Source: an uncultured Candidatus Bathyarchaeia archaeon (GTDB lineage Archaea > Thermoproteota > Bathyarchaeia > 40CM-2-53-6 > JALHTG01). Taken from it: a DNA stretch of 52,749 bases. Positions 1 to 52,749 of this stretch are shown piece by piece. How positions within the stretch are numbered: position 1 is the first letter of the stretch; every line of letters begins with the position of its first letter. The notes under the pieces were generated by a model. That model did not search any database. It had not been told where the DNA came from and saw only the letters and a list, made by a program, of their open reading frames with translations. Both the position numbers and the translations under genes were made by a program. The DNA is taken from the NCBI GenBank assembly GCA_964416035.1, contig CAYQCQ010000001.1:1-52749 (forward strand). Reading direction: 5' to 3'.

Positions 1-589
1 ATCTTGCAGTGACCTGCCGTTTGCCGATTCCAATTGTGCACAGCGCAGGGAGACCGAGGAGGATGGTTCGATGATGCTTCAAAGCCTCTTCAGATGCATA
101 TATGACCGAGCAAGCTCCCACGGTCAGCTCAGCTATCCTGACAGGAAGGCTTTCTTTTCCGATCGCCAGGACCTCTACGTTGAACTCTTGCTCGATCTCG
201 GTAGCCAGTTTTCTCAATTCGGGCAAAACTTCTCTGATTCTCTCCTTGGCTTTTGAGGAGATCCGCATGTCCTGCAGATCAGACATGGTGAGTTGAGAGA
301 CGGACATTCCTCCGAGGCTCATGTCGAGGTGGACCGCGTCAGCCGAAGCAAGTTGGAGCAGCTTTCTGCACATCTTGAGCTCTGTGACTATCAAGTCGTG
401 CCGATTTACCGCTGCCATTAGAATGTCAGAGATCTGAGTGAACGCGTTTCTGTATGGAACCTCTGTTCCAATGGATGAGGTAGCTACGATTCTCTGGGGC
501 GTGAAGCTTTCATCCAATATTGCGGAGCCAGAGTCGGCTGCAACGATCCTCAACCTCCAAGAGCCCCCTGAACTGGGCCAAATGGCCAC
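1..589 (-). CDS. hypothetical protein, N-terminal part only (gene runs off the left edge)
   Basis: From my own minus-strand translation. The frame is open from GTG (589-587) to position 1, with an in-frame TAG just upstream at 628-626. It reads VAIWPSSGGSWRLRIVAADSGSAILDES...LAIGKESLPVRIAEL... It is missing from the track because it has no stop in the window. The + ORFs 71..256, 102..296 and 438..629 look like its shadows. Confidence 0.5.
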   Translation of the reverse strand, partial: MAIWPSSGGSWRLRIVAADSGSAILDESFTPQRIVATSSIGTEVPYRNAFTQISDILMAAVNRHDLIVTELKMCRKLLQLASADAVHLDMSLGGMSVSQLTMSDLQDMRISSKAKERIREVLPELRKLATEIEQEFNVEVLAIGKESLPVRIAELTVGACSVIYASEEALKHHRTILLGLPALCTIGIGKRQVTAR

Positions 590-646
590 TGCCAGCTTAA
601 AGCGTTCTGAAAAGGAAAGGAGCGTCTAGCCTCGACGAAGTACGAA

Positions 647-904
647 CTACCTCGACGAAGTGGGCGGAGTTTGAGGCGTGGCGCCTGGGCTTTCACTTCT
701 CAACTCATGCAGAATTACAAGAGCCTCTCCGAGAGATATCCCAATCTGTATGCTCAGGTCCTTCGGCGTAATATTCGGCTTCTCGCCGAGTATTACGGTT
801 GAGACATAGCGCTTGTGGCTTCTGTACATAACCAGGGCGTGAGCTGTATCAACTAGAAGAGGCCAAAGAGGCGATTTCACATATTCACCTAGTTCCGAGG
901 ACAC
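647..904 (-). CDS. small helix-turn-helix-like DNA-binding protein (85 aa)
   Basis: An ORF-track entry. The segment ITPKDLSIQIGISLGEALVILHEL reads like an HTH recognition unit. It is co-directional with the flanking minus-strand genes. Confidence 0.4.
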   Translation of the reverse strand: MSSELGEYVKSPLWPLLVDTAHALVMYRSHKRYVSTVILGEKPNITPKDLSIQIGISLGEALVILHELRSESPGATPQTPPTSSR

Positions 905-978
905 CGTCTTAGACCCAGACCCAAGTAGGATGGTGCCTGATTTTACTCTTCCTCACTCCAGCAGCGCCAGTTTACCCC

Positions 979-1545
979 TCACGTTCTGGACTGGGCTCTC
1001 TCATAGATTCTCCTCAGGGTCCATCGAATCGCGTTACGAAGCTCCTGAAGGCGCCTATCGTCTCCGTAATTCTTGACTACCAGCCTTTTCATCAGATTTC
1101 CATCCTGCTCAAGAGCGTATGATAAGACTCTGTCGGGGCTCATCTGGCCCGCTCTAGCTGCAGCGTCATCTCTGCTGCGCATAGGCTCCAGGACACGGCC
1201 CACCAAGAACGCCCTGAAAGGCGGAGAGGAGACATCGAACTTCATTCCAGGAGCTGGAGTGACGACCAGCTCAGTTTCAGTCTCAGAAGCGTCCGCCAAA
1301 TGCACCCCGTCAGGCGTCTTCAACGGTAAAACCTGCCTCAAGCCCTCTTCTTGCTGAGGCATGGGCGGAGTTGGGGGTGCAGGCCTAGGAACCTCCATCT
1401 TTCTGAAGCTCTTCTCCGCTAAACCGGCATCCACTATCTCCAGGATTGACTTGAGCTTCGATGCCTCATCTTGAATTTCCGCCATCCGCTTCTCTAAATA
1501 CGCCTTTACCTCGGCTAGCCTCCTCACCGACTCCTCAGCGCTCAT
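979..1545 (-). CDS. hypothetical protein with an N-terminal coiled coil and a Pro-rich linker
   Basis: A 188-aa ORF. Its start lies 3 nt after the stop of the upstream ferredoxin gene, which suggests an operon. I recognise no family motif. Confidence 0.5.
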   Translation of the reverse strand: MSAEESVRRLAEVKAYLEKRMAEIQDEASKLKSILEIVDAGLAEKSFRKMEVPRPAPPTPPMPQQEEGLRQVLPLKTPDGVHLADASETETELVVTPAPGMKFDVSSPPFRAFLVGRVLEPMRSRDDAAARAGQMSPDRVLSYALEQDGNLMKRLVVKNYGDDRRLQELRNAIRWTLRRIYERAQSRT

Positions 1546-1548
1546 CTG

Positions 1549-1755
1549 TCAGTTCCTCCTAGCGCATATCGCGAAATCAGGGCAATAGAGCTCACACAAC
1601 CCACAGACGCTACAGTCCTCGGCTCTTGTGACTTCGGGCATGTGGAATCCTCTCTCATCCATCTCGCTGCTTATCTCAAGAACTTTCCGTGGGCAGAACT
1701 CAACGCATATTCCACATCCCTTACATAGCCTCCTGTCGATAAATATCCTTGCCAA
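1549..1755 (-). CDS. 2x[4Fe-4S] ferredoxin
   Basis: It carries two canonical cluster motifs, CKGCGICVEFCP and CSVCGLCELYCP, in 68 aa. Confidence 0.85.
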   Translation of the reverse strand: MARIFIDRRLCKGCGICVEFCPRKVLEISSEMDERGFHMPEVTRAEDCSVCGLCELYCPDFAICARRN

Positions 1756-2323
1756 CAGTTCTGCCTCTGTGTTTACTCCTAATGTCAGCCCAAAGATGCT
1801 TTTCTCGTTGGTTCATCCTGACTCGACTTGTTGTGATAAGCCTTTCTGAACTCGGAGTTCGGCCCCGATGCTTGCGAGTCGTTTCGCTTTGCTTTTCCCG
1901 TACTAGCTTGATCAAGCAAAAAGAAGGATACCCCCGGCCGGAAACGCTGAAACGATAGATCAGAGCTTTTTCAGAGGCCGGGACTATCGACCCGCGGGCA
2001 GACTGCCAGATGACGGCAAACAGAATTCGACATCGCCGTAAGCGGACTCATAGGAGAGATCCTGAAACAGAAAATAGAGCTGCAATAATGCAACTACTCG
2101 GCGAGTTTGATCACAGCCGCAATAACTTATGAGCACTTACAGGATCTCTTATCACTTGCAGTACGACAACCCGAAACCTCTCCAATACCCTACGCTAGCA
2201 AACATGGGCCTTGACTGCTACACGTCTCCTAAAGGTACGGACGTTTCCTAGCCAGGATCCGAAGAATCGAATCATCCGAAATTCCGCAATACTTACTTTC
2301 GGCCATCTCTCACTCTCAAGTGC

Positions 2324-5266
2324 ATGAAAAGCTGCTACTTACTCAATAGAACCAAGTCAGAGCATAGGATAAGGGCGCACGGATCTGAGAGCTTGGAAGT
2401 GAATACAGCACAGAATGCAAGCAACGCGTTCAGCAGACTAGTGGAGCCGGTCTGGTCCGCTATGGAAGAATTGGGCATCAAGATTCCAACGGACATACAA
2501 AAGGCAGCACTGGATCCCATATTGAAAGGCAAAAATGTTCTCATCGTAGCCCCAACTGGGACTGGGAAGACTGAGGCAGCGCTCCTTCCGATCTTCTCCA
2601 GACTTCTCTCTACTTCTGACAGAAAAGGCATCAGCGTTCTATACGTGACCCCATTGAGAGCGCTGAACAGGGACCTGATGAAGAGACTGACATTTTGGAG
2701 CACCAAACTCAACCTCACATGCGATGTGAGGCACGGAGACACCCCTAGAACCCAAAGAGAACGGCAAACTAGACGGCCTCCCACAATCCTAGTCACAACA
2801 CCAGAGACACTTCAAGCCATACTTCCAGCCAAGAGGATGAGGCAACACCTGAAAAACGTGCGATGGGTCGTGGTCGATGAGATACATGAGCTCGCCCAGG
2901 ACAAGAGAGGGGTCCAGCTTACAGTCGGGTTGGAAAGGCTCCGTGAAGTCACTGGAGAAGATTTCCAGAGGATAGGCCTCTCAGCCACAGTTGGAGAACC
3001 CAACAAGATCGGCAGCTTTCTTGCGGGAGCTGACCGGAACATAGAACTCGTCACAGTTCAAGCGGCAAAGCAGACCAAATTCCGAGTGGAATTTCCTATT
3101 CCGTCCGAGGAGGACCACGACTTAGCGCAGACTCTATTCACCACCCCTGAAGCCGCTGCAAGGATCAATCGGATGAGGGAACTTGCAGACAATCATACTT
3201 CTACACTGATCTTTGTCAACAGCCGGCAAAACGCAGAAATGCTTGGGCTCAGGCTTGGAATGCTCGACAAAGCTATTGCCGTTCATCATGGTTCTCTTTC
3301 GAGAGAAGAGAGAGTCCGAATAGAGAACGAGTTCAAAGAAAGAAAGCTCAAAGCAATCGTTTGTACCTCCACGCTTGAACTTGGAATAGACATAGGTACA
3401 GTAGACCTCGTACTACAGTACCTCTCCCCACGCCAAGTCTCAACTCTCATTCAAAGGGTCGGTAGGTCAGGCCACAAGGTCGAAGCAACCTCCAAAGGAA
3501 CGATCATCTCAGCTCATAGCGACGATCTCCTAGAATCTGTCGCGACGATTGGAAGGGCTCAACAAGGAAAACTTGAGGCTCTGAGAGTCCATGAAAACGG
3601 TCTTGACGTGCTAGCACATCAGATTGCGGGCATCGTGATGGATAAGGACACTGTGAGTGCAGACCTGGCGTTTTCAATCATTAGAAGAGCGTATCCATAT
3701 AGGTCGCTGTCCCAAGAAGCCTATCGCCAAGTCATCGATTACCTTGCAGACCTGAGGCTCCTGAAGAAAGACAAGGGCATACTCAGCAAGTCAAGCCGAA
3801 CGAGGCTCTACTACTATGAGAACCTATCAATGATACCAGACGAGAAGAGATACCCCATAGTCGATGTCACGACGCAGCGAAATGTCGGCGTCCTCGGAGA
3901 GGAGTTCATGACTCTAAGAGCCCGAGTCGGCTTACACTTCATATGCCGAGGACGAGTCTGGGAGATCATGAAGATCTCAGAAGACGGCCGCGTCTACGTC
4001 CTGCCGATCGAAGACCCCACCGCAGCCATACCAGGCTGGGACGGAGAGATCCTTCCCGTCCCGTTTGAGATTGCCCAAGAGGTAGGGCAACTCAGGCGCC
4101 AAATAGCAGACGCCCTAACTGCTCAAGATCCTGAAACCGTAATCGATCAACTCGCAGACAAATACGAAATCGAGAGATACGGAGCAAGGAGAGCTGTAGA
4201 GGAACTCAACGAGCTTATTCGAGATGGAGTTCCCGTTCCTGACAACAATAGGATCCTAATCGAGGTTTTCGATAGGTACATGATCGTTCACGCCTGCTTC
4301 GGTGAGGCCGTAAACAGAACCCTTGGCTACATATTCGAAAGCATACTCTCGGAGAAACGGATCCTTCGAAACGTTTGGGCAGACGGCTACCGAATATTGA
4401 TTGAACTAGCAATAGAGGTCGAAGCTGACGAGATAGAAGGCTTGGTATCATCTATCCTCCGAATATCGCCGCAAGAAGCAGAAGCAGCCTTCAGGAAGTA
4501 CGTCGAGGCTAGAAGGCCCTTCTCATACTACATGAAATTCATCGCCGAAAGGTTCGGCGCCATTCCCAGAGGAGTTACAATCGCCGAGGAGGGGAGGCTT
4601 CAAGATCTGACGATCAGGTTCAGGAATACGCCCATCTACGACGAAACCATTCGTGAAGCACTTCAGGAGAAAGTTGACATCGAAAAAACCCGCCTCATCT
4701 TCTCCAAGATAGCCCTTGGAGAAATCGGTTTGCACATCACAGTTATGCAAGAGAATCCCACTCCCTTGGCCTATCATATATTGAACAAGTTTTCCGAGAC
4801 CCCTGAGATGGCAGCGCCCGAGAGCATAAGAAAGCAAAACATCGAGAGGATGAAGGCAGCTCTTCAATCGGAACATGCACAGCTCATGTGTATGGCGTGC
4901 GGAAAAGAGCAGTCTCAGCTTCGAGTTCAAGCCCTGAACGACCTACCCAAATGCCTCAACTGCGGGTCCGGTTTGCTAGCCGTCCTAAACAAGCACCGGA
5001 TAGCTTCCCTTTCCGTCACAAAGAAATGGTTCGGAGATCAGCCGTTGACGGAAGAGGAACAGAAGATACTCACTCGTACGAGAAGGACCGCTGACCTAGT
5101 TCTGTCATATGGCAAGAGGGGCGTTATGGCTCTCCTCACTTGGGGGGTAGGACCACAGACAGCTGCACAAGTCCTAGCAAAGATGCACAAGCATGAGGAA
5201 GATTTCTTCACGGACCTGTTGCAGGCGAAGCTGAAGTACATTCAGACTAGGCCGTTCTGGGATTGA
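2324..5266 (+). CDS. lhr: Lhr-type superfamily-2 ATP-dependent helicase (paralogue 1) with a C-terminal zinc ribbon
   Basis: - Walker A is APTGTGKTEAA and the DEAH-type box is VVVDEIHEL.
- Motif VI is RVGRSGH, followed by a long Lhr-like C-terminal extension.
- The zinc ribbon is CMACG-x17-CLNCG.
- The start is uncertain. ATG 2324 could be leaderless, while TTG 2393 or GTG 2399 aligns better with the N-terminus of paralogue 2. Confidence 0.9.
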   Translation: MKSCYLLNRTKSEHRIRAHGSESLEVNTAQNASNAFSRLVEPVWSAMEELGIKIPTDIQKAALDPILKGKNVLIVAPTGTGKTEAALLPIFSRLLSTSDRKGISVLYVTPLRALNRDLMKRLTFWSTKLNLTCDVRHGDTPRTQRERQTRRPPTILVTTPETLQAILPAKRMRQHLKNVRWVVVDEIHELAQDKRGVQLTVGLERLREVTGEDFQRIGLSATVGEPNKIGSFLAGADRNIELVTVQAAKQTKFRVEFPIPSEEDHDLAQTLFTTPEAAARINRMRELADNHTSTLIFVNSRQNAEMLGLRLGMLDKAIAVHHGSLSREERVRIENEFKERKLKAIVCTSTLELGIDIGTVDLVLQYLSPRQVSTLIQRVGRSGHKVEATSKGTIISAHSDDLLESVATIGRAQQGKLEALRVHENGLDVLAHQIAGIVMDKDTVSADLAFSIIRRAYPYRSLSQEAYRQVIDYLADLRLLKKDKGILSKSSRTRLYYYENLSMIPDEKRYPIVDVTTQRNVGVLGEEFMTLRARVGLHFICRGRVWEIMKISEDGRVYVLPIEDPTAAIPGWDGEILPVPFEIAQEVGQLRRQIADALTAQDPETVIDQLADKYEIERYGARRAVEELNELIRDGVPVPDNNRILIEVFDRYMIVHACFGEAVNRTLGYIFESILSEKRILRNVWADGYRILIELAIEVEADEIEGLVSSILRISPQEAEAAFRKYVEARRPFSYYMKFIAERFGAIPRGVTIAEEGRLQDLTIRFRNTPIYDETIREALQEKVDIEKTRLIFSKIALGEIGLHITVMQENPTPLAYHILNKFSETPEMAAPESIRKQNIERMKAALQSEHAQLMCMACGKEQSQLRVQALNDLPKCLNCGSGLLAVLNKHRIASLSVTKKWFGDQPLTEEEQKILTRTRRTADLVLSYGKRGVMALLTWGVGPQTAAQVLAKMHKHEEDFFTDLLQAKLKYIQTRPFWD

Positions 5267-5336
5267 ATTTGACTCCGCCTAGTTTTTTACTCTCTTCAAA
5301 GAACGTATCAGGCGCACCGCAGGGTGATCCGGGAAT

Positions 5337-7322
5337 ATGATCAAAGGAGTGGTCCTCCGCAACTTCATGTCCTACTCCAACGCTTCAGTTCCACTCTATC
5401 CCGGATTGAACCTGATAGCCGGCCCCAACGGAGCCGGAAAGTCGTCAATTCTTCTCGCGATATCGCTCGTCTTGGGCCAAGCATATACAGAGAGGTCAAA
5501 GAGATTGAGCGACCTTATCCGCTGGGGGGAAGACCAAGCCCGCATAAGCCTTCTCCTGGATAATTCTCTGAGGGAGGGAAAGAGGCCATTTCCTCAATAC
5601 CACATGGACACAGTCGACGTAACGAGAATACTGAGAAAAGGAGGAGACTACGCATATCTTCTCCAAGGAAGGCCCACATCGAAAGAAAGGGTAGTCGAGG
5701 TCTTCACCCGGATCGGGGTCAACCCAGGCAACATGCTAATCATCATGCACCAATTGATGGTAGGAAGGTTCGCCTCAATCTCTCCACAAGAGAAGCTGCA
5801 CATGCTTGAAGAGGCTGTCGGCTTCGAATCCTATCGAGCGGACGTCATTGATGCCGATACTCGCCTGAGGAAAGCGCTGAGCGAAGAGGAGTCCCTTGCG
5901 GCGGTTCTGGAATCAACTCAAGAAACCTATCAGTATTGGAAGAAAGAGTACGAAAAATATCAGAAGAAAAGAGAGCTTGAGGAAAAGCTACGACGACTCC
6001 AGAGCGAGTTGCTCTGGGGAAGGGTTGAGCGGAGAGAAGTAACTCTCGCCAAACTCGACGACAAGATAGAGTCCAGAAGAAAAGCCATAGAACTCACTGA
6101 AGCCAAAACAGACGAAGCGAAGGAAGCCCTAGGCACAAGGCGTCGAGCATTGGACAGTGCTCTCAGCAAGCGTCACCAACTTGAAGAGAAGAGGATAGGA
6201 CTGGAGCGTGAAATCGCTCGAACCGAAACTGATGTTAGATGGGCCAAACTCCAAACCCGAAACACGGTTGAGGAGCTTGAGACATTGTCTCGCATGCTTG
6301 CAGGGCTAAAGAATCCCAGCTCAGGCCAAAGTACCGCCGCGACGATGATCGAACCACTCGTCGAACTCAAAGAGCGGCTTGAATCTAGGAAGAACGAGTA
6401 CGAGGCACTTTCGGTCTCTTCCTCACTCAAAGATGTTCAAGCAGACCTGGCCTCACTCATCCAAGAGCTTGAGAAAGCGCGTCAAACGGTAGATACGGCG
6501 ATCGAACGCGTCATAGATGCGAGAGTTCAGTTCGAGGTTCTTCAATTCAGAAAGAAACTTCTTTCAGATGAACTGCGGGGCCTCCAAGCGCAGAGAAGGA
6601 TCGCAAAGCAGGAGCTAACTCCACTCATCAAGAGAGCCGAGCGGCTGGGACCCAGACCAACCAAGATCAAAAACATAGGCGATCTTGAAATGGCGATTGC
6701 TGCCGTGGAGGAACAGGTCAGGCCGCTCGCACACATTTCAGAAGAGGTTGAGAAGATGTACAGCTCGTATGTCGGGCTTGTGAAAGACTTGAGGGAGAAA
6801 GCTGAGCTTGTAGCCAAGAACAGAGAGGAGGTTCTCCGCGAGTTGGCGAAACGGTTTGATATGTGGAAGAGCATAGTAGAGAGCTTTCTCGGTCAGCTAA
6901 GTGACAGATACAACGGCACCCTCAACAGTATTGGCGCCTCAGGAACCGTTCGTCTTGTCGAGGCCAGGGACATAGAGAAGGCCGGGCTGGAGTTGCTGGT
7001 TTCCTTCAAAGGTGGGAAGCCAACCCCGATAGATGGGCTCACGCAGAGTGGCGGAGAGAGAAGCGTGGCCCTCATGGCTTTCCTCTTGGCTCTGCAGCAA
7101 CATATCAAGTCGCCTTTTCGTGCGATCGACGAGTTCGATGTTCACTTGGATCCCCGAAACCGCGAGATGGTTTCAGACCTAATCGTCTCAAGCTTCAAAG
7201 AATCTAAGGAAGAGCAGTACTTGGCAATTACACCTGGACAGATAGAAGCGGTCAAGGACAATGTCCATGTCATAGTAGTACAGAACGTCTCCGGGCTCTC
7301 CGAAATCTCAGAGGTGAAGTAG
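5337..7322 (+). CDS. short SMC-family ATPase (661 aa) with an Smc5/6-like head, short coiled coil and no hinge
   Basis: - The N-terminus is MIKGVVLRNFMSYSN...LNLIAGPNGAGKSS (Walker A).
- The Q-loop region is IIMHQLMVGRF..EKLHMLEEAVGFESY.
- About 350 aa of heptad-rich E/K/R/L sequence follow.
- The C-terminus carries the signature QSGGERSVAL and Walker B/D-loop FRAIDEFDVHLDPRN. Confidence 0.85.
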   Translation: MIKGVVLRNFMSYSNASVPLYPGLNLIAGPNGAGKSSILLAISLVLGQAYTERSKRLSDLIRWGEDQARISLLLDNSLREGKRPFPQYHMDTVDVTRILRKGGDYAYLLQGRPTSKERVVEVFTRIGVNPGNMLIIMHQLMVGRFASISPQEKLHMLEEAVGFESYRADVIDADTRLRKALSEEESLAAVLESTQETYQYWKKEYEKYQKKRELEEKLRRLQSELLWGRVERREVTLAKLDDKIESRRKAIELTEAKTDEAKEALGTRRRALDSALSKRHQLEEKRIGLEREIARTETDVRWAKLQTRNTVEELETLSRMLAGLKNPSSGQSTAATMIEPLVELKERLESRKNEYEALSVSSSLKDVQADLASLIQELEKARQTVDTAIERVIDARVQFEVLQFRKKLLSDELRGLQAQRRIAKQELTPLIKRAERLGPRPTKIKNIGDLEMAIAAVEEQVRPLAHISEEVEKMYSSYVGLVKDLREKAELVAKNREEVLRELAKRFDMWKSIVESFLGQLSDRYNGTLNSIGASGTVRLVEARDIEKAGLELLVSFKGGKPTPIDGLTQSGGERSVALMAFLLALQQHIKSPFRAIDEFDVHLDPRNREMVSDLIVSSFKESKEEQYLAITPGQIEAVKDNVHVIVVQNVSGLSEISEVK

Positions 7323-7324
7323 CC

Positions 7325-8161
7325 GTGGCAAAGAAGCTAGAGAGAGCGAAGCCCCACACAGCCATCGCAAGAAGAGATGTGATCGACATAGTGAAGACGT
7401 GCGAGGCCATTGAGGATCGAAAGTTCAATCCTTTCCTGCTCGACGTGAGGTACGCCCTCAACACCCTAAGGAAATACCTTCCTCACTGGAGGGAGCTTGA
7501 GGACCATTGCCTCGACGCCCATGCCCTTAACCGTCTGTCAAGAGTTCTCAGGCTTCAAGGCAGTCAGCTTAGATTCCAATCCAGCTCCCTCTACGCAGAC
7601 CCTGCCTTCCTCGAAGAAAAGCTAACAGCTCTAACAGTGAAACGTCTCGCCGAGATACTTGTGACGAGCTGGCACCCGATCGCAGAACTAGAGCAAATAA
7701 CCGAACCGTCGATGAGGGAGGCAATCGCGTACTGGAATGTTCTCGCTCCGATTGAGGAGCGGTGGAGGAGGTTTGAGATGGGAAGTTCTGCTCCTCCCGG
7801 GTTCCTTGAGTCAGAGGATCTAGACAAGATCGGGGTCCAAGCCAAAGAGACATTTGAGGAAACTCTATCAAAACTCTGGAGGCAGCTCAAGGAGGAGTCT
7901 AGCACTGGCGTGGTCGATTATCAAGATTTCATATGCAGAGAAGACTTTCTTGAAACTATTGAAAGAGCAGTCCAAGTGAGCTTTCTAGTTACCTATGGTT
8001 ACGCTAGGATGGTTGGGTCGAATGGGGCCGTGCAGCTGCTACCGAATGAAGAACGGAAGCTTGAACGCCACCCTGTGAGCTTTCCGGTATCTATAACGCG
8101 TGAGGTTTGGTCGAAGTGGAGAGAAAAGCGAAAGCTAAACGCTTCTTCGGCGATAAGGTGA
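7325..8161 (+). CDS. kleisin-like (ScpA-like) protein
   Basis: - The GTG start lies 2 nt after the SMC stop.
- The N-terminal KFNPFLLDVRYALNTLRKYL resembles the ScpA F-x-GPLDLLL helix.
- The C-terminal FLETIERAVQVSFLVTYGYARMVGSNGAVQLLP resembles a kleisin winged helix.
- The 278-aa length fits ScpA.
- The assignment rests on motif resemblance only. Confidence 0.55.
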   Translation: MAKKLERAKPHTAIARRDVIDIVKTCEAIEDRKFNPFLLDVRYALNTLRKYLPHWRELEDHCLDAHALNRLSRVLRLQGSQLRFQSSSLYADPAFLEEKLTALTVKRLAEILVTSWHPIAELEQITEPSMREAIAYWNVLAPIEERWRRFEMGSSAPPGFLESEDLDKIGVQAKETFEETLSKLWRQLKEESSTGVVDYQDFICREDFLETIERAVQVSFLVTYGYARMVGSNGAVQLLPNEERKLERHPVSFPVSITREVWSKWREKRKLNASSAIR

Positions 8162-8685
8162 AGAGAGCTACGCATCTTCTCCTCTTCCGTAGAGGAAAGC
8201 TGCCTGGAGCGAAGGGCTGGGAGCTAAGGGCAAGGCTGGGAGAAGACTATGAGGAGATTCTCAGACAGCTCAACGAACTCCTCGATAATGTCGACCTAGA
8301 AGTGAAGACAATAGAGTCAACAGCCGGCGTCGCATCGTTTGGGGAGACGCTTACGCCTGAGTCGCGTTACGTGGCAACACTAAAGGGCACAATAAGCCTG
8401 AGGGAGGCAAGGATGTGCGGCTGGAGGATCGACAGCCTCGCTGGGCTAGCCATCGCCATAGCTTACGTCGTTTCAAAACAGGGAAAGGCCCCAAGGAAAG
8501 AAGTTGAGAAGATCCTCGCAAGGAAATTCGGCAAGTGGAGAGCCATGGCTATGACCGACGCTTTTTCAAGAGTGGGATACTTTGGCGAGGACGAATCAGG
8601 TATGCTCTATTTGGACTGGAGAACCAGAGCTGAAGTGGACCTCAGAACCCTTATGTCAGTACTGGCCGAGGCAAGATTCGAATAG
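8158..8685 (+). CDS. ScpB/KITE-like tandem winged-helix protein
   Basis: - The track ORF starts at 8107, but GTG 8158 overlaps the upstream TGA (GTGA), which is a typical coupled start.
- THLLLFRRGKLPGAKGWELRARLGEDYEEILRQLNELL resembles ScpB winged helix 1.
- DSLAGLAIAIAYVVSKQGKAPRKEVEKILARKFG resembles ScpB winged helix 2. Confidence 0.5.
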   Translation: MKRATHLLLFRRGKLPGAKGWELRARLGEDYEEILRQLNELLDNVDLEVKTIESTAGVASFGETLTPESRYVATLKGTISLREARMCGWRIDSLAGLAIAIAYVVSKQGKAPRKEVEKILARKFGKWRAMAMTDAFSRVGYFGEDESGMLYLDWRTRAEVDLRTLMSVLAEARFE

Positions 8686-8724
8686 AAACCCCACACAAGC
8701 CAGTGCAGAATGCGCTCTCTGAGC

Positions 8725-9144
8725 CTAGTATTTCTCGATCGTTCCACTTATGTGCCCTGTCTTGAGCAGGGCAAGATAATGGACAAGCTTGGGTACTCTC
8801 ATTTTTCCAGTATTATGTATTCTTTCGATTCTGCGGAACGCCTCTTTATCCACGTCCGCGTCAAAGATCAACTCACCGTTGTTCTCCACACGGAACGATC
8901 CAACTTCGCCGTAGATGCCCATAATATCTGACTTGGATAGGATTACAGATCCTCCGGAGATCACGATCTTTTTCGGATCCAATGGCCTTTCGGAGTCGCT
9001 ACTCAGCTCGCCCACGTAGCCTCGCATAGCCTCATTTACGAGATCTGCTACATTTTTGCCCTGTTCCTTTGCCCTTCCAATCAGCTTACTGTAGACCTGC
9101 TTATCGAGGCCACGGATTAAGACAGTGTTAGAGCCGCTTGCCAA
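8725..9144 (-). CDS. ribbon-helix-helix (CopG/Arc-like) regulator with an unassigned beta-rich C-terminal domain
   Basis: - The N-terminal TVLIRGLDKQVYSKLIGRAKEQGKNVADLVNEAMRGY fits the RHH strand-helix-helix pattern.
- It has a TTG start with GGAGG about 10 nt upstream.
- A palindromic operator candidate sits in its promoter. Confidence 0.6.
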   Translation of the reverse strand: MASGSNTVLIRGLDKQVYSKLIGRAKEQGKNVADLVNEAMRGYVGELSSDSERPLDPKKIVISGGSVILSKSDIMGIYGEVGSFRVENNGELIFDADVDKEAFRRIERIHNTGKMRVPKLVHYLALLKTGHISGTIEKY

Positions 9145-9172
9145 TTACTACTTCCTCCTTCTTGGTTAGATC

Positions 9173-9223
9173 GTGAATCGCGGTTAGTGTGATATACATG
9201 TATATCAAGATTCACTATAAAAA
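9173..9223 (-). promoter_or_regulatory. TATA box plus palindromic operator candidate for the RHH gene (possibly bidirectional)
   Basis: - The TATA box TTTTTATA (minus) lies at 9223-9216.
- A perfect 16-bp palindrome, GATATACATGTATATC, lies at 9191-9206, about where the transcription start would fall.
- It is flanked by the inverted heptamers GTGAATC (9173-9179) and GATTCAC (9209-9215). Confidence 0.5.
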
Positions 9224-9264
9224 GTTTGCTAATCCTTAAGAGATGGTATATCATTATATCGTCT

Positions 9265-9474
9265 GTGCAGATCCGGTCTGCAGGGCTTCGAAAATTGGCC
9301 TCAAAAAACTCCCGTGGGAAAAAGGGAAACAACCAGAACAACAATCCTCATACGCCTACAAAACCTTGCGAGTGGTGTGGCCAGAGTCTTCCCACAGTCA
9401 AATACCATCTCCGGATATGTCCCGAGTGCAGAAAAACTTCAATCAGCGCGTTCATGAGAAGTGTTCGGAAGTAG
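9265..9474 (+). CDS. small basic zinc-ribbon protein (about 69 aa from GTG 9265)
   Basis: - It contains CEWCG-x13-CPEC, preceded by a Lys/Asn-rich tail.
- It is divergent from the RHH gene and shares the TATA region.
- The track start at 9226 would precede the predicted transcription start. Confidence 0.3.
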   Translation: MQIRSAGLRKLASKNSRGKKGNNQNNNPHTPTKPCEWCGQSLPTVKYHLRICPECRKTSISAFMRSVRK

Positions 9475-9612
9475 AATCAGCACCTTCTTGAAGCTGTGAT
9501 TGTCGGATAGGCGCTGGGACATGAGTTCGACTCGCTAGGCGATCACGTGCAATATCCTGGTCAAACGTAAAAGTGAAAGGCTTATCTAGGGTTTCTGCTT
9601 TCTGCTGCTAGA

Positions 9613-9901
9613 TGGGGCCGAATCGGGGCCGTAGATTGCGACAGGAATCTGCTTGCGCACACGGTCTCTAGCCAGGTATGACGACAACCTGCATGAGCGA
9701 TCTTCAAAGATGGACGACACCGGGAAAGCCGTTGACGGTCGTCTCGTCGTAGACAATTGCTCGTGCAGTCGCCAAGGGCTCCAGAAGCCATAAGATGGGT
9801 TTGCGGACCGCAAGGGATGAAGATCTTCAGGAGCGCGTGAAGAAACCCGTAGGTCAAGGGTTCAAAATGATGTGCGCGTCATGAAACTCCCTCCGGCCCC
9901 A
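9613..9901 (+). ncRNA. candidate structured ncRNA of about 290 nt, identity unresolved (SRP/7S RNA is a weak guess)
   Basis: - The stretch has no credible ORF.
- A terminal helix pairs UGGGGCCG (9613-9620) with CGGCCCCA (9894-9901).
- A long-range helix pairs 9654-9661 with 9871-8.
- Three hairpins pair 9631-37 with 9646-52, 9689-98 with 9759-68, and 9778-87 with 9825-34.
- Three of these helices contain a G.U pair on the + strand that would be a C.A mismatch on the - strand. Confidence 0.35.
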
Positions 9902-10002
9902 CCACAGCCTTGGTATTTCACAGCTCACGAAAGACCGTGATTTCGAAAGCGTTATTTCCCGCGGCGGCACTGTAACATTTCAGTTCTAGGCAGGCTAGGT
10001 CC

Positions 10003-10245
10003 ATGGTCTTTCAAAGTGCAATACGCCTGTACGAAGTTGTGGGCTCTATCCAATTCTTTTGGTTCGTCTTTGTTCTTAACGTGGGCCTATTTCTTCTGAT
10101 AGTAATCCTCCTGAGACTTACATATTCGACCTACGCTGCCTGTCCTATTCATCATTGCGAGGTCCAGTACATTCCATCTATGGATGTCTACTATTGCAAG
10201 CTATGCTCAGACTATGTTGCTTCACCGGAGCAGATGAAGCGCTAG
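10003..10245 (+). CDS. small membrane protein with a Cys/His cluster
   Basis: - An 80-aa ORF.
- It has one clear hydrophobic helix, FFWFVFVLNVGLFLLIVILL.
- This is followed by CPIHHC...CKLC.
- No homology is recognised. Confidence 0.3.
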   Translation: MVFQSAIRLYEVVGSIQFFWFVFVLNVGLFLLIVILLRLTYSTYAACPIHHCEVQYIPSMDVYYCKLCSDYVASPEQMKR

Positions 10246-10577
10246 TTACTGTTTTACGGCGCTGCCGTCCTTGCTTTCTGAGAACTCACGTCCCTTAGTG
10301 AACGTTCCCTCATCGCACCAACTGGAGAACCAATTCCTTAGGAATTGTATGAAACGCTGGCCCGAGGCACCTGCATTATCAACCCTAGACGCTTGGAATG
10401 ATCGTGAAACAGTGATTTCAGAGTTAGAGAGTGAACTGTCTTCACCGCTTGCGCTTCAATCGATCTTCTGTAGTACGGAAATGTTGCGCGGCTGTTTCTC
10501 AAGCCAGTTAGAAACTGAATAGCTAACTTAACATTAGGTAATCCTTAATTATTTGACATCTTCATTCAGAAAACGGA

Positions 10578-10698
10578 GTTGGCGGCCATAGCTGGGAGCT
10601 AGGACCCGTACCCATTTCGAACACGGCAGTGAATCTCCCAGGCGATTCAGGCTGTAGTGTGGTGCGAAAGCCCATGCCAAACTTGGACAGCTGCCAGC
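10578..10698 (+). rRNA. 5S ribosomal RNA (not linked to 16S/23S in this window)
   Basis: - The sequence GUUGGCGGCCAUAGC...CCCAUUUCGAACACGGCAGUGAAUC...GCUGCCAGC matches the 5S consensus core (CAUUUCGAAC.CGG.AGU.AA).
- The 5' and 3' ends form a 9-bp helix I. Confidence 0.9.
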
Positions 10699-10773
10699 TC
10701 CATTCGAATGCCCAATTAAGGTTTATAACAGTCACTTAACAGTCTTAGGGAAGATTCGCCAGAGGCACTTCAG

Positions 10774-11901
10774 TTGATTCCGCTGTTCTCAGCTACAGGT
10801 CTGCCGTTCGGGCCATTAGGAGATCTCAACACGATAATCTCTCTGCTGATGTACCTTTCCTTTATTCTGATGATGTTCTTTGGGCAAAAGGTCCAAGTCC
10901 GTCTTATGCTCCTAGAGGTTGATGGAGTTGTGAAGCGGCTTGAACACATGAGAAACGAGACGAAACTCCTGAGCCTCAAGACTTTGAAGGAAGTTGGCAA
11001 ACCGAAGGAAGATCCCACGCCTGAGTTGAACATGATGCTTGAACAGTTTCTCATCTCGCCTGAAGGAATGGATCCGGCAGGGCTCGTCTGGAAGCTGGAT
11101 CATATCCTCAATGTTCGAGACATGAAATTCAAGGACGACGTCAAGAAGATCGCGCCCGAGGCAGACGAGTCTCAGGTGAACAACCTTGAGAACTTGATCG
11201 AGGCTTCGCAGGCGATGAACACGATTTACCGAATCGTACGACACTTCTACCTTCTCGGAAAAAGGACTTCAAGTTTCTACATAGTATTGCAGATTCAGAT
11301 GATCCTTCCTCTCATAATGCAAGAGGCCGAGGCCCTCATGGCTGCGGCTAGGGCTTTCTCACAGGGTCAGCCAATAGGGGACGGGGCAGGGGCCTTGGTG
11401 GCCGCCAAACTCATGCAAGGTAAGGAGAAGAAAAAACTCGACCGGGACATCGTGGCCGCTGAGACAATGATCGAGGGAAGAAGGGTAATTCCTCTCAAGG
11501 CCGAGGGTCCAGGCGGAAACGTGGGTAAGCCTGGCGATGCGATAAGGCAGATCATTGATGAAAACAAAGGAAAGATCGCCATGGTGGTCATGGTTGATGC
11601 AGCGTTGAAGCTTGAAGGAGACAAGACAGGGGACCTGAGCGAGGGTATAGGCGCGGCCATTGGAGGCCCGGGAACGGAAAGGTTCAAGATAGAAGAAGAA
11701 GCAGTAAGGCACAAAATTCCTGTGTACGCCATAATAATTAAGGAGAGTATATTGGAAGCCATCGCTCCGATGAAGAAAGAGATTTCGGAGGCTGCGGAGC
11801 TAGTTGTGTCAAGGATCAAGAAGCTGATTCTTGACCGGACAAAAGAAGGAGACACAGTGATTGTGGCCGGGATCGGAAATACTGTGGGAATTGGCCAGTA
11901 G
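10774..11901 (+). CDS. conserved archaeal membrane-anchored protein (DUF1512-like by recollection)
   Basis: - A 375-aa ORF with an N-terminal TM helix (IISLLMYLSFILMMFF).
- The soluble body has Gly-rich segments, GDGAGALVAAKL and GIGAAIGGPG.
- The family name comes from memory and has not been searched. Confidence 0.65.
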   Translation: MIPLFSATGLPFGPLGDLNTIISLLMYLSFILMMFFGQKVQVRLMLLEVDGVVKRLEHMRNETKLLSLKTLKEVGKPKEDPTPELNMMLEQFLISPEGMDPAGLVWKLDHILNVRDMKFKDDVKKIAPEADESQVNNLENLIEASQAMNTIYRIVRHFYLLGKRTSSFYIVLQIQMILPLIMQEAEALMAAARAFSQGQPIGDGAGALVAAKLMQGKEKKKLDRDIVAAETMIEGRRVIPLKAEGPGGNVGKPGDAIRQIIDENKGKIAMVVMVDAALKLEGDKTGDLSEGIGAAIGGPGTERFKIEEEAVRHKIPVYAIIIKESILEAIAPMKKEISEAAELVVSRIKKLILDRTKEGDTVIVAGIGNTVGIGQ

Positions 11902-12306
11902 GTGTGGACAATGCAGACAAGAGCCCCTAGCACCGTGTACCTGTACCTGCTGATAGCATTCAGCATAGCGGTTCTGGGATATTCGATATGGATGCTCTAC
12001 ACCGGCATTCTCTCAATGAAGGAAGGAAACATGGAGAGCTTCTACTATACTATGTTCATCAGCCTAATCGGCATCATGCTTGCAGTCAGCTCCCTAACGC
12101 AGATCAGAAGAAGAATATCCATCCTTCCCCGAATCGGAGTGAAGGTCCTGACAGTCGCTTTATGCGATAAGTGCAACTTCAAGGTCATACGAAACTTCGC
12201 CACTGGGGACTATGTCTTCAAGGAATCAGGAAAATGTCAGCAATGCAACGAAACCATGTACATCAGTCAAATCTACCAAGAGGAACCGAAAAAGAAGCAA
12301 GACTAA
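11902..12306 (+). CDS. two-TM membrane protein with a C-terminal zinc ribbon
   Basis: - The GTG start immediately follows the upstream TAG.
- It has two hydrophobic helices.
- These are followed by CDKCN-x21-CQQCN. Confidence 0.6.
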   Translation: MWTMQTRAPSTVYLYLLIAFSIAVLGYSIWMLYTGILSMKEGNMESFYYTMFISLIGIMLAVSSLTQIRRRISILPRIGVKVLTVALCDKCNFKVIRNFATGDYVFKESGKCQQCNETMYISQIYQEEPKKKQD

Positions 12307-13205
12307 GCTGTCAGGTTTTCGCATCCGTCCTCTGTGATTAGAACAGTATGCTCTGCTTGAGCCACAGGTTCTCCACTTCTCTCCACTAGCACAGGGTATC
12401 CTGAAACACACTTAGACTTAATCAAGTCGGCGAATGCGGCATCGGGCTTCCCAAGCCAATCAAGCCTTGCCAGCCAACGACGGGCAAATGGGAGGGTCTT
12501 GAATTCTCTTTCTATATACGCAATCAGACGCTTTCCTTCTTCAGTATCACATCCTTTCCGTTTGGAGAATCTGAAAATGTACGCTCTGTCCTCATCCTTG
12601 ACCTCGCCTTTCGCCGACTTGGATGTAACGAAGGGTTCAAGTGCACAGATCTGGCCTGCCTTGAGCTTTCCACCGGCCACGCTTCCCACGTTGGGTATCG
12701 CTTCCCCTGTATGAACTGTGTATCTCTCTATCAGGTGGCCCGTTAGGTTTCGTATCGGCTTGAACCCCCTTCTCTCAATGGTCGCTTGAATAAGCGCTCC
12801 TACCTCAGAGACTCTGACTCCGGCGCGAACAATCTCCAGCGCTTTCCGCAAGGCTTCCTCCGCCGTCCAGGCCATGGGGCTTAACTTAGGGCTAAGCGAC
12901 ACGGTTACGGCGCTGTCTGCAATGAATCCGTCTATGTGAACTCCAAAGTCGACCTTTACAATCGAGCCGTTTGGTACGCGGGAAGTGTCTCCAGAGGGTG
13001 AAGTGTAGTGAGCTGCAATCTCGTTCACGCCAACGTTGCAAGGAAACGCAGGCCTTCCTCCCAATTGAACAATCGTGCTCTCCACCTTCTCGCAGATATC
13101 TACCAGCTTAACGCCCTCTCGGACCAGCTCAGGCACCAGCTTTCTAAGATGCGCGACAATTCTTCCTGCCTTTCTATAGCATTCCAACGCTTCGTCCGAA
13201 ATCAA
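12303..13205 (-). CDS. map: methionine aminopeptidase, type 2 (archaeal)
   Basis: It has the pita-bread motifs AFPCNVGVNEIAAHYTP, VKVDFGVHIDGFIADSA, NLTGHLIERYTVH and EHTVLIT. Confidence 0.9.
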   Translation of the reverse strand: MISDEALECYRKAGRIVAHLRKLVPELVREGVKLVDICEKVESTIVQLGGRPAFPCNVGVNEIAAHYTSPSGDTSRVPNGSIVKVDFGVHIDGFIADSAVTVSLSPKLSPMAWTAEEALRKALEIVRAGVRVSEVGALIQATIERRGFKPIRNLTGHLIERYTVHTGEAIPNVGSVAGGKLKAGQICALEPFVTSKSAKGEVKDEDRAYIFRFSKRKGCDTEEGKRLIAYIEREFKTLPFARRWLARLDWLGKPDAAFADLIKSKCVSGYPVLVERSGEPVAQAEHTVLITEDGCENLTA

Positions 13206-13222
13206 ATAGCAAACCCCCTGAG

Positions 13223-14335
13223 CTAGAGTAACTGATTCTCAAACACCTTAGGAAGAAACAATTTAGCTTCCTCTCTTTTTCTCTGAATCTCAATGAGAAA
13301 CTTAGCAATTCTATCTGAAACTACTGCCTTGCACTCGCCACATAGAAGATCACCTGAGGTGCACCTGTTGTAGGTACTTTCAAGTAGCTCGTCCTCAAAA
13401 TGGAAAAGAAGGAACTCGTAGACGACACATCTCTCGGGCTGTCCGCCCACTCGCTTCTGCTCCTGAATCGTTTCGCGCCCTCCCGTGAAGGCGTTCTTCA
13501 GCTTTTCTTTCGCGGCTTCGACACTGTCTGTGAGGAAAATTGCGGTCTCAGGCTTGCTGCTCGACATCTTCGTTCCGGGACCCTGGAGACCTGACATCAT
13601 TTTCGTGTAGATGGAGGAGGGCTTTATCATTCCGAAGCGAGGGGCCAGGTCCCTACTTAGCCTCAAATGAATGTCTTGGTCGATTCCAACCGGAACGAGG
13701 ACTGGCTTCACACCTCCCCGCTCAGACAACTGGGGGTGCAAAATGTCTGCAGCGTCAATGAAGGGGAAGAAAATCTTGCCCATGTTGTCTGAGCTGTTGA
13801 ACCCGTACATGGCATGCATTTGACTGAGTGTAATCTTAGACGCAGCTTTAAACGAAAAGTTCCGAACCAGCTCGTTTCTCCATTGGCTGTAGAGACAGCA
13901 CCTGTCCTTATTCACTAGATCAACACCAAGTGCGAGATAGTTGAGGATGTATTCGTTGACAGTTATTTCCTTGCACATCTCCGCGTCGATTCCTCTTATG
14001 ACATGTGCCTCTATGTCTGATACTGGAATGTAGAGCATGACGCCCTGTCCTTGATACCAAGCCATGAGGTCGGCGATCAGTTTGTGACCGAAGTGAAACC
14101 CTCCTGATGGATCCATTCCGGTCAGTACCACGAACTGCTCCCCGCTCTCTTGTGCATCAAGTATCCGGTCGAAGTCCCTATGGGCGAAGACGACTTCTCT
14201 CGTGAACAATCTGTGAGGGTTCTTTAGTCGTTTCAAGAGCTTTGTCGTCATGGGTTGTAGTCCAAACTCTTGGATGATTCGGGTATAGTCGACATGTTCC
14301 AGCTCAAACTCCCAAGGTGTAATTCCCTTTGACAT
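13223..14335 (-). CDS. trpS: tryptophanyl-tRNA synthetase (archaeal/eukaryotic type)
   Basis: - It shows the class I signatures GMDPSGGFHFGH (HIGH-like) and KMSSSKP (KMSKS).
- The N-terminus, ITPWEFE..VDYTRIIQEFG, is typical of archaeal TrpRS. Confidence 0.9.
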   Translation of the reverse strand: MSKGITPWEFELEHVDYTRIIQEFGLQPMTTKLLKRLKNPHRLFTREVVFAHRDFDRILDAQESGEQFVVLTGMDPSGGFHFGHKLIADLMAWYQGQGVMLYIPVSDIEAHVIRGIDAEMCKEITVNEYILNYLALGVDLVNKDRCCLYSQWRNELVRNFSFKAASKITLSQMHAMYGFNSSDNMGKIFFPFIDAADILHPQLSERGGVKPVLVPVGIDQDIHLRLSRDLAPRFGMIKPSSIYTKMMSGLQGPGTKMSSSKPETAIFLTDSVEAAKEKLKNAFTGGRETIQEQKRVGGQPERCVVYEFLLFHFEDELLESTYNRCTSGDLLCGECKAVVSDRIAKFLIEIQRKREEAKLFLPKVFENQLL

Positions 14336-14419
14336 GATGCAGACAGACCTTCTGCGACACAGATCGACCTAGAGTTAACGCGCCTTCTGAAATAAATATA
14401 AGTGTTGAAAGTGAACTGA

Positions 14420-15958
14420 GTGGGGTCACGGTTTCGAGGGGCACTAGGTTTGACTGAACTTCGAGAGAACGAAGCAAGGTTGCTGGAATCGCTTGGGCGC
14501 ATGCATGGAAAAGGAGCCATGGAACAGCTAGCACGAGAGAGCGGACTGCACCTATCATCTGCGATGAGAGCGGCGCTATCTCTCCAAAAGGAGAAACTGT
14601 TGAGGATATTGGAGAAGAAGAGAACCCTCGTTAGATTGAACGAGGAGGGCATCTCCTACGCCGAGATGAAAGTGCCTGAGCGAAGGCTGGTTGAGGCCGC
14701 GCTGAGGGCTGGGGGTGAGGCGGACCTCAGTGACCTCGGTAGGAAGACCCATGTTCCAGAGAATATGCTTCCGATAGCCATAGGGTGGATACGGAGAAAA
14801 GGCTGGGGAGGGATTAGGAAGAGAGATGGCCGACCAATTCTTTCAGTCGAAAGAGAACCTAGTGAGAGTACTGACGAGTTACTCCTCAGAACTATCTACG
14901 AGAGGAAGCAAGTCGAGATCGAAGATGTTCCAAGTGAACTGAAGGCGGCCTTGACCATACTGAAGGGCCGAAACCTGATCGATCTTGACGAGAAAGTTGA
15001 CAGGAATCTAGAACTCACAACCTCCGGTCTCGACATCGTGACCAAGGGAGTCAAGTTTTCTGAAGAGGTAACTGCTCTAACGTCAGACCTGATACTCAGT
15101 GGCAGATGGCGAGACATTAAGCTGAGAGAGTACGACATCTCAGCTGCCCCTCCAGAGTTCTATCCTGGAAGGAAGCACATCTTCGCCGAATTCATAGACG
15201 AGGCGAAAAGGGCCTTGGTGGCTATGGGCTTTGAGGAGTATGAAGGCCCATTCGTTGAGACTGAGTTCTGGAACTTTGATGTCCTATTTCAGGCTCAGGA
15301 TCACCCTGCAAGGGAGATACATGACAGTTACAGGCTGAAGCACCCGAAACAAGGAGATATTGAGTTCCATGACCTCGCGGAAAAGGTGAGGCACACACAT
15401 GAGGGTGGCTGGACCACTGGGTCGAATGGGTGGGGCTACGAATGGAGTTACGATGTTGCGAGAAGGCTTGTTCTGAGGACTCAGACCACGGCAGTCTCAG
15501 TAAGATATCTTGCGACTCATCGGAAACCTCCAATCAAGATGTACTGTTTGTCCAAGATCTTCAGGCCTGATGTCTTGGACGCGCTGCACGCTATGGAGTT
15601 TCATCAGTTGGACGGCATCGTTGGAGACAAAGGTATCAATCTTTGCCACCTGCTGGGTTTTCTGAAGGAATTTGCCGCAATGCTAGGGTTGGGTGAAGTG
15701 AAGTTTAGGCCGCATTACTTCCCGTTCACTGAGCCTAGTGTTGAGTCCTATGTGAAGCATCCGAAGCTCGGATGGGTCGAGTTTGTAGGGTCAGGAGTTT
15801 TCCGTCCTGAGGTTCTTAGACCTCTCGGGATAGATTTTCCCGTAATAGCTTGGGGAATAGGATTTGACAGACTAGCTATGATCGGGCTGGGGATTGACGA
15901 CATCCGGGAGTTATACTCGAAAAGGCTTGACTGGCTGAGGATGAAACCCTTAAGGTGA
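14420..15958 (+). CDS. pheS: phenylalanyl-tRNA synthetase alpha subunit
   Basis: - The class II motifs include FRPHYFPFTEPSVE (motif 3 region) and HPAREIHDSY.
- The start is either GTG 14420 (possibly leaderless, with the TATA-like AAATATAA at about 14392) or TTG 14450. Confidence 0.9.
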   Translation: MGSRFRGALGLTELRENEARLLESLGRMHGKGAMEQLARESGLHLSSAMRAALSLQKEKLLRILEKKRTLVRLNEEGISYAEMKVPERRLVEAALRAGGEADLSDLGRKTHVPENMLPIAIGWIRRKGWGGIRKRDGRPILSVEREPSESTDELLLRTIYERKQVEIEDVPSELKAALTILKGRNLIDLDEKVDRNLELTTSGLDIVTKGVKFSEEVTALTSDLILSGRWRDIKLREYDISAAPPEFYPGRKHIFAEFIDEAKRALVAMGFEEYEGPFVETEFWNFDVLFQAQDHPAREIHDSYRLKHPKQGDIEFHDLAEKVRHTHEGGWTTGSNGWGYEWSYDVARRLVLRTQTTAVSVRYLATHRKPPIKMYCLSKIFRPDVLDALHAMEFHQLDGIVGDKGINLCHLLGFLKEFAAMLGLGEVKFRPHYFPFTEPSVESYVKHPKLGWVEFVGSGVFRPEVLRPLGIDFPVIAWGIGFDRLAMIGLGIDDIRELYSKRLDWLRMKPLR

Positions 15959-15962
15959 AACA

Positions 15963-17651
15963 ATGCCAACAATCACAATCTCAATTCAGGATATGTACAG
16001 TCTCATAGGAAGAAAGATGACGCCGGAACAGCTGTCAGAGGCACTTAGTCTGACCAAGTGCGGCCACGCAAGCATGGCCGGAGACGAAATGGCAGTCGAG
16101 GTAACCTCCGACCGTCCTGACCTTCTGAGCGCTGAGGGAATAGCAAGAGAGTTGAGAGGACTGTTAGGAATTGAGACTGGACTGAGAAAGTATAAAGTCA
16201 CTAGGAGCGATGTGACACTCCGAATAGATAGAAGCGTTCTGGATATCAGGCCCTGCATGTCATCGGCCGTCGTTGAAAATGTCAACTTGGCTGGCGATGC
16301 CGTTAGGCAGATCATGCAAATGCAGGAAAAGATCCATGCGACGTACGGAAGAAACAGACGAAAGGTCTCAATCGGCGTACATGATCTCGATACGGTAACT
16401 CACAACCTCATCTACGCTGGTGTCGAACCTGAGAAAATCAGTTTCATCCCGCTGGATGAGAATCGTCCCATGAATGGGAAGGAGATCTTAGAGCTGACCT
16501 TAAAGGGAAGAGAATACGGCCACATAATCAAGCATTTTTCCCGCTACCCTCTTCTCTACGATTCCAAAGGAAACGTCCTATCTTTGCCTCCAATAATCAA
16601 CGGAATACTAACTAGGATAACTGAGAAGACGAGGAATGTTGTGCTCGATGTGACAGGCACTAACGAGGAGGCGGTTGATCAGGCTCTCATACTAATGGCC
16701 ACGACGCTGGCGGAGAGAGGCGCGACGATAAAGGATGTGAGAGTGCTATCTCCTCAAGGAGAGAAGAGGACACCTGACCTGTCTCCACAAGTATGGACCC
16801 TGAGGCCAAAGACTGTTTGTGAAATTCTAGGAGTCCCACTTACAAGTCGGCAAATCGCCAGTGAGCTGAAGAAGATGCGATATGGGGTAAGGAGCGGTGG
16901 AGAAGGCCTTAGAGTCATTGCTCCAGCATATCGGAGAGATCTGTTACATGAGGTAGATCTTGTCGAAGATGTAGCGATCGCTTATGGATATGGGCGGTTC
17001 GAACCAGTAATCCCTTTGACAGCCACTATTGGCCGTGAGAGAACGATCACAGCATTCGCGAGGCTCGTTCGAGATCTCATGGTTGGTTTCGGGTTCCAAG
17101 AGATATTAACCTTCATCATGACCAGCCCGCAGATCCTCTTCGAGAAGATGAATGCACCAGCTGAGGAAGTGGTTGAAGTGGAGAACCCGATATCGTTGGA
17201 GTATTCCGTTCTGAGGAATAGCCTCCTTCCCGGAATTCTAAACTTCCTAAGCTATAACAAGCACGTGGCATATCCTCAGAGAGTCTTCGAATGTGGCGAT
17301 GTGGTCATAGTCGACAGAAAGATAGCTACCAGAACTGTAAATCGGAGAAAACTATCAGGATTGATATGCGATCACACAGTAAGCTATGAAGATGTTCAAG
17401 CTGTCGTCTACTCGCTTATGCGGAATCTGGGGGTTAAAGAATGGTCCGTTGATCGGCTAGATCATCCTTCTCTTGTTCGGGGAAGAGCGGCGGCCATGAG
17501 CCTCCATGGCCTTAAGTTGGGAGTCCTAGGAGAAATCGATCCATCCGTCCTTGAGCGATTAGGACTAGAGAACCCCACTGCCGCTTTTGAAATCGATGTC
17601 GAAGAACTGATGCCTGAGAGAAGAAGCGGCAGCGTCGAAAGCAATGTTTAA
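15963..17651 (+). CDS. pheT: phenylalanyl-tRNA synthetase beta subunit (archaeal type)
   Basis: - It begins 4 nt after pheS.
- It has B3/4 and B5 domain-like sequence (SDRPDLLSAEGIARELRG, YRRDLLHEVDLVEDVAIAYGY). Confidence 0.9.
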   Translation: MPTITISIQDMYSLIGRKMTPEQLSEALSLTKCGHASMAGDEMAVEVTSDRPDLLSAEGIARELRGLLGIETGLRKYKVTRSDVTLRIDRSVLDIRPCMSSAVVENVNLAGDAVRQIMQMQEKIHATYGRNRRKVSIGVHDLDTVTHNLIYAGVEPEKISFIPLDENRPMNGKEILELTLKGREYGHIIKHFSRYPLLYDSKGNVLSLPPIINGILTRITEKTRNVVLDVTGTNEEAVDQALILMATTLAERGATIKDVRVLSPQGEKRTPDLSPQVWTLRPKTVCEILGVPLTSRQIASELKKMRYGVRSGGEGLRVIAPAYRRDLLHEVDLVEDVAIAYGYGRFEPVIPLTATIGRERTITAFARLVRDLMVGFGFQEILTFIMTSPQILFEKMNAPAEEVVEVENPISLEYSVLRNSLLPGILNFLSYNKHVAYPQRVFECGDVVIVDRKIATRTVNRRKLSGLICDHTVSYEDVQAVVYSLMRNLGVKEWSVDRLDHPSLVRGRAAAMSLHGLKLGVLGEIDPSVLERLGLENPTAAFEIDVEELMPERRSGSVESNV

Positions 17652-17666
17652 CCTCGCGATTCGCCG

Positions 17667-17671
17667 TTTTT
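17667..17671 (+). terminator. oligo-T archaeal termination signal after pheT
   Basis: A T5 run lies 16 nt after the pheT stop (cgccgTTTTTc). Confidence 0.35.
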
Positions 17672-17924
17672 CTCAGTAGAGAAGGTTGAAGCGCTCGGTT
17701 GCGACGTGCGAGAACATGCCTACCTCCGAGAGAGCCGACTGAGTGGGGAGTTTCCCCCCTATGACGCTTGGTGTTAGTGTTGTGGGCAACAGAGCAAGCT
17801 TGACCTAACCGTTCAAGCGCGCTCCCAGTTCGCAAGACGTCGCCATTCGAGATGATGAATTGGAAGGCGACATACAGCTTAAAACACATGTTTGAGCAAG
17901 CACCTGTCCCCAGAGAGGATTTCG

Positions 17925-19016
17925 ATGATGGACATTGAGGAGAAACTCAATATCGTTTTGAAAGATACCGAGGAGGTCGTTACTCCTTCTGAACTCAGGA
18001 CGCTGCTAGAAGAGAAAACACACCCGAGAGCGTACTGGGGCTTCGAATGTTCCGGATTCATGCATATAGGCATCGGATTGGTTACTGGCCCAAAGATCAA
18101 GGACATGGTCGATGCGGGCTTTGACTTTATCATATTTCTGGCTGACTGGCATTCTTGGATCAACAACAAACTCGGAGGGAGTATGGAGAACATTCGCGTA
18201 TGCGGAGAATATTTCAAGGACTGCTTTACTGCGTTAGGAGTTCCACGAGACAAGGTCAGGTACATTTGGGCTTCGGAGCTTGCAGGCGATAAGGACTATT
18301 GGGAGAAGGTGATACGCATCGGAAAACTATCTTCGATTCACCGCATCTGGAGGACCATACCTATCATGGGCAGAAGTATGGAAGCCTCAGATGTGGAGGC
18401 CGCGGCCTTGATATACCCGTGCATGCAGGCGGCAGACATATTTCACATGGATCTGGATGTTGCATGCGCTGGCATCGACCAACGTAAAGCCCATATGCTA
18501 GCCAGAGATGTCGCGGAGAAGATCGGCCGAAAGAAGCCTACGTGCCTGCACACACCGCTCGTTTCCGGATTGCTGGAGCCTGCATCCAGAGGAACAGAAA
18601 GATTCGACGAAGATTCTGAAACGGACCTAAAGATAAAATCGAAGATGTCCAAAAGCATCGCTGAAAGCGTCATACTTATCCACGACAGCCCGAACGAGAT
18701 CGATTCCAAGATCAGAGCAGCCTACTGCCCGCCGGGGATCATACAGGGGAACCCGATTTTTGAGATTGCCAAGCATGTAGTGTTCCGAGAGGAAGGCCGG
18801 ATGCGTATTCCTAGGGCCGACAAGTACGGCGGACCAGTCGACTTCCAGTCAGCAGTTCAGCTCGAACAGGAATATGTCAAGATGCGACTGCATCCTCTCG
18901 ACCTGAAGAAGGGTGTGGCAGAGTCCCTGACGCGCATCCTTGAGCCAGTCAGAAAATTCTTTGAGAATCATCCGCGAAACTTGGATACGATGAAGAACAT
19001 CGAGATCACAAGATAG
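17925..19016 (+). CDS. tyrS: tyrosyl-tRNA synthetase (archaeal type)
   Basis: - YWGFECSGFMHIGIGL is HIGH-like and KMSKS is present.
- The LADWHSWINNK and QAADIFH..D motifs are also present.
- I prefer ATG 17925 (MMDIEEK), with GAGAGG 7 nt upstream, over the track TTG 17892. Confidence 0.9.
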   Translation: MMDIEEKLNIVLKDTEEVVTPSELRTLLEEKTHPRAYWGFECSGFMHIGIGLVTGPKIKDMVDAGFDFIIFLADWHSWINNKLGGSMENIRVCGEYFKDCFTALGVPRDKVRYIWASELAGDKDYWEKVIRIGKLSSIHRIWRTIPIMGRSMEASDVEAAALIYPCMQAADIFHMDLDVACAGIDQRKAHMLARDVAEKIGRKKPTCLHTPLVSGLLEPASRGTERFDEDSETDLKIKSKMSKSIAESVILIHDSPNEIDSKIRAAYCPPGIIQGNPIFEIAKHVVFREEGRMRIPRADKYGGPVDFQSAVQLEQEYVKMRLHPLDLKKGVAESLTRILEPVRKFFENHPRNLDTMKNIEITR

Positions 19017-19024
19017 GAGATTTG

Positions 19025-19459
19025 ATGTCTAGTCAAGAGAGGAGAAAAGAGAAGCTAGAAAAGATCCTGCGGAGAATAGCTGGCGAATCAAGTTCTGGAA
19101 CTGTCATAATAGTCGAGGGAAGGAAAGACAAAGAAGCGCTGCGAAAACTGGGGCTAGCAGGCCCAATAGTTTGCTTCAAAAGCTCAGGTAAGGGTCTCGT
19201 CGATTTCCTAGGCAATATTGAAGCAAAGAAGATTATGGTTCTTACAGACTTCGACAAGGAGGGAAAAGACATCTCTGCTCGGATAAACGAGGAGCTTGCT
19301 CACCTTAAGATGAAAACTGATCATACGCTTCGAAAGAGACTCGGTGCCTTGGTTAGACAGGACGCGCGAACGATCCAAGATCTTTTTCGCTATGTGGAGA
19401 GGATACGCGCGGCGGAGCTCGTAAAGAAACTTGATATAAGGCAACAGCGCTTGCAGTAG
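19025..19459 (+). CDS. small Toprim-domain protein (RNase M5-like/COG1658-like)
   Basis: - The Toprim Glu motif is VIIVEGRKDKEALRKLG.
- The DxD motif is VLTDFDKEGKDI.
- The ATG lies 9 nt after the tyrS stop. Confidence 0.75.
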   Translation: MSSQERRKEKLEKILRRIAGESSSGTVIIVEGRKDKEALRKLGLAGPIVCFKSSGKGLVDFLGNIEAKKIMVLTDFDKEGKDISARINEELAHLKMKTDHTLRKRLGALVRQDARTIQDLFRYVERIRAAELVKKLDIRQQRLQ

Positions 19460-19517
19460 TTGGTATTAGCATAAGACATACCTGAACCTTACACAACACA
19501 GGTTCGTTCAACAAGAA

Positions 19518-20690
19518 TTGTCGGAGGTGAAGACTTTGGTGGAAAGTACGCAGTACACACCCACTTCCAAGTACGTCGTCAAGGCGAGATTCGAGGTGGA
19601 CGGCGTCGTTGAGAAGCCGGATGTGATCGGGGCAATCTTTGGTCAGACGGAGGGCTTATTCGGGACAGATCTGGATTTGAGGGAACTTCAGAAGGGTGGA
19701 CGAGTCGGAAGGATCGAGATTGAACTTGACTCAAAACAGGACAAGACTGTGGGTACAATAACAATACCGTCAAGCCTCGATAGAGCATCAACGGCTTTGA
19801 TTGCGGCAGCCATTGAGAGTGTCGATAGGATAGGACCATGCAATGCAAAGGTGACCCTTGAGTCCGTCGAGGACATACGTGACGAGAAAAGAAAAGCCAT
19901 CATGAACAAGGCGAAAGAGATACTGCGGAAGTGGGTCGTTGAAGCCCAGCCAAGTACAGACGAGATTCTGAAGGAGGTTGGTCAGGCCATTCGGTCTGCT
20001 GAGGTCGTAAATTTTGGACCAGAAAATCTTCCGGCGGGACCCGAGATTGAGACCAGCGGATCGATCATTCTAGTCGAGGGAAGAGCCGACGTGATCAATC
20101 TCCTGAGATGCGGCATAAAGAACGCAATTGGAATCGAGGGAACGAAGATACCTGAATCGATCATTCGACTATGCAAGAATAAGGAAGTGACGGCGTTCCT
20201 AGACGGCGATCGCGCTGGGGGCCTCATCTTGAGGGAGCTGACGCAAGTAGCTGATCTTGACTATGTCGCCCGGGCACCGCAGAACAAAGAGGTTGAGGAG
20301 TTGACTCCAAAAGAAATCATGAAGGCGCTGCGGGAGAGAATACCAGCTGAGGAAGCCCTCCGCGAGCGGCCTGCTGTGAGAATTCCCGTCGAGGTGCCTG
20401 ACAGGGTAACTGAAACGGCTGCACAGCTCAAGGGAACTCTAGAGGCGGCGCTGTTTGACGAATCAGGGGGTGAACTCATGCACATACCAGTAAGCGAGCT
20501 CGCTGAGAAACTTCCCGAAGTGCAAGGAGTTCACACACTAATCTTCGACGGAGTCGTTACCCAAAGAATTCTGGATATGGGTGAACAAAAGGGCCTGAAG
20601 TACATTATAGGAGATAGAGTGTCAGAGGGTGCCAAGCGACCTCTCAACATTAAGCTGATGACAATGGGCGACTTATTAGCAGGACGATAG
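19518..20690 (+). CDS. dnaG: archaeal DnaG primase/exosome-associated Toprim protein
   Basis: - The N-terminus is KARFEVDGVVEKPDVIGAIFGQTEGLFG.DLDLRELQKGGRVGRIEI.
- The Toprim motifs are ILVEGRADVINLLR and AFLDGDRAG. Confidence 0.9.
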   Translation: MSEVKTLVESTQYTPTSKYVVKARFEVDGVVEKPDVIGAIFGQTEGLFGTDLDLRELQKGGRVGRIEIELDSKQDKTVGTITIPSSLDRASTALIAAAIESVDRIGPCNAKVTLESVEDIRDEKRKAIMNKAKEILRKWVVEAQPSTDEILKEVGQAIRSAEVVNFGPENLPAGPEIETSGSIILVEGRADVINLLRCGIKNAIGIEGTKIPESIIRLCKNKEVTAFLDGDRAGGLILRELTQVADLDYVARAPQNKEVEELTPKEIMKALRERIPAEEALRERPAVRIPVEVPDRVTETAAQLKGTLEAALFDESGGELMHIPVSELAEKLPEVQGVHTLIFDGVVTQRILDMGEQKGLKYIIGDRVSEGAKRPLNIKLMTMGDLLAGR

Positions 20691-20806
20691 TCGCGCCTCG
20701 AATGGTCCAACTCCCCTTTTTCTTTATCGAGTCTCCTCTTCAAGGCATTACTTGGGAACCGTTCTATTGTTAAATATCGCGCCCGCATGATCTTGCGTGA
20801 TTTGAA

Positions 20807-21688
20807 ATGTTTAAGCCGAAAGGCGTGATGCCTCCACACATTACTCCATTCAAGCAGAACGGCGAAGTTGATGAAGAAGCACTGAGGCAATGCGTCAGCT
20901 TTTGGATCGAGAACAAAGTCGGGGGCTTGGTCCCCTGCGGTAGCAACGGAGAAGCACCGTACATGGACAGGGAGGATCGAAGCAAGGTCATAAAGATAGT
21001 TGTCGATCAGTCAAATGGAAAGGTTCCGGTCATAGCTGGAACTGGTAGCCTAAGCAGCGAAGAGACAATTCGTTTGACGAAGGATGCCAAGGATGCCGGA
21101 GCCGACGCGGCTCTCATAATCACTCCATTCTACTACAAGCTTTCAGACCAGGAACTTTTCGAACACTACAGGGCGATCGTAGAGTCTGTAGACATATCTA
21201 TCATTCTCTACAACGTTCCGAAGTTCACAGGTTTCAATTTGGAGCCCAGAGTTGCGGCCAAACTTGCACAACTGGAAAATGTTGTAGGTATCAAGGACAG
21301 TAGCGGCAGCATAGGGCAAATTGGAGAAATAATCAGACTTGTAGGTGATAAGATATCTGTCCTAGCAGGAACTGGAGACATGATTTACCCTACGCTAATG
21401 TTGGGAGGAAGAGGGGCGATAGTCGCAGTCGCCAACGCAGCGCCACTTCAATGCAGCGAAATCTATGAGGCCTTCCTGAGAGGAGAATATGAGAAAGCTA
21501 GGGACCTTCAGCTGAGGCTGCTGCCTCTCAACGACGCTTTGACGAGAAAATACGGAGTCGTAGCCTGTAAGGAAGCGCTCGCGATGATGGGAAAACCTGT
21601 CGGCTTTCCAAGGAAACCGTTGCTCCCTTTGAATGAGGAGAGTAAAGCCGACATAAGACGGGCTCTTGCCGACCTCCGTCTCGTTTGA
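20807..21688 (+). CDS. DapA/N-acetylneuraminate-lyase family class I aldolase (4-hydroxy-tetrahydrodipicolinate synthase or KD(P)G-type aldolase)
   Basis: - It has the family motifs GLVPCGSNGEAPYM, VIAGTGS and LYNVP.FTG.
- GIKDSSG carries the Schiff-base lysine. Confidence 0.85.
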   Translation: MFKPKGVMPPHITPFKQNGEVDEEALRQCVSFWIENKVGGLVPCGSNGEAPYMDREDRSKVIKIVVDQSNGKVPVIAGTGSLSSEETIRLTKDAKDAGADAALIITPFYYKLSDQELFEHYRAIVESVDISIILYNVPKFTGFNLEPRVAAKLAQLENVVGIKDSSGSIGQIGEIIRLVGDKISVLAGTGDMIYPTLMLGGRGAIVAVANAAPLQCSEIYEAFLRGEYEKARDLQLRLLPLNDALTRKYGVVACKEALAMMGKPVGFPRKPLLPLNEESKADIRRALADLRLV

Positions 21689-22634
21689 TGATGTGCAATC
21701 TATCTTGACAAGCCTGGAGGAACTCATTCAAAAAGCCGAATCCATAACCGGACTAGAAATGCTCATGCTAATTCGGCAAGCCGAATCCATATTCGAGCAT
21801 GAGAGAAGTGCCGGAGAACAGGGGGATAGTAAAATCGATGGGGGGCTCGTTCATGTTCCCCCATCAGGCAGGCTCACTGTCTTGGGGGATATCCATGGAG
21901 ATCTAGAGAGTCTGACATGGATTCTGAGGGACAGCAAGGCCATTGAAAGAATAGAGGAGGGACAGAGAAGGATTCTGTTCCTAGGTGATTACGGTGACAG
22001 AGGGGATAAGTCTCCTGAGGTCTACTACGTTGTGCTTCGCCTGAAGGCAGCATTTCCAGACTTCGTGATTCTTCTCAGAGGCAATCATGAAGGGCCAGAG
22101 GATTTGCAGGCCGTGCCTTATGACCTTCCGCATCAGCTTCGTGACAAGTTCCCCGATCAAAGCCGTCTCATTTGTGAAGAGATGCCGAGGCTTTTCGAGG
22201 CTCTTCACCACGCAGCTATTCTGAAGGGGAAGTATGTCTTCCTTCATGGAGGAGTGCCCAGCCTCGTTAGATCAATGGACGAAATTGCTAGGGCCAACTT
22301 AACCCACCCCGCGACAAGCAACCTGGAAGAAATCCTTTGGAATGACCCATTCGAGTATATGAAAGGAACAGCGCCATCTCCAAGAGGCGCCGGGAGAATC
22401 TTCGGTGACGATGTTACGAGCCGATTCCTTAGGCTTGCGAACGTGAAGACACTGATTCGGGGCCACGAGCCATGTCATGATGGCGTCTCTGTATCTCACA
22501 ATGGGATGATTCTAACAGTCTTTTCCAGAAAGGGATTCCCTTACGGCAACATCCATGCAGCCTATCTTGATATTGACGTCACAGAGCCTGCTCACTCTGC
22601 CTACGAGCTTTCGAGATCCGCGTTCCTTTTCTAG
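21666..22634 (+). CDS. PPP-family Ser/Thr protein phosphatase (metallophosphoesterase)
   Basis: - The motifs GDIHGD, GDYGDRG and RGNHE are present.
- Later LHGG and GH motifs follow.
- The exact start near 21666 overlaps the upstream stop. Confidence 0.85.
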   Translation: MPTSVSFDDVQSILTSLEELIQKAESITGLEMLMLIRQAESIFEHERSAGEQGDSKIDGGLVHVPPSGRLTVLGDIHGDLESLTWILRDSKAIERIEEGQRRILFLGDYGDRGDKSPEVYYVVLRLKAAFPDFVILLRGNHEGPEDLQAVPYDLPHQLRDKFPDQSRLICEEMPRLFEALHHAAILKGKYVFLHGGVPSLVRSMDEIARANLTHPATSNLEEILWNDPFEYMKGTAPSPRGAGRIFGDDVTSRFLRLANVKTLIRGHEPCHDGVSVSHNGMILTVFSRKGFPYGNIHAAYLDIDVTEPAHSAYELSRSAFLF

Positions 22635-22931
22635 CCCGTGAGACCGCAGGCACTTTCTTTCGCGAATAGATACGCGACGGAAGCAGCAGAAGCATCTCGT
22701 TCGCCACTTAGGCCAAAGAGTTCAGTGTTCATGATCACCATTTGGTCGCTATCGACGGGTTTCACATCATGATGATCAAAGAACACTACGAAGTTTTGTC
22801 CCTCGTCCTTCTCGGAGATAAGTCTGCTATGTGGCGAGCCAATATCTGCGTAGACTATCAGCTTTCCAGATCTCTACGAGTTTGGGCTCTTGGCTCTTGA
22901 TTTGATCAGCTGTGCTCTTCAGATAGTCCAT
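22631..22931 (-). pseudogene. decayed remnant of a DHH-family (RecJ/GAN-like) phosphoesterase gene
   Basis: - From my own translation.
- ATG 22931 opens a 34-aa frame (MDYLKSTADQIKSQEPKLVEIW...) that hits TAG at 22829-22827.
- A second frame (22873-22631) has no start codon. It reads GKLIVYADIGS..NFVVFFDHHDVKP..NTELFGLSGERDASAASVAYLFAKE, covering the DHH motif and a following G..G....AS.A.V.Y region that resembles, from memory, the stretch after the DHH motif in RecJ-like proteins.
- It then stops, with its stop overlapping the phosphatase stop in a CTAG. Confidence 0.45.
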
Positions 22932-22964
22932 GAATCTGCTCTCTTTTTCTCCCAAGGCGCCACT

Positions 22965-23426
22965 TCACCTGCCATACTCGGGGAAATTTCCAGACATCTT
23001 GACGGCGTCCTCTCCATCGCGATAGTACTTTTTGATCAGGCCCTTTTCTTGAAATCCGAGCTTTCTGTAGAACTCTTGTGCGATATGATTTGATGCTCTG
23101 ACCTCCAAGTCAACCCGTCTGACACCCTTTCTGTAAAGCACTTCTATGAGTCCTGTCATGAGTTTCGACCCAACGCCTTTTCTTCTAAAGTCTTTTTTCA
23201 CGGCGATAGAGAGAATGCGCCCGTCATCTTTCCTCGACGACGCCAAGACGTATCCTACCGTGTTTTGCTTGAAGACTGCAACTAGGAATGTCTCAGGCGT
23301 CTCTTTAGCCATGGAAGCAAAGATGTAAGGCGGGTAGGGCGCAGAGAACGACTCGCGTTCGATCTCACATATTTCCTTCACAAGTTCGTCACGAACGGTT
23401 CTGATATCTACATCGGCAATCTGCAA
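22965..23426 (-). CDS. rimI: GNAT N-acetyltransferase, RimI/Ard1-like
   Basis: - The acetyl-CoA motif is ILSIAVKKDFRRKGVGSKLM.
- The C-terminus is ASNHIAQEFYRKLGFQ...YYRDGEDA, as in RimI-type enzymes. Confidence 0.85.
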   Translation of the reverse strand: MQIADVDIRTVRDELVKEICEIERESFSAPYPPYIFASMAKETPETFLVAVFKQNTVGYVLASSRKDDGRILSIAVKKDFRRKGVGSKLMTGLIEVLYRKGVRRVDLEVRASNHIAQEFYRKLGFQEKGLIKKYYRDGEDAVKMSGNFPEYGR

Positions 23427-23533
23427 TCTTGAGTTCTCTTCTCGGGACTTCAGTAGGCAATGGTTGAGAAAGGTTAAATAAAAACCCAGGATCTCTACAG
23501 CCTCCCACTGTAGCGCACACGGAGGGAACTAGC

Positions 23534-23932
23534 ATGGCTGAAAAGAGAGTTGAACGATGGGGTGTAGCCAACGTCTACTCGTCGTTCAATAACACAATTG
23601 TTCATATCACAGACCTCAGTGGGGCCGAAACTATTGCGAGGAGTTCGGGCGGCCAGCATGTGAAAGCTGACCGACTCCAAGGTTCTCCCTACGCAGCGAT
23701 GCAGTCAGCTGCCGCTGCCTCAAGAGTTGCGAAGGATAAGGGGATAACTGCTCTCCACATAAGGGTGAGGGCTCCGGGGGGCCACGGCGCAAGGACACCG
23801 GGCACTGGGGCTCAGGCAGCCATCCGAATGTTAGCTAGGGCAGGTTTCATGATAGGCAGGATTGAGGACGTTACGCCCGTTCCTCACGACGGTACGAGAA
23901 GGCCAGGGGGTAGACGGGGCCGAAGGGTCTGA
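23534..23932 (+). CDS. rps11: 30S ribosomal protein S11 (uS11)
   Basis: The sequence [26 protein letters not shown]...SPYAAMQSA...[41 protein letters not shown] is diagnostic of uS11. Confidence 0.95.
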
Positions 23933-23977
23933 CCGCCGACAAGTCTCTATGCTGACTCTGGTGGTTGGAGGGCGCGC

Positions 23978-24151
23978 ATGATGGGAAGGAAATCGTCAAC
24001 CATTTTGCTTGGCCTCCTTCTAGTTGCTTTTGGCTCCTTATGGCTAGCTTCGGACCAAGGATGGATCCAGCTTTCGAAGGGTCTAGTTCTGGCTGTTGGA
24101 GCGATGTTGCTGGGGATCTGGCTGATAGTTCGAGCGATGGTGCGCCTGTAG
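23978..24151 (+). CDS. small two-TM membrane protein (57 aa), below the track cut-off
   Basis: - From my own translation: MMGRKSSTILLGLLLVAFGSLWLASDQGWIQLSKGLVLAVGAMLLGIWLIVRAMVRL.
- It is far more protein-like than the overlapping 72-aa track ORF 23965..24183. Confidence 0.45.
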   Translation: MMGRKSSTILLGLLLVAFGSLWLASDQGWIQLSKGLVLAVGAMLLGIWLIVRAMVRL

Positions 24152-24201
24152 CTTCTCGCATCCCTATGGGATGCCCCATCTGACTGAGCTTTGTGAAGCG
24201 G

Positions 24202-25107
24202 TCACATTGCCCTTAGGATTCTGATTCTTTCTTCGATGGGTGGGTGCGTAGCGAACAGTTCATCCAAAGGGTTGCGGTTGGGATCTGAGATGAATAAGTG
24301 AGAGATTGACTCGCTGACATCCATCTTGCCCCTGTTGTAGTTCTTGATCTTCTCTAGGCCTGAAGCTAGTCCCTCAGGGTAGCGTGTAAGTTGAGCTGAG
24401 CTTGCGTCGGCAAGGAACTCGCGTCTCCGAGAGATGAAGGCTTGCACGAAGCGGCTCGCAATAGGGGCAAGGACTGCGAGCACTAGACCCGCCAAAATCA
24501 GAATGTTCAATTTCTCCTCTCGTCTTCTTTCACCGCGTCTTGCCCGAGCTCCTCCGTACCAGTACAGGCGAAGCAGTGTATGGCTCAATATCGCAGCCAA
24601 GCCGACAAGGACCGCGACAAGCGTCATGAACCTAATATCAAAGTTCTTGATATGTGAGATCTCATGTCCAACGACACCCTCAAGTTCCGTGCGGTTGAGA
24701 TGTGTTAGAGCTCCGGTCGTTACCGCAATTGAGGCATGCTCCGGATCTTTGCCGACAGCGAACGCGTTTATCTCGTCGCTTTGAACCACGTAAACCTTTG
24801 GTGGCGAGATGCCTGCTGCAAGGCTTAGTCCTTCGGCACTATTGATTAGGAAAACGTGTCTAGTCGTGTCAGCTGGCTGGGCATCTGTTGCTCTTAGCAC
24901 AATCTGATCGCCATAATTGTAGGAGATGTGCACGTGAGCAATCATGAGAAAGATTGAGAAGATAGAAAGAAGCACAGCGAACTCCGGTAGCAAGACAGAT
25001 CCGATCACGTAGACGAGTCCGATCACTAACACTACAACGAAAATTGTGAGAAAGAGGGAATCTCTCTTGTTTCTTGTTATTTGATCATGGAAGCTGATCC
25101 GCTGCAT
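24202..25107 (-). CDS. htpX: HtpX-like M48 zinc metalloprotease (membrane)
   Basis: - The zinc site is HEISHIKNFD (HExxH).
- It has four hydrophobic helices.
- The C-terminal LFATHPPIEERI motif is present. Confidence 0.9.
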   Translation of the reverse strand: MQRISFHDQITRNKRDSLFLTIFVVVLVIGLVYVIGSVLLPEFAVLLSIFSIFLMIAHVHISYNYGDQIVLRATDAQPADTTRHVFLINSAEGLSLAAGISPPKVYVVQSDEINAFAVGKDPEHASIAVTTGALTHLNRTELEGVVGHEISHIKNFDIRFMTLVAVLVGLAAILSHTLLRLYWYGGARARRGERRREEKLNILILAGLVLAVLAPIASRFVQAFISRRREFLADASSAQLTRYPEGLASGLEKIKNYNRGKMDVSESISHLFISDPNRNPLDELFATHPPIEERIRILRAM

Positions 25108-25667
25108 CAGAAGGTCACTTTAACGGGTCCCCTCTCCGCCTCAGGGATCTCGAGGTATGGTCTTTGCTCAGTTCTATCCATCATGCCTGCAAACCATCGT
25201 CCGGGCAGCGTAGAGATCACGTTATTGTACGCCAACACTGAATCGTTGTAGAATTGCCTGGCATAGGCGATCTTGCTCTCTATTCCGTCCAGTTGCTCCT
25301 GAAGGAGCTTGAAGTTTTCACTTGCTCGGAGAGCAGGGTAGTTCTCGGCAAGCGCGAAGATCGTCTTCAAAGCACCGGCCAAAGCGTTGCCCGCTTCCAT
25401 TCTTTCCTTAACGTTGCCAGCGCCAAGCATTCGCTCCCTGGCTTGAGTAACCATTTCTATGGCTTTCTGCTCGTGCTTCGTGTATCCCTTGACGGTTTCA
25501 ACGAGGTTGGGGACGAGATCTGCCCGCTTCTTGAGCTGTACATCTATCTGAGACCAAGCGTTATCGATTCTGTTGGAAAGAACAGTTATGCGATTGTAGT
25601 AGGTGAAGATCAGCGCGACCACTATGATCACAAGGATTAGTCCCGCTATCCAAATCCACAAGTCCAC
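25107..25667 (-). CDS. lemA: LemA family membrane protein
   Basis: - An N-terminal TM helix is followed by NAWSQIDVQLKKRADLVPNLVETVKGY...ENYPALRASENF..LQ.
- Its stop overlaps the htpX ATG by 1 nt (TGATG). Confidence 0.9.
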   Translation of the reverse strand: MDLWIWIAGLILVIIVVALIFTYYNRITVLSNRIDNAWSQIDVQLKKRADLVPNLVETVKGYTKHEQKAIEMVTQARERMLGAGNVKERMEAGNALAGALKTIFALAENYPALRASENFKLLQEQLDGIESKIAYARQFYNDSVLAYNNVISTLPGRWFAGMMDRTEQRPYLEIPEAERGPVKVTF

Positions 25668-25977
25668 AGTCTGTCACTTCCAAGCTATCGATCAATTTTG
25701 TTCGTATAAAAACCTTCTTCGACTTAAGAAAATAGTGACCGTTTGGAAGAGCGGGTACCAACTCTGAATAGATGGTGTTATCATTGTCCGAAACCGTTCA
25801 TTTTGACCATTAGCTATGAAAGTCTTTAATACGAGCTAACCTGCCATTAGCAACGAGCTCGAAAAAGCTGATGAAATTGAAGGAAGGTCCGAGTTCGAAG
25901 AGTGGCAAGTTCACTTTTTCTTCTCGTCTTTTCTTCGTTTTGTCGTTTAGTCTAGCTCACGGAAAGGAGGAAATGCG

Positions 25978-26247
25978 ATGGAGTATGAAGGCTCTTGCGA
26001 GAGAGGGCCCAGAAGGTTTGGTAGAGGACCCAGAAGAGGCGGCTTCAGACAGCAATCCGGGCCGGTTCCAGTGAGAGACGGTGAGGAGTACGAGGTTACC
26101 GTCGAGGCTATTGGCCGAAGAGGAGACGGAATCGCGAAGATGGAGAGCTTCATAATATTTGTCTCGGGAACCAAAACTGGCGATCACGTTAAGGTCAAGA
26201 TCACAGGAGTCGGCGGGAGCTTCGCGACTGCCAGCGTAGTTACCTAG
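25978..26247 (+). CDS. TRAM-domain RNA-binding protein with an Arg/Gly-rich N-terminus
   Basis: - PVRDGEEYEVTVEAIGRRGDGIAKMESFIIFVSGTKTGDHVKVKITGV matches the small archaeal TRAM pattern.
- GGAGG lies upstream of the ATG. Confidence 0.8.
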   Translation: MEYEGSCERGPRRFGRGPRRGGFRQQSGPVPVRDGEEYEVTVEAIGRRGDGIAKMESFIIFVSGTKTGDHVKVKITGVGGSFATASVVT

Positions 26248-26263
26248 TAGAGAGGTGAGCTTC

Positions 26264-26554
26264 ATGAAGATAATTGAACTCAAACCAGGCATGAAACGCG
26301 TAGAGATCACCGCGAAGGTGATTGAGAAGTCTGACCCTAGAGAAGTCACAACAAGGTTCGGTGACACAAGCCGGGTCGCAACCGCTGTTGTTCAGGATGA
26401 CAGCGGCACAATAAAGTTGTCACTTTGGAACGAAACCATCGACCAGGTCAATGTGAACGATACCGTAAAGATCGAAAATGGGTATGTCACAACCTTCAAG
26501 GGAGAGACCCAGCTAAACGCCGGAAGATATGGCAGGCTCAGTGTCGTAGGCTAG
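26264..26554 (+). CDS. single OB-fold nucleic-acid-binding protein (SSB/RPA-like)
   Basis: - MKIIELKPGMKRVEITAKV...VQDDSGTIKLSLWNE...VKIENGYVTTFKGETQLNAGRYG is the typical OB pattern.
- I prefer ATG 26264, with GAGGTGA upstream, over the track GTG 26255. Confidence 0.7.
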   Translation: MKIIELKPGMKRVEITAKVIEKSDPREVTTRFGDTSRVATAVVQDDSGTIKLSLWNETIDQVNVNDTVKIENGYVTTFKGETQLNAGRYGRLSVVG

Positions 26555-26895
26555 GCCTATCAGATGCTCATTGCCAATGTTTCGCCGTTGTCAGCTGAGT
26601 AGCCTGAGCTCTAGCTTGCGAAAAGTATTGACGCCAAGTTCAGAAATATTGCCGACTTCGGAATCAATGTACGTTCGGGAGACCTGCAACAATGGTGAAG
26701 CACCCTATCTCCTTGAGTAGGAGGAGAGTTGAGGGCTCTGTTCTGCCTTACCGGTCATGTGTTTCTCCAATACCAGCTATCTTCATCGCCCGACCAGATG
26801 TGTGCTCTCAGTACCAATAAACATATTGAATAGACTTAAAACGGCAGATCCAGATACTCAACGAGAAAACCGTCACAAACTCGGGTGGATCCACT

Positions 26896-27375
26896 GTGAG
26901 TTTCGATATAGAAAGCCTCAAGGAGAAAGATGTCGAAGAATCAGCTAAAGTTCTGCTTCAGTCTCTCGGCAATCAAATCTCGCCGGTTCTTCAGGATAGT
27001 AAGGCCCTCGGCCGTGCGATATATGGCCCTTACGTGATCACTCTAGTTGCAAAGAAGAAAGGGAAGATCGTTGGCATCATTAACGGCACTGCAACGGTTC
27101 AGCCGACCATAGTTTTCCTAGGGGTGACAGACCCGGAGAGTGCAAGAGAGGGCCTAGGCTCGATTCTCGTGGACAAGTTCTTAGAGCAAGTGAAAAATCA
27201 ATTTCCTAAAGTGAGCGCGGTGAGGACCACTCTGCCAGCGGACTTCCCTGAGGCCATTGCACTCTATTCCTCTAAGGGGTTTGTGGTCGGGGGATTTGTG
27301 AAAGAGGCGGCTCAAGGGCGAGATGTAGTTTTTCTCAAGAAGCCTCTCACTCGGCCTACTACTCCCGTTACGTAG
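26896..27375 (+). CDS. GNAT-family acetyltransferase
   Basis: - GLGSILVDKFLEQV resembles the acetyl-CoA loop.
- AIALYSSKGFVV is the typical C-terminal GNAT motif. Confidence 0.65.
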   Translation: MSFDIESLKEKDVEESAKVLLQSLGNQISPVLQDSKALGRAIYGPYVITLVAKKKGKIVGIINGTATVQPTIVFLGVTDPESAREGLGSILVDKFLEQVKNQFPKVSAVRTTLPADFPEAIALYSSKGFVVGGFVKEAAQGRDVVFLKKPLTRPTTPVT

Positions 27376-27504
27376 GAACTCAGCGTGCTGCGCGGGCAGG
27401 AATGGCTTGACTTAACGTCTCTGTACGATCTAGCATAGTTTGAGTCTGAGAATGCTGTCAAGTTTCGCTGTTGTTTGCACGTGACCAGGATCAACGGAGA
27501 CTCA

Positions 27505-28551
27505 TCAGTGACACTTGAGGGAGCCCAAGATCGCTCTAAGATCGCCTATTTGGCCTTTTTCCGCCTTCTCTCCTCTTAGAGGTCCGGTTTTCATACTGAA
27601 TACAAGGGTTCTTCGAGTCTTGTTGCACCACAACCCGTAGCACTCAACTATTCCGTTCTGCCCCGCTGGATCATGCCATTCGCAGATTGAAGCGCGTGCC
27701 TGATGGCCCCTAATCTTCAAGTTCTCCCTTTTCTCCACCTCTCTCAGGGCCGTATCCTGAGGGAGCATCAATGCTTGTCGCATATCTTCCCTGTCGAAGT
27801 GAGCGGAAATAGTGTGCCTGAGACTTGCAGGCGATGTCTCAGTGGTTTCAAAGGATATTGCAACGAATCCTCCTCCAGCTGATTCTTTTCTTGAGATTCC
27901 AAGTATACCTGAGCCCTCTCCACAACGCGTGGCCTCTTCTCGTAGCGAAAACCCAGGCAATAGGTCGACGCGGAAACGAAACTTGCTCGATATCAGTTTT
28001 CCGTCCTCTTTCGCCTTCTTCTCTTCCTCGTCTCTGATCTTCATCTGTTCCTCAATCTTCTGCAGTAGCTTCTCTACGTTCTGTCGCTTGTCAAAGAATT
28101 TGATGTAGTTTACACCTAGGTCTCCGAATACCGCAAGGAATGGCCCGACAAAGACCATTGCCAGTTGGCTTCCGACATAAGACATAGGTTTAATCGACTC
28201 TAGGAACATGATCGCCACCGTTTCCAATCTCCTCTTAATGACTTCCGAAGCAATTCGATCCATCATCCGTGCTTCCTCTTCAGCCGTAAGCTCTCTTGCA
28301 AATGACTCCACAATGGCTCGCCTTGTAGATACGTACGGAGAAACAACACGACCATAAAAGGTTTCGTCAACTCTTTTCGACGCGGGAAAATATGTTCGCA
28401 ACAGGATGAGAGGTGGGCTGTTGATGAAAGCTATCGCTATTATGAGCCTCGACAAGGAGATCGTTGGGTCATCTGAAGCCGAGACAAATCCCACACGGGT
28501 CCCACAAGAGAAATCATATGACTGGCAAATATCTTTATTGCTGGGCGACAT
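27505..28551 (-). CDS. hypothetical membrane-associated protein, divergent from the ChlI-like gene
   Basis: - A 348-aa ORF with hydrophobic segments (LIIAIAFINSPPLILL, SYVGSQLAMVFVGPFLAVFG).
- It also has a charged coiled segment and a Cys-containing C-terminal domain.
- The start is uncertain, because only 19 bp separate it from the chlI-like start. Met96 at 28266 is an alternative. Confidence 0.5.
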   Translation of the reverse strand: MSPSNKDICQSYDFSCGTRVGFVSASDDPTISLSRLIIAIAFINSPPLILLRTYFPASKRVDETFYGRVVSPYVSTRRAIVESFARELTAEEEARMMDRIASEVIKRRLETVAIMFLESIKPMSYVGSQLAMVFVGPFLAVFGDLGVNYIKFFDKRQNVEKLLQKIEEQMKIRDEEEKKAKEDGKLISSKFRFRVDLLPGFSLREEATRCGEGSGILGISRKESAGGGFVAISFETTETSPASLRHTISAHFDREDMRQALMLPQDTALREVEKRENLKIRGHQARASICEWHDPAGQNGIVECYGLWCNKTRRTLVFSMKTGPLRGEKAEKGQIGDLRAILGSLKCH

Positions 28552-28570
28552 TGGTTTTGTGTGATATTGG

Positions 28571-29611
28571 ATGGGCTACGAACCGCTTGTCTATCCCTTC
28601 ACTGCAATTGTTGACCAGAATGAGCTTAAGCTAGCATTGGTGCTGAACGCAATAAATCCACAGATTGGTGGCGTGTTGATAAGAGGGCAGAAAGGTACGG
28701 GGAAGAGTCTGGCTGTTAGGGCTCTAGCCGATGTCCTGCCGGAGATAGAGACGGTGGAAGGCTGTCCTTTCAACTGCAGCCCCGTGGATCCCACAAACAT
28801 GTGTGAGAGTTGTCTTCGCTTATATGCTGAGAAGAAGATTCGTGTCAATAGGAAGAAGATGAAAGTTGCTACGTTACCGGTTGGTTCAACTGAGGATCGA
28901 GTTGTTGGAAGCCTTGACATAGAGAAAGCAATAAAGGACGGAGTAAGAGCCCTTCAGCCCGGGATTCTCGCAGGAGCGAACCAGAACATTTTGTACGCTG
29001 ATGAGGTAAATCTTCTTCCAGATCATATTGTAGACTGCATCTTGGACGCGGCGGCTTCCGGGTGGAACTATGTTGAACGTGAAGGAGTCAGTGTGTCGCA
29101 TCCGTCTCGCTTCATCCTCATCGGAACCATGAATCCAGAGGAAGGTGAGCTTCGCCCACAGCTTCTGGATAGATTCCCGATTCATGTCACCGTCGAAGGG
29201 ATATTTGATGAGTCGTTGCGCGTTGAGATAATGACTCGAAATCTAGAGTTTGCCGAGGACACGGAGAGATTCGTGGAGAATTTTGAGGCGGACCAGCAGG
29301 CTTTGAGGGAGAAGATAGTCCGAGCCAAAGAGGTAATCAAGAAAGTGGTCTTCCCTTCTGGCTTGCTTAGAGCAATAGCCAGAGCCTGCATCACCCTAAG
29401 TGCTGATGGGCATAGGCCTGACATATCAACAATGAGGTCGGCGAAGACCCTAGTAGCCTTTGAAGGAAGAAACGAGGTCTTATCCGATGATGTTCTCAGA
29501 GTAGCGGTTATGGGGTTAGGTCATAGAACGAGAAGAGGCGGCCTTGAGGAACCGGCCCCCAGAGAGAAGATATTGGAAGCATTCACTGAGGCAATCAAGC
29601 AGGCAGCATAG
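28571..29611 (+). CDS. ChlI/BchI-like AAA+ ATPase (Mg-chelatase I-subunit family)
   Basis: - The N-terminus is [39 protein letters not shown].
- It has [17 protein letters not shown], Walker [10 protein letters not shown], and [15 protein letters not shown].
- It carries a C-x3-C-x8-C-x2-C insert at 28763-28813. Confidence 0.9.
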
Positions 29612-29613
29612 GA

Positions 29614-32175
29614 ATGCAGTCGCATAGCACATGGTCAAGAACTGACCGATCTTTTCCATTCTCAGCGATCGTGGGGCAGGATAAGACGAAGCTGGCGCTG
29701 ATCGTGAGCATAGTAGACCCTGAGATTGGAGGTGTCCTTCTTACCGGGCCGAAGGGAGCAGGAAAATCGCTGATGGCAAATGGCTTGGAAAGGGTTCTAC
29801 CTGAGATCGATGTTGTGGAAGGTTGCCGGTACAATTGCTCTCCAAAAGATCGAGCAAATGTGTGTCAAGAGTGTAGATCCAGACTTCAAAGAGGCGAGGA
29901 GCTGCCGTCAAAGAAGAAGAGAATGCGTATTATTCGCCTCCCGATTGGTGCAACTGAGGACAGAGTCCTTGGCGGAGTGGACCTTGAGAAAGCGGTCGCC
30001 CTTGGATTTATGGTCCTGCAGCCTGGGCTCCTTGCTGAGGCAAACCGGAACATCTTGTACGTTGATCAGATCAATCTTCTTTCCGAACATCTTGTTGACT
30101 CCTTGCTGGACGCGGCCGCGTCTGGTTGGACGCGAGTCGAGAGAGAAGGGCTGTCAACAAGCCATCCATCCCGATTCATATTGATTGGTTCCATGAATCT
30201 AGAAGAGGGAGAGCTGAGACCGCAGATAATGGATCGGTTCTCGCTCCAGGCGTCTGTCTTCTCAGAAGAGAACCTTGAGCTGAGGACGGACATTCTCAAA
30301 CGGAATATGGACTTTGATCAAGATCCTTCATCCGTCATAGAGTTGTACAAGAAAGAAGATGAGCGGCTTACAGAAGCGTTGGTTGAAGCAAGAGACCGGT
30401 TGCGGTCTGTTAAGATTCCTGAGGAGGTAAGCAAGGCCGTGGCTAGGATCTGTAGTGAGCTGAGGGTTGATGGTCATAGACCTGACATCGTTACTTTGAG
30501 GACTGCAAGAGCCATTGCGGCATACGCGGGCAGACTTGAAGTCAGCATGGAGGACATCATGTTGGCGGCCGAGCTTTCCCTAGTGCACAGGTCACGAGGC
30601 TTTGGAACATTGGGCCCACCATCGATGGAGGAGATCCGGGCTTCCCTGCAAAAGGCACTTGTCAAGGAGGCTCAGAGAGCCGTTATTCCTTCGAAGCCGA
30701 AGGTTCAAGGCGAGGTCAGGACACGACTACGGGTTCCTCAGATGGCTCTGAGGCCCGTAAGAAAACTCTCTCAGCGAGAAGTCTTGATAAAACTGATACT
30801 TGCCGTCGCTCTTCCTTTCCTGCATTTTGTGTTGGCGGTAACACTTGTTGCGTTTTTCCTCCTTTCTATACAAGGTTTCCTAGGAGTACCGTTTTCGCGA
30901 GCTATCGACACTTACTGGGTTCACTATTGGATCGCTGTTATTGGAATTTTTCTCTTCCTGATGGTGTTCCTCTATCGACGAAGGGAGACGTTGTACGTTG
31001 CTGACTTGCAGGCTCAGCAGCTTTCAAGGCTTCTTGTTGACAAACAGATCATAGCCGACGAACTATTTCCAGGTATGACATTTGATTTCTTGGAAGGAAC
31101 GCCTCCAACGTACACGATCGTGCCGCTTGAGGTTGAGGTGAAATTGCCTAAGATCGTTGCTTTCCTTGAAAAAGGGTCGAAGACCCTTTCTCACATTTTC
31201 AAGCCGTCCAGAGAGAGCTTCATCAAGAGGGAATTTGTTCCTGTGTTGGAGAGGAGAGTCCGTCCACTTAGACGATACGTTGTGGGGAAGCACTCGAAGG
31301 CTGAGACGAGAGGTCAAGTTGGAAGGTACGTCTCCTATGAGATGCCCCGAAGGGGCCATAAGGATATCGCTTTCGGACCGACAATCCGCGCTGCGGCAAT
31401 CCACTCAGAGCCGATGTGGAAGGGACGTCTCCGCGTACGGATAAGGTCCTCGGACTTGAGGGTCAAGATAAGAGAGCATAAGGTGCCTTTGTCGATTCTC
31501 TTGGTCCTCGACATGAGCGAGTCAATGATCTCGTCCCTTGACAATGTTGGCAAAGCTATCCTGAGTCTGCATAGGACTGCTTCAAGGAAACGAGACAGGG
31601 TTGGTCTGGTAGTCTTCAAGGGAAGTGAAGCAGTTCTTTTGCAGCATCCAACAAGAAACCTTCGACAGGTTGTGAAGAAACTTCTTGATCTGGGTGCGAG
31701 TGACTTCACTCCTCTTGCTGCTGGAATGACGAAAGCGCTTCAAGTCTTGAGGGTTGAGACGACTAGGAATAGAGACTCCATAGCACTCATAGTTATCATC
31801 ACTGATGGAATCGTGAATGTGCCTCTTTCGCAGCCTTTGAGCCTCTCAACTCGGAAGGATTTCACGAACTCAGCTCAGGCTGATGTTGTCGATGTGGCCA
31901 GACTGATCGCCAAGGAAGGGATCAGGACACTGATCATAAACACTGATCACCGGGAGGAACTCTTACCAAAAGATCTGCCTAGCAAGCGAAAGTGTTTGTC
32001 CCCTTCAGGGCTATTGATAGAGGTGGCTAAGATAACTAAAGGTAGGTACTACGGACTTGCCACGGAAGGGGCACAAGGTTCTCCTCAGCTCCGGCGTGAA
32101 GAAGAAGCGGTAACTCTGGCGAGGCCCTTAGTCCAGTATTTGGCCAGGGGCTCTACTAGTGCATTGTACCGTTGA
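29614..32175 (+). CDS. ChlD/BchD-like protein: AAA+ domain, hydrophobic (TM) linker and a C-terminal vWA domain
   Basis: - It starts 2 nt after the chlI-like stop.
- The N-terminal domain is paralogous to the upstream gene, with an intact Walker A (GPKGAGKS).
- The linker has strongly hydrophobic stretches at 30781-30975.
- The vWA domain has MIDAS residues DMSES (31510-31524), then ..T.. and ITDG. Confidence 0.85.
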   Translation: MQSHSTWSRTDRSFPFSAIVGQDKTKLALIVSIVDPEIGGVLLTGPKGAGKSLMANGLERVLPEIDVVEGCRYNCSPKDRANVCQECRSRLQRGEELPSKKKRMRIIRLPIGATEDRVLGGVDLEKAVALGFMVLQPGLLAEANRNILYVDQINLLSEHLVDSLLDAAASGWTRVEREGLSTSHPSRFILIGSMNLEEGELRPQIMDRFSLQASVFSEENLELRTDILKRNMDFDQDPSSVIELYKKEDERLTEALVEARDRLRSVKIPEEVSKAVARICSELRVDGHRPDIVTLRTARAIAAYAGRLEVSMEDIMLAAELSLVHRSRGFGTLGPPSMEEIRASLQKALVKEAQRAVIPSKPKVQGEVRTRLRVPQMALRPVRKLSQREVLIKLILAVALPFLHFVLAVTLVAFFLLSIQGFLGVPFSRAIDTYWVHYWIAVIGIFLFLMVFLYRRRETLYVADLQAQQLSRLLVDKQIIADELFPGMTFDFLEGTPPTYTIVPLEVEVKLPKIVAFLEKGSKTLSHIFKPSRESFIKREFVPVLERRVRPLRRYVVGKHSKAETRGQVGRYVSYEMPRRGHKDIAFGPTIRAAAIHSEPMWKGRLRVRIRSSDLRVKIREHKVPLSILLVLDMSESMISSLDNVGKAILSLHRTASRKRDRVGLVVFKGSEAVLLQHPTRNLRQVVKKLLDLGASDFTPLAAGMTKALQVLRVETTRNRDSIALIVIITDGIVNVPLSQPLSLSTRKDFTNSAQADVVDVARLIAKEGIRTLIINTDHREELLPKDLPSKRKCLSPSGLLIEVAKITKGRYYGLATEGAQGSPQLRREEEAVTLARPLVQYLARGSTSALYR

Positions 32176-32182
32176 TGAATGA

Positions 32183-32569
32183 TCAACAGGGCTTTCCTGT
32201 TGTGAACTTTCTAAGATATGCTCCAAGAATGGCTGTCAGACAGAACAATGCCAGAATCCATAAGGCATACTGAAGAGTTGTTCCTGTAAGTATTATAGAG
32301 CTGAAGGCAAAGTTCACTAGGAAAGCTGATAGAGCAGTCTTCAAACCTGTACGGAGATAGTCGCCGTTTCCTCTTCTGACGACCAGGTATCCGGCGACTA
32401 TACCTCCGAGCGCCACTGCAAAAATTGACACTATTTCCAACTCCAGGGGTAAAACTTCTTCAGGTAACAATGCCTTCACTGCGTACGTGAAGAACAGAAT
32501 AGGTGCATTTGCGAGAAATCCTCCGGCGAGGTATTCGTCGAAACCCGGCCCTTTCTTCTCCAACGTCAT
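32183..32569 (-). CDS. small four-TM membrane protein
   Basis: A 128-aa ORF with four hydrophobic segments and no recognisable family. Confidence 0.55.
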   Translation of the reverse strand: MTLEKKGPGFDEYLAGGFLANAPILFFTYAVKALLPEEVLPLELEIVSIFAVALGGIVAGYLVVRRGNGDYLRTGLKTALSAFLVNFAFSSIILTGTTLQYALWILALFCLTAILGAYLRKFTTGKPC

Positions 32570-32630
32570 TTTCCAACCGAGGATTACTTCTGACGCGGAG
32601 TATTGCGTGATCAGATGTCTTGAAAGATAG

Positions 32631-32646
32631 AATAAAAAAAGGGGGG
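32631..32646 (-). terminator. oligo-T termination signal after the membrane-protein operon
   Basis: On the minus strand, CCCCCC-TTTTTTT-ATT lies 11-26 nt downstream of the stop at 32657. Confidence 0.4.
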
Positions 32647-32656
32647 AAGACTCTTT

Positions 32657-33367
32657 CTAGGCTTTTTTCGCGCCCTTGCTTCGTTCCATGAGGACCGCAG
32701 CTGCGAGGATCAGTATTGCCACTGGTATCAGGTACCATGCCACGCCTGTGGGATAATCTAGTAGGAATTGCATTCTGCCGATCAGCAATGACATTCTCGC
32801 CATGACTGTGAAGCCGAACGCTGCTCCGAAAGCAATCATCATTGTCCATCGGCCGACATGAGAGGCGTACAGCAACGCGCCCTTCTGTTCTCTGGTGAAG
32901 ATAAAGAAGAGCAATGTTCCTATGACGCCGATTGCAATCAGGACTGCGTTGATAGGATAGTCTCCCGCATACCAAGCTGCCTTTGGATTAGTCAATGCAA
33001 TGGTTGAGCGGATTTGGTCGGTGAACTGGCTCCTCATAAGTCCGGCCATAGCGAGCCCTATTCCTGTGCCAACTACGGTTGAGATAGGTATCCTGTAGAC
33101 CCAGAAGTACTTCTTCGAGAAGAAGAAGAAGAATAGCAAACCGACGAGCATCGGTAGAATCCAGTAAGTTTCCCCTTTCGTTACTAGGGGCGTCAACGCT
33201 GTGTCCCAGATGTATTTGCTCGAAATGACGGCTCCGTGTGCGACTGCTAAACCTATGAAGACATGTTCTGCGAGTCTGTACGCTTTGTTCTCCTTGTAGA
33301 AGAAACTGTAGATCATCAACGTAAACGCGGCAGCCATTAAGGTTCCAAGAACCTCAGGTGTTGTCAT
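32657..33367 (-). CDS. polytopic membrane protein (about 7 hydrophobic segments), unknown family
   Basis: A 236-aa ORF whose start lies 2 nt after the upstream stop, making it the fourth gene of a tight operon. Confidence 0.7.
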   Translation of the reverse strand: MTTPEVLGTLMAAAFTLMIYSFFYKENKAYRLAEHVFIGLAVAHGAVISSKYIWDTALTPLVTKGETYWILPMLVGLLFFFFFSKKYFWVYRIPISTVVGTGIGLAMAGLMRSQFTDQIRSTIALTNPKAAWYAGDYPINAVLIAIGVIGTLLFFIFTREQKGALLYASHVGRWTMMIAFGAAFGFTVMARMSLLIGRMQFLLDYPTGVAWYLIPVAILILAAAVLMERSKGAKKA

Positions 33368-33369
33368 GT

Positions 33370-34209
33370 CTACTTCCCCTTCCCATACTTCTTGAGTGCG
33401 AAGCCAATGTTTCCTAGGACTATGAAGACAATGACCAGCAGGTGCGAGAGTGACTGTGCGTCCATCGGAGGTGCCAACGTTCCCTTGTAGCCATAGCGGG
33501 CCAAGAGCACTTCATATTCCGCTGCTCCGGCCAACCCTTCGATTACTCCGCCGATCTGTGTAGGGAAGTAAGGTCTGATTCCAGGCGCACTGACGGCAGT
33601 CACCGCCGTAATTGTAGTCACTTCGTACTGTGCTTGTATCTGCCGTAGCCACTCAGGGACTCCGGGGGTTCCAGATGCGATCGTTATTAGCAACTTGAAA
33701 TCCTTGCCTGCCTTGATGTCTTTCATCATAGGGAGTGCCCCTACGGGGGTTCCATAGTAGTCCTTCGGGCAAGTCGCTTGTACATCTTTGCCTAATGCGC
33801 TCATACCGACCTCTCCGTTTGGAATCCATCCCAAGTTGACAAAGTCGATACCGTATTTGGGATGGTCCTTGGAGGCGCCGAGTACGTCCTTGAAAGCTCT
33901 ATCCATAAATGGAACTCCATCGGCCCAGAAACCAAGTCCGACTATTTTCGCGCCCTTCGCGGACAAGTGAGCAACCGTCGCTTTTGTTGCAGGATACTGC
34001 TCAGGCATTGAGGCAGGCGAATAGTCCATCGAGATAACCACCACATCTCCTGGCTTCACCTTTTCAACTACGTCATAGTATGCTGTCGTCATTGGGCTCA
34101 TCGATATTGGCAGGCCTAGGGGTCTAATCAACGGTAAAGATATCACCAGAAACAGGAGCACGTACATCGCTCTGGGATCAACCTTTTCGAGTTTTCCAAG
34201 AAAGCTCAT
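33370..34209 (-). CDS. bitopic protein with N- and C-terminal TM helices flanking a soluble domain of about 220 aa, unknown family
   Basis: - A 279-aa ORF.
- The N-terminal helix is MYVLLFLVISLPLI.
- The C-terminal helix is LLVIVFIVLGNIGFAL.
- The middle is alpha/beta-like. Confidence 0.7.
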   Translation of the reverse strand: MSFLGKLEKVDPRAMYVLLFLVISLPLIRPLGLPISMSPMTTAYYDVVEKVKPGDVVVISMDYSPASMPEQYPATKATVAHLSAKGAKIVGLGFWADGVPFMDRAFKDVLGASKDHPKYGIDFVNLGWIPNGEVGMSALGKDVQATCPKDYYGTPVGALPMMKDIKAGKDFKLLITIASGTPGVPEWLRQIQAQYEVTTITAVTAVSAPGIRPYFPTQIGGVIEGLAGAAEYEVLLARYGYKGTLAPPMDAQSLSHLLVIVFIVLGNIGFALKKYGKGK

Positions 34210-34221
34210 TTTTCAAGCCTC

Positions 34222-34866
34222 CTAAGCTCCAGGTCCAAGGTATCCGCGTTCTCTACCCAGAAGGACTCTTATGCCCATCGATAGAACCCCTAAGGCCACG
34301 CCTATGAGTATTCCTCGCATTCCAGCCGTGTTTGGAACAGCCATGATCCATGAGATGATAGGCACGAACTCGCTCCAAATAGCTGGTCCGATTGGAGCCC
34401 TTCCTATCATAACGACGACTGCTGATATCAATAGTACTGTCGCCTCAGCTGTTCTTGCTCGAAAGGCCCGGTAGGACGCAGAAGTGATGTAGAACGCTAG
34501 CATCGAGAATATGGTCGAGTCCAAGGGAACGTAGAGATTATCGAACCAGTAAGCGTATGTTGGGTGTGCTGTGAACTTTCCTTCTCCGAGCACCAAGCCG
34601 ACTATCAATAACCCATAGAGTGCTATGAGAAGAGCGAGGCTATTGTGCCATCCTTCCTTGTGCTTGGTGAGTCTTCTCGCATGTATTCTTGTCAATGTCA
34701 CCATGCCAATAACGACTGCGAATGTTGCCGCCACATTGACGAACTTCAGCCAATCAGATACTAGCTGGTTGTAGGATGGGACCTTGATGTAGTAGTCGCC
34801 TATCACTAACATTCCCGCGATGAAGGTGATGACAAGGGGCAAGTTTCTTCGTATTGCTACACTCAT
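34222..34866 (-). CDS. polytopic membrane protein (about 6 hydrophobic segments), unknown family
   Basis: A 214-aa ORF with a 12-nt gap to the next gene. Confidence 0.7.
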   Translation of the reverse strand: MSVAIRRNLPLVITFIAGMLVIGDYYIKVPSYNQLVSDWLKFVNVAATFAVVIGMVTLTRIHARRLTKHKEGWHNSLALLIALYGLLIVGLVLGEGKFTAHPTYAYWFDNLYVPLDSTIFSMLAFYITSASYRAFRARTAEATVLLISAVVVMIGRAPIGPAIWSEFVPIISWIMAVPNTAGMRGILIGVALGVLSMGIRVLLGRERGYLGPGA

Positions 34867-34885
34867 TTTTCATTCCCTCTTTCGA

Positions 34886-35719
34886 TTACCATAGTTTTGC
34901 AAGTAACTTCCACAGATCATTGTTCCCGGCTAGAGATAGCACTATGCCTATTGCCATCATGATAATTGCTATGGCTTTTCCGTAGTCTTGCCCCCATATC
35001 GCACCGATCTGAAGCGGGTCTTTGCTTAAGTAGGCTCCAGCTGCAAGTATTTCCTCTCCTATGAGGCAGTAGTCGCAGGCTGCAACGAAGAATGGGATTT
35101 GGGCGGTGTTAGCGGTTCCTGCCACTTGAATCGCTCCAGCCTGATAGCCTCCCTCTGCGAAAAGCAGAGACTCGGCCCAGAAGCCTCCGATCATTATGTT
35201 GGCCGCTACTTTCTCTCTATGCATTAAACCGACAACGCCTGATGCGTATGCGAATTGAGTGTCTGAAAGGTAGATGATCTTGTCGGGATCAAAGTCATCT
35301 GGCACGCCTGCCTTCACATATGCTTGACGTACTATTTCAGCTGCTAGAGGCTGGACTTGAGGGATTCTGATTGTTGTCCAGAGCGTAGTCTTGTACTTAG
35401 CTGCAAGCTCCGCCACATGTGCGAGTACCGAGAGTCCGGCTAGAGTCTGAGGACCTGTATCCGTGGCCAAACCGGCTATTCCAGGTGAGAAGTGAACGGG
35501 ACGCCCCATCTCTGTTGCTCGGCCTATAGCTTCCTTAATGGCATCCAGACCTGCCATCTTGCGTATAGCTGGTCTTCCGATCCCTTTCATTGTAAGGTAG
35601 AGTGTCACAAGCATTATGGTGGTCATCACGAGCAAGAAGACGAAAGCGCTTTGGCTTGCTGCAGGTATTGGTAGAATTTTTCCTTCCTCCTTTTCATTTT
35701 CCGTTTTTCTTTTGCGCAC
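34886..35719 (-). CDS. membrane protein with terminal TM helices and a Gly/Ala-rich central region, unknown family
   Basis: - A 277-aa ORF and the first gene of the membrane operon.
- It has a GTG start.
- A TATA-like TTTTAAATA (minus) lies at 35779-35771. Confidence 0.65.
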   Translation of the reverse strand: MRKRKTENEKEEGKILPIPAASQSAFVFLLVMTTIMLVTLYLTMKGIGRPAIRKMAGLDAIKEAIGRATEMGRPVHFSPGIAGLATDTGPQTLAGLSVLAHVAELAAKYKTTLWTTIRIPQVQPLAAEIVRQAYVKAGVPDDFDPDKIIYLSDTQFAYASGVVGLMHREKVAANIMIGGFWAESLLFAEGGYQAGAIQVAGTANTAQIPFFVAACDYCLIGEEILAAGAYLSKDPLQIGAIWGQDYGKAIAIIMMAIGIVLSLAGNNDLWKLLAKLW

Positions 35720-35770
35720 TGCTCTTTCCGTATGGGATGGCGTGCGCTTCTTCCCGACTAAGCCTCGGTC

Positions 35771-35779
35771 TATTTAAAA
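35771..35779 (-). promoter_or_regulatory. TATA-box candidate for the four-gene membrane operon
   Basis: TTTTAAATA on the minus strand lies about 52-60 nt upstream of the 35719 start. Confidence 0.35.
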
Positions 35780-35994
35780 CTCTTGCCGTCCAACAGGTGT
35801 CTCTGATCGCTCGGAAAGGCTCACCTTGAACCCCTTTTCATGCTTTAGGGTGGGAAGTATGACCTGAAGTCCTGGTGGGTTCCAAGGCTGAACATTGGCC
35901 TGAGAACGGAAATAACGTAAGGATTCGGATTCTACAAATTCGTGAACTGTGTTCCGAGAAACTCAGACAAGAATGGTGAGAAAGAGACTCAGCC

Positions 35995-37122
35995 TTATTC
36001 CTCTATGATTTCGACGTTGGCTCTCGGAACTATTGCCCTCCGACCGTCTTCTAGCTCTATCTCTACCACTCTAACGTCAGACTCTGTCTCCACCACTTGT
36101 AGCTCAACTGGCAAACTTGCCACACGTCCAATTGCTCCGAAGTATGGATCTCTGATCACTCTGATTGGAGTGCCGGGGGCCATTCCTCCGCTGGTTTCCT
36201 CCTCCTCAACCAGCCCTTTAACCTCAGTGTCCTTCAGGGAAATGACTATCTCTGGTCTGATGACTCCAGCACGAATCTGCGTGGCGCCGTTGATGGACGC
36301 CTCTCTTCCGTCAAACGATTTGAGCAGATTGAAGGTTCTATGGGGCATCTTCATCTTGCCGAATCCTTCAGTGATGATAAGTGTCGTTCCTACTTCCTCA
36401 TGTCCCGTAATCGCAACCCCTATCTCGTAGCCTAGGAACTTGATCAGATCCTCGTCCTCGACACCTCCGACTACTATCCCTTTGACTCCCGTCTTGACGG
36501 CCTTGGCAAGCGCTTCACCTGTGACAAGTGAGCCACCCACAAGGACCTTTCCCTCACATGAAGAATCAATCTTTTCAGGGGTGAGAACCTCATCTGGAGT
36601 ACTTGCAACCATCTTTAGGTTCGCATGGGCTTCTCCACCTACTCCGAAGATACCTTGCACGAGAGCAGCGGGTGTGCGAATCGTCACGCCTCCCTTGGGC
36701 ATCACATGAACGACCTTTCCAGGGATGTACGCCGTTATCTCGACGGGAACGTAAGGTTCTCTCAAGGCAATCTGACCCGTGACTTCAGAGATCAATTCAA
36801 TCGTTCCATCTGACGGCGCGTACACGAAAGACTTGAAAAGGCCGAAGAAAGAGCTGCGTTTCGCGATGAGCTCATTCTTTGTAACTTGCCCCTTCAGCTT
36901 TTTCAGCATGAACGGGCCTATTTCTTCCGGATCCACTCCAAGTGCGTTTGCCACGTTTATCAAGTGGATCTCTCCCGGAACCTGTGTCCTCGCTACGACT
37001 TGGTCGTGCGTTACGGTGTCTCCTTCCTTTACGAGGACCTCCCCTGGTATCGGTAGCCTTCGTGTCTTGCTCACTATCGTGAACCTTTTGACTTTGAGTC
37101 CAGGCGTGTACGCATGTGCCAT
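35995..37122 (-). CDS. cytoplasmic protein with split barrel-sandwich (lipoyl/HlyD-like) motifs, a Gly-rich alpha/beta core and a small C-terminal beta-domain
   Basis: - I prefer ATG 37122 (MAHAYTPGLKV), which lies 1 nt after the upstream TAG (TAGCATG), over the track start at 37164.
- LPIPGEVLVKEGDTVTHDQVVAR and YAPSDGTIELISEVTGQIAL are hybrid-motif halves.
- The Gly-rich core includes VLVGGSLVTGEALAKAVKTGVKGIVVGGV. Confidence 0.7.
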   Translation of the reverse strand: MAHAYTPGLKVKRFTIVSKTRRLPIPGEVLVKEGDTVTHDQVVARTQVPGEIHLINVANALGVDPEEIGPFMLKKLKGQVTKNELIAKRSSFFGLFKSFVYAPSDGTIELISEVTGQIALREPYVPVEITAYIPGKVVHVMPKGGVTIRTPAALVQGIFGVGGEAHANLKMVASTPDEVLTPEKIDSSCEGKVLVGGSLVTGEALAKAVKTGVKGIVVGGVEDEDLIKFLGYEIGVAITGHEEVGTTLIITEGFGKMKMPHRTFNLLKSFDGREASINGATQIRAGVIRPEIVISLKDTEVKGLVEEEETSGGMAPGTPIRVIRDPYFGAIGRVASLPVELQVVETESDVRVVEIELEDGRRAIVPRANVEIIEE

Positions 37123-37123
37123 G

Positions 37124-39031
37124 CTAGCTTCCCCCTTTGACTTCTGGTGACCGAATCCGCTCATAGACGGTTTCAGGGTACGCGTTCATTGCTTGGAACC
37201 ACTCGAGCAATCTCTGTCTTCTTGCTGCTGGATCCTCGGGAATTGAGAGAGGCCTGCCTCTGCAGTCAAAGATCAAGCCGACAACGCCGCCTTCCACTGT
37301 CGTTTCTAGGCCATGGCCCGGTCCTCTTCCCACATCCAAATCCTTCGCGGGTGAGAGAACCAGTTTGGCGGTCTTGCCTGATTCGAGTGGAACCACCTTT
37401 ATCGAACCAAAGGCCACATTCTCCTCCACCACGTGGCCCTCAGCTTCAACCTTGAAGCTCAGAGCGTTTCCCTCTTCCTTAAGTACGCCTCTCGGCGCTA
37501 TGCAGGTTCCCAGCCTCACTAGGCAGTCTTTCTCGAAGATCTCGAGAGCTGCTTGCGGGTGGACGGTCGATAGGACACCGAGATGCGGCATCATAAACAC
37601 ACTATCTTGAGCCAGCCTCGTCAGCCCTTCCGGCTGGAACCCATCTATCAAGAGAAGCGCTGACTGTGCCCGTCTCGGTGCGTGAGAAAGCAACCCTCCG
37701 GTTCCTGCCAAGAAGTCTACGTGCATCATGTCAATATACGTCTCCACCCCAGTTGATTGCTCAAAGATCTCTCCCATGGTTCTTACTCTCTGGATGCCCC
37801 TCAAGCCTCTGGCCAGCTGCTTGTGATGCTGGAAACCCAATCTAAGAGCCTCGCGAGCGACGGCATGTTCTACCATGAGCTCCTCCAAGGTCTGCGGAAT
37901 AGTTGTCGGCCTAATCATCTTGTTTCTCAGCCTGTTGCGGACAAGAACAGGTTCGATGTCAAATGGAATCCATCGCATGATGTTGTCGATCGTAGCCTCC
38001 TTCATGACATTGCAGATGCTATAACTCATCCCCAAGTTGGCGCTGACAGTCCTTACGAACTTTCCATCGTATATTGAGTATACATTCGTGGTCGCTCCGC
38101 CTAAGCCGACCCCGATGACGTTAACTCTCCTCAACTCTGCCAAGGTTCTAAACATTCGGCCTTCCCCTGCAGGAGTCGGCATGATCGGAACGTCTGTCCA
38201 TTTCATCAGCTTGTCATAGCCTGGTGCATGAGACATGACGTGCTCCATGAAAAGCTCATGAATCGCGTCGCGGGCGGGTTCTGTGTTCTCAAGCTCAAGC
38301 ATTGGTCTGATATTGTCTACTATTCTGACAGCAAACTTGTCTCCCAGAGTTTTCGAGACAGCTGTCCTTGCGTCCTTGTTTCCTGCGTAGACGATTGGTA
38401 GCTCATAGCCTATCCCAAGCCGTGCCCTCGGCTCGGCCGCAGCTATCAGCTCGGTGATCTCCGCGACATGGGTAATTGTGCCGCCGTCCGTTCCTCCGGC
38501 AAGTAGGATCATGTCCGGCCTGAGTGTTCTTATTATCTCAATTTTCTGGTGGGGCATCCTTCCGTCATCAACTGCGATTACGTCCATTACGATGGCTCCG
38601 GCGCCGAGGGCGGCTCGCTCAGCGCTTTCCGCAGTCATTGTCTTCACGACTCCGGCAACCATCATCTGGAGACCACCACCCGCACTACTAGTTGTGGCAT
38701 AGAGATCGACACCGTTTCCGTTCGCCCTGCGCGGCCACACGATGCCTTCTTCTTCAAGCAAACGCAGTCCTGTAAGCTCTTCCACTTCTCGAACCGCGTT
38801 TCTGACACCTCTCGTCACGTCTTCGAATGGAGCCTCAACGGTTGTTGGAGCTTCTCCGCTGGAAACAAATCTGTACTCGTTGCTTTTCTTCCTGAAGAGA
38901 CGCGCCTTGGTGGTGGTGCTGCCTACGTCCGTCACCAGCATTATCTCAAATTCTTCCGGCTTCTTTGTTTGGCGCTGGCTCGTAGTTCCTCGCCTCTCTC
39001 TAAACTTGGCTAGACGGATTACCTTGCTCAT
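37124..39031 (-). CDS. GlmL/MutL-like ASKHA (actin-fold) ATPase
   Basis: - MLVTDVGSTTTKARLF is the phosphate-1 motif of the glutamate-mutase-L-like family.
- Later Gly-rich motifs are TTSSAGGGLQMMV, LLAGGTDGG, GVGLGGATTNVYS and LAGTGGLLSH.
- The true start may be Met31 at 38941. Confidence 0.8.
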   Translation of the reverse strand: MSKVIRLAKFRERRGTTSQRQTKKPEEFEIMLVTDVGSTTTKARLFRKKSNEYRFVSSGEAPTTVEAPFEDVTRGVRNAVREVEELTGLRLLEEEGIVWPRRANGNGVDLYATTSSAGGGLQMMVAGVVKTMTAESAERAALGAGAIVMDVIAVDDGRMPHQKIEIIRTLRPDMILLAGGTDGGTITHVAEITELIAAAEPRARLGIGYELPIVYAGNKDARTAVSKTLGDKFAVRIVDNIRPMLELENTEPARDAIHELFMEHVMSHAPGYDKLMKWTDVPIMPTPAGEGRMFRTLAELRRVNVIGVGLGGATTNVYSIYDGKFVRTVSANLGMSYSICNVMKEATIDNIMRWIPFDIEPVLVRNRLRNKMIRPTTIPQTLEELMVEHAVAREALRLGFQHHKQLARGLRGIQRVRTMGEIFEQSTGVETYIDMMHVDFLAGTGGLLSHAPRRAQSALLLIDGFQPEGLTRLAQDSVFMMPHLGVLSTVHPQAALEIFEKDCLVRLGTCIAPRGVLKEEGNALSFKVEAEGHVVEENVAFGSIKVVPLESGKTAKLVLSPAKDLDVGRGPGHGLETTVEGGVVGLIFDCRGRPLSIPEDPAARRQRLLEWFQAMNAYPETVYERIRSPEVKGGS

Positions 39032-39177
39032 GCTTTTTAAGCTTAAGAAACAGGCATTTCTCCGAAGTTCAACACCTCAAGCGGAAAAGATCAGTTCAAG
39101 CCCCCGATGAGTCATTGTCGTCTTCGCAACTGATAAATCTCGGTAGCAAGCTCTCACAGTTAGGGTAGCGATCCATA

Positions 39178-40569
39178 TTGTCAACGAGAATTGCAGAGAA
39201 GGCGGTCGCGCTCTGCGAAAGGCTCGGAGCCGATTATGCCGACGCAAGAGTTGAACGAACATATTCCACGGACATTAGGCTCATGAAAGACACGTTTGAC
39301 CAAGTAGCCTCCGGAGCCGACCAAGGGCTGGGAATCAGAGTTCTCTACAAGGGAGCATGGGGATTCGGCTCCTCGACTTCACTGGAGCTAAGAAACGTTT
39401 CACAAACCATTCGTGAGGCTTTCAAGGCCGCAAAGGCCACTGCCTCGCGCACCCAAATGAAAGCTCGTCTAGCAGAGGTCTCCCCGGTCAAGGATGTTGT
39501 GACAGCTACTGTGAAGGAGCCAATGCGGTCGGTACCAATAGACAGGAAGATGAAGCTAACCTTGGAGACTTCAGAGGAGGCTACGAAGGTTGACAAGCGA
39601 ATTGCGAGTGTAACAGTGACTTACAGTGATTCCAGCGGAGAGGCCTACTTGGCGACGAGTGAAGGAACACGCTTGATTGGAAGGCCGAGTCGAGGAAGCA
39701 TCGTCATTGTGGCAGTCGCAAGAGAGGGAACAAAAGTGGGGACTATTCGAGAGAGGAACGGAATGCAAGCTGGATTCGAACTGTTCGAGAAGATAGATCC
39801 ACTGGGATTGGCGAGAAGAGCCGCTGAGAGGGCAGTCAAGCTGCTTGAGGCGGTTCCAGCTCCAAGCGGAAGATTCACCGTGATAGCTGACCAGAAACTC
39901 GCCGGGGTGTTTGCGCATGAGGCTGTAGGTCATGCCTCCGAAGCGGATCACGTGATAACCGGGGAATCTGTGCTCAAAGACAAGATTGGTCAAAGAGTGG
40001 GATCTGACCTAGTTACGATGTATGACGATTCTACGTATCCTCAAGGGTGGGGCTCCTCCATTTATGATTCAGAGGGGGTGCCTACGAAGAAACGTCTCAT
40101 CATAGACAAAGGGTTCTTGAGGGGATACATTCTGAACAGGGAGACCGCTGCCGAGTTGAATATGGATCCCAACGGAGGGGCTAGGGCTCAATCCTTCGCC
40201 TATCGGCCAGTGGTCAGAATGAGCAACACTTACCTGACAGTGGGTACTCAGAGCTTTGAGGAGCTCCTTGAAGAGGTAGACCACGGGGTCTACTTGAAGG
40301 GATCCCGCGGAGGACAGGTCGATACAGCCAAGGGAACCTTCCAGTTCAGCGCTGAGGAAGGACACTTGATTGAGAAGGGCCAGTTGACCAAACCGTTAAG
40401 CGATGTCTCGCTTTCAGGAATGACCTTGGAGACACTTATGAATATCGACGGCGTGGCTGACGACTTCCAGATGACCATTGGGCTATGTGGCAAGGCGGGA
40501 CAGGTCGTCACGACTGGAACTGGAAGTCCTCACATAAGAATCAGGAACGCCGTCGTAGGAGGGAAATAG
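39178..40569 (+). CDS. tldD: TldD-family metalloprotease
   Basis: - HEAVGHASEADHV is the TldD HExxxH site.
- It has the GxC motif region near the C-terminus (GLCGKAGQ).
- It has a TTG start. Confidence 0.9.
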   Translation: MSTRIAEKAVALCERLGADYADARVERTYSTDIRLMKDTFDQVASGADQGLGIRVLYKGAWGFGSSTSLELRNVSQTIREAFKAAKATASRTQMKARLAEVSPVKDVVTATVKEPMRSVPIDRKMKLTLETSEEATKVDKRIASVTVTYSDSSGEAYLATSEGTRLIGRPSRGSIVIVAVAREGTKVGTIRERNGMQAGFELFEKIDPLGLARRAAERAVKLLEAVPAPSGRFTVIADQKLAGVFAHEAVGHASEADHVITGESVLKDKIGQRVGSDLVTMYDDSTYPQGWGSSIYDSEGVPTKKRLIIDKGFLRGYILNRETAAELNMDPNGGARAQSFAYRPVVRMSNTYLTVGTQSFEELLEEVDHGVYLKGSRGGQVDTAKGTFQFSAEEGHLIEKGQLTKPLSDVSLSGMTLETLMNIDGVADDFQMTIGLCGKAGQVVTTGTGSPHIRIRNAVVGGK

Positions 40570-40570
40570 C

Positions 40571-41950
40571 GTGAACGAAACTTTGGAGTATGCGCTTAGA
40601 AGATGCATCAAACTAGGTGCTACTCAAGCAGAAGTGTTCGCGATCGACGAGGTTGGCACAAACATCGTGATCGAGAAGAAGCAGGTAAAGATTGGCCAAG
40701 TGAAGCGTGATCGCGGCATGGGCATAAGGGTCTTGGTCAAGAAAGATGGTGGAGCCTCAACAGGATTCAGCTATGTGACAGACTTCTCTAGGAGTACTGT
40801 GATGGAGGCGGTGGAGAAGGCGGTCACAACAGCCAAGGTGAAGCGCGCTGATAAAGATCTCAGGTCCTTTCAGGAAAAGGCTAGAACTCGAAAGGTCGCA
40901 AACATATTTGACAAAAGGATTCCCCGGACCGATCCGTCTGACCTGATCGAGGTTGGAAGGTCGATGTTAGAGCAAGCGTGCGAGGATTCGAGAGTATCTA
41001 CAGTCAGCGGCAGTGTGCATGCGGGCTTCGGAGAAACCTCCGTCGCCAACTCACTAGGGGTCTCAGGCAGCTACAGGTCGACTGGGTTCGGCGGCCATAT
41101 GTATGTGGTGGCTGAATCTGGGGGATCCGTAGGCGTTGGCTGGGAAAGCCACTCTTCAAGCCACTACGAGGGCAGGAAACTAGTCGCAGCGGCAGGCTAC
41201 GCCGCCGAGACAGCGATAAAGCAGCTGAATCCGAGGCCCCTCGAACCGGGAATCTATGACGTTGTTGTTGATCAGGACGGATTGGCAGACCTCTTCATGA
41301 ACACTCTTGTTCAGCAGATTAGAGCGGACTTGGTTCAGAGGAACCAATCCCCGCTTACAGGAAAGATTGGATCTGAAGTGGCTTCGGAGAATGTCACCTT
41401 GATGGACGATCCGAGTGTTCCGAGAGCGCTTGGCTCAAAACCTTTCGACTCTGAAGGATGCCCGACCAATCCTAGGCCGATAGTAGAGAAAGGTGTCCTC
41501 CGAACTTTCTTGCACAACTCGTATACAGCCAACAAAGAAGGCGTTGAGAATACAGGTAACTCCATGAGATACATCATGTTCGGAACGAGATCGGAGTACG
41601 CCCTCGAACCAAGCATAGGTCCACACAATCTAGTTCTGAAACCGGGCAAGGGAAGGAGAGAAGATCTGATCCGAGAGGTCAAGAACGGAATCCTGGTCAG
41701 AGGATTCATCGGAGCCCATACTTCAAACGTTCAGAGCGGCGACTTTTCTCTTGCGCTAGACTGCATCTTCAGAATAGAGAATGGGGAGTTGACCTTCCCT
41801 GTCAAGCAGGCCATGATAGGGGGAAACATGCCGAGCATCCTGAGGCAGATTCAGCTTGCGGCTGCAAATTCAAAGCAGGTGACGATGGGTCCAGGGATGA
41901 CGTTGATTTCACCGACCATCCTGATAGAGAAGCTCACCGTAGCGGCATGA
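40571..41950 (+). CDS. pmbA: PmbA/TldE-family partner of TldD
   Basis: - It starts 1 nt after the tldD stop.
- It is homologous in architecture but lacks HExxxH, as expected for PmbA. Confidence 0.85.
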   Translation: MNETLEYALRRCIKLGATQAEVFAIDEVGTNIVIEKKQVKIGQVKRDRGMGIRVLVKKDGGASTGFSYVTDFSRSTVMEAVEKAVTTAKVKRADKDLRSFQEKARTRKVANIFDKRIPRTDPSDLIEVGRSMLEQACEDSRVSTVSGSVHAGFGETSVANSLGVSGSYRSTGFGGHMYVVAESGGSVGVGWESHSSSHYEGRKLVAAAGYAAETAIKQLNPRPLEPGIYDVVVDQDGLADLFMNTLVQQIRADLVQRNQSPLTGKIGSEVASENVTLMDDPSVPRALGSKPFDSEGCPTNPRPIVEKGVLRTFLHNSYTANKEGVENTGNSMRYIMFGTRSEYALEPSIGPHNLVLKPGKGRREDLIREVKNGILVRGFIGAHTSNVQSGDFSLALDCIFRIENGELTFPVKQAMIGGNMPSILRQIQLAAANSKQVTMGPGMTLISPTILIEKLTVAA

Positions 41951-41987
41951 ACCAGGAAGGGGCCTCTGCTCCTCTTGTTCCTCCATC

Positions 41988-44858
41988 CTAGAGAAATCTG
42001 TCTCTTAGCGCATTTCTCTCGGCTTCCATGATAAGCTCAAAAAGCCGGTCGCAGACATGTCTCTCTCGTTCTAGGACAAATTCGGCTTCAAGAGGATCTA
42101 CTCGGCGACCAGCCAAGACATAGGCTGCAACTCTTCCATGCTTCTTTATCAGGTCTGCTGTATCCCTTGCTAGCTCTAGTGTTTCTTGATCTCTTGCAGA
42201 GATGCTTCGACCTCTCTTCTTCGCTATAGCCAATACTTCCTCCTCGGAGAGTGGAAGCATCCCGATTGCCTTAGACTTGCACTTTGGGCATCTTGGCCTG
42301 AGGGGTAGGTCCTTCAGCTGTTTCATCTCCACGTATTGCAAACATGATGTGCATATGAAAGTTCTCGCCTCATTCAATATTCTCACTCGAGTGGATTCGA
42401 TGAGGATTCGCTTCATTTTCTCAGGAGGAATAAGGTCTGTCCTTCGGCTGAGTCTTTCCATTCCGATACGTGTGATCGGAGTCGCCTCACCCTTGCTGTC
42501 AATTGGTTGAACCTGAACGGTGCCGTCACGAATGTCTCTTAGGATCTTCATCATGTTCAGCACATCTGAATCCTTCTCAAGCGTTTCCTTCAATGATTCT
42601 TCTACCACGACGGTCCCCTCCAAGGTTTTCATCAACTGGTCTAACCGTAGGCTGCTGAAATCTACCTTTCGAGATATCGCGCCGAACCTTCTCGCCACAT
42701 GCACCAATCTTCTCTTGAAGAGTCCTGTCTTCATCAAAGCCTTCTTGAGTTCTGTTGCAACATCTCGATCGCCCAACTCTCTGAGCATTTCTGAAATCCG
42801 TTGGGATGTGATCGCTCCAGCGGTCTGAAGGACTATACGATAGGCATCTTGTTGAACCCCAATTGTGTAACCTGTCTCTTCGGAGAGAATATGGCCTAAG
42901 AGCCGTGCCAAAGTACGATTAACTAGCGTCCCAAGGTTAGCATTGATGATTATGTAGTCTTCCCATTCCTCGATTGTGATCAATCGATCCGAGGGGACCG
43001 GAATTCCTCTGTCGACTTGATCAAAAACTTCCTGAAGCGCGCGCTCCACAGTCTCAGGGCTGGCTGGATATGTACTCGAGAACTCTTCCGCAACCTGTCT
43101 CCTCTCTGCTTTCCTCAGATATTTCTCTGCTGCAAGCCCTCTTATACGACCGACCTCTTGAGCCACCTCGAACGGAACAGGTATTTCTTCGCCGACCCAG
43201 CTGGGTATCGCGCCTGACGGGTCCGAGATCGGTCTTACATGAATCTTGTCACCTCGGACTCTGAGAATCTTCCAAGGGCTACCTCTCACAATGAACTTCG
43301 TGTCCGGTACGCCGTATTCGGCCACAAACGCCTCATCCAGCACCCCCACCGGAGTATCTGTCGAATCATCTATGATGAGGTATTGTTTCTCATCTGGGAT
43401 CATGGATAGTTTGTTGAAGTAGTACTCGTACATGTCCTTGATTCTCTGCGGCCTGAGAACCACTTTGTCTTGGAAGGAGACCCAAGCCAAGCGAGGGTAT
43501 CTCGCGTGCATATAGGTTAAGACATTCTTGAGGTCATCCTCTGTTAGGTTTCGGTAGGGGTAGGCCTTAGTGAATAAGTCTAAGATCTCGTTGAAGTACC
43601 ATCTGCGTTGTTGGATCAGAAGGCCTACGATCTGATGCGTCAAGGCGTCAAACGGCTTCTCTGGTATCGAAACTGGTTCCAGAATCTCCTCGTAAGTTCT
43701 TCTCGCAATAACCAAGGTTTCCAATGTGTCGTCTGAATCCATCGATATAATGACCCCATCCGCCATTCGGCCCATGCTATGTCCGCTGCGGCCAACACGC
43801 TGGACAAGGCGGGTTACTTGTCTAGGGCTCATGTACTGTATGACAAAGTCGATTCTACCCACGTCTATTCCGAGTTCAAGGGAGGAGGTGCATACCAACC
43901 CCTTCAGCCCCCCTTCCTTGAGCCCTCTTTCAGCAGTAATCCTTGAGGGCTTTGACAGCGAGCCATGGTGAATCGAAACCGGGAAGTCAACATCCCAGAT
44001 CTTGAATCTACTCGCTAGGACTTCTGCGATAGCACGAGTATTGGTGAAGAGCAAGACCGACTGATGGTTCTGAATGAGACTGCGCATCAGCCTAAGCCTG
44101 GCAGCGACGTCCGGATGCGTGTATAATCGGGATGCTAGAGCATAGTCTGCTGGAACTGGCTCAGGAAATTGTACCGCAAGTCTCATCTTCCTTGCAACAG
44201 GAACTTTGACTATCTCAGCTTTTCTGCTGCTGCCGACTAGGAACTGCGCAACGGCTTCAGCGCTTCCAACTGTTGCAGACAGTCCCACAAGTTGGAAATC
44301 TCTCATCGTAATCCATCTTAGTCGCTCAAGCGCGAGGGAAAGTTGGCTTCCACGTTTATCCTCTGCTAGTTCATGAACCTCATCCACTATGACCCATCGG
44401 ACGCCAGCAAGGTGTCGCTTCATCAACCTTCCAGGAAGGATTGCTTGTAGCGTTTCAGGAGTAGTAATCAGCATATCAGGAGGGCTTCTGGCTTGGCGTC
44501 CCCTCTCCTTGATTTCAGTGTCTCCGTGCCTTACAGCAACCTTCACATCGACCCTGTTACACCACCATTCCAACCTTTCAAGAAGATCCCGGTTCAGAGC
44601 ACGAAGAGGCGTAATGTACAGTATCTTGATTCCTCCGGGACTTTCTCGATTCAAGATGTGAAGAGTGAGAATGGGGAGCACGGCTGACTCAGTCTTCCCC
44701 GATGCGGTCGGAGCGATCAAGAGAACATTCTTTCCCTCTAGGATTAGAGGAATAGCCTTCCTTTGGGGCTCCGTGGGTTCGAGGAAACCCCTCTCCTTGA
44801 CAGCCTCTCTGATAGGCTTAGCAAGCATTGAGAAAACTTCTGTCTCCTGCAGCACCAT
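41988..44858 (-). CDS. lhr: Lhr-type superfamily-2 ATP-dependent helicase (paralogue 2) with a C-terminal zinc ribbon
   Basis: - It has Walker A APTASGKTESA, box VIVDEVHEL and motif VI RVGRSGH.
- Its C-terminal architecture matches the gene at 2324..5266.
- The zinc ribbon is CTSCL-x18-CPKCK. Confidence 0.9.
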   Translation of the reverse strand: MVLQETEVFSMLAKPIREAVKERGFLEPTEPQRKAIPLILEGKNVLLIAPTASGKTESAVLPILTLHILNRESPGGIKILYITPLRALNRDLLERLEWWCNRVDVKVAVRHGDTEIKERGRQARSPPDMLITTPETLQAILPGRLMKRHLAGVRWVIVDEVHELAEDKRGSQLSLALERLRWITMRDFQLVGLSATVGSAEAVAQFLVGSSRKAEIVKVPVARKMRLAVQFPEPVPADYALASRLYTHPDVAARLRLMRSLIQNHQSVLLFTNTRAIAEVLASRFKIWDVDFPVSIHHGSLSKPSRITAERGLKEGGLKGLVCTSSLELGIDVGRIDFVIQYMSPRQVTRLVQRVGRSGHSMGRMADGVIISMDSDDTLETLVIARRTYEEILEPVSIPEKPFDALTHQIVGLLIQQRRWYFNEILDLFTKAYPYRNLTEDDLKNVLTYMHARYPRLAWVSFQDKVVLRPQRIKDMYEYYFNKLSMIPDEKQYLIIDDSTDTPVGVLDEAFVAEYGVPDTKFIVRGSPWKILRVRGDKIHVRPISDPSGAIPSWVGEEIPVPFEVAQEVGRIRGLAAEKYLRKAERRQVAEEFSSTYPASPETVERALQEVFDQVDRGIPVPSDRLITIEEWEDYIIINANLGTLVNRTLARLLGHILSEETGYTIGVQQDAYRIVLQTAGAITSQRISEMLRELGDRDVATELKKALMKTGLFKRRLVHVARRFGAISRKVDFSSLRLDQLMKTLEGTVVVEESLKETLEKDSDVLNMMKILRDIRDGTVQVQPIDSKGEATPITRIGMERLSRRTDLIPPEKMKRILIESTRVRILNEARTFICTSCLQYVEMKQLKDLPLRPRCPKCKSKAIGMLPLSEEEVLAIAKKRGRSISARDQETLELARDTADLIKKHGRVAAYVLAGRRVDPLEAEFVLERERHVCDRLFELIMEAERNALRDRFL

Positions 44859-44989
44859 CAGAGAGTCAGCGTCTCATTGAAGAAGAATCTGAAATAAAAA
44901 CATGCAAAGCCCACGGGCTCCTCCTTTCATCAAAGCTCTAATTGGCATGCCTGCCGAGCCCCTTGAAACCGAACAACCGATGGAGTGTC

Positions 44990-46213
44990 TCAAAAAGGTT
45001 GGAGTCTTGAAATCGCTTCCCTAATTCTTTGAACAGCCTCAACTATCTTATCATAAGCGGTGGCAAAAGACATTCGCATGTAGCCTTCTCCGCTAGGTCC
45101 GAAGAAGTTTCCACCAACTGAAACCACATGGGCAGAAGCGAAAAGGAAATCCATCAGCTGCTCAGAGGTACTCTCTGCAACTGCTCTATGTTCCGCCAGA
45201 TAGCTTCTGATAGCCTTCCCTCTGTCTTTCATAAGCTTCTTCACGCTTGGAAAAGCATAGAAAGTGCCTGATGGCGCTTGACAGGAGATTCCATCGATTC
45301 TGTTGAGCTCGGCAACAATCATCTTTCTTCTTCGGTCGTATTCACTTACCATCTCTCTGACGCAGTCTTGAGGCCCTGTAAGGGCTGCGTATGCCGCTCT
45401 TTGCGAAACAGCGGGTGCGCAGATAGCGCAGTATTGGTGAATCTTTAGAAGTTCATCCATCAATACTTTCGGGCATGCAAGATAGCCAACTCTCCATCCA
45501 GTCATGGCATAGGCCTTCGAGAAGCCGTTGACAAGGAATGTTCGGTCTCTCATGCCATCGACCGATGCTATGCTCGTATGGACTGAGCATTCGTATACAA
45601 TCTTCTCGTAGATCTCATCGGATACGACGAATAAGTCGTGGTTCACAGCGAGTTCACCCATCTCCTCGATCGTGTCCCTTGGATAGACGGAGCCCGTGGG
45701 ATTACAGGGACTTGGAATTACCATTGCCTTTGTATGTTTGGTAATTTCCCTGCTCACCGCCTGAGAATCAGGAATCCACTTGCTCCCCTCAGAGATTGGT
45801 ACGTAAACAGGCACGCCTCCGGCTAGTCTTACGCTTGGTCCATACGCCATGTACGAGGGATCTGGAAGGAGAACCTCGTCACCTGGGTCAACAATGGTTT
45901 GCAGCGCTATGCTTAGCGCCTCGCTACTTCCCATTGTCACAAGAATCTCGTCTGGTGCGTACTCTAATCCATTTTCGTCCCGCAGCTTGTGAGCAATTGC
46001 GCTTCTGAGGTCTGAGTCGCCTAGTACTCCTGTGTAGTGAGTGCACCCGTCTTTCAATGCGCTTACGCCAGCATCAACTATGTGTTGAGGAGTCGCAAAG
46101 TCTGGTTCTCCCGCTCCAAGACTTATTACATCAGGATGCGTTTTTGCCATGTCGAGGAACTTTCTGATACCTAAGGGAGAAATCGTTGTAAGACGCTTGG
46201 CAGTTGGCTTCAA
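44990..46213 (-). CDS. class I/II PLP-dependent aminotransferase (aspartate aminotransferase-like)
   Basis: - SKAYAMTGWRVGY carries the PLP lysine motif.
- NPTG and the GEPDF N-terminal motifs are present. Confidence 0.9.
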   Translation of the reverse strand: MKPTAKRLTTISPLGIRKFLDMAKTHPDVISLGAGEPDFATPQHIVDAGVSALKDGCTHYTGVLGDSDLRSAIAHKLRDENGLEYAPDEILVTMGSSEALSIALQTIVDPGDEVLLPDPSYMAYGPSVRLAGGVPVYVPISEGSKWIPDSQAVSREITKHTKAMVIPSPCNPTGSVYPRDTIEEMGELAVNHDLFVVSDEIYEKIVYECSVHTSIASVDGMRDRTFLVNGFSKAYAMTGWRVGYLACPKVLMDELLKIHQYCAICAPAVSQRAAYAALTGPQDCVREMVSEYDRRRKMIVAELNRIDGISCQAPSGTFYAFPSVKKLMKDRGKAIRSYLAEHRAVAESTSEQLMDFLFASAHVVSVGGNFFGPSGEGYMRMSFATAYDKIVEAVQRIREAISRLQPF

Positions 46214-46322
46214 CGCCGTCCTCTACCTGAGATGTGGCTACATCGTGTGCTACGTACTTAAGGCATACAGTCCTCTAGGAACACTTCGCTATTGAAACTA
46301 GTGGAACGCTGATGATCAATGA

Positions 46323-46354
46323 ACGTGTAAGTCACCAAAAGAATTAACTTACGT
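46323..46354 (+). promoter_or_regulatory. inverted-repeat operator candidate upstream of padR
   Basis: ACGTGTAAGT-N14-ACTTACGT lies 35 nt upstream of the padR start. The arms match 8/8 with a one-nucleotide bulge, and the spacer is AT-rich. Confidence 0.3.
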
Positions 46355-46388
46355 CTACGCAGATAGTTCGGTTGGTGCCGGAATCTCC

Positions 46389-46727
46389 TTGAGCAAGACT
46401 CCCAACAGAATCTGGAAGGAGAGGGTCGTAAAGACTGGTCTCGACCTAATCATTCTGAGATTGCTGATCGAGAAACCGAGGTGGGGCTATGAGATCAACA
46501 TGGAGATTCGCGACAAGTTTGATGTCTATCTCAGCGCGGGCACTTTGTATCCTCTGCTTCACCTACTCGAAGAAAGGGGGTTCGTGGAAGGGGTATGGGA
46601 GTCAGAGAAAGGGAGAGGCCGTAGAATCTACAGGATAACTGAACGGGGAAAGGAGTTTCTGCTTGCTGGGCAGAGAGCACTTGAAGATCTAGTGCAGAAA
46701 GTTAGGACAGAAGCCAAACGGACGTAG
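46389..46727 (+). CDS. padR: PadR-family transcriptional regulator
   Basis: LIILRLLIEKPRWGYEINMEI....SAGTLYPLLHLLEERGFVEG.W......RRIYRITERGKE is the PadR winged-helix signature. Confidence 0.85.
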   Translation: MSKTPNRIWKERVVKTGLDLIILRLLIEKPRWGYEINMEIRDKFDVYLSAGTLYPLLHLLEERGFVEGVWESEKGRGRRIYRITERGKEFLLAGQRALEDLVQKVRTEAKRT

Positions 46728-46769
46728 GCGCACTCATATCACAACGTTAATTATACCTGCCGTCCGAGT

Positions 46770-47408
46770 ATGCCGAGAAATATGTTTGTCAGGGCGAACA
46801 GAAGTTTGACAAGCGCTCTCAGAAAGAGTCTCTCTTATGTCACGCGGAACGAGCTCGCGAAGACTGCGGCGGTGCTTGCGTTGGTTGTGTTAGCCGAGTA
46901 CGCCGTGTTCTTCGGTCTCCGAGTTACATTCCGAACCGAATACCTCCCTTTCCATCCAGTCTCATCTGGGAGCATGGTTCCGACACTCAATGTGGGAGAC
47001 CTGATCGTGGTCAGAGGAGTCGAACCGCAACTTGTGAGTGTCGGCGATATCATAGTCTTTCACAGTCCGAGGGACCACGATATGTTAATAGTTCACAGAG
47101 TTGTGGGAATCAATAATCAAGGAGGAAGACTATACTTTGAGACTAAAGGGGACAATAATCCGGCAAAGGATAGCTGGTCTCCGTATCCAGGGGTCCCTGA
47201 AACTCACTTGGTTGGCGTCGTAATAGGCAAGGTGGCGTATCTCGGCTACATAATTCTAGCCCTGAAGGAACCGTTGGGCATGGCTGCGATAATCCTACTG
47301 ACTGCCCTCGTAGTTATCTATGAGTTCATAGTTCCTGCAGTAAAGAAAAGTCGAAAGAAGAATGGCCAGGAGCTGCCTACGAGTCCAAAGTTGGCTTCTG
47401 GGCTTTGA
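46770..47408 (+). CDS. archaeal type I signal peptidase (S26B/Sec11-like)
   Basis: - It has an N-terminal TM helix.
- The catalytic Ser lies in SGSMVPTLNVGDLIVV.
- HRVV and TKGDNN boxes follow, then a C-terminal TM helix. Confidence 0.8.
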   Translation: MPRNMFVRANRSLTSALRKSLSYVTRNELAKTAAVLALVVLAEYAVFFGLRVTFRTEYLPFHPVSSGSMVPTLNVGDLIVVRGVEPQLVSVGDIIVFHSPRDHDMLIVHRVVGINNQGGRLYFETKGDNNPAKDSWSPYPGVPETHLVGVVIGKVAYLGYIILALKEPLGMAAIILLTALVVIYEFIVPAVKKSRKKNGQELPTSPKLASGL

Positions 47409-47425
47409 GAGGCGCCAAACGCAAC

Positions 47426-47442
47426 TTTTAAAGTATATATAA
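47426..47442 (+). promoter_or_regulatory. strong TATA-box region upstream of the TBP gene
   Basis: TTTTAAAGTATATATAA lies about 55-70 nt upstream of the TTG start at 47498. Confidence 0.45.
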
Positions 47443-47497
47443 GCTGCCTATACCTTCGTAGGGCTCCGCACATATTCAGCTCAAGGGTTGTAGAAGT

Positions 47498-48061
47498 TTG
47501 GCAAAGAGAAAGCCGGCTTTCACCAACATAGAGAACGTCGTCGCCTCCGCGACTCTCAGGCAGGACATAGATCTCGGCTCCATCGTCCGAATATTTCCCG
47601 GAGTCGAGTATCGTCCAGAACAATTTCCCGGGCTAGTTTACAGGTTGAAGAAACCTAAGACGGCAACATTGATCTTCAGTTCGGGAAAGATGGTTTGCAC
47701 TGGGGCCAAATCTGAACGGCAGGCCAAGAAGGCAGTGATGAAGGTTGTGGATGAACTCAAGAAGAACGGAATCGTCATTGTGGGGAAGCCAGATATTCAG
47801 ATACAAAACATTGTCGCCTCCGCAGGACTGGGCGGATCCATTGACCTTGAAAAATCAACATACTCGTTGAAGAGGACGATGTATGAGCCCGAGCAGTTCC
47901 CTGGCTTGATCTACCGCATGGATGATCCGAAAGTCGTTATCCTGCTGTTCGCAAGTGGGAAGCTCGTATGCACCGGAGCGAAGAAGGAGGAGGAGGTTCA
48001 CCGCGCCGTCAGCGTGCTTCAAGAAACCCTTGAGCAGAAGGAGCTCATTAAATACGATTAG
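47498..48061 (+). CDS. tbp: TATA-box-binding protein
   Basis: Two direct repeats are diagnostic: IENVVASA...EQFPGLVYRL..PK.A.LIFSSGKMVCTGAKS and IQNIVASA...EQFPGLIYRM..PKVV.LLFASGKLVCTGAKK. Confidence 0.95.
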   Translation: MAKRKPAFTNIENVVASATLRQDIDLGSIVRIFPGVEYRPEQFPGLVYRLKKPKTATLIFSSGKMVCTGAKSERQAKKAVMKVVDELKKNGIVIVGKPDIQIQNIVASAGLGGSIDLEKSTYSLKRTMYEPEQFPGLIYRMDDPKVVILLFASGKLVCTGAKKEEEVHRAVSVLQETLEQKELIKYD

Positions 48062-48138
48062 TATGGATCCACCCCGAAACGCAAGTCCCGCAAGTCCTAG
48101 TTCTGCCTTCGCTGAAGCACCGACTCTGCAATGAAGCC

Positions 48139-49401
48139 TCATCCATCGATTTCTTTGAAGCCGACTAATAGACCCTTTCTTACCATGAGTTCACGGACGA
48201 TTGCGTCGCCTCGCTGCATCCCCTCCGGTAAATTGAGCATTCTCCAGAGTCTACTCTTCAGTTCGGCGACCTTTTCCAGAACTTCTGTTCTAAGGCTTGC
48301 TTCGATATGAGTGACTTTGCGCCTGAAGTATCCGTACTCGATCCCATCGATGAATGCCACGGAAAGATCCTCTCCCATGGATCTCGGTCGGAAATCTTCC
48401 ACATATTGGGAAATGTGGCTCAGAATAGGTGGTTCGGATAGAGCATATGCCATGGGGGAAGCTCTCGGCTCAAATCTTCCCTTCCCAATTCTCTCAGCTG
48501 ATTCAAGTGGATTCATCACATACGTCAGGCATTCCAGCTCTATCTGTTTGAACCTTTTGTCGCTAACCAGCTGGCACATATGGAAGTCAGTTATCCATGT
48601 TGAATCTTCGTTGACCATGTGGTTGCCTACGTGTGAGTTTGTCATAACACCTCCGTACCGCAAGACGCTACCATGAAGGATACCATTGTCATGGAGCAGC
48701 CTCAGGTTTTTTCCGCATGACGATCCAAGCCACTTCAGGTAGTCTTTGCAGTTTCCGTCATCGAGTTCGTTCCCTAGTTCAGGCGAGATGAAGCCATATA
48801 GTATCTCATCGACTCTGATGTCTGTCGGCTGCAGGCTATAGACCGACGCGGCATCCATCGATCGGCTGCATCTCGCAAACTCTTCCAAGAGCCGATTCAT
48901 GTCAGCGCCTTTGAGGTATTCGAAGAGTTCAGGTCTATCCTTGAATTCTTTGACAGAAAGATTTCTGAGGATCCCAATTCCGACAGGCTTCGGTGACGGG
49001 GCAAAGTCGTAAATCCTCTGCATCCATCGTAATTCGTTTTCAGCCTCTTCGATCTGCGAAAAGCCCCAGATGAAAGTTCCTGAACCGATGCGATCATTCG
49101 ATAAGAAGTAGGAATATATGCGTCCCTTCTTCAAGATTGGTTGGGAGACACCGCTCGGTATTCCAACTGCCTTGGCCTTAAGCCAGCACTCCCCTTGCGG
49201 CAGAATGATCGACCTGTTCCCGCTCGTATAGGCTTCAAACCTTTCCGATTCCGGATGCGTCAGGATGCATTGCACAGGTGCTTTTCCGCTAGGAAACGGG
49301 TAGTTACCGGGATCGAGTAGCCTTGTCTCTGCATCTACGAGAATAAATGGAACCTTTGGTCCCCTCAGTTTCTTAACGAGGTCTTCTGCGCTATGCCTCA
49401 T
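48139..49401 (-). CDS. hypothetical protein with protein-kinase-like (ELK/APH-like) sequence features
   Basis: - A 420-aa ORF.
- CWLKAKAVG resembles a beta3 Lys.
- EAENELRWM resembles the alphaC Glu.
- LRLLHDNGILHGS resembles a catalytic loop, but with Ser where Asp is expected.
- WITDFHM is DFG-like.
- This is a weak call made by eye. Confidence 0.55.
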   Translation of the reverse strand: MRHSAEDLVKKLRGPKVPFILVDAETRLLDPGNYPFPSGKAPVQCILTHPESERFEAYTSGNRSIILPQGECWLKAKAVGIPSGVSQPILKKGRIYSYFLSNDRIGSGTFIWGFSQIEEAENELRWMQRIYDFAPSPKPVGIGILRNLSVKEFKDRPELFEYLKGADMNRLLEEFARCSRSMDAASVYSLQPTDIRVDEILYGFISPELGNELDDGNCKDYLKWLGSSCGKNLRLLHDNGILHGSVLRYGGVMTNSHVGNHMVNEDSTWITDFHMCQLVSDKRFKQIELECLTYVMNPLESAERIGKGRFEPRASPMAYALSEPPILSHISQYVEDFRPRSMGEDLSVAFIDGIEYGYFRRKVTHIEASLRTEVLEKVAELKSRLWRMLNLPEGMQRGDAIVRELMVRKGLLVGFKEIDG

Positions 49402-49540
49402 TAGGACTCACACACGCAATCCCCGTCACCGACAGGGTTGTGACTATCATAGTGAAAGGTATTCCGCTCTGCTTCTTTCCAGCCGAGAACTGTTCTCTAG
49501 CATTCATCTTTCTTGTTGTACTGCATGCTCGCGGCATGGA

Positions 49541-50632
49541 TCAGCTAGGGACGGTGGATTGGTATCTTTCTGAGAAATGTTTCTTGAGTTTCTGCGCTAG
49601 GTTTTCAGAGGTATCGTATGACTCTCCTTCCATAAGTATCGCTTGTAGACCCCAAATGTCGCTTACATACGGCTGCTTGTAGCCGAAGCGCCCTAGAACC
49701 CTCATACCCACGCGGAAGTATTTCTGTGAATCTTCTCCTAAGGGTCCTGAGTACAAGGCAAAATTGAAGCAGGAGACTTTTTCGTCTTCATAGAAGCTCA
49801 GGACTCTTGCCAGTCCTTCAGCAAACGCTCTGAAATCCTTATCCGTCATATCGAAGAAACTTGAATGTCGTCTGCTGATGGCCCAAACCTCGTAAGTGCT
49901 GGTTGGAGCAAATGGCGTCAACCAAGCCGTCTCGTCAATGTCTCCTATGTAACGTTGACTGTGCTTTTCCTCTGTAAGAAGCTCAAGCCAGTAGTTTCTC
50001 ATGTTTACCGAGTAGTATTCCTTGCTCTTCTCCAACAGTTCCCTAATCAATTGAAGTTGCAGGTCGCTTGCTACAACATGGATATGTGGATGAATTATTG
50101 TTGAGCCGGATAGAGGAAAATAGTTTCCCACGAAAGACGCGTAGAAGGTCCTATTGCATAATGTCCAGAGTCTTTTCAGATAAGTCGATCCAGCTTTGAA
50201 AGCATCGTACACTCTCTTCGGAGCCAGCTCTTTAGGTGGAAGATAATGGTCTCTACCCAGAACTGCCACAGCGTTATGATCCATATGTGCAAACAATCCC
50301 GGGAATAGAACCGCATCTCCCACGGCTATTTTCCCTTCAGGTGCAATGGTGGATGGGAACTTTGGGGTCGAACGTTCAAGTTGCTCCGGACAGAATGGAC
50401 AACGCGTCTTTGTTTCTTCAACAACTCTTGAGATTTCCTGATCGTCGGATTCGAAAAGCTTCTTGATATATTGGAACCTGCCTGCCGTGACTACGGTGCT
50501 TCGCCCAGTTAGTGGATCATACCTATGCTCCACAATCTGCTTCTCCAGCTCATAGTTTTTTAATGGAGTGAGTAGCTCTGCGAATCTTGTTTCCTTTCTG
50601 AACTTTATGCCCATTGATACACGCCTCGCCAT
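49541..50632 (-). CDS. GalT-like hexose-1-phosphate nucleotidyltransferase (HIT superfamily)
   Basis: - EHRYDPLTGRSTVV matches the GalT N-terminal motif.
- CPFCPE is the zinc site.
- HPHIHV is the catalytic His-x-His.
- The track start at 50746 adds an implausible 38-aa leader. Met39 (50632) or Met45 (50614) is more likely. Confidence 0.8.
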   Translation of the reverse strand: MARRVSMGIKFRKETRFAELLTPLKNYELEKQIVEHRYDPLTGRSTVVTAGRFQYIKKLFESDDQEISRVVEETKTRCPFCPEQLERSTPKFPSTIAPEGKIAVGDAVLFPGLFAHMDHNAVAVLGRDHYLPPKELAPKRVYDAFKAGSTYLKRLWTLCNRTFYASFVGNYFPLSGSTIIHPHIHVVASDLQLQLIRELLEKSKEYYSVNMRNYWLELLTEEKHSQRYIGDIDETAWLTPFAPTSTYEVWAISRRHSSFFDMTDKDFRAFAEGLARVLSFYEDEKVSCFNFALYSGPLGEDSQKYFRVGMRVLGRFGYKQPYVSDIWGLQAILMEGESYDTSENLAQKLKKHFSERYQSTVPS

Positions 50633-50758
50633 TCGAAACCTATAACAGAGATGCCATAGAAAGATAGCGGATCTACAAGAAGGTAGACTCTCAATCTGAA
50701 GTTGCGGATACGAGCCATAGCCGTCAACAGAAAGATGGAAAAACAAGGATCGACAATA

Positions 50759-51535
50759 CTATGATTGAGTACCAAGAGAATTGATATCTTTCGCATCATT
50801 CCACAGATATTCAAAATAGTTCTTGGCAAATCTGGCGAGGCCGACATGGTCTGACCAGATAGCTAGAGCTGTTCGTCCGCCTTCCTCTTCGAGCATTAAC
50901 ATCACCTCTTGCACGTCCGACACTATGCCTCCGCCAAACATTTGGCCTCGCACTGTCACTTCCGCGAATCCGGAGGCCTCCTTCAGAGTTTCCTTTTCGA
51001 CATTTTCCGTGGTCATGAGTCGGATCTTGACACCTCGGCTCCTGAGGTGGAGAAGCGTCGGAGATACCAGATCTAGCATCTCTCCTGTAAATCCTGGGAC
51101 CGCCATCAAGATCTCTTTGGTGGACCTTTCCAGCGTCTCTCTTATCTTGGACATTATGTTGAACTCTCCGCGAACGATCCAAATGTCAGGTCTCTCCTGA
51201 GACTCTCTCTTCTGGAAGATGGGGGTCAGTTCACCAAGGACCTGTGTTTCACTGGCCTTGAGAAGTCTCTCACGTCTAAGCCTAGTGGCCTCAAGCGCAT
51301 CAGGCGGTGACCGCGGATAGTACTTTAGTGGACGGCCCGACTCGGTCTCAATCCAACCCTTTCGATCGAGGCTTCCTAGAACTTCATAGATCTTCGAGTA
51401 AGGGACTGGTGCCATCTCGCTGATTTCGCTTGCAGCCATGCTTCCTTTTTGAAGGAGGGCCACGTATGCCCTTGTCTCGTATTCCGTCAGGCCAAGGTCT
51501 TGGAGTGCCCTTCTTGTCTTCTCACTGATTGACAA
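50759..51535 (-). CDS. trmB: TrmB-family transcriptional regulator (sugar-sensing type, with a C-terminal effector domain)
   Basis: - LGLTEYETRAYVALLQKGSMAASEISEMAPVPYSKIYEVLGSLDRKGWIE is the TrmB winged helix.
- The 258-aa length implies a ligand domain. Confidence 0.85.
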   Translation of the reverse strand: MSISEKTRRALQDLGLTEYETRAYVALLQKGSMAASEISEMAPVPYSKIYEVLGSLDRKGWIETESGRPLKYYPRSPPDALEATRLRRERLLKASETQVLGELTPIFQKRESQERPDIWIVRGEFNIMSKIRETLERSTKEILMAVPGFTGEMLDLVSPTLLHLRSRGVKIRLMTTENVEKETLKEASGFAEVTVRGQMFGGGIVSDVQEVMLMLEEEGGRTALAIWSDHVGLARFAKNYFEYLWNDAKDINSLGTQS

Positions 51536-51617
51536 TCCTACTTTTCACCGTCTGAGAGGTTCGGAAATCCCTTTATACGGTCAGATGATTGTCTAGTCCC
51601 GATATTTACAACTCTCG

Positions 51618-52749
51618 GTGGTGTCACGTCTGTCCCGGCTTTTGAAGGAAACGAAGAGCCTATGCCCAGAATGCCTAGCAGTCATCGACGCAAAGGTGCT
51701 GGAGGACAAAGGAGCAGTCAAGATAGTCAAGGCCTGCAGCGAACACGGTCCCTTCGAGGACACATACTGGTCGGACTATGAGCAGTACGCGAGGTTCGAG
51801 AAGTATGAATGGGTAGGCGACGGCATCTCAAACCCGCGGACGAAGACAGTGAAGGCATGTCCATACGACTGCGGCATATGCCCAGAGCACAAGTCTCAGA
51901 CAGTTCTGGCAATAATCGATATCACAAACAGATGCAACATGAGATGCCCCGTATGCTTTGCGAATGCTGCTGTAACAGGCTACGTCTACGAGCCGACTCG
52001 TGAACAGATTGAAGAAATGCTGAGAAACCTGCGACGGAACACGCCAATAGCTCCTACAGCTCTTCAGTTCAGCGGCGGCGAGCCGACCATACGAGAGGAC
52101 TTGCCAGAACTGGCCCGGAAGGCAAAGGAGTTGGGCTTCGACCACGTAGAGGTCAACACAAATGGCATCAAGATATCTCAAAGCGCAGGCTACATCAAAG
52201 AGCTTATGGAAGCCGGCGTCGACACGTTCTACCTTCAGTTCGATGGCTTGGACGATGATGTCTACCGCAAGACTAGGGGCGTACCGCTTCTCGATGTCAA
52301 GATGAAAGCCATAGAGAATGCGCGGAAGGCCGGGCTGGACAGCATGGTTCTTGTACCGACCCTGGTGAGAGGAGTGAACGACCAGGAGATAGGTGACCTC
52401 ATCCGCTTCGCTGCAGAGAACCATGACGTGATCCGCGGGGTGAATTTCCAACCGGTCTCGATCTGTGGAAGAATTGACCGATCAAAGCTTAGAGAGATGA
52501 GGATAACCATAAGCGACTTCCTAAGGCTTGCTGAGCAGCAAACTAACGGCGAGCTCAAAGCCTCGGATTTCTATCCGGTTCCAGTAGTCGTGCCAGTTGC
52601 GAAAGCAGTTGGCTCGCTCAAAGGAAGGCGGTACTCAGAGTTCACGGCACATCAACACTGTGGCGCTGCAACATTCATACTCGTAGAGAACGGTAAGATA
52701 ACTCCGATCACCAAATTTGTCAACGTGGACAAGTTCATGGATTCTATGC
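51618..52749 (+). CDS. tes: radical-SAM tetraether lipid synthase (Tes/GDGT-MAS, COG1964-like), N-terminal about 377 aa; the gene runs off the right edge
   Basis: - From my own translation, because the ORF has no stop in the window and is therefore absent from the track.
- It reads (V)VSRLSRLLKETKSLCPECLAVIDAKV...CSEHGPFEDTYWSDYEQY...CPYDCGICPEH...IDITNRCNMRCPVCFAN (CX3CX2C at 51933-51956)...QFSGGEPT.
- The start is GTG 51618/51621 or TTG 51642.
- The TATA-like TTTATA lies at 51572-51577. Confidence 0.8.
   Translation, partial: MVSRLSRLLKETKSLCPECLAVIDAKVLEDKGAVKIVKACSEHGPFEDTYWSDYEQYARFEKYEWVGDGISNPRTKTVKACPYDCGICPEHKSQTVLAIIDITNRCNMRCPVCFANAAVTGYVYEPTREQIEEMLRNLRRNTPIAPTALQFSGGEPTIREDLPELARKAKELGFDHVEVNTNGIKISQSAGYIKELMEAGVDTFYLQFDGLDDDVYRKTRGVPLLDVKMKAIENARKAGLDSMVLVPTLVRGVNDQEIGDLIRFAAENHDVIRGVNFQPVSICGRIDRSKLREMRITISDFLRLAEQQTNGELKASDFYPVPVVVPVAKAVGSLKGRRYSEFTAHQHCGAATFILVENGKITPITKFVNVDKFMDSM

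Follow-up and report, generated by a model that had tools for sequence, protein, structure and literature searches.

A Bathyarchaeia locus belonging to the archaeal SMC5/6-related SMC-kleisin-kite operons

Genes and layout of the locus

The window, a 52,749-nucleotide stretch of DNA, comes from the MAG of a Bathyarchaeia archaeon. The following features were identified at the locus.

2324..5266, + strand: LhrA, an aLhr1-type large helicase of 980 aa with two CxxC motifs at its C-terminus
5323..5329, + strand: Shine-Dalgarno-like GGTGATC, 7 nt ahead of the ATG of g1
5337..7322, + strand: g1, SMC5/6-related SMC ATPase, 661 aa, ATG start
7311-7317, + strand: Shine-Dalgarno-like GAGGTGA, ahead of g2
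7325..8161, + strand: g2, Nse4-like kleisin, 278 aa, GTG start
8102-8106, + strand: Shine-Dalgarno-like GAGGT, 9 nt ahead of GTG 8116 of g3
TTG 8107, + strand: alternative start of g3, giving 192 aa
8116..8685, + strand: g3, Nse1/3-type kite, 189 aa from GTG 8116

The three Shine-Dalgarno-like motifs were read from the sequence and are putative ribosome-binding sites of g1, g2 and g3. The initial annotation had claimed three same-strand ORFs here, and all were found, with g3 ending at 8685; each has a large homolog family, and they are real genes. The claimed 2-nt gap followed by GTG was also seen, between the TAG at 7320-7322 and GTG 7325. As for the claimed GTGA overlap, the tetranucleotide is present at 8158-8161 but is probably not the start of g3, and the 192 aa given earlier for this protein correspond to the TTG 8107 start, not to the GTGA. 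The F-x-x-D-K residues encoded upstream of GTG 8158 are conserved in 37 g3 homologs, with K17 and K19 nearly invariant. These homologs are typically 188-193 aa long, and GTG 8116 is the same start as in the homolog P0241. Because of the conserved upstream residues, the homolog lengths and the GAGGT at 8102-8106, the start of g3 is best placed at GTG 8116, which would probably give an overlap with g2 of 46 nt (46-55 nt counting the TTG alternative).

Conserved synteny of the triad had been proposed as a check, and the order SMC, kleisin, kite was kept in 34 of 37 archaeal loci and also in L064, L065 and L066. The loci span Bathyarchaeia, Hadarchaeales, Methanomethylicia, Korarchaeia, Nitrososphaeria, Thermofilales and one Asgard Hodarchaeaceae MAG.

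Affinities of the ATPase, the kleisin and the kite

Every motif listed earlier for a complete SMC head was found in g1: Walker A GPNGAGKSS (aa 29-37), LEEAVGF (aa 157-163), the signature QSGGERS (aa 570-576) and the Walker B/D-loop FRAIDEFDVHLDPRN (aa 594-608), which contains DEFDVH. No substitution was seen across 39 g1 homologs in the Walker A, Q139 of the Q-loop, the signature, D598/E599, DEFDVH or H644 of the H-loop, and g1 matches Pfam SMC_N (2.6e-33).

The QSGGER and FRxxDE motifs had been read as Smc5/Smc6-like, and our PDB searches with the whole protein and with the C-terminal head agree with this. The string TQSGGER…PFRxxDE, that is, the signature with its Walker B context, is common to g1 and yeast/human Smc5. 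Smc5 and Smc6 came first in the PDB ranking of g1 by single sequence and by profile (profile values: yeast Smc5 5e-50, Smc6 2e-42, archaeal Smc 1.9e-39), and the C-terminal head alone gave 1.9e-17 for Smc5 vs 1.7e-11 for archaeal Smc. The N-terminal head alone did not favour Smc5/6 (SMC2 64.5 bits, Smc5 55.6, Smc 52.1, Smc6 49.9). Upon exhaustive profile search, the best canonical SMC (198 bits) scored slightly higher than the best SMC5-like protein (193 bits), and by this whole-library profile score the two groups tie at about 175-198 bits. Among the best 150 matches, the labelled ones just below the g1 family were mostly eukaryotic SMC5/SMC6, the labels being those of representatives among these matches, with no Rad50/RecN outgroup. 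Foldseek of the g1 model against PDB matched every SMC subfamily as well as Rad50, with large rmsd from the long arms, so it is not usable for subfamily assignment; its top match was an archaeal Smc head with joint. The proposed sisterhood of g1 to Smc5/6 has its basis in published rooted trees and in the partner proteins.

Single-sequence PDB and Pfam searches with g2 and g3 gave only sub-threshold hints, and the two proteins could be placed only with family profiles and a structure model. In g2, the N-terminal region is conserved (…CxAIExRxFNPFxLD…), and about aa 198-267 form a winged-helix region at the C-terminus. Its family profile matched only Nse4-family chains in PDB (human EID3/NSE4B 2.4e-6, yeast Nse4 0.015). 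Pfam Nse4_C was matched by 30 of the 38 family members, with g2 itself at 20.5 bits, below the Pfam threshold of 26 bits. No ScpA match was found among the 38 homologs in Pfam or in the PDB profile search, and the description of gene 2 as ScpA-like had to be given up. At the level of sequence, these results show g2 to have a C-terminal winged-helix domain of the Nse4 type, and we read it as an Nse4-like kleisin.

The AF2 model of g3 (pLDDT 77.6) has two winged-helix domains in tandem. Its top four PDB matches by Foldseek were chains of the Nse1/Nse3(MAGE-G1) complex (E 1.3e-5 to 5.5e-4), three of them with TM 0.59-0.64 on query length, and MukE and JetB were among the weaker structural matches. 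Pfam SMC_Nse1 was weakly matched by 12 of the 37 members. ScpB was absent from the best 50 Foldseek matches and had no Pfam match in the 37 members. No RING domain was found in g3, whose 189 aa form only the two winged-helix domains in the model. The ScpB-like tandem winged helices noted earlier were therefore right as to the tandem winged helices but not as to ScpB, with Nse1/Nse3 matched instead, and the modelling shows g3 as an Nse1/3-type kite made of two winged helices in tandem.

These results bear on whether the operon could encode a miniaturised canonical condensin, Smc-ScpA-ScpB, which is what the earlier names of genes 2 and 3 would imply and which would fold and segregate the chromosome by loop extrusion. 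As in Smc-ScpAB, the locus combines SMC, kleisin and kite, each from one gene, in an operon. The best NCBIfam model for g1 is SMC_prok_A, although its 182 bits are far below the 729-bit cut-off, an archaeal Smc head with joint leads the Foldseek list, and the N-terminal head is about equally near Smc, SMC2 and Smc5. However, the kleisin and kite of Smc-ScpAB belong to the ScpA and ScpB families, whereas those of the window are of the Nse4 and Nse1/3 types. The lack of ScpA among the 38 kleisin homologs and in PDB, where only Nse4-family chains were matched, and of ScpB among the kite's best 50 structural matches and its Pfam matches already largely refutes the condensin reading. g1 is moreover hinge-less with an arm of half length, and van Hooff et al. 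report ScpB-like kites in most Bathyarchaeia, sometimes with canonical SMC and kleisin also. We therefore regard a condensin as highly improbable, and the earlier phrase on lineages without canonical condensin is unsupported for this class.

Operons of the kind seen here have been published. Yoshinaga & Inagaki 2021 (PMC8665677) defined "SMC5/6-related aSMC", and rooted phylogenies in print place this TACK group with SMC5/6. The operon itself is described by van Hooff, Raas, Tromer & Eme (bioRxiv 10.1101/2024.01.07.573240; 2024/2025), who found an Nse4-related kleisin and an Nse1/3-related kite adjacent in 31 of 31 cases. Table S3 of that study lists one from Bathyarchaeota as an example, E29_bin60 (SOJC01000029.1_1/2/3), and its Bathyarchaeia rows mostly have Nse4-related = 1 and Nse1/3-related = 1, as neighbours. 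Gene content, order and taxa (TACK, Asgard and a few Euryarchaeota) are the same as for our locus, and nothing essential differs. The Bathyarchaeia locus is a further member of this published kind, which already included the same class, and very probably encodes the complex described in these two studies. The core of the initial annotation, one archaeal operon in which an SMC5/6-like ATPase is joined by a kleisin and a KITE protein, is thus borne out. Operons of this type are relevant to how eukaryotic Smc5/6 arose, a point already made in print.

Similar to eukaryotic Smc5/6, a complex of DNA repair, the operon has the QSGGER and Walker B context of Smc5, a C-terminal winged helix of the Nse4 type and a kite of the Nse1/Nse3 type. 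Eukaryotic Smc5/6 is a heterodimer, whereas the operon, and the whole window with it, has just one SMC gene, and the operon has one kite gene, so that homodimers are probable in the archaeal complex. Eukaryotic Smc5 and Smc6 are about 1,050-1,110 aa long, against 661 aa for g1. The eukaryotic complex also has the Nse1 RING, the Nse2 SUMO ligase and Nse5/6, while the archaeal kite has no RING and the operon contains none of the others. Its small size, 661 + 278 + 189 aa, would make the archaeal complex well suited to structural studies of how SMC, kleisin and kite work together.

The hinge-less arm of the ATPase

g1 consists of an N-terminal head (aa 1-163), a coiled-coil hairpin (aa 164-530) with a tip loop (aa 325-334) and a C-terminal head (aa 531-661). 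Its AF2 model (pLDDT 81.4) showed an antiparallel hairpin without a hinge domain, the arm measuring about 160 residues, or about 24 nm. Pfam SMC_hinge was not found in g1, which at 661 aa has no room for a hinge. In eukaryotic Smc5/6, by contrast, hinges join Smc5 and Smc6, and Smc-ScpAB, which also differs from g1 in having a hinge, has an arm of about 47-49 nm in the accessible text of PMC5344682 and PMC5526789, so that the arm of g1 is about half as long. The term miniaturised, used earlier for the complex, holds in that the ATPase is shorter than a canonical SMC; its hinge, however, is wholly absent, which is not simple shrinkage.

The hinge-less short arm is the norm of the g1 family, whose lengths are 548-685 aa with a median of 614 aa. 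Conservation in the homolog alignment is lowest at the tip, where indels also occur, and the tip of g1 has no CxxC hook and no Cys. Rare relatives have a CxxC (the P0378 group; a few long paralogs carry one in mid-arm) or a hinge; the latter is predicted as probable in P0391, where the middle region gave sub-threshold matches to SMC_hinge (E 0.0064) and to the SMC2 hinge (E 0.24).

A head with an antiparallel coiled coil and no globular hinge is also found in Rad50 and the ASRP proteins (ClsN, Sph1/2), and g1 might be an SMC-like protein of the Rad50/ASRP(ClsN, Sph)/arcadin-4 type lying by chance beside two unrelated small genes. Short hinge-less coiled coils are typical of Rad50, ASRP and RecN, some family members with a mid-arm CxxC stand alone, and g1 has weak NCBIfam matches to Rad50 (58.7 bits) and ASRP (57.6 bits). 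These scores are nevertheless far below the cut-offs (1000 bits for Rad50, 300 for ASRP) and well below the SMC scores. The head is of the SMC type, the CxxC hook is missing from an unconserved tip, and Mre11 is not among the adjacent genes. The two small genes, for their part, resemble kleisin and kite specifically, with synteny kept in 34 of 37 loci. The scores, the missing hook and the kleisin and kite partners already contradict this reading, and it is barely credible.

A search of the literature for a 'hinge-less' archaeal SMC surfaced only an unrelated actinobacterial clade, and in Yoshinaga & Inagaki 2021 and van Hooff et al., so far as their text was searchable, nothing is said of a lacking hinge, a short arm or a neighbouring Lhr gene. 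If it holds up, the common archaeal form of this SMC is hinge-less with an arm of about half the usual length. This would bear on how small an SMC machine can be and still work, and on the question of whether the ancestor of Smc5/6 was loop-extruding or simply DNA-clamping.

Genomic neighbourhood and proposed role

The operon is flanked by housekeeping genes, namely aminoacyl-tRNA synthetases, a 5S rRNA gene and MetAP, and by a 139-aa ORF. LhrA, whose Pfam domains are DEAD, Helicase_C, WH_Lhr and DEAD_assoc, lies co-directionally 70 nt upstream of g1. An Lhr gene adjoins the operon in 16 of the 37 loci, in many lineages, and the arrangement of LhrA with g1 is also present in L066, with a remnant in L064. 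Most Bathyarchaeia loci lack this adjacency, and the Lhr genes concerned belong to two different paralogs. LhrA is possibly linked to the operon in function.

A function in defence or DNA surveillance, in which an SMC-based module (Wadjet/JetABCD-, Lamassu- or MADS-like) would sense and restrict foreign DNA, is a very unlikely alternative in this setting. g1 did match mad3 (1.3e-34, 118 bits), LmuB (1.8e-14) and JetC (3.7e-10) in PADLOC, but these matches cover the generic SMC head only, with scores about equal to that of Pfam SMC_N, and g2, g3 and the downstream ORF had no match in this defence library. The weaker structural matches of the kite to MukE and JetB are in line with defence, as is the restriction of extrachromosomal DNA by human Smc5/6 itself, stated in the accessible text of PMC9458440 and PMC10586767. 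On the other hand, neither JetA/B/D, LmuA/C or MADS partners nor a defence-island context were found at the locus by PADLOC or among the neighbour genes, and the locus lacks a nuclease or methyltransferase partner. Its neighbours are housekeeping genes, and the operon is syntenic across several phyla, unlike patchy defence islands.

For the SMC5/6-related complex, a mode of action may be proposed by analogy with the established SMC-kleisin-kite architecture. Two g1 heads would engage, sandwiching two ATP, and one g2 would bridge both heads: its N-terminal helices would bind one g1 at the neck, and its C-terminal winged helix the other g1 at the cap. The middle of g2 would carry a homodimer of g3, and DNA would be clamped on the engaged heads. 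Since g1 has no hinge, the arms could contact each other only via their coiled coils, or else the ring would be closed by heads and kleisin only.

As to its role, archaeal Lhr targets replication forks (PMC7437997), and the adjacency of an aLhr1-type helicase suggests replication-fork repair. A role in DNA repair or replication-fork maintenance, rather than in chromosome-scale folding, would fit, because aLhr1-type fork helicases recur beside the operon and because ScpB-type kites are also present in many members of this class, at times together with canonical SMC and kleisin. Taken further, the complex might be a natively hinge-less head-kleisin-kite clamp of about 24 nm, not a hinge-closed ring, that acts with aLhr1 at stalled or broken forks as a forerunner of the eukaryotic partnership of Smc5/6 with fork-remodelling helicases; the hinge of P0391, the CxxC of the P0378 group and the hairpin-tipped majority would then reflect repeated swapping of dimerisation devices within one SMC family. 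We offer this combined reading as speculative and rather doubtful. If the recurrence of aLhr1 across phyla holds up, it provides a testable function hypothesis for both the complex and the uncharacterised aLhr1.

Operon layout and conservation

Three co-directional genes, all of them real and each with hundreds to thousands of homologs, were found at positions 5337–8685, as the initial annotation had described. The genes, and two motifs read in the sequence, are arranged as follows.

5323–5329, + strand: SD-like GGTGA motif before g1
5337–7322, + strand: g1, the SMC5/6-related SMC ATPase (661 aa, ATG start)
7311–7317, + strand: SD-like GGTGA motif before g2
7325–8161, + strand: g2, the Nse4-like kleisin (278 aa, GTG start)
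8116–8685, + strand: g3, the Nse1/3-type kite (189 aa, GTG start placed at 8116)

The g1 stop codon (TAG, 7320–7322) is followed after a 2-nt gap by the GTG of g2, as previously noted and as read in the sequence. The tetranucleotide GTGA, which had been taken as the start of g3, is present at 8158–8161. However, in an alignment of 37 homologs the conservation of g3 extends upstream of the GTG in this tetranucleotide, which argues against that start. We placed it instead at GTG 8116, because of this upstream conservation, the length of the g3 homologs (188–193 aa) and a GAGGT motif at 8102–8106, 9 nt 5′ of that codon. From this start g3 overlaps g2 by 46 nt. The earlier observation is thus only partly confirmed: the ORFs, the gap and the ATPase motifs stood, but the g3 start was wrong.

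A scan covering one genome per GTDB species revealed 37 archaeal loci bearing g1 relatives, in Bathyarchaeia, Hadarchaeales, Methanomethylicia, Culexarchaeia, Korarchaeia, Thermofilales, Nitrososphaeria, one Thermoplasmata MAG and one Asgard Hodarchaeaceae MAG. At 34 of these 37 loci the g2 and g3 HMMs detected a kleisin and a kite gene directly following the SMC gene, so the synteny of the triad is kept in related archaea. The g1–g3 operon is tightly packed and its synteny is deep. The three exceptions (L006, L011 and L026) are stand-alone SMC paralogs of Bathyarchaeia. These short paralogs of g1 (L006, 4764–6875; L011, 5361–7319; L026, 2–949) have no CxxC and no adjacent kleisin or kite gene. 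Within the window we found no second copy of g1, g2 or g3 and no canonical Smc. By its named homologs and the loci related to it, the window belongs to Bathyarchaeia.

Family placement of the three proteins

All the g1 motifs quoted in the initial annotation were present and invariant across 39 homologs, and judged from these motifs the SMC head is catalytically intact. Pfam assigned SMC_N to g1 (2.6e-33). The top NCBIfam models were SMC_prok_A and SMC_prok_B, both far under their cut-offs, and ASRP, Rad50, arcadin-4 and RecN scored much lower. Among solved structures, a single-sequence search with g1 gave yeast Smc5 as the top match (7.5e-35; archaeal Smc, 2.4e-28), and the family profile gave Smc5 (5e-50), Smc6 (2e-42), archaeal Smc (1.9e-39) and human SMC6 (9e-39). 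The C-terminal head half searched alone matched Smc5 clearly best, while the N-terminal half alone did not discriminate (SMC2 > Smc5 > Smc > Smc6), nor did Foldseek with the full g1 model distinguish between SMC subfamilies. The aligned C-terminal heads read TQSGGERSVA/PFRAIDEFDVHLDPRN in g1, TQSGGERAVS/PFRVVDEINQGMDSRN in yeast Smc5 and HQSGGERSVS/PFRVVDEINQGMDPIN in human Smc5. Since the QSGGER motif is shared, the resemblance to Smc5/6 that the initial annotation had pointed to is correct for Smc5.

When 1.84 billion representatives were searched exhaustively with the family profile, members of the g1 family scored between about 1,094 and about 200 bits. Lower in the ranking, canonical SMC proteins (P0462, 198 bits; 1,174 aa and carrying an SMC_hinge domain) were interleaved with proteins of 1,024–1,125 aa, of which those with names were eukaryotic SMC5 (Arcella, Tieghemostelium, Dictyostelium, Myriangium) or SMC6 (Thecaphora). 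Because canonical SMC sequences are far more numerous, Smc5/6 proteins are strongly enriched just under the g1 family in what is a score ranking, not a phylogeny.

The two partners had been described as ScpA-like and ScpB-like, and neither assignment held. Searched alone against Pfam, g2 gave a sub-threshold match to Nse4_C (E = 5.8e-4, 20.5 bits), and 30 of 38 members of its family matched this model, while none matched ScpA. A profile of the 38 g2 homologs searched against all PDB sequences matched Nse4-family chains only; the matches to human EID3/NSE4B (2.4e-6) and yeast Nse4 (0.015) fall on the C-terminal winged-helix region. By these profile matches g2 carries an Nse4-type kleisin C-terminal domain. 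Its N-terminal region is also strongly conserved (…T-C-x-A-I-x-x-R-x-F-N-P-F-x-x-D…).

The AlphaFold2 model of g3 (pLDDT 77.6) showed two consecutive winged-helix domains. Its top four PDB matches were chains of the human MAGE-G1(NSE3)–NSE1 complex and of an Nse1–Nse3–Nse4 complex (E from 1.3e-5 to 5.5e-4; TM-score on query length 0.59–0.64 in three of the four). Weaker matches followed to MukE and JetB, and ScpB was missing from the top 50. Sequence on its own gave little information: in Pfam, SMC_Nse1 was weakly matched by 12 of 37 family members and ScpB by none. No RING domain was found in g3. This protein is an Nse1/3-type tandem winged-helix kite.

Such operons have been reported previously. 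Yoshinaga and Inagaki (2021; PMC8665677) listed 80 "SMC5/6-related aSMC", which group with SMC5/6 in rooted trees and of which 66 belong to the TACK superphylum; in their 2022 study the SMC5/6-related sub-clade has support of 100%/0.99. Van Hooff et al. (bioRxiv 10.1101/2024.01.07.573240, version 2025-05-28) found that Nse4 groups with kleisins of TACK and Asgard archaea, defined an archaeal "Nse1/3-like" kite archetype, and reported that the Nse4-related kleisin adjoins the Nse1/3-related kite in 31 of 31 cases. In their table most Bathyarchaeia rows are scored 1 for both. The operon described here is therefore a further example of a published archaeal type. The initial annotation had also suggested a role in lineages without canonical condensin. 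ScpB-like kites are present in most Bathyarchaeia in the same table, and thus replacement of a missing condensin is unsupported for the class; the Bathyarchaeota MAG E29_bin60 has both condensin-type and SMC5/6-type operons. The earlier interpretation was supported overall, but it needed correction as to the g3 start, the partner families and the missing condensin. Two features merit follow-up: the lack of a hinge and the Lhr genes nearby.

Arm architecture of the ATPase

The AlphaFold2 model of g1, built on a 39-sequence alignment (mean pLDDT 81.4), has the following parts.

aa 1–163: N-terminal head half
aa 164–324: single continuous helix
aa 325–334: tip loop of 10 residues, low confidence
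aa 335–359, 363–437, 447–464 and 470–530: return helices
after the return helices: C-terminal head half

No globular hinge is present in this model, and at 661 aa g1 is too short to accommodate one. The tip (aa ~310–375) is the least conserved part (column identity 0.18–0.43; heads, 0.8–0.94), with indels among homologs that reach about 23 residues and no cysteine pair. At ~0.15 nm per residue, the modelled 161-residue helix would give an arm of about 24 nm, roughly half that of canonical Smc, which is put at ~47–49 nm in PMC5344682 and PMC5526789.

This short form is the norm across the g1 family. All of the best 120 homologs are 605–681 aa long, full-length matches across the 37 archaeal loci span about 1,650–2,040 nt, and among the 64 family representatives that reach 540 aa, 56 do not exceed 700 aa (median 614 aa). 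Four longer members (P0378, P0379, P0381 and P0429; 795–1,047 aa) have a mid-arm CxxC (KCDKCGS or TCERCGS) resembling the Rad50/ClsN zinc hook; the P0378 cluster (locus L063) comes from Bathyarchaeota and has neither a kleisin nor a kite gene beside it. Another, P0391 (982 aa; L065, 4014–8261), has a globular middle with sub-threshold similarity to SMC_hinge (E = 0.0064), and homologs of the kleisin (7e-25) and the kite (1.9e-25) are encoded after it. It is probably a hinge-bearing form of the same operon type, which suggests that the common short form arose by loss of the hinge. In van Hooff et al. the word "hinge" is confined to the general introduction, and both "hinge" and "shorter" are absent from the supplements. 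Yoshinaga and Inagaki (2021) stripped coiled-coil columns from their alignments and made no comment on a missing hinge or short arm.

Lhr helicases and genomic surroundings

The window contains two Lhr-type helicase paralogs.

2324–5266, + strand: LhrA, co-directional with g1 and 70 nt upstream of it
41988–44858, − strand: LhrB, ortholog of the downstream Lhr genes at other loci

An Lhr-type helicase gene occurs in the retrieved flanks of 16 of the 37 loci. In 13 of the 37, spread over six or more lineages (the Hodarchaeaceae MAG among them), it is convergent and lies less than 1 kb downstream of the kite gene; these convergent genes are orthologs of LhrB (40–56% identity), not of LhrA. The loci in the adjacency set are L012, L015, L016, L018, L019, L022–L025, L028–L031, L036, L037 and L064–L066. 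LhrA is co-directional just upstream in L066 (SMC 52% identical), as in the window; L064 (SMC 71% identical) retains a 90-aa LhrA remnant upstream of its SMC gene, and at L065, with its probable hinge, an LhrA-type gene lies 2.3 kb downstream. The adjacency is missing from most Bathyarchaeia loci. As raw locus counts that ignore shared ancestry, these figures are suggestive of a link between Lhr and the operon, not proof of it.

Both LhrA and LhrB have a C-terminal double CxxC, the defining mark of aLhr1 (PMC8301817). Archaeal Lhr preferentially unwinds fork DNA (PMC7437997), the enzyme in that study being of aLhr2 type (PMC8301817). According to Hajj et al. (2021), who did not mention SMC, the neighbourhood of aLhr is not conserved; we found no mention of Lhr–SMC adjacency in the Lhr or SMC literature searched. 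By analogy with the established SMC–kleisin–kite architecture, the g1 heads would engage in an ATP-driven manner, the g2 kleisin would bridge them asymmetrically with a g3 dimer sitting on it, and DNA would be clamped on the heads. We propose, with low to moderate confidence, that the complex and aLhr1 act side by side, in repair or in maintaining replication forks.

The surroundings of the operon are core chromosome, not a defence island, because it is flanked by genes for Tyr/Trp-type and Phe aminoacyl-tRNA synthetases, MetAP, DUF1512 and 5S rRNA. PADLOC gave only generic SMC-head matches for g1 (mad3, LmuB, JetC and others) and none for g2 or g3. Three further features have no obvious tie to the operon.

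29614–32175, + strand: Mg-chelatase/AAA+VWA protein
37124–39031, − strand: PF13941 "MutL"-family protein
39178–41950, + strand: PmbA/TldD pair

The 5S rRNA gene (10578–10699, + strand; Rfam RF00001, 79.5 bits) is isolated, lacking a neighbouring 16S or 23S gene, and no tRNA genes were detected across the 52.7-kb window. A 139-aa ORF (8725–9144, − strand), convergent with the operon, matched no Pfam or PADLOC family; L064 has an ORF of like size and placement (10388–10807, − strand). Two Bathyarchaeia genomes encode a second SMC-like ORF, distantly related and about 700 aa long (L007, 673–2790, and L008, 2037–4148, both − strand), which matched the family HMM with E = 1e-7 and 3e-6, respectively, and lies upstream of the operon by about 3 kb in L007 and 2 kb in L008.

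Follow-up and report, generated by a model that had tools for sequence, protein, structure and literature searches.

A complex related to eukaryotic SMC5/6 has already been described in archaea (PMC8665677; PMC9389158; van Hooff et al. 2025, bioRxiv 10.1101/2024.01.07.573240), and published trees place its SMC subunit, the "SMC5/6-related aSMC", inside SMC proper (PMC9389158). The locus analysed here, found in a window of 52,749 nucleotides from an uncultured Candidatus Bathyarchaeia archaeon, shares with that complex its clade, its three-gene operon, its occurrence in TACK lineages including Bathyarchaeia, and a canonical Smc-ScpAB operon alongside. The published SMCs, however, have been treated as ordinary head-arm-hinge proteins, whereas the SMC encoded here (P0002) has no hinge and has arms of half the length. 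Loss of the hinge is not mentioned in the literature searched, where the main texts give the hinge as general background only (PMC8665677, PMC9389158, van Hooff et al.) and the van Hooff et al. supplements examined are silent on it. The half-length arms and the lack of a hinge, as the dominant state in the phylum, thus go beyond what those papers describe for the SMC5/6-related complex.

Eukaryotic Smc5/6 itself provides the best sequence matches to the P0002 head, and the two systems have in common an Nse4-like C-terminal winged helix in the kleisin, a kleisin without a long middle linker and a predicted Nse1/Nse3-like KITE fold. The eukaryotic complex is nevertheless built on a hinge-joined heterodimer of ~1,100-aa subunits, while the archaeal operon holds a single SMC gene encoding 661 aa and no hinge, which implies a homodimer. 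Further eukaryotic components are Nse2, which is bound to the Smc5 arm, Nse5/6 and the RING of Nse1; next to the archaeal operon there is no evident gene for Nse2/5/6, and its 192-aa candidate KITE protein (P0004) shows no RING.

An SMC-type head on an antiparallel coiled coil devoid of a hinge domain is also the layout of Rad50/SbcC, ClsN and Sph1/2, but these proteins dimerise by way of a CxxC zinc hook at the centre and lack both kleisin and KITE. P0002 contains no cysteine at all, meaning that such a hook is impossible; an earlier note on this DNA had likewise read no CxxC hook in it. RecN also combines a short coiled coil with neither hinge nor hook, but it is found in bacteria only, where it belongs to the SOS context, has no kleisin or KITE, and dimerises through a defined interface at the coiled-coil tip. 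"Hinge-less" SMC homologues consisting of head and coiled coil, without CxxC, have been flagged in marine Actinobacteria as new SMC biology (PMC12153180); these differ from P0002 in being bacterial, annotated as canonical SMC (COG1196) and unrelated to the Smc5/6 clade, and no kleisin/KITE context was reported for them (PMC12153180). Finally, experiments with engineered Mini-Smc and Smc(Zinc-hook) constructs of B. subtilis showed that one dimerisation fold can be exchanged for another and the arms shortened (Burmann et al. 2017, PMC5344682). The P0002 family described below offers a natural parallel in its hinge, loop and hook forms, with the difference that the laboratory constructs always retained some dimerisation domain and that a functional bare-loop construct was not reported (PMC5344682).

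The operon and its SMC subunit

The features of the operon are the following, with positions given in the window and residues in P0002:

5337..7322, + strand: P0002, gene of a 661-aa hinge-less SMC ATPase (ORF; Pfam SMC_N 2.6e-33, residues 1-647)
5337..5825, + strand: N-terminal head half, residues 1-163 (Walker A GPNGAGKS 29-36, Q-loop Q139; AF2 head-like secondary structure)
5826..6308, + strand: N-terminal arm helix, residues 164-324 (AF2; conserved neck W201, Y205, L214, L221, E224, W227)
6306..6356, + strand: apex stretch LKNPSSGQSTAATMIEP, residues 324-340, the core 325-333 being the predicted coiled-coil apex turn (translation, AF2)
6336..6926, + strand: C-terminal arm, residues 334-530, with a joint-like interruption at 438-469 (AF2; Foldseek 5xei; conserved columns)
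6927..7319, + strand: C-terminal head half, residues 531-661 (SGGE 571-574, Walker B D598-E599, D-loop, H644)
7325..8161, + strand: P0003, gene of a 278-aa Nse4-like kleisin (Pfam Nse4_C 5.9e-4), starting 2 nt past the SMC stop codon
8107..8685, + strand: P0004, gene of a 192-aa predicted Nse1/Nse3-like KITE (start uncertain, TTG 8107 or GTG 8158; AF2 pLDDT 85)

P0002 has a complete and conserved ABC-type SMC ATPase head. Walker A, Q139, SGGE, D598-E599 and H644 form invariant columns in the alignment of closer relatives, and most of the C-terminal head motifs, together with Walker A and Q139, stay invariant in a broader alignment. Compared with the sequences of solved structures, P0002 matches yeast Smc5 best (7.5e-35), followed by Pyrococcus Smc and Smc6.

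The earlier note had named kleisin-like and KITE-like partners, and the profile and fold matches agree with both designations. Nse4_C is matched by 16 of 20 P0003 orthologues (best E 2.7e-6), the P0003 profile matches yeast Nse4 (1.5e-4), human NSE4/EID3 (3e-3) and the ScpA N-domain (0.07), and in 29 of 33 related loci the kleisin gene adjoins that of the SMC. For P0004, the assignment as a KITE comes mainly from the predicted fold, sequence evidence being weak (Pfam SMC_Nse1 in 3 and MAGE in 2 of 20 orthologues): the best Foldseek matches are the MAGE-G1/NSE1 complex (5hvq_C, 2.8e-6, TM 0.64) and chains of the Nse1-Nse3-Nse4 complex (7dg2), with JetB, MukE and ScpB coming next. The entire SMC-kleisin-KITE operon (5337-8685) recurs in the same order, with frames mostly abutting or overlapping, in 29 of the 33 related loci. 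Housekeeping genes such as those of IleRS, TFIIB and prefoldin are its neighbours; an Lhr helicase is another recurrent neighbour. In the same genome, L009 encodes a canonical Smc-ScpA-ScpB set (Smc hinge PF06470 3e-21, ScpA 1.8e-6, ScpB 1.9e-32); its Smc (P0274) is 1158+ aa long, and Pfam places the hinge at residues 507-617.

The AF2 model of P0002 was computed from a 42-sequence alignment, with a mean pLDDT of 83; the pTM is only 0.52, and the global geometry of the arms is therefore less certain than their secondary structure. The N-side arm is modelled as a single continuous helix of 161 residues (164-324), while the C-side returns to the head through helices 334-359, 363-437, 447-464 and 470-530, that is, 197 residues including the joint-like insertion. 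These values are in line with the 150-180 residues per arm that had been read from the sequence, and the arms are indeed much shorter than canonical ones, about half the length of the arm helices of P0274. Foldseek ranks 5xei first, a structure of the Pyrococcus Smc head that includes its coiled coil and joint, and G438, I454, E458, E459, P463 and S468 are conserved in the joint among closer relatives. Both arms are poor in Gly and Pro and rich in E/K/R/Q/L/A (fractions of 0.66 and 0.57 vs 0.39 in residues 1-163). Coiled-coil character was judged from the AF2 secondary structure and a simple scan of heptad a/d hydrophobicity, which is strong in the C-arm at 361-400. By the model, the antiparallel coiled coil has ~160 residues per strand and ends in a short loop, which is unconserved.

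The non-helical midpoint proposed earlier falls where AF2 places a coil, at residues 325-333, with residue 331 being the midpoint of the protein. The pLDDT drops below 50 at 327-333, and neither a globular domain nor anything hinge-like is folded at the centre. P0002 has no match to Pfam SMC_hinge, and a custom hinge HMM seeded with three hinge-bearing relatives and applied only to P0002 and P0159, a related protein excluded from the seeds, gave E 0.35 for the former vs 3e-9 for the latter. The absence of a hinge is therefore upheld by profiles and by a model with just a 9-residue loop in its place, and dimerisation by a route other than hinge or hook is a sound inference.

Across 47 hinge-less cluster representatives, residues 300-360 reach a majority identity of 0.07-0.2, compared with 0.6-0.8 in the heads, and within 200-500 the only positions reaching at least 85% are the six neck residues and Y475. 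Over the hinge-less clade, each arm strand varies in length by upwards of 60 residues, and the apex stretch is hypervariable in the alignment of homologues, with indels of roughly 25 residues and a loop of ~0 to 25 residues even in close relatives. As the distal arm is both the least conserved and variable in length, the apex is probably just a turn rather than a conserved interface. W302, near the apex, is invariant in relatives of at least 50% identity but not over the wider clade. A generic contact between coiled-coil tips, as in RecN, is compatible with such low conservation.

Distribution and phylogeny of the short form

P0002 has more than 1,300 homologues, and 119 of the 120 closest are 635-681 aa long, the remaining one having 605 aa. 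In a set of 206 full-length matches composed of first-stage homologues and 50%-identity cluster representatives, 167 fall between 500 and 700 aa, and none of these 167 has a central CxxC. The total length within the hinge-less clade is 548-700 aa. Family members occur in 201 of 401 genomes sampled from the host phylum (89 of 162 genera) and in 250 of 301 sampled from the host class (93 of 108 genera); the open frames of the phylum measure ~550-775 aa, save for pieces cut by contig ends. Longer frames in the class survey (953, 889 and 762 aa) were rejected as additional architectures, corresponding to upstream extensions or to an N-masked SMC-kleisin junction. Among the matches listed in a pattern search of genome contigs, the only family members were two short operons outside Bathyarchaeia, in Thermofilales (L012) and in "Thaumarchaeota UBA160" (L013), the rest being mostly bacterial canonical SMCs.

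The short hinge-less form is hence the dominant state in the host phylum, nearly universal in the class, and ancient. The architecture had been called unusual, which holds against textbook SMCs but not within the family, where it is the norm across the phylum; orthologues share the short form, so that P0002 carries no private internal deletion.

In the IQ-TREE phylogeny, a branch with 100/100 support parts canonical SMCs from a group holding the P0002 family together with eukaryotic Smc5 and Smc6, the identities of the reference Smc5 (P0226, 9e-149 to human SMC5) and Smc6 (P0238) having been verified against PDB. By this tree, the P0002 family belongs to the clade of the two eukaryotic proteins. 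The hinge-less clade, which includes many families, has a support of 100/97, and hinge-bearing relatives of ~980 aa (the P0159 family) branch just outside it; P0207 stands for another lineage with a hinge. The existence of the P0159 family means that a deletion occurred sometime in the history of the lineage; a search of 400 host-phylum genomes with P0159 at E<=1e-95 returned no match. Nested within the hinge-less clade is a paralogue of 1,016-1,071 aa with a central CxxC (for example L138:1657-4860), present in some Bathyarchaeia and no longer accompanied by kleisin or KITE genes.

Proposed mode of action and alternatives

We favour, with moderate confidence, the reading of P0002 as a naturally hinge-less, half-length SMC subunit of an archaeal Smc5/6-related complex that would act as a clamp of head, kleisin and KITE. 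Two copies would be joined by ATP sandwiched between their heads and by the kleisin, which would contact one neck with its N-domain and the opposite cap with its C-terminal winged helix, and would itself carry a KITE dimer. The short arms may aid pairing by zipping up side by side, and the apex would have no specific role. In this ATP-gated clamp, DNA would lie atop the engaged heads and beneath kleisin and KITE, with no large hinge-closed ring. The proposal has precedents in hinge-less halves of yeast Smc5/Smc6, which associate only with ATP (PMC8327961), in hinge-less B. subtilis Smc, whose dimerisation is aided by arm-arm contacts (PMC5526789), and in the clamping of DNA on engaged heads beneath kleisin/KITE (PMC10512200). 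The analogy with Smc5/6 and the recurrent Lhr helicase neighbour make it plausible that the complex serves in DNA repair or in handling junctions.

A bolder version of the clamp, which we put forward only tentatively, is that the closest prokaryotic relatives of Smc5/6 operate without an SMC lumen, with head, neck, joint, kleisin and KITE forming an ATP-gated DNA clamp or sensor and the apex being an evolutionarily free module. The apex would then have started as a hinge (P0159-type, ~980 aa), become a bare loop in the dominant form (548-700 aa) and turned from there into a CxxC hook, the last stage being represented by the paralogue of one Bathyarchaeia family, with long arms and a Rad50-like CxxC.

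Conversely, P0002 could dimerise stably, either by its tips, as in RecN, or by rod-like four-helix packing of the whole arms, so that a lumen is kept and DNA is entrapped or extruded as by a miniature canonical SMC. We regard this as a somewhat unlikely reading, although several observations speak for it, namely the arm-arm contacts that contribute to hinge-less B. subtilis Smc dimers (PMC5526789), the invariance of W302 in the closer relatives, the strong heptad hydrophobicity of the C-arm at 361-400, and the later gain of a tip CxxC in one sublineage, a hint that pairing at the tip can be of use. Opposed to it are the low conservation of the distal arm, whose strands vary by upwards of 60 residues over the clade, a loop of ~0 to 25 residues even in close relatives and the absence of a conserved tip motif.

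Hinge-less SMC-like ATPases are also found in defence systems (Lamassu LmuB, MADS mad3, Wadjet-like), and P0002 matches the PADLOC profiles mad3 (1.3e-34) and LmuB (1.8e-14); moreover, eukaryotic Smc5/6 restricts extrachromosomal viral DNA (PMC9458440). Defence ATPases of this kind, Wadjet JetC included, are sporadic in distribution and come with effector or partner genes of their own, such as LmuA or JetD. An anti-phage or anti-plasmid function in place of chromosome maintenance is nonetheless improbable for P0002: the PADLOC matches cover the head only and are no stronger than the generic SMC_N match (118 vs 116 bits), P0003 and P0004 have no PADLOC match, no nuclease effector lies beside the operon, and the operon is near-universal (93 of 108 class genera) and syntenic, next to housekeeping genes.

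It is more doubtful still that P0002 should be a protein of the Rad50/ASRP (ClsN/Sph) or RecN type instead of a true SMC. Those proteins have the same layout of head and hinge-free coiled coil, and the N-terminal head gives weak NCBIfam matches to Rad50, ASRP and RecN, but the scores stay far below the cut-offs (ASRP 57.6 vs 300 bits; Rad50 models 52-59 vs 700-1087 bits; RecN TIGR00634 28.6 vs 407.85 bits, in a host genome that is archaeal). P0002 in addition lacks a CxxC, groups with Smc5/6 in the tree, and is encoded next to a kleisin and a KITE; Rad50, ASRP and RecN have no such partners. That P0002 is a non-functional SMC with hinge and distal arms internally deleted, as the hinge-bearing P0159 family might suggest, is refuted by how long its orthologues are and how well their motifs are conserved, the loss being ancient and fixed in a clade of many families (100/97), with all ATPase motifs invariant, the frame intact in hundreds of genomes and the operon partners kept.

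In current SMC models, a compartment closed by the hinge is essential for topological entrapment, segment capture and loop extrusion. Since the short form is normal and conserved across a phylum, an SMC machine partnered by kleisin and KITE can evidently dispense with the usual dimerisation domain. The P0002 operon is predicted to encode an SMC-kleisin-KITE complex that occurs naturally, is ancient and widespread, has no apex dimerisation domain and is, by phylogeny, the nearest archaeal kin of eukaryotic Smc5/6. Such a compact system of ~660/280/190 aa allows asking what a head/kleisin/KITE clamp can do alone, and whether the hinge and long arms are needed for DNA loading, translocation or repair. 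The members bearing hinge, loop and zinc hook form, within one family, a natural swap series that mirrors the Smc(Zh)/Mini-Smc experiments. For trees that derive eukaryotic Smc5/6 from TACK/Asgard ancestors, it also means that the TACK versions included are mostly hinge-less, derived forms. If the lumen-free version were true, the hinge and the closed SMC ring would be dispensable for the core activity of Smc5/6-type complexes.

The SMC-like protein and its operon partners

The gene of the SMC-like protein P0002, its apex stretch and the adjoining genes are arranged in the window as follows:

2324-5266, same strand as the SMC gene: Lhr-type helicase (DEAD, Helicase_C, WH_Lhr, DEAD_assoc), ending 70 nt upstream of that gene
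5337-7322, plus strand: P0002, an ORF of 661 aa
6306-6356, plus strand: flagged apex stretch, translated LKNPSSGQSTAATMIEP (residues 324-340, the midpoint of P0002)
7325-8161: kleisin P0003, starting 2 nt past the SMC stop codon
8107-8685: KITE P0004, overlapping the kleisin gene

Pfam SMC_N matches residues 1-647 of P0002 (2.6e-33), with no Pfam match to SMC_hinge being found in the protein. The AlphaFold2 model, built from a 42-sequence alignment (mean pLDDT 83, pTM 0.52), follows this course:

residues 164-324: unbroken helix
residues 325-333: coil, with pLDDT <50 at 327-333
residues 334-359, 363-437, 447-464 and 470-530: helices returning to the head

The prediction contains no globular central domain or hinge-like fold, and the short coil lies between long helices. 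The lack of a hinge and the non-helical midpoint, both read from the sequence in the earlier note, were thus borne out, as was the lack of a CxxC hook, since P0002 has no cysteine and a zinc hook is therefore impossible. The closest structure to the whole model is 5xei, a "head + coiled coil + joint" crystal fragment of Pyrococcus Smc, followed by full-length Smc6 and Smc5, and a conserved interruption at residues 438-469 (loop, short helix, loop) corresponds to the SMC joint. The arms are also, as claimed, far shorter than canonical ones: the N-strand comprises about 160 residues, which would span roughly 22-24 nm as a canonical coiled coil, versus about 330-340 residues per strand, by our reading, in the canonical Smc of the same genome (hinge 507-617, frame of 1158 aa or more).

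Both downstream genes agree with the kleisin-like and KITE-like partners that had been proposed. Pfam Nse4_C matches P0003 and 16 of its 20 orthologues (best E 2.7e-6), and a profile built from these 20 orthologues matches yeast Nse4 (1.5e-4) and human NSE4/EID3 (3e-3), with a weak match to the ScpA N-domain. The AF2 model of P0004 (pLDDT 85) finds as best Foldseek matches chains of the MAGE-G1/NSE1 complex (5hvq_C; 2.8e-6, TM 0.64) and of the Nse1-Nse3-Nse4 complex (7dg2), with JetB, MukE and ScpB ranking after them; its predicted fold is that of a KITE of the Nse1/3 kind. The start of P0004 is ambiguous within 8107-8161, either TTG 8107 (55-nt kleisin overlap) or GTG 8158 (GTGA start/stop overlap), the upstream one being favoured by the conservation in orthologues of residues 11-17 of the long form.

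Of 33 related loci, which include one from a "Thaumarchaeota" MAG, 29 share the order SMC, protein of about 236-299 aa, protein of about 178-221 aa, with mostly abutting or overlapping frames. The Lhr gene is a recurrent but dispensable neighbour, lying two genes downstream of the hinge-bearing operon in L124 and absent near the operon in L010 and L011. These three loci carry, convergent and directly after the KITE gene, a gene of 365-366 aa without Pfam match (L010:9268-10368, L011:5785-6885, L124:8258-9355), the corresponding position in the window holding instead a 139-aa minus-strand ORF (8725-9144). A lone 5S rRNA gene lies at 10578-10699 (Rfam RF00001, 79.5 bits), and no tRNA gene was found in the 52.7-kb window.

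Alongside the P0002 operon, the window genome encodes a complete Smc-ScpA-ScpB operon on another contig (L009:3320-8041; Smc with a Pfam hinge at 3e-21, ScpA of 227 aa, ScpB of 199 aa), meaning that ScpB is present in this archaeon; one paper (PMC7055376) argues that the KITE subunit is often missing from archaeal Smc complexes.

Conserved unit and proposed mechanism

Among 47 representatives of the hinge-less clade (P0002 and its short relatives), conservation is lowest in the distal arm, with majority identity of 0.07-0.2 at residues 300-360 versus 0.6-0.8 in the heads. Within residues 200-500, majority identity reaches at least 85% only at W201, Y205, L214, L221, E224 and W227, which mark the SMC neck, and at Y475. 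In other SMCs the neck is the binding site of kleisin N-domains. The joint is conserved among closer relatives, so that the conserved unit comprises head, neck and joint. Total length ranges from 548 to 700 aa, each arm strand therefore varying by more than 60 residues, and in the alignment of close relatives the apex loop shows indels of about 0-25 residues and no conserved residue. Judging from these alignments, the remainder of the arm looks like a spacer with a turn at its end.

In yeast, sub-complexes of hinge-less Smc5(EQ) and Smc6(EQ) are isolated together only when ATP is present (PMC8327961), indicating that the hinge is dispensable for ATP-dependent head engagement. In addition, dimerisation of hinge-less B. 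subtilis Smc is aided by arm-arm contacts (PMC5526789), and a DNA clamp forms atop the engaged heads in all SMC complexes studied, the kleisin passing over the DNA and KITEs or HAWKs holding it (PMC10512200). By analogy with these systems, the P0002 complex would most likely be a homodimer and function as an ATP-gated DNA clamp, with the kleisin and the ATP-engaged heads holding its two SMC copies together; the short arms could serve as lever, gate or spacer. In the main rival reading, the arms would zip or touch at the variable tip, closing a small ring. For the proposed complex a role in DNA repair may be suggested, on the grounds of analogy and of the Lhr helicase neighbour.

Family placement and evolution of the short form

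The best sequence matches of P0002 among solved structures are yeast Smc5 (7.5e-35), then Pyrococcus Smc and Smc6. A tree of 51 sequences and 646 columns (IQ-TREE, LG+C20 PMSF) was rooted on canonical SMCs, among them that of the window genome. Its branch between these and a group uniting the P0002 family with eukaryotic Smc5 and Smc6 has 100/100 support; the reference rows for Smc5 and Smc6 were verified (P0226 against human SMC5, 9e-149; P0238 against SMC6, 3e-89). The family is the "SMC5/6-related archaeal SMC" of PMC8665677, PMC9389158 (Yoshinaga & Inagaki) and van Hooff et al. (bioRxiv 10.1101/2024.01.07.573240).

A word-seeded search returned more than 1,300 homologues, the best 120 being 49-97% identical to P0002, 119 of them of 635-681 aa and one of 605 aa, and all those named coming from Bathyarchaeia. 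When these homologues were pooled with the results of a complete HMMER scan over 1.84 billion cluster representatives, 167 of 206 full-length proteins measured 500-700 aa and 39 measured 800-1,200 aa. Family members occur in 201 of 401 sampled genomes (89 of 162 genera) of the window's phylum, the frames listed being of about 550-775 aa except for pieces cut by contig ends, and in 250 of 301 genomes (93 of 108 genera) of its class, where three seemingly longer frames proved artefacts. The ATPase motifs are all invariant in the family alignments. Such lengths, occurrence and motifs refute the reading of P0002 as a pseudogene or internally deleted copy; the hinge was lost long ago, and its absence is fixed.

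Support for the hinge-less clade (33 rows) is 100/97. P0159 and its relatives, a small family of proteins of 963-985 aa (11 clusters), form its sister (96/92); this family keeps the kleisin-KITE operon (L124:4014-8261) and was not found when 400 genomes from the window's phylum were sampled. Its centres match, at 3e-9, a hinge HMM built without this family, and several members carry a precomputed PF06470 match. The next branch (95/85) is P0207, of 928 aa, whose centre is globular and not coiled. When the tree is rooted on canonical SMCs, it is read most simply as a single loss of hinge and distal arms at the base of the hinge-less clade. A second short lineage, P0205 (633 aa) and P0208 (628 aa), is sister (98/97) to a short-armed 835-aa protein matching Pfam SMC_hinge from the Asgard archaeon "Ca. 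Freyarchaeum deiterrae", which suggests repeated loss of the hinge within the Smc5/6-related group. This independent lineage and its sister comprise P0204, P0205 and P0208.

Five proteins of 1,016-1,071 aa (P0143-P0145, P0399 and P0404) carry KPQI(K/R)CDKCGS..(T/S)..QW exactly at their centre, three of their loci being:

L138:1657-4860, in genome G482
L139:1921-5040
L122:5001-8087

They form a 100/100 clade several well-supported nodes deep within the hinge-less forms, and are confined to one family of the window's class, where they coexist with the normal short operon; in G482, the latter (648, 265 and 196 aa; L137) and the 1,067-aa CxxC protein lie on different contigs. No kleisin or KITE gene was found beside the paralogue in three contexts examined. 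From their sequences, these proteins look like a lineage-specific paralogue with re-lengthened arms and a putative Rad50-like hook.

Relation to known SMCs

The archaeal Smc5/6-related complex is already published as a class: van Hooff et al. described TACK and Asgard operons of an SMC, an Nse4-related kleisin and an Nse1/3-like KITE, beside a condensin/cohesin-like operon. The searched texts of the three studies naming the family bring up the hinge only as general background, and its loss is unmentioned in a 2023 structural review. Natural hinge-less SMCs were reported from marine Actinobacteria (PMC12153180), a lineage different from that of P0002. The large surveys of arm length took hinge alignments as their seeds (PMC5344682) and hence are blind to hinge-less proteins such as P0002. 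A hinge-less Smc5/6-related SMC, as recognised here from sequence and predicted structure, is of real interest for the mechanism of SMC proteins.

Follow-up and report, generated by a model that had tools for sequence, protein, structure and literature searches.

The window analysed here, a 52.7-kb contig, contains two adjacent genes encoding a stand-alone ChlI-like AAA+ ATPase (hereafter I) and a larger ChlD-like protein (hereafter D), which are listed below with their main parts and the two flanking open reading frames.

27505-28551: ORF with marginal hydrophobic segments only; probable start at Met81, which gives 268 aa
28571..29611, + strand: I gene, ChlI-like stand-alone AAA+ ATPase, 346 aa (ORF call, profile matches, motifs)
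28763..28813, + strand: four-Cys motif in I, the same C-x3-C-x8-C-x2-C as in D
29614..32175, + strand: D gene, ChlD-like, 853 aa (ORF, profiles, alignment, AlphaFold2, fold match)
29644..30678, + strand: AAA+ module of D, aa 11-355 (pLDDT mostly >90; fold match to ChlI/BchI)
29824..29874, + strand: four-Cys motif C-x3-C-x8-C-x2-C of D, aa 71-87, between Walker A and Walker B
30772..30879, + strand: predicted membrane helix 1 of D, aa 387-422, preceded by the basic flank RPVRKLSQRE (hydrophobicity, AlphaFold2, homologue position)
30895..30969, + strand: predicted membrane helix 2 of D, aa 428-452, followed by YRRRE (hydrophobicity, AlphaFold2, homologues)
30976..31347, + strand: post-membrane tether of D, aa 455-578, basic, low-confidence/disordered and fast-evolving (pLDDT <50)
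31321..31413, + strand: pre-vWA 'AAPxQ' region of D (PF26791), GRYVSYEMP...PTIRAAAIHSEP (precomputed Pfam assignment, alignments)
31471..32073, + strand: vWA (integrin-I-like) domain of D, aa 620-820 (profile, alignment, AlphaFold2)
32183-32569: ORF, clear polytopic membrane protein

The TAG stop codon of I ends at 29611 and is followed by 'GA' and by the ATG of D at 29614, which bears out the 2-nt gap reported in the first-pass annotation. Its statement that the flanks encode membrane proteins holds for the ORF at 32183-32569, whereas the ORF at 27505-28551 is not clearly a membrane protein.

By its motif set, I is a complete ChlI-type ATPase, with (i) a Walker A motif, GQKGTGKS (aa 39-46), (ii) a Walker B motif, ILYADEVN (aa 140-147), and (iii) sensor 1, the Arg-finger region LRPQLLDRF, and sensor 2, DGHRPDI. 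Pfam Mg_chelatase and AAA_lid_2 match I, and TIGR02030 (BchI-ChlI) scores 426.4 bits against it, under the curated equivalog cut-off of 466.95. The top-scoring model for both proteins is TIGR02442, at 467 bits for I and 564 bits for D. Moreover, I shares 60-64% identity with the AAA+ module in fused, soluble ChlID-like proteins, but only 48% with its partner D.

D comprises, in order, a ChlI-like AAA+ module, a basic linker, a predicted two-helix membrane hairpin, a long disordered basic tether, the AAPxQ region, and a vWA domain with a MIDAS. It thus has the ChlD/BchD layout, with an N-terminal AAA+-like module and a C-terminal vWA domain; the fused ChlID architecture (TIGR02442) is also present, though the score (563.9 bits) lies below the cut-off of 779.45 and the match is divided in two stretches by the insert. 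TIGR02031 (BchD-ChlD) likewise scores below its cut-off (332.1 against 499.55 bits), and Pfam AAA_lid_2, Mg_chelatase, and VWA_2 also match. The AAA+ module matches ChlI structures by sequence (8osf, E 3e-95), with 41-44% identity to ChlI/BchI structures and a target-normalised TM-score of 0.85-0.92 in fold comparison. Its Walker A motif, GPKGAGKS (aa 45-52), is intact, whereas in its Walker B motif, ILYVDQIN (aa 147-154, nt 30052-30075), the catalytic Glu is replaced by Gln, a change common to the whole close lineage; the earlier view that both modules keep their Walker motifs therefore stands for both motifs of I and for Walker A of D, but not for Walker B of D, which reads Asp-Gln rather than Asp-Glu. 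The four cysteines C71, C75, C84, and C87 are invariant in the aligned homologues (set A1), and the motif is present in 82 of 84 relatives with the membrane insert (TM-type) and in 33 of 36 non-TM relatives, while being absent from both cyanobacterial ChlI sequences that were checked. The vWA domain matches the BchD vWA structure 2x31 (E 3.5e-10), and its MIDAS, composed of DMSES (aa 633-637, nt 31510-31524), T699, and D731, is intact as first described: an alignment of 42 sequences shows no variation at D633, S635, S637, T699, or D731.

The linker of D is basic (K+R 15%, D+E 9%, P 6.5%), being neither acidic nor Pro-rich, and includes a hydrophobic stretch of ∼64 residues (aa 391-454, nt 30784-30975), conserved in homologues and in agreement with the ∼65 strongly hydrophobic residues noted before. 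The Kyte-Doolittle 19-residue maximum is 2.61, with two segments at 388-428 and 433-456, and the AlphaFold2 model places helices 387-422 and 428-452 as a hairpin, with pLDDT means of about 61-81 for the 10-residue blocks over aa 381-430. Among 72 two-segment homologues, the mean number of Lys plus Arg is 4.35 for the 15 residues that precede the hairpin and 4.07 for the 15 that follow, as against 1.08 for the 14-residue loop. Judged from the hydrophobicity scale, the positive-inside rule, and the AlphaFold2 model, the hairpin fits a topology of two spans with both ends inside, in which the AAA+ module and, because of the two modelled helices and the Lys/Arg-rich flanks relative to the loop, the vWA/MIDAS domain would be cytoplasmic. 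The first-pass annotation had allowed two or three spans, of which the helices and the charge pattern retain two, and had raised an extracellular vWA domain, against which the two-helix hairpin and its basic flanks on both sides argue. A three-span arrangement that puts the vWA domain outside the cell, for a role in adhesion or surface assembly, is very improbable: while the long first hydrophobic segment (37 residues in this D, against an average of 27) could in principle fold back as two short spans, AlphaFold2 gives a single continuous helix for 387-422, the sequence after the last span is basic and the 120-residue tether is rich in Arg and Lys, D carries no signal peptide, and the vWA domain would be split from the AAA+ ring with which it works in every studied relative. 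The alignment of homologues contains no invariant residue between R326 and G570 of D, and only 21 matches at E<=0.001 came back when aa 379-620 were searched with phmmer against 1.84 billion representatives. Because no hairpin residue is conserved, we infer that the hairpins serve as anchors rather than as a channel, which is further supported by a linker sequence scarcely detectable outside close relatives.

Of the best 120 homologues, about 80 carry the hydrophobic insert at the same position, down to ∼38% identity, and so do all complete D ORFs in an independently retrieved set of 79 metagenome loci; it is therefore far beyond chance. In a neighbour-joining tree, 82 of 84 TM-bearing proteins fall in a single clade, which answers the question raised earlier of whether such ChlD homologues group together, and those with taxon names belong to Bathyarchaeota or Methanomethylicota. 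TM-type D proteins have 780-870 aa, whereas soluble fused ChlID members have 610-720 aa and linkers of ∼95 residues. These comparisons support the predicted membrane tether as a conserved, clade-defining feature of this D lineage.

Examination of what TM-type D genes co-occur with, as the first-pass annotation had proposed, identified I as the only conserved neighbour: it adjoins D in seven of the eight lineages with enough flanking sequence, and every other gene recurs in at most four of the eight. The I-D pair is thus a conserved unit, usually translationally coupled. Further, wherever D has lost the Walker B Glu (DQ, DN, ED, DD, or DG), an adjacent I is present (24 of 24 judged loci), whereas solo D genes keep DE (6 of 6); the one-sided Fisher test gives p = 0.014 for loci that are related, with phylogeny not corrected for. 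Since its Walker B reads DQ, the AAA+ module of D in the close lineage could bind ATP but has probably lost hydrolysis.

No CobN-family gene was found in the 52.7-kb contig, whether the scanned ORFs of >=150 aa were compared with Pfam or six CobN proteins served as tblastn queries, in line with the earlier remark that no ChlH/CobN-like gene lies nearby. Likewise, none of 86 TM-type loci (872 kb, 10 kb or less from the genes) contained a CobN/ChlH homologue, while 14 of 40 loci of soluble relatives have CobN at a distance of at most 10 kb. A gene-neighbourhood link of the TM-type pair to CobN/ChlH is therefore absent. Bathyarchaeial CobN has as its partner a soluble ChlID of 650-690 aa whose linker is acidic and whose MIDAS reads DASGS, and the CobN gene belongs to a transporter operon alongside FecCD and Peripla_BP_2. 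In general, linkage between the I/D and H genes of chelatases is often lacking, and the cyanobacterial chlI loci that we fetched had no large-subunit gene nearby either. Of the first-pass proposal of a membrane-tethered AAA+/vWA machine repurposed for something other than tetrapyrrole metal insertion, the membrane-tethered D of the ChlI/ChlD family is retained; repurposing is plausible, and we put it no higher because the window spans a whole contig of just 52.7 kb and CobN is common in Bathyarchaeia.

Like ChlI/ChlD (BchI/BchD), the pair consists of a small AAA+ ATPase and a larger AAA+/vWA-MIDAS subunit encoded by two genes, and in both systems catalytic residues of D tend to be lost where an I accompanies it. 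It differs from ChlI/ChlD by (i) a two-helix hairpin and long basic tether in place of an acidic, Pro-rich linker, (ii) a MIDAS of DMSES instead of DxSGS, (iii) the four-Cys motif in its AAA+ modules, and (iv) sub-cut-off TIGR02030/TIGR02031 scores, and it lacks both a neighbouring ChlH gene and any chlorophyll context. With the fused ChlID 'putative cobaltochelatase' (TIGR02442), the partner of CobN in non-phototrophs and archaea, it shares the four-Cys motif and a large-subunit AAA+ module that is fully ChlI-like; the fused protein is however soluble and sometimes near CobN, whereas the TM-type protein is predicted to be membrane-anchored. CobS/CobT of the aerobic cobaltochelatase, as described in a preprint (bioRxiv 10.64898/2026.07.21.739949), also combine an AAA+ motor with a vWA adaptor that links it to the large subunit, but they are soluble and work with CobN; the family and solved-structure matches of I and D include no CobS/CobT and all point to ChlI/BchI and BchD. 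In the MoxR-class pairs NorQ/NorD, CoxD/CoxE, RavA/ViaA, and BatA/BatB, an ATPase ring and a MIDAS adaptor remodel a specific client, often for metal insertion, which is a probable functional likeness; several of these pairs act on or at the membrane (PMC9976466, PMC3471820, PMC5700661). Here, too, a vWA/MIDAS adaptor is encoded with the ATPase, a resemblance of mechanism only: AAA_3 and bpMoxR reach 18.5 of the 27 bits required and the best matches are ChlI, so the AAA+ is ChlI-type rather than MoxR-type, and, unlike in the MoxR class, an ATPase-like module and the vWA domain share one chain with a membrane hairpin between them. FtsH holds its AAA+ ring at the cytoplasmic membrane face by two transmembrane helices per subunit. 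This parallel is an analogy only, as the FtsH helices are N-terminal, the ring is fused to a protease, and the sequence relation is limited to the AAA+ domain.

As the best reading we propose, with moderate confidence, a membrane-tethered, client-remodelling motor of the ChlID family. By analogy with ChlID, I would form the ATP-hydrolysing ring and D would co-assemble with it through its own AAA+ module, the oligomeric state and the I-D contact being carried over from the canonical enzyme. The hairpins would pin this assembly to the inner membrane face, and the vWA domain, on its long, flexible, basic tether, could use its MIDAS to capture an acidic residue on a client protein embedded in the membrane or located at it; hydrolysis in I would then be relayed through D to remodel the client. 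The likely outcome, by analogy with ChlID-ChlH, NorQ/NorD, and CoxD, would be a site opened for metal or cofactor insertion. [quoted passage not shown] More tentatively, the pair may be the first ChlI/ChlD-family motor with a client other than CobN/ChlH, namely a protein or complex in the membrane of anaerobic TACK archaea, for instance to load a metal centre.

The pair could instead drive tetrapyrrole metal chelation or de-chelation in trans, with the CobN-family subunit supplied by a distant gene of the same genome and the hairpin just localising cobalt/nickel insertion or metal removal beside metal/tetrapyrrole transporters. The retained AAPxQ region and vWA/MIDAS domain, which are large-subunit-binding features of ChlD, would suit such a role, as would the abundance of CobN in Bathyarchaeia and its presence in Verstraetearchaeota, the transporter operon that houses Bathyarchaeial CobN, the separation of I/D from H in many organisms, including the fetched cyanobacterial loci, and the membrane association of canonical ChlH-ChlD in vivo reported in PMC6604950. 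We nevertheless consider it rather unlikely, given the lack of CobN at the 86 TM-type loci, the adjacent soluble ChlID that Bathyarchaeial CobN already has where seen, the sub-equivalog scores of both I and D, and the observation that most Bathyarchaeota MAGs with chlI/chlD are without cobalamin genes (PMC7110647). A non-CobN client is favoured as somewhat more likely than a CobN client.

It is less probable still that the motor serves one of its recurrent neighbours, either a six-gene DUF6754/GlmL-like ATPase membrane cluster or the TldD/PmbA metalloprotease pair. The six genes lie directly downstream of the I-D pair, and in L104-L106 I is co-oriented with the DUF6754 cluster; parts of the cluster occur within 8 kb in two to three of eight lineages and TldD/PmbA in three of eight, some of these lineages having a D with no more than 38-46% identity to the one described here, and a TldD/PmbA client would give an FtsH-like split into membrane AAA+ motor and protease. 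Both sets are missing from most lineages, however, the intact six-gene cluster occurs in Bacillota with no ChlI/ChlD gene nearby, and no ChlI-type AAA+ protein is known to thread substrates to proteases. That the pair is an NTPase-vWA type of conflict or anti-virus system is hardly credible: the bpMoxR domain of MoxR-vWA-beta-propeller ternary systems matches only below threshold, PADLOC gave no meaningful match, and the pair, vertically conserved over a class-level clade, sits in a stable neighbourhood of housekeeping genes with no effector, beta-propeller, or mobile-element neighbours.

Public records annotate such genes as 'magnesium chelatase' or 'Mg-chelatase subunit ChlI/ChlD', and the presence of chlI/chlD in Bathyarchaeota has been taken as a possible sign of chlorophyll synthesis (PMC7110647). 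That the family described here is predicted to be membrane-anchored and is not linked to CobN argues against a chlorophyll reading of such genes. The role of ChlI/ChlD without a large subunit has been described as unexplored (Kuznetsov et al., PMC9227772), and the TM-type pair is a concrete, widespread case of that problem. Should the pair act on a membrane complex, chelatase-type AAA+ motors would have a wider reach, and the way in which uncultured Bathyarchaeia and Methanomethylicia assemble cofactors would become more accessible. Were the client indeed outside the CobN/ChlH family, the 'chelatase motor' would be a general MIDAS-guided remodelling engine, older than, or escaped from, tetrapyrrole metabolism.

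The two genes of the pair, here called I and D, lie on the same strand, and the 2-nt gap between them reported in the first-pass annotation is borne out by the bases GA, which follow the TAG stop codon of I. The features concerned are the following:

28571-29611, + strand: I, ChlI-like AAA+ protein of 346 aa
28763-28813, within I: four-Cys motif, C-x3-C-x8-C-x2-C, between Walker A and Walker B
29614-32175, + strand: D, ChlD-like AAA+/vWA protein of 853 aa
29824-29874, within D: the same four-Cys motif, likewise between Walker A and Walker B
30052-30075, within D: Walker B, ILYVDQIN
30784-30975, within D: hydrophobic stretch of the linker, aa 391-454, in two segments
32657-39031, - strand: six-gene cluster downstream of D
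39178-41950, + strand: TldD/PmbA metalloprotease pair, after the cluster and 7 kb from D

Against NCBIfam, I scored 467 bits with TIGR02442 and 426 bits with TIGR02030 (BchI-ChlI), and D scored 564 bits with TIGR02442, 367 with TIGR02030, and 332 with TIGR02031 (BchD-ChlD), all of which lie under the curated cut-offs; the Pfam matches in D were AAA_lid_2, Mg_chelatase, and VWA_2. Furthermore, sequence comparison with solved structures aligns the N-terminal 330 residues of D with ChlI (8osf, E 3e-95) and its C-terminal domain with the vWA domain of BchD (2x31, E 3.5e-10). The pair is a member at the superfamily level and is not of the MoxR type; of ChlI, ChlD, and TIGR02442, it lacks at least one defining feature each, in addition to falling short of their cut-offs. 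The I protein shares 60-64% identity with soluble fused ChlID-like proteins in their AAA+ module, against 48% with its partner D. The four-Cys motif, a possible zinc or Fe-S site, is invariant in the membrane-type clade and occurs in most ChlID relatives from non-phototrophs, whereas the two cyanobacterial ChlI sequences that we checked have DPFNS...DP..M at this position.

The hydrophobic stretch that had been noticed in the D linker is real, with a 19-residue Kyte-Doolittle maximum of 2.61. Among the top 120 homologues, at 38-82% identity, approximately 80 carry an insert at the same position, after about residue 350, the lower-ranked matches being mostly soluble. Moreover, metagenome contigs were scanned with a sub-alignment restricted to the clade's vWA region, which was needed for clade specificity; this retrieved 79 loci (these and the other locus counts comprise loci of shared ancestry, which are not phylogenetically independent), and every complete D ORF among them had the insert. 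When the full-length alignment was used instead, generic AAA+ motifs dominated the scan, and most of what it retrieved was cyanobacterial chlI and soluble ChlID, kept as controls only; an 860-aa ORF at another fetched locus (L019), initially taken for an AAA+ protein with transmembrane segments, was rejected as a coiled-coil protein. As to whether membrane-type homologues form a clade, a question raised in the first-pass annotation, a simple neighbor-joining distance tree of 134 proteins (630 well-occupied columns; soluble archaeal and bacterial forms included) placed 82 of the 84 insert-bearing proteins within one clade of 84, with all CobN-linked soluble forms outside it. Named homologues belong to Candidatus Bathyarchaeota/Bathyarchaeia and Methanomethylicota. 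On one contig (L099), two membrane-type I/D pairs stand head to head (3035-6632, - strand; 7206-10864, + strand). Compared with the D of the window over the AAA+ module, identity is 80% for one pair and 48% for the other, so that paralogues of this family occur in a single genome.

In a 42-member alignment, Walker A, C71, C75, C84, C87, R202, R208, and R289 are invariant, as are the MIDAS residues D633, S635, S637, T699, and D731, in agreement with the intact vWA MIDAS described earlier; between R326 and G570, there is no invariant residue. Judged from these alignments, the presence and position of the hairpin are conserved, and its sequence is not. Indeed, a phmmer search with aa 379-620 against 1.84 billion representatives yielded just 21 proteins with E<=0.001, almost exclusively close relatives, from which we conclude that the tether evolves fast; as this search reached almost nothing past close relatives, it was dropped as a means of sizing the clade.

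The first-pass annotation had considered three membrane spans, with the vWA domain extracellular. An AlphaFold2 model of D (42-sequence alignment; mean pLDDT 75) is confident for the AAA+ module (residues 11-355) and for the vWA domain (about 580-820), shows disorder over residues 455-578, and folds the hydrophobic region into exactly two helices, 387-422 and 428-452 (10-residue block means of pLDDT about 61-81). Likewise, 72 of 84 homologues have two hydrophobic segments, which average 27 and 20 residues. Lys and Arg together average 4.35 in the 15 residues before the first segment and 4.07 in the 15 residues after the second, versus 1.08 in the intervening loop (14 residues on average). By the positive-inside rule, these basic flanks indicate a hairpin with both ends inside. 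The predicted helices and the Lys+Arg distribution, which are independent of each other, speak against three spans, and we infer from them that the AAA+ module and the vWA domain are both probably cytoplasmic.

The most constant neighbor of D is an I-type gene, which adjoins it in seven of eight lineages (single-linkage at 65% identity over the vWA region, at least 4 kb of flank required). As a rule it immediately precedes D in the same orientation, the two genes being separated by, or sharing, a few bases; one lineage has it downstream and convergent, and in another, which includes proteins named Methanomethylicota, D stands alone. Any other gene family occurs near D in at most 13 of about 85 loci and in at most four of the eight lineages. 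The earlier statement that both AAA+ modules keep their Walker motifs holds for Walker A of D (GPKGAGKS) and Walker B of I (ILYADEVN), but not for Walker B of D, where Gln replaces the catalytic Glu throughout the window's lineage. Across the family, every judged locus whose D lacks this Glu (DQ, DN, ED, DD, or DG) has an adjacent I (24/24), and solo D genes keep DE in six of six cases (Fisher one-sided p = 0.014, treating related loci as independent). The DN, ED, DD, or DG forms are seen independently in lineages other than the window's. A narrower rule, that a separate I accompanies only DQ, was rejected, since 20 loci with DE also have I. The pattern is as expected if I hydrolyses ATP and D is a nucleotide-binding scaffold, by analogy with canonical chelatases.

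The lack of a ChlH/CobN partner in the window was upheld, with no CobN match either by Pfam on scanned ORFs of at least 150 aa or by tblastn with six CobN proteins. Similarly, tblastn with six Pfam-verified CobN proteins found none in 86 membrane-type loci (872 kb), where ORFs of at least 650 aa considered as CobN turned out to be DNA polymerase DP2, a Rad50/SbcC-like protein, GH116, an XPD-like helicase, a solute-binding protein, and FeoB. Of the 40 loci with soluble D-type genes taken from the genome scan, 14 carry CobN at a distance of up to 10 kb, frequently as the immediate neighbor. CobN is common in Bathyarchaeia, and in both of the Bathyarchaeial examples that we looked at it lies near a short soluble ChlID, namely one of 691 aa (locus L018) and one of 650 aa with an acidic Gln/Pro-rich linker, the MIDAS motif DASGS, and no hydrophobic segment (locus L166). 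The CobN cluster of the latter locus (2480-13762) also encodes an ABC transporter of the FecCD / Peripla_BP_2 / ABC_tran type, an arrangement reminiscent of the loci for HmuS, a CobN-like haem de-chelatase, in Bacteroidota. Linkers of the membrane type average 213 residues and are basic, whereas those of CobN-linked soluble ChlID have about 95 residues and are acidic. Given this pairing and the distinct linkers, these archaea have as their standard chelatase motor a paralogue other than the membrane-type pair. The membrane-type pair may also serve a CobN encoded elsewhere in the genome: linkage was tested within the loci of the I/D genes, and the window itself is one whole contig of 52,749 bp. 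Between the best 120 Bathyarchaeial CobN clusters and the membrane-type D proteins listed, no lengths of the longest contig coincide, which, given two incomplete listings, is not evidence of absence.

Of the flanking ORFs described as encoding membrane proteins, 32183-32569 is clearly polytopic, but 27505-28551 (- strand) has only marginal hydrophobic segments. The latter matches no family and is probably over-extended, with several homologues placing its start at Met81 (268 aa); a 115-aa relative lies inside the DUF6754 cluster of locus L105 (7144-7491). The six-gene cluster, also present at loci L167 (10001-15944) and L105 (4000-10139), encodes three membrane proteins, DUF6754 (PF20539), a 389-aa weakly RnfC_N-like protein, and a 635-aa GlmL-family ASKHA ATPase. 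It is also found intact in Bacillota with no ChlI/ChlD gene beside it, where gene order (in Alkalicella caledoniensis) appears to correspond by ORF sizes and two Pfam hits (DUF6754 and MutL). The DUF6754 proteins of Bacillota and this archaeon are 55-63% identical, which suggests horizontal transfer. TldD/PmbA adjoins membrane-type D directly in two distant lineages (L086, 12603-15340; L103, 1806-4645). Near the I/D pair, parts of the cluster or TldD/PmbA recur in two to three of the eight lineages each, in some cases with a D only 38-46% identical; we regard them as weak leads and not as partners. PADLOC matched no defence system. The archaeal markers of the window are DUF1512, TrmB, archaeal PheRS subunits, a DnaG-type Toprim protein, and two Lhr-type large helicases within 52 kb (2324-5266, + strand; 41988-44858, - strand), the first followed by an SMC_N/Rad50-like ATPase (5337-7322) and a weakly Nse4_C-similar protein (7325-8161).

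To the observed domain order, conserved hairpin, I-D coupling, and absence of CobN linkage at the loci searched, we add a mechanism proposed from the roles of studied relatives. In ChlD, binding of the client ChlH is under the control of the integrin-I domain, whose MIDAS site is essential for catalysis (PMC6604950); a preprint describes CobS and CobN as bridged by CobT (bioRxiv 10.64898/2026.07.21.739949); the MoxR/vWA pair NorQ/NorD inserts metal into a membrane enzyme (PMC9976466); and CoxD, a membrane AAA+ protein, is involved in assembling a metal cluster (PMC3471820). By these precedents, I would form the hydrolysing ring, which D would join through its AAA+ module, giving a membrane-pinned motor whose tethered MIDAS domain would capture a client at the inner membrane face for remodeling by ATP hydrolysis in I. 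That no residue of the hairpin is conserved favors an anchoring role over a pore.

Our full-text literature search found no description of a transmembrane ChlD. In the Bathyarchaeota MAGs in which Pan et al. noted chlI/chlD, cobalamin genes are mostly missing, and those authors proposed chlorophyll synthesis (PMC7110647); Kuznetsov et al. stated that ChlI/ChlD function without the large subunit is unexplored (PMC9227772). The membrane-type pair is widespread in uncultured TACK archaea, where it is currently annotated as Mg chelatase.

Follow-up and report, generated by a model that had tools for sequence, protein, structure and literature searches.

The GlmL/MutL proteins are among the closest described relatives of the ATPase analyzed here. 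They are core-only ASKHA proteins of ∼460 aa, which are encoded beside glmS/mutS and glmE/mutE or an aminomutase and conventionally serve as the chaperone or reactivase of a B12-dependent mutase. An ASKHA-type ATPase is likewise found in the ATP-dependent hydantoinases, 5-oxoprolinases and acetone carboxylases (HyuA-HyuB), where it is joined by an obligate second subunit. In PilM-PilN/O, FtsA and the Hsp70 translocation motors, an ASKHA ATPase is combined with membrane proteins bearing single terminal TM helices, which is comparable to the present locus, and Hsp70 in particular carries a C-terminal beta domain behind its ATPase domain, comparable to protein A described below. An actin-fold ATPase that energizes solute transport is not known.

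We have analyzed a window of 52,749 nt from an uncultured Candidatus Bathyarchaeia archaeon, in which an ASKHA ATPase (A) and its partner protein (B) are encoded next to four membrane proteins (C, D, E and F). The genes of the locus form one copy of a widespread set of seven to eight genes, made up of an X-A-B cytoplasmic module and a C-D-E-F membrane module, to which G is added in Bathyarchaeia. Neither a characterized system matching X-A-B plus C-D-E-F nor a publication on it has been found in the literature searched, and the initial annotation, which had supposed a previously undescribed system, was apparently right in this respect.

Layout of the locus

The ORF listing of the window has confirmed that the six genes proposed by the initial annotation are real, correctly placed and co-directional on the minus strand. 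The ATPase gene A (37124–39031, 635 aa) is followed by B (35995–37122), whose 375-aa product begins with the ATG at position 37122 of an enclosing ORF (35995–37164). The junction of the two reads TAGCATG (37126–37120), as had been claimed for a coupled pair, and is preceded by a G-rich, Shine-Dalgarno-like run. A spacer of 275 nt (35720–35994) separates B from C (34886–35719, 277 aa), D (34222–34866, 214 aa), E (33370–34209, 279 aa) and F (32657–33367, 236 aa); the gaps of 19, 12 and 2 nt within this quartet, as well as the spacer length, follow from the gene coordinates and agree with the values given before. The archaeal TATA-like box TTTTAAATA reported for the spacer is present at 35771–35779 and represents a candidate promoter, located 52 nt upstream of the C start as the single occurrence in the window (minus strand, 0.15 expected by chance). 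Downstream of F, the C6-T7 run on the minus strand, a putative archaeal oligo-T terminator or pause site read from the sequence, has been located at 32634–32646; the run itself had been reported correctly, but its range of 32631–32646 was slightly too wide, as it extends from 32646 to 32634.

The reported extent of the unit stands for A to F, but two further components had been overlooked. The first of these, the lineage-specific accessory gene G of Bathyarchaeia (minus strand, 32183–32569), encodes a 128-aa membrane protein with only weak profile matches (DUF5518 and TIGR04086). It recurs in the order C-D-E-F-G-A'-B' in three loci (L082, L085, L086) and as F-G-X-A-B in another (L100), and a homologue adjoins A in a complete Bathyarchaeota genome (L160). 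The second, X, is a small protein of about 90–140 aa without a Pfam family, in which a hydrophobic segment is joined to a charged coiled-coil tail, and which accompanies A-B elsewhere. In our comparative set of 164 loci, an X-HMM map places X only where A-B is present and never at loci with C-D-E-F only. The X homologue of the window is displaced by about 4.3 kb and appears as an X-like domain (minus strand, about 28006–28305) inside an ORF of 27505–28551, to which 15 X proteins have been matched by tblastn (E = 1e-10 to 1e-16).

Proteins of the cytoplasmic and membrane modules

Protein A matches the Pfam MutL family (PF13941) end to end, with 400.5 bits (cut-off 27, E = 1.2e-119) over profile positions 1–450. 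The DVGSTTTK phosphate-1 motif and the serial Gly-rich ATP-binding motifs of the ASKHA superfamily, which had been recognized in the 635-aa protein from the start, are invariant in the alignment of 28 archaeal and bacterial homologues. By Pfam, A is a member of the MutL family, but its placement within the GlmL branch has been overstated, since A falls below the curated NCBIfam cut-offs (NF040745 GlmL, 221.9 vs. 475; NF040744 Or-4, 206.5 vs. 600; TIGR01319 glmL_fam, 161.8 vs. 204.05) and carries an extra conserved domain. This C-terminal, beta-rich extension of ∼130 aa (residues about 504–635) is conserved with invariant residues in the 28 homologues, and all close homologues measure 590–670 aa. 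A sequence relative of A has not been found in the PDB, and public annotation labels A-type proteins ‘glutamate mutase L’. The absence of a mutase, B12-binding or radical-SAM gene, to which the initial annotation had pointed, holds for 20 other ORFs of the window (all flanking genes within 24202–46213 and the largest ORFs elsewhere), for the top families of about 230 neighbor proteins from related loci, and for six Pfam-annotated contexts; glmS/mutS, glmE/mutE and aminomutase genes are equally absent from the scanned ORFs, the top neighbor families and the annotated contexts L160–L164, and no mutase adjoins the locus in any relative examined.

Three domains make up protein B, with a barrel-sandwich hybrid at the N-terminus, a Gly-rich alpha/beta domain in the middle and a KOW/SH3-like barrel at the C-terminus. 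The barrel proposed initially is supported by weak RnfC_N and Biotin_lipoyl matches, which have been obtained for the window protein and for 34 of 55 family members, and the small C-terminal beta-domain has turned out to be KOW/SH3-like by Foldseek. With the AF2 model of B as query (pLDDT 85), Foldseek has returned domain-level matches only (NusG/Spt5 KOW and SBHM domains) and no whole-chain PDB analogue; B belongs to no Pfam family, its central domain gives a weak RraA-like match, and numerous polar residues and Gly-rich loops are invariant in its alignment. The partnership of A and B is obligate: their genes are translationally coupled in the window and adjacent in 27 of 56 B-seeded loci. 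In two bacterial lineages, the two are joined into one protein; such fusions measure 995 and 1003 aa, and two independent fusion families have each been assembled repeatedly.

The quartet had been described as two polytopic and two other membrane proteins, which agrees with our assignment of D (5–6 TM) and F (∼6 TM) as polytopic and of C and E as proteins with one N- and one C-terminal TM helix each. That none of the four could be recognized remains valid for D, E and F, which belong to no family, but not for C, which is a DUF6754 protein (PF20539, 293.4 bits, cut-off 27, E = 1.5e-87, profile positions 13–251 of 257). Pfam gives no function for DUF6754, and no mention of it has been found in the literature searched. 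In C (AF2 pLDDT 89), a Rossmann-like alpha/beta domain is inserted between TM1 and TM2, which is predicted to be cytoplasmic according to the positive-inside rule; neither a fold match nor a sequence match to C has been found in the PDB. The C alignment has 36 invariant columns, and none of the other membrane subunits is as highly conserved. D follows C in all 79 C-D-E-F genome loci and carries a conserved YRAFRAR motif; Pfam and PDB matches are lacking, and TMD0_ABC is matched weakly and below threshold in 15 of 51 members (best E = 2e-4). E consists of an N-terminal signal-anchor, a probably extracytoplasmic soluble domain of ∼220 aa and a C-terminal TM helix, has no family, PDB or FMN_bind match, and is the most divergent subunit, with a median within-locus paralogue identity of 52% compared to 60–65% for C, D and F. 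F is in every case the last gene of the quartet in the 79 loci; it gives no consistent family match and is not homologous to D. Similarity to a transporter family or a PDB chain has been detected for neither D nor F, none of the four membrane proteins matches a known transporter family, and none of the seven locus proteins matches an ABC_tran or permease family in Pfam or NCBIfam.

Co-localization of the two modules

C-D-E-F is an invariant four-gene unit, whose synteny is kept at practically all of the 79 genome loci. Genomes often carry it more than once: a single locus may hold as many as four copies in tandem, and one MAG has at least five. Co-localization of the two modules is far above chance and extends over many phyla and gene orders. 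Neighborhood profiling, as suggested in the initial annotation, has revealed the ATPase pair and the quartet together in at least five gene orders (X-C-D-E-F-A-B, X-A-B-C-D-E-F, C-D-E-F-X-A-B, A-B-X-C-D-E-F and A~B fusion-C-D-E-F) and in two domains of life, from which a functional linkage rather than an accidental neighborhood is concluded. X, A-B and C-D-E-F are jointly found in Bathyarchaeia, Bacillota (two cultured species), Ignavibacteria, Eisenbacteria and others. Among the B-seeded loci, C-D-E-F is present at 8 of 15 with A adjacent and at 0 of 20 without A (Fisher p = 2.7e-4); gaps shrink to 6–10 nt in L066 and L076, and one lineage encodes C-D-E-F directly behind an A-B fusion protein.

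Independent occurrence of the modules, which had been named as evidence against a common system, is observed to a certain extent: the linkage recurs, but many loci carry one module alone. No A-B is encoded within 10 kb at 66 of the 79 C-D-E-F genome loci, X-A-B without C-D-E-F stands among housekeeping genes (tsaEBD-rimI, UDG), and two or three clades of bacteria have conserved B without A, beside accA, era, prfA and lpxB. At the level of single loci, the coupling is therefore facultative, and A-B or B may also act independently of C-D-E-F. Two MAGs contain C-D-E-F-only loci together with an X-A-B-linked locus (JBMNFB with L007 and L059; JAJZPE with L058 and L049), and one A-B set stands beside several divergent C-D-E-F paralogues in L059, L078 and L155. 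It looks as if one X-A-B set serves many C-D-E-F copies.

Possible function and comparison with known systems

The genomic evidence suggests that A-B and C-D-E-F may operate as one system, for which we favor an ATP-coupled membrane uptake or processing of amino-acid or peptide derivatives, with a probability of roughly 0.4. C, D, E and F would assemble into a hetero-oligomeric membrane complex, in which the polytopic D and F may form the solute pathway and the outward-facing domain of the fastest-diverging subunit E may bind the substrate. The A-B complex would dock on the conserved cytoplasmic Rossmann-like domain of C and couple ATP binding and hydrolysis to uptake, or to a capture of the transported compound that is immediate and ATP-dependent, with X perhaps acting as a tether for A-B. 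A single X-A-B set could be shared by several C-D-E-F paralogues of differing specificity, by analogy with the ECF energizing module, which is shared by many S components. The substrates would probably be amino-acid- or peptide-derived compounds. Recurring neighbors of A-B are peptidases and amidases (S58, M55, M20, M81, C26, TldD/PmbA, asparaginase II, amidohydrolases), and those of C-D-E-F are M20, amidohydrolases and DHDPS-family proteins, with a peptidase enrichment that is modest and based on crude gene calls at the loci. In L164, the quartet precedes an aldehyde dehydrogenase and a class III aminotransferase, and a T-box leader has been seen directly upstream of one C copy, which is a single case of a degraded copy beside a transposase.

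The amidase and peptidase neighbors would also fit a possible, if unlikely, metabolic coupling, in which C-D-E-F works on its own as a (secondary) transporter or membrane enzyme. A-B would then be a soluble enzyme that depends on ATP, similar in type to hydantoinase/oxoprolinase: A would activate or phosphorylate a carboxyl or amide group, B would be the catalytic partner, and the substrate would be delivered by C-D-E-F or be a common cellular metabolite. Hydantoinase A falls within the same branch of the superfamily as A, with weak PF01968 matches, the invariant loops and polar residues of B are enzyme-like, and the housekeeping contexts of A-B and the clades with B alone are readily accommodated. 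However, PF01968 (Hydantoinase_A) scores A with 18.8 bits, below its cut-off of 22.9, and a HyuB-like partner is absent. Moreover, the hydrophobic segment of X, which travels with A-B, suggests an action at the membrane, conservation within C-D-E-F is highest in a cytoplasmic domain, as would be expected if a conserved partner docks there, and one A-B set beside divergent quartets would be odd for a single-substrate enzyme.

Doubtful, and less probable again, is a machine unrelated to transport, in which an Hsp70- or actin-like X-A-B acts on C-D-E-F for assembly, protein or peptide handling, signaling or membrane remodeling. It would account for the ASKHA fold of A with its conserved C-terminal beta-rich domain, the protein-interaction type of the B domains, the position of the C and E domains on opposite sides of the membrane, and the absence of transporter homology. 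An envelope-specific machine is argued against by the very different envelopes of the hosts (monoderm Bacillota, diderm Ignavibacteria and T9SS bacteria, archaea), the many paralogues and catabolic-enzyme neighbors resemble substrate-specific metabolism or transport, and polymerization of A finds no support. Two unrelated operons, adjacent by chance or lineage-specific synteny, are very improbable: the spacer with its own TATA-like box and the majority of quartets lacking a nearby A-B would be in line with them, but they are contradicted by the association test, the gene-order map across archaea and several bacterial phyla, the short gaps and the fusion-quartet locus. A conventional GlmL role, in which A serves a B12 mutase encoded elsewhere and the membrane genes are unrelated neighbors, fits the full-length PF13941 match and the public label, but is hardly credible and largely refuted by the missed cut-offs, the extra domain, the absent mutase neighbors and the constant partner B in place of MutS or MutE.

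For the favored uptake or processing system, the comparison with known systems reads as follows. With GlmL/MutL and Or-4 (PF13941, TIGR01319, NF040745, NF040744), A shares the fold family and the phosphate-1, phosphate-2 and adenosine motifs, but it is about 170 aa longer due to the conserved C-terminal domain, misses the curated cut-offs, never adjoins mutS/mutE or a B12 enzyme in the loci examined, and is always paired with B (sometimes fused), usually with X and often beside C-D-E-F. Profile searches assign none of the locus proteins to Rnf/Na+-NQR, ABC/ECF, hydantoinase/oxoprolinase or PADLOC defense systems (the sole PADLOC match being a weak one of PycTM to D, E = 3e-4), while C matches the full DUF6754 profile and A the Pfam MutL family. 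No sequence or fold match to PilM-PilN/O, FtsA or Hsp70 motors has been detected, and no neighboring gene is indicative of pilus, divisome or protein-import components. HyuA-HyuB resembles A-B in its subunit composition, and the amidase-type neighbors of A-B suggest amide chemistry, but PF01968 remains sub-threshold on A and B lacks a Hydantoinase_B match. Matches of RnfC_N and NQRA_N to the N-terminal domain of B are weak but recur, and the arrangement of a peripheral cytoplasmic subunit beside small polytopic and bitopic membrane subunits recalls NqrA/RnfC; on the other hand, no NqrA or RnfC chain is among the best 50 Foldseek matches of B, flavin or Fe-S motifs are absent, D and F are not of the Rnf/Nqr families, and E lacks FMN_bind. 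Finally, X-A-B/C-D-E-F differs from group II ECF-type ABC importers in lacking a P-loop ABC ATPase, EcfT and S-component homology, and in having four membrane subunits where those importers have one or two, but appears by analogy to follow a similar genomic logic, in which one cytoplasmic ATPase set is combined with several dispersed or tandem membrane modules.

The six-gene locus and its surroundings

The open reading frames of the window reproduce the six co-directional minus-strand genes of the initial annotation, with the same coordinates. These encode A, an ASKHA ATPase (37124-39031, 635 aa), B, its partner (35995-37122, 375 aa counted from the ATG that overlaps the stop region of A), and the membrane quartet C (34886-35719, 277 aa), D (34222-34866, 214 aa), E (33370-34209, 279 aa) and F (32657-33367, 236 aa). 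The described coupling of A and B has been recovered as the junction TAGCATG at 37126-37120, and the gaps of 19, 12 and 2 nt within C-D-E-F as well as the B-C spacer of 275 nt agree with the gene coordinates. The TATA-like box attributed to this spacer has been located as TTTTAAATA at 35771-35779, a single copy in the window vs 0.15 expected. The C6-T7 run after F is likewise present (32646-32634), and only the range of 32631-32646 originally assigned to it is slightly too wide. Beyond this T-run, 3' of F, lies the gene of G (32183-32569, minus strand), an accessory membrane protein of Bathyarchaeia. The base composition is ordinary, with a GC content of ~50% across the whole window, and the nearest named homologues of the window proteins are Candidatus Bathyarchaeota/Bathyarchaeia MAG proteins. 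The window is archaeal, and its assignment to Bathyarchaeia is based on how these homologues are named.

A homologue of X, the small protein that accompanies A-B, has been found at ~28006-28305 (minus strand), 4.3 kb beyond F and past a divergent AAA+ and VWA gene pair. It is contained in the ORF 27505-28551 (minus strand), whose predicted product of 348 aa would have ~165 C-terminal residues that are absent from other X proteins. The divergent pair (28571-32175, plus strand), located between F/G and the X homologue and not kept beside the system in relatives, consists of a MoxR/ChlI-like AAA+ ATPase (346 aa) and an adjoining ChlD-like protein of 853 aa with an AAA lid, hydrophobic segments and a VWA domain. 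A TldD/PmbA metallopeptidase pair (39178-41950, plus strand) is divergent from A; L080-L086, close relatives of the window, share this arrangement, with genes for an Lhr-type helicase and a class I/II aminotransferase next in line, and also carry a second, convergent A'-B' pair that is absent from the window. The window further holds a stand-alone 5S rRNA gene (10578-10699, plus strand, 79.5 bits), besides which no Rfam family reaches its gathering score there, and an aminoacyl-tRNA synthetase cluster (13223-19016) of two class I Trp/Tyr-type enzymes and PheRS alpha and beta, near which an M24 peptidase and a DnaG-like Toprim protein are encoded.

Properties of the soluble and membrane proteins

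A covers the entire Pfam MutL profile (PF13941, E = 1e-119), and with none of the three NCBIfam models of GlmL type does its score reach the curated cut-off. Across 28 aligned homologues from archaea and bacteria (mean identity 61%), its nucleotide-binding motifs D35-x-G-S-T-T-x-K42, T114-SSAGGG, G179-G-x-D-G-G, G311-GATT and G443-x-GG are invariant. The same homologues conserve a C-terminal extension of ~130 aa with invariant G568/G570/G572, R591-G-R-P594 and W611, which canonical GlmL lacks. The label "glutamate mutase L", which relatives of A bear in public databases alongside "TIGR01319 family", is misleading according to this analysis.

B has no Pfam family, and single-sequence searches of the PDB with A and B have given no significant match. 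The AF2 model of B (pLDDT 85, pTM 0.72) shows a beta-rich N-terminus, a central alpha/beta domain and a small terminal beta-barrel. Foldseek of this model against the PDB has returned domain-level matches only, namely to KOW domains of NusG/Spt5 and to sandwich-barrel hybrid motifs, the latter in T. maritima NusG and in the RNA polymerase Si3 domain, and no whole-chain analogue. Weak RnfC_N and Biotin_lipoyl matches recur across the family (34 of 55 members), and the central domain weakly matches the swivelling beta/beta/alpha fold of RraA. Taken together, these data bear out the earlier description of B, with a barrel-sandwich domain, an alpha/beta core rich in Gly and a small beta-domain at the C-terminus. 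In a subfamily of B whose members are 435-475 aa long (P0403, P0409, P0410, P0447, P0449, P0460, P0477, P0482 and P0507), ~78 additional residues are inserted into the barrel-sandwich domain near profile position 52.

Among the membrane proteins, C belongs to DUF6754. Its AF2 model (pLDDT 89) places a Rossmann-like alpha/beta domain (56-232) between TM1 (20-45) and TM2 (235-264), and neither sequence profile nor fold (Foldseek, TM-score < 0.35) has retrieved a PDB neighbour. Within the family, 36 alignment columns are invariant, many with charged residues, and the Lys+Arg count of 6.1 on the domain flanks vs 0.5 and 1.4 at the termini points to a cytoplasmic position of the domain. In E, an N-terminal signal-anchor precedes a soluble domain of ~220 aa, which is followed by a C-terminal TM helix and a Lys-rich tail, so that the soluble domain is probably extracytoplasmic. 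D and F are both polytopic. Profile searches of the PDB with B, C, D, E and F have yielded nothing significant, and weak matches pooled over ~50 members each have pointed to no consistent Pfam/NCBIfam family for D, E or F; an LspA match to F has been discarded as a single occurrence among the pooled members. Internal paralogy has been undetectable between C and E and between D and F. Between tandem paralogues the median identity is 52% for E, 60% for D, 61% for F and 65% for C, which fits a substrate-recognizing outward domain in E and a conserved cytoplasmic interface in C.

Distribution and linkage of the two modules

Neighbourhoods have been profiled with C and with B as seed. For C, a single genome of each GTDB species has been scanned, which has yielded no fewer than 564 confirmed relatives, and 79 loci have been kept; for B, 80 metagenome loci have been kept. 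The quartet occurs in the fixed order C-D-E-F in essentially all 79 C-seeded loci, from Bacillota (many Fermentithermobacillaceae-like MAGs; Symbiobacterium), Bathyarchaeia, Culexarchaeia, Cloacimonadota, Ignavibacteria, Eisenbacteria and others. Multiple copies are present in many genomes: L014 has a tandem array of four, L078 has three and the MAG JBMNFA has no fewer than five; in one Bacillota MAG (L004), group II intron domain matches (RF02001, RF01998; 8943-9242) separate two tandem copies. DUF6754 counts more than 4,800 relatives, A and B have at least 8,000 matches each, and the B profile has retrieved 3,392 clusters at 50% identity from 1.84 billion representative proteins. These families are both large and old. 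Conservation between the two domains of life is strong, at 55-60% identity for A and B (54-60% for B in the B-seeded comparison). Plasmid searches have found no plasmid copies of B and C.

A lies directly upstream of B in 27 of the 56 B-seeded loci with sufficient upstream sequence, and in two families the proteins are fused (995 and 1003 aa; P0379 and P0491, from the profile search of the 1.84 billion representatives). Each fusion has been assembled repeatedly in independent samples, and they belong to two bacterial lineages, one being Candidatus Ozemobacteraceae (HNW34126.1); in L164 the 995-aa fusion (10001-12988) is directly followed by C-D-E-F. X comprises ~90-140 aa with a hydrophobic segment and then a charged coiled-coil, and precedes A or C in many loci. 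Across all 164 loci, every X detected with an HMM has A-B at the same locus, and loci with C-D-E-F paralogues alone have none. Several bacteria carry duplicated cytoplasmic modules of the type A-B-(B)-X-(X)-A-B (L042, L049, L063, L131, L104, L126, L159).

The initial annotation had proposed to examine whether the ATPase pair and the membrane quartet co-occur across archaea and bacteria, and co-occurrence has been observed in several gene orders: X-C-D-E-F-A-B (L001, L002 and the cultured Alkalicella caledoniensis and Anaerobranca gottschalkii), X-A-B-C-D-E-F (L075, L076, L124, L137, L142, L155), C-D-E-F-X-A-B (L060, L077, L023), A-B-[DUF483]-X-C-D-E-F (the complete Bathyarchaeota genome CP070649.1) and A-B-C-D-E-F with a distant X (the window and L088). 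In Bathyarchaeia clusters, G joins as C-D-E-F-G-A'-B' (L082, L085, L086), F-G-X-A-B (L100) or beside A (L160). Repeated quartets share one pair in X-CDEF-CDEF-A-B (L059) and A-B-CDEF-CDEF-CDEF (L078), and twice the same MAG holds C-D-E-F-alone and X-A-B-linked loci (L007 with L059, L058 with L049). A-B is found within 10 kb of C-D-E-F in 13 of the 79 C-seeded loci; among well-flanked B loci, C-D-E-F is present in 8 of 15 with A vs none of 20 without A (Fisher p = 2.7e-4, where 3 of the 8 are close relatives of the window and the effective sample is thus smaller). The invariant quartet, the A-B partnership and fusion, the tie of X to A-B and the co-localisation of X-A-B with C-D-E-F across domains of life are therewith established. 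The preservation of the gene set despite shuffled order, together with the Rosetta-stone fusion, provides strong evidence at the genomic level that A and B form a complex, that X-A-B and C-D-E-F work together, and that a single X-A-B set can accompany several C-D-E-F paralogues.

B without A at the locus is confined to two or three tight bacterial clades, each with its own housekeeping synteny (B-OMP-accA-era; lpxB-B; B-prfA-prmC; DUF2723 glycosyltransferase-B-aminotransferase). X and C-D-E-F are also missing at these loci (L087, L090-L095, L109, L112, L114, L116 and in the range L121-L150).

Functional reading and relation to known systems

The neighbours of A-B include peptidases of families S58 (three), C26 (two), M20 (two), M55, M81 and TldD/PmbA, as well as asparaginase II, amidohydrolases and a peptide-binding SBP, and around C-D-E-F, M20 peptidases, amidohydrolases and DHDPS-family enzymes each account for five or four of 150; in L164, the genes directly downstream of C-D-E-F encode an aldehyde dehydrogenase and a class III aminotransferase. 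In L040 a T-box leader (RF00230; 14137-14416, minus strand; 105 bits vs a gathering score of 93), probably with the Tyr specifier UAC, is situated directly upstream of C, in a degraded copy with a C of 244 aa and an 81-aa F fragment that adjoins an ISL3-like transposase. This has been the only riboswitch or leader detected by Rfam in the window and ~570 kb of related loci. Many C-D-E-F-alone loci (L033, L005, L036, L035, L007, L018 and others) have 300-630 nt of intergenic sequence upstream of C with no Rfam match, and a shared motif upstream of C has been found only among close relatives; lineage-specific leaders are possible at such loci.

According to the reading that we prefer, to which we assign a probability of roughly 40%, the shared ATPase module X-A-B would couple ATP to the uptake, or the capture, of compounds derived from amino acids or peptides. 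C-D-E-F would form a hetero-oligomeric membrane complex with a solute pathway via D and F, in which E may provide the external binding domain and C the cytoplasmic docking domain. It is a bolder and rather doubtful proposal that the system represents a new class of primary-active transporter, in which an ATPase of the actin/Hsp70 fold (ASKHA), and not one of the ABC, P-type or V/F-type, energises a four-subunit translocator; in anaerobic archaea and bacteria, a single such ATPase module would be shared by several membrane modules, each with its own substrate specificity.

A weakness of the uptake reading is that A-B and also B alone are found away from C-D-E-F as well. A-B might instead be a soluble ATP-dependent enzyme with only a metabolic tie to the quartet, an unlikely though serious alternative. 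A membrane machine with a function other than transport appears improbable to us. Chance adjacency of two operons has been discarded as very improbable, since X-A-B and C-D-E-F co-localise across domains of life in shuffled orders. Hardly credible is a conventional GlmL chaperone role, as the assignment of A to the GlmL/MutL branch has held for Pfam MutL membership and has failed for the curated GlmL family on score cut-offs, architecture and genomic context, the reported lack of mutase, B12-binding and radical-SAM genes having been reproduced in the window ORFs scanned, the top neighbour families of related loci and six Pfam-annotated contexts.

If A-B drives the membrane complex, as the uptake reading supposes, this would be a new way to energise membrane transport and would account for some of the uptake capacity of anaerobes that ferment proteins and amino acids and are important in sediments and digesters, namely Bathyarchaeia, Cloacimonadota and Fermentithermobacillaceae-like Bacillota. 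The compact X-C-D-E-F-A-B operon of the cultured A. caledoniensis and A. gottschalkii makes the question testable, and the interest of the system is high owing to its breadth, its conservation and this testability in two cultured Bacillota.

With regard to known systems, a Rnf/Nqr-like complex and an ABC/ECF transporter have been discarded, as no component is homologous to a characterised respiratory complex or transporter, and a defence system has been discarded as PADLOC models match nothing in the system. Of the seven core proteins (X, A-F), four are without any Pfam family, and G reaches no Pfam cut-off; C is placed in a DUF only, and B, D, E, F, X and G stand outside any described family. 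Literature searches on DUF6754, PF13941, TIGR01319, "glutamate mutase L", GlmL and ASKHA with glutamate mutase have returned nothing relevant, and the suggestion of a previously undescribed system is upheld by these searches and by the comparison with characterised systems, none of which includes it as a member. The nearest analogies are offered by ECF importers, in which a shared energiser serves many membrane modules, by HyuA/HyuB-type ATP-dependent amidases and by actin-/Hsp70-fold ATPases docked on membrane proteins; as the system belongs to none of the three, we rate it, with a putative function, as categorically new and like nothing characterised.
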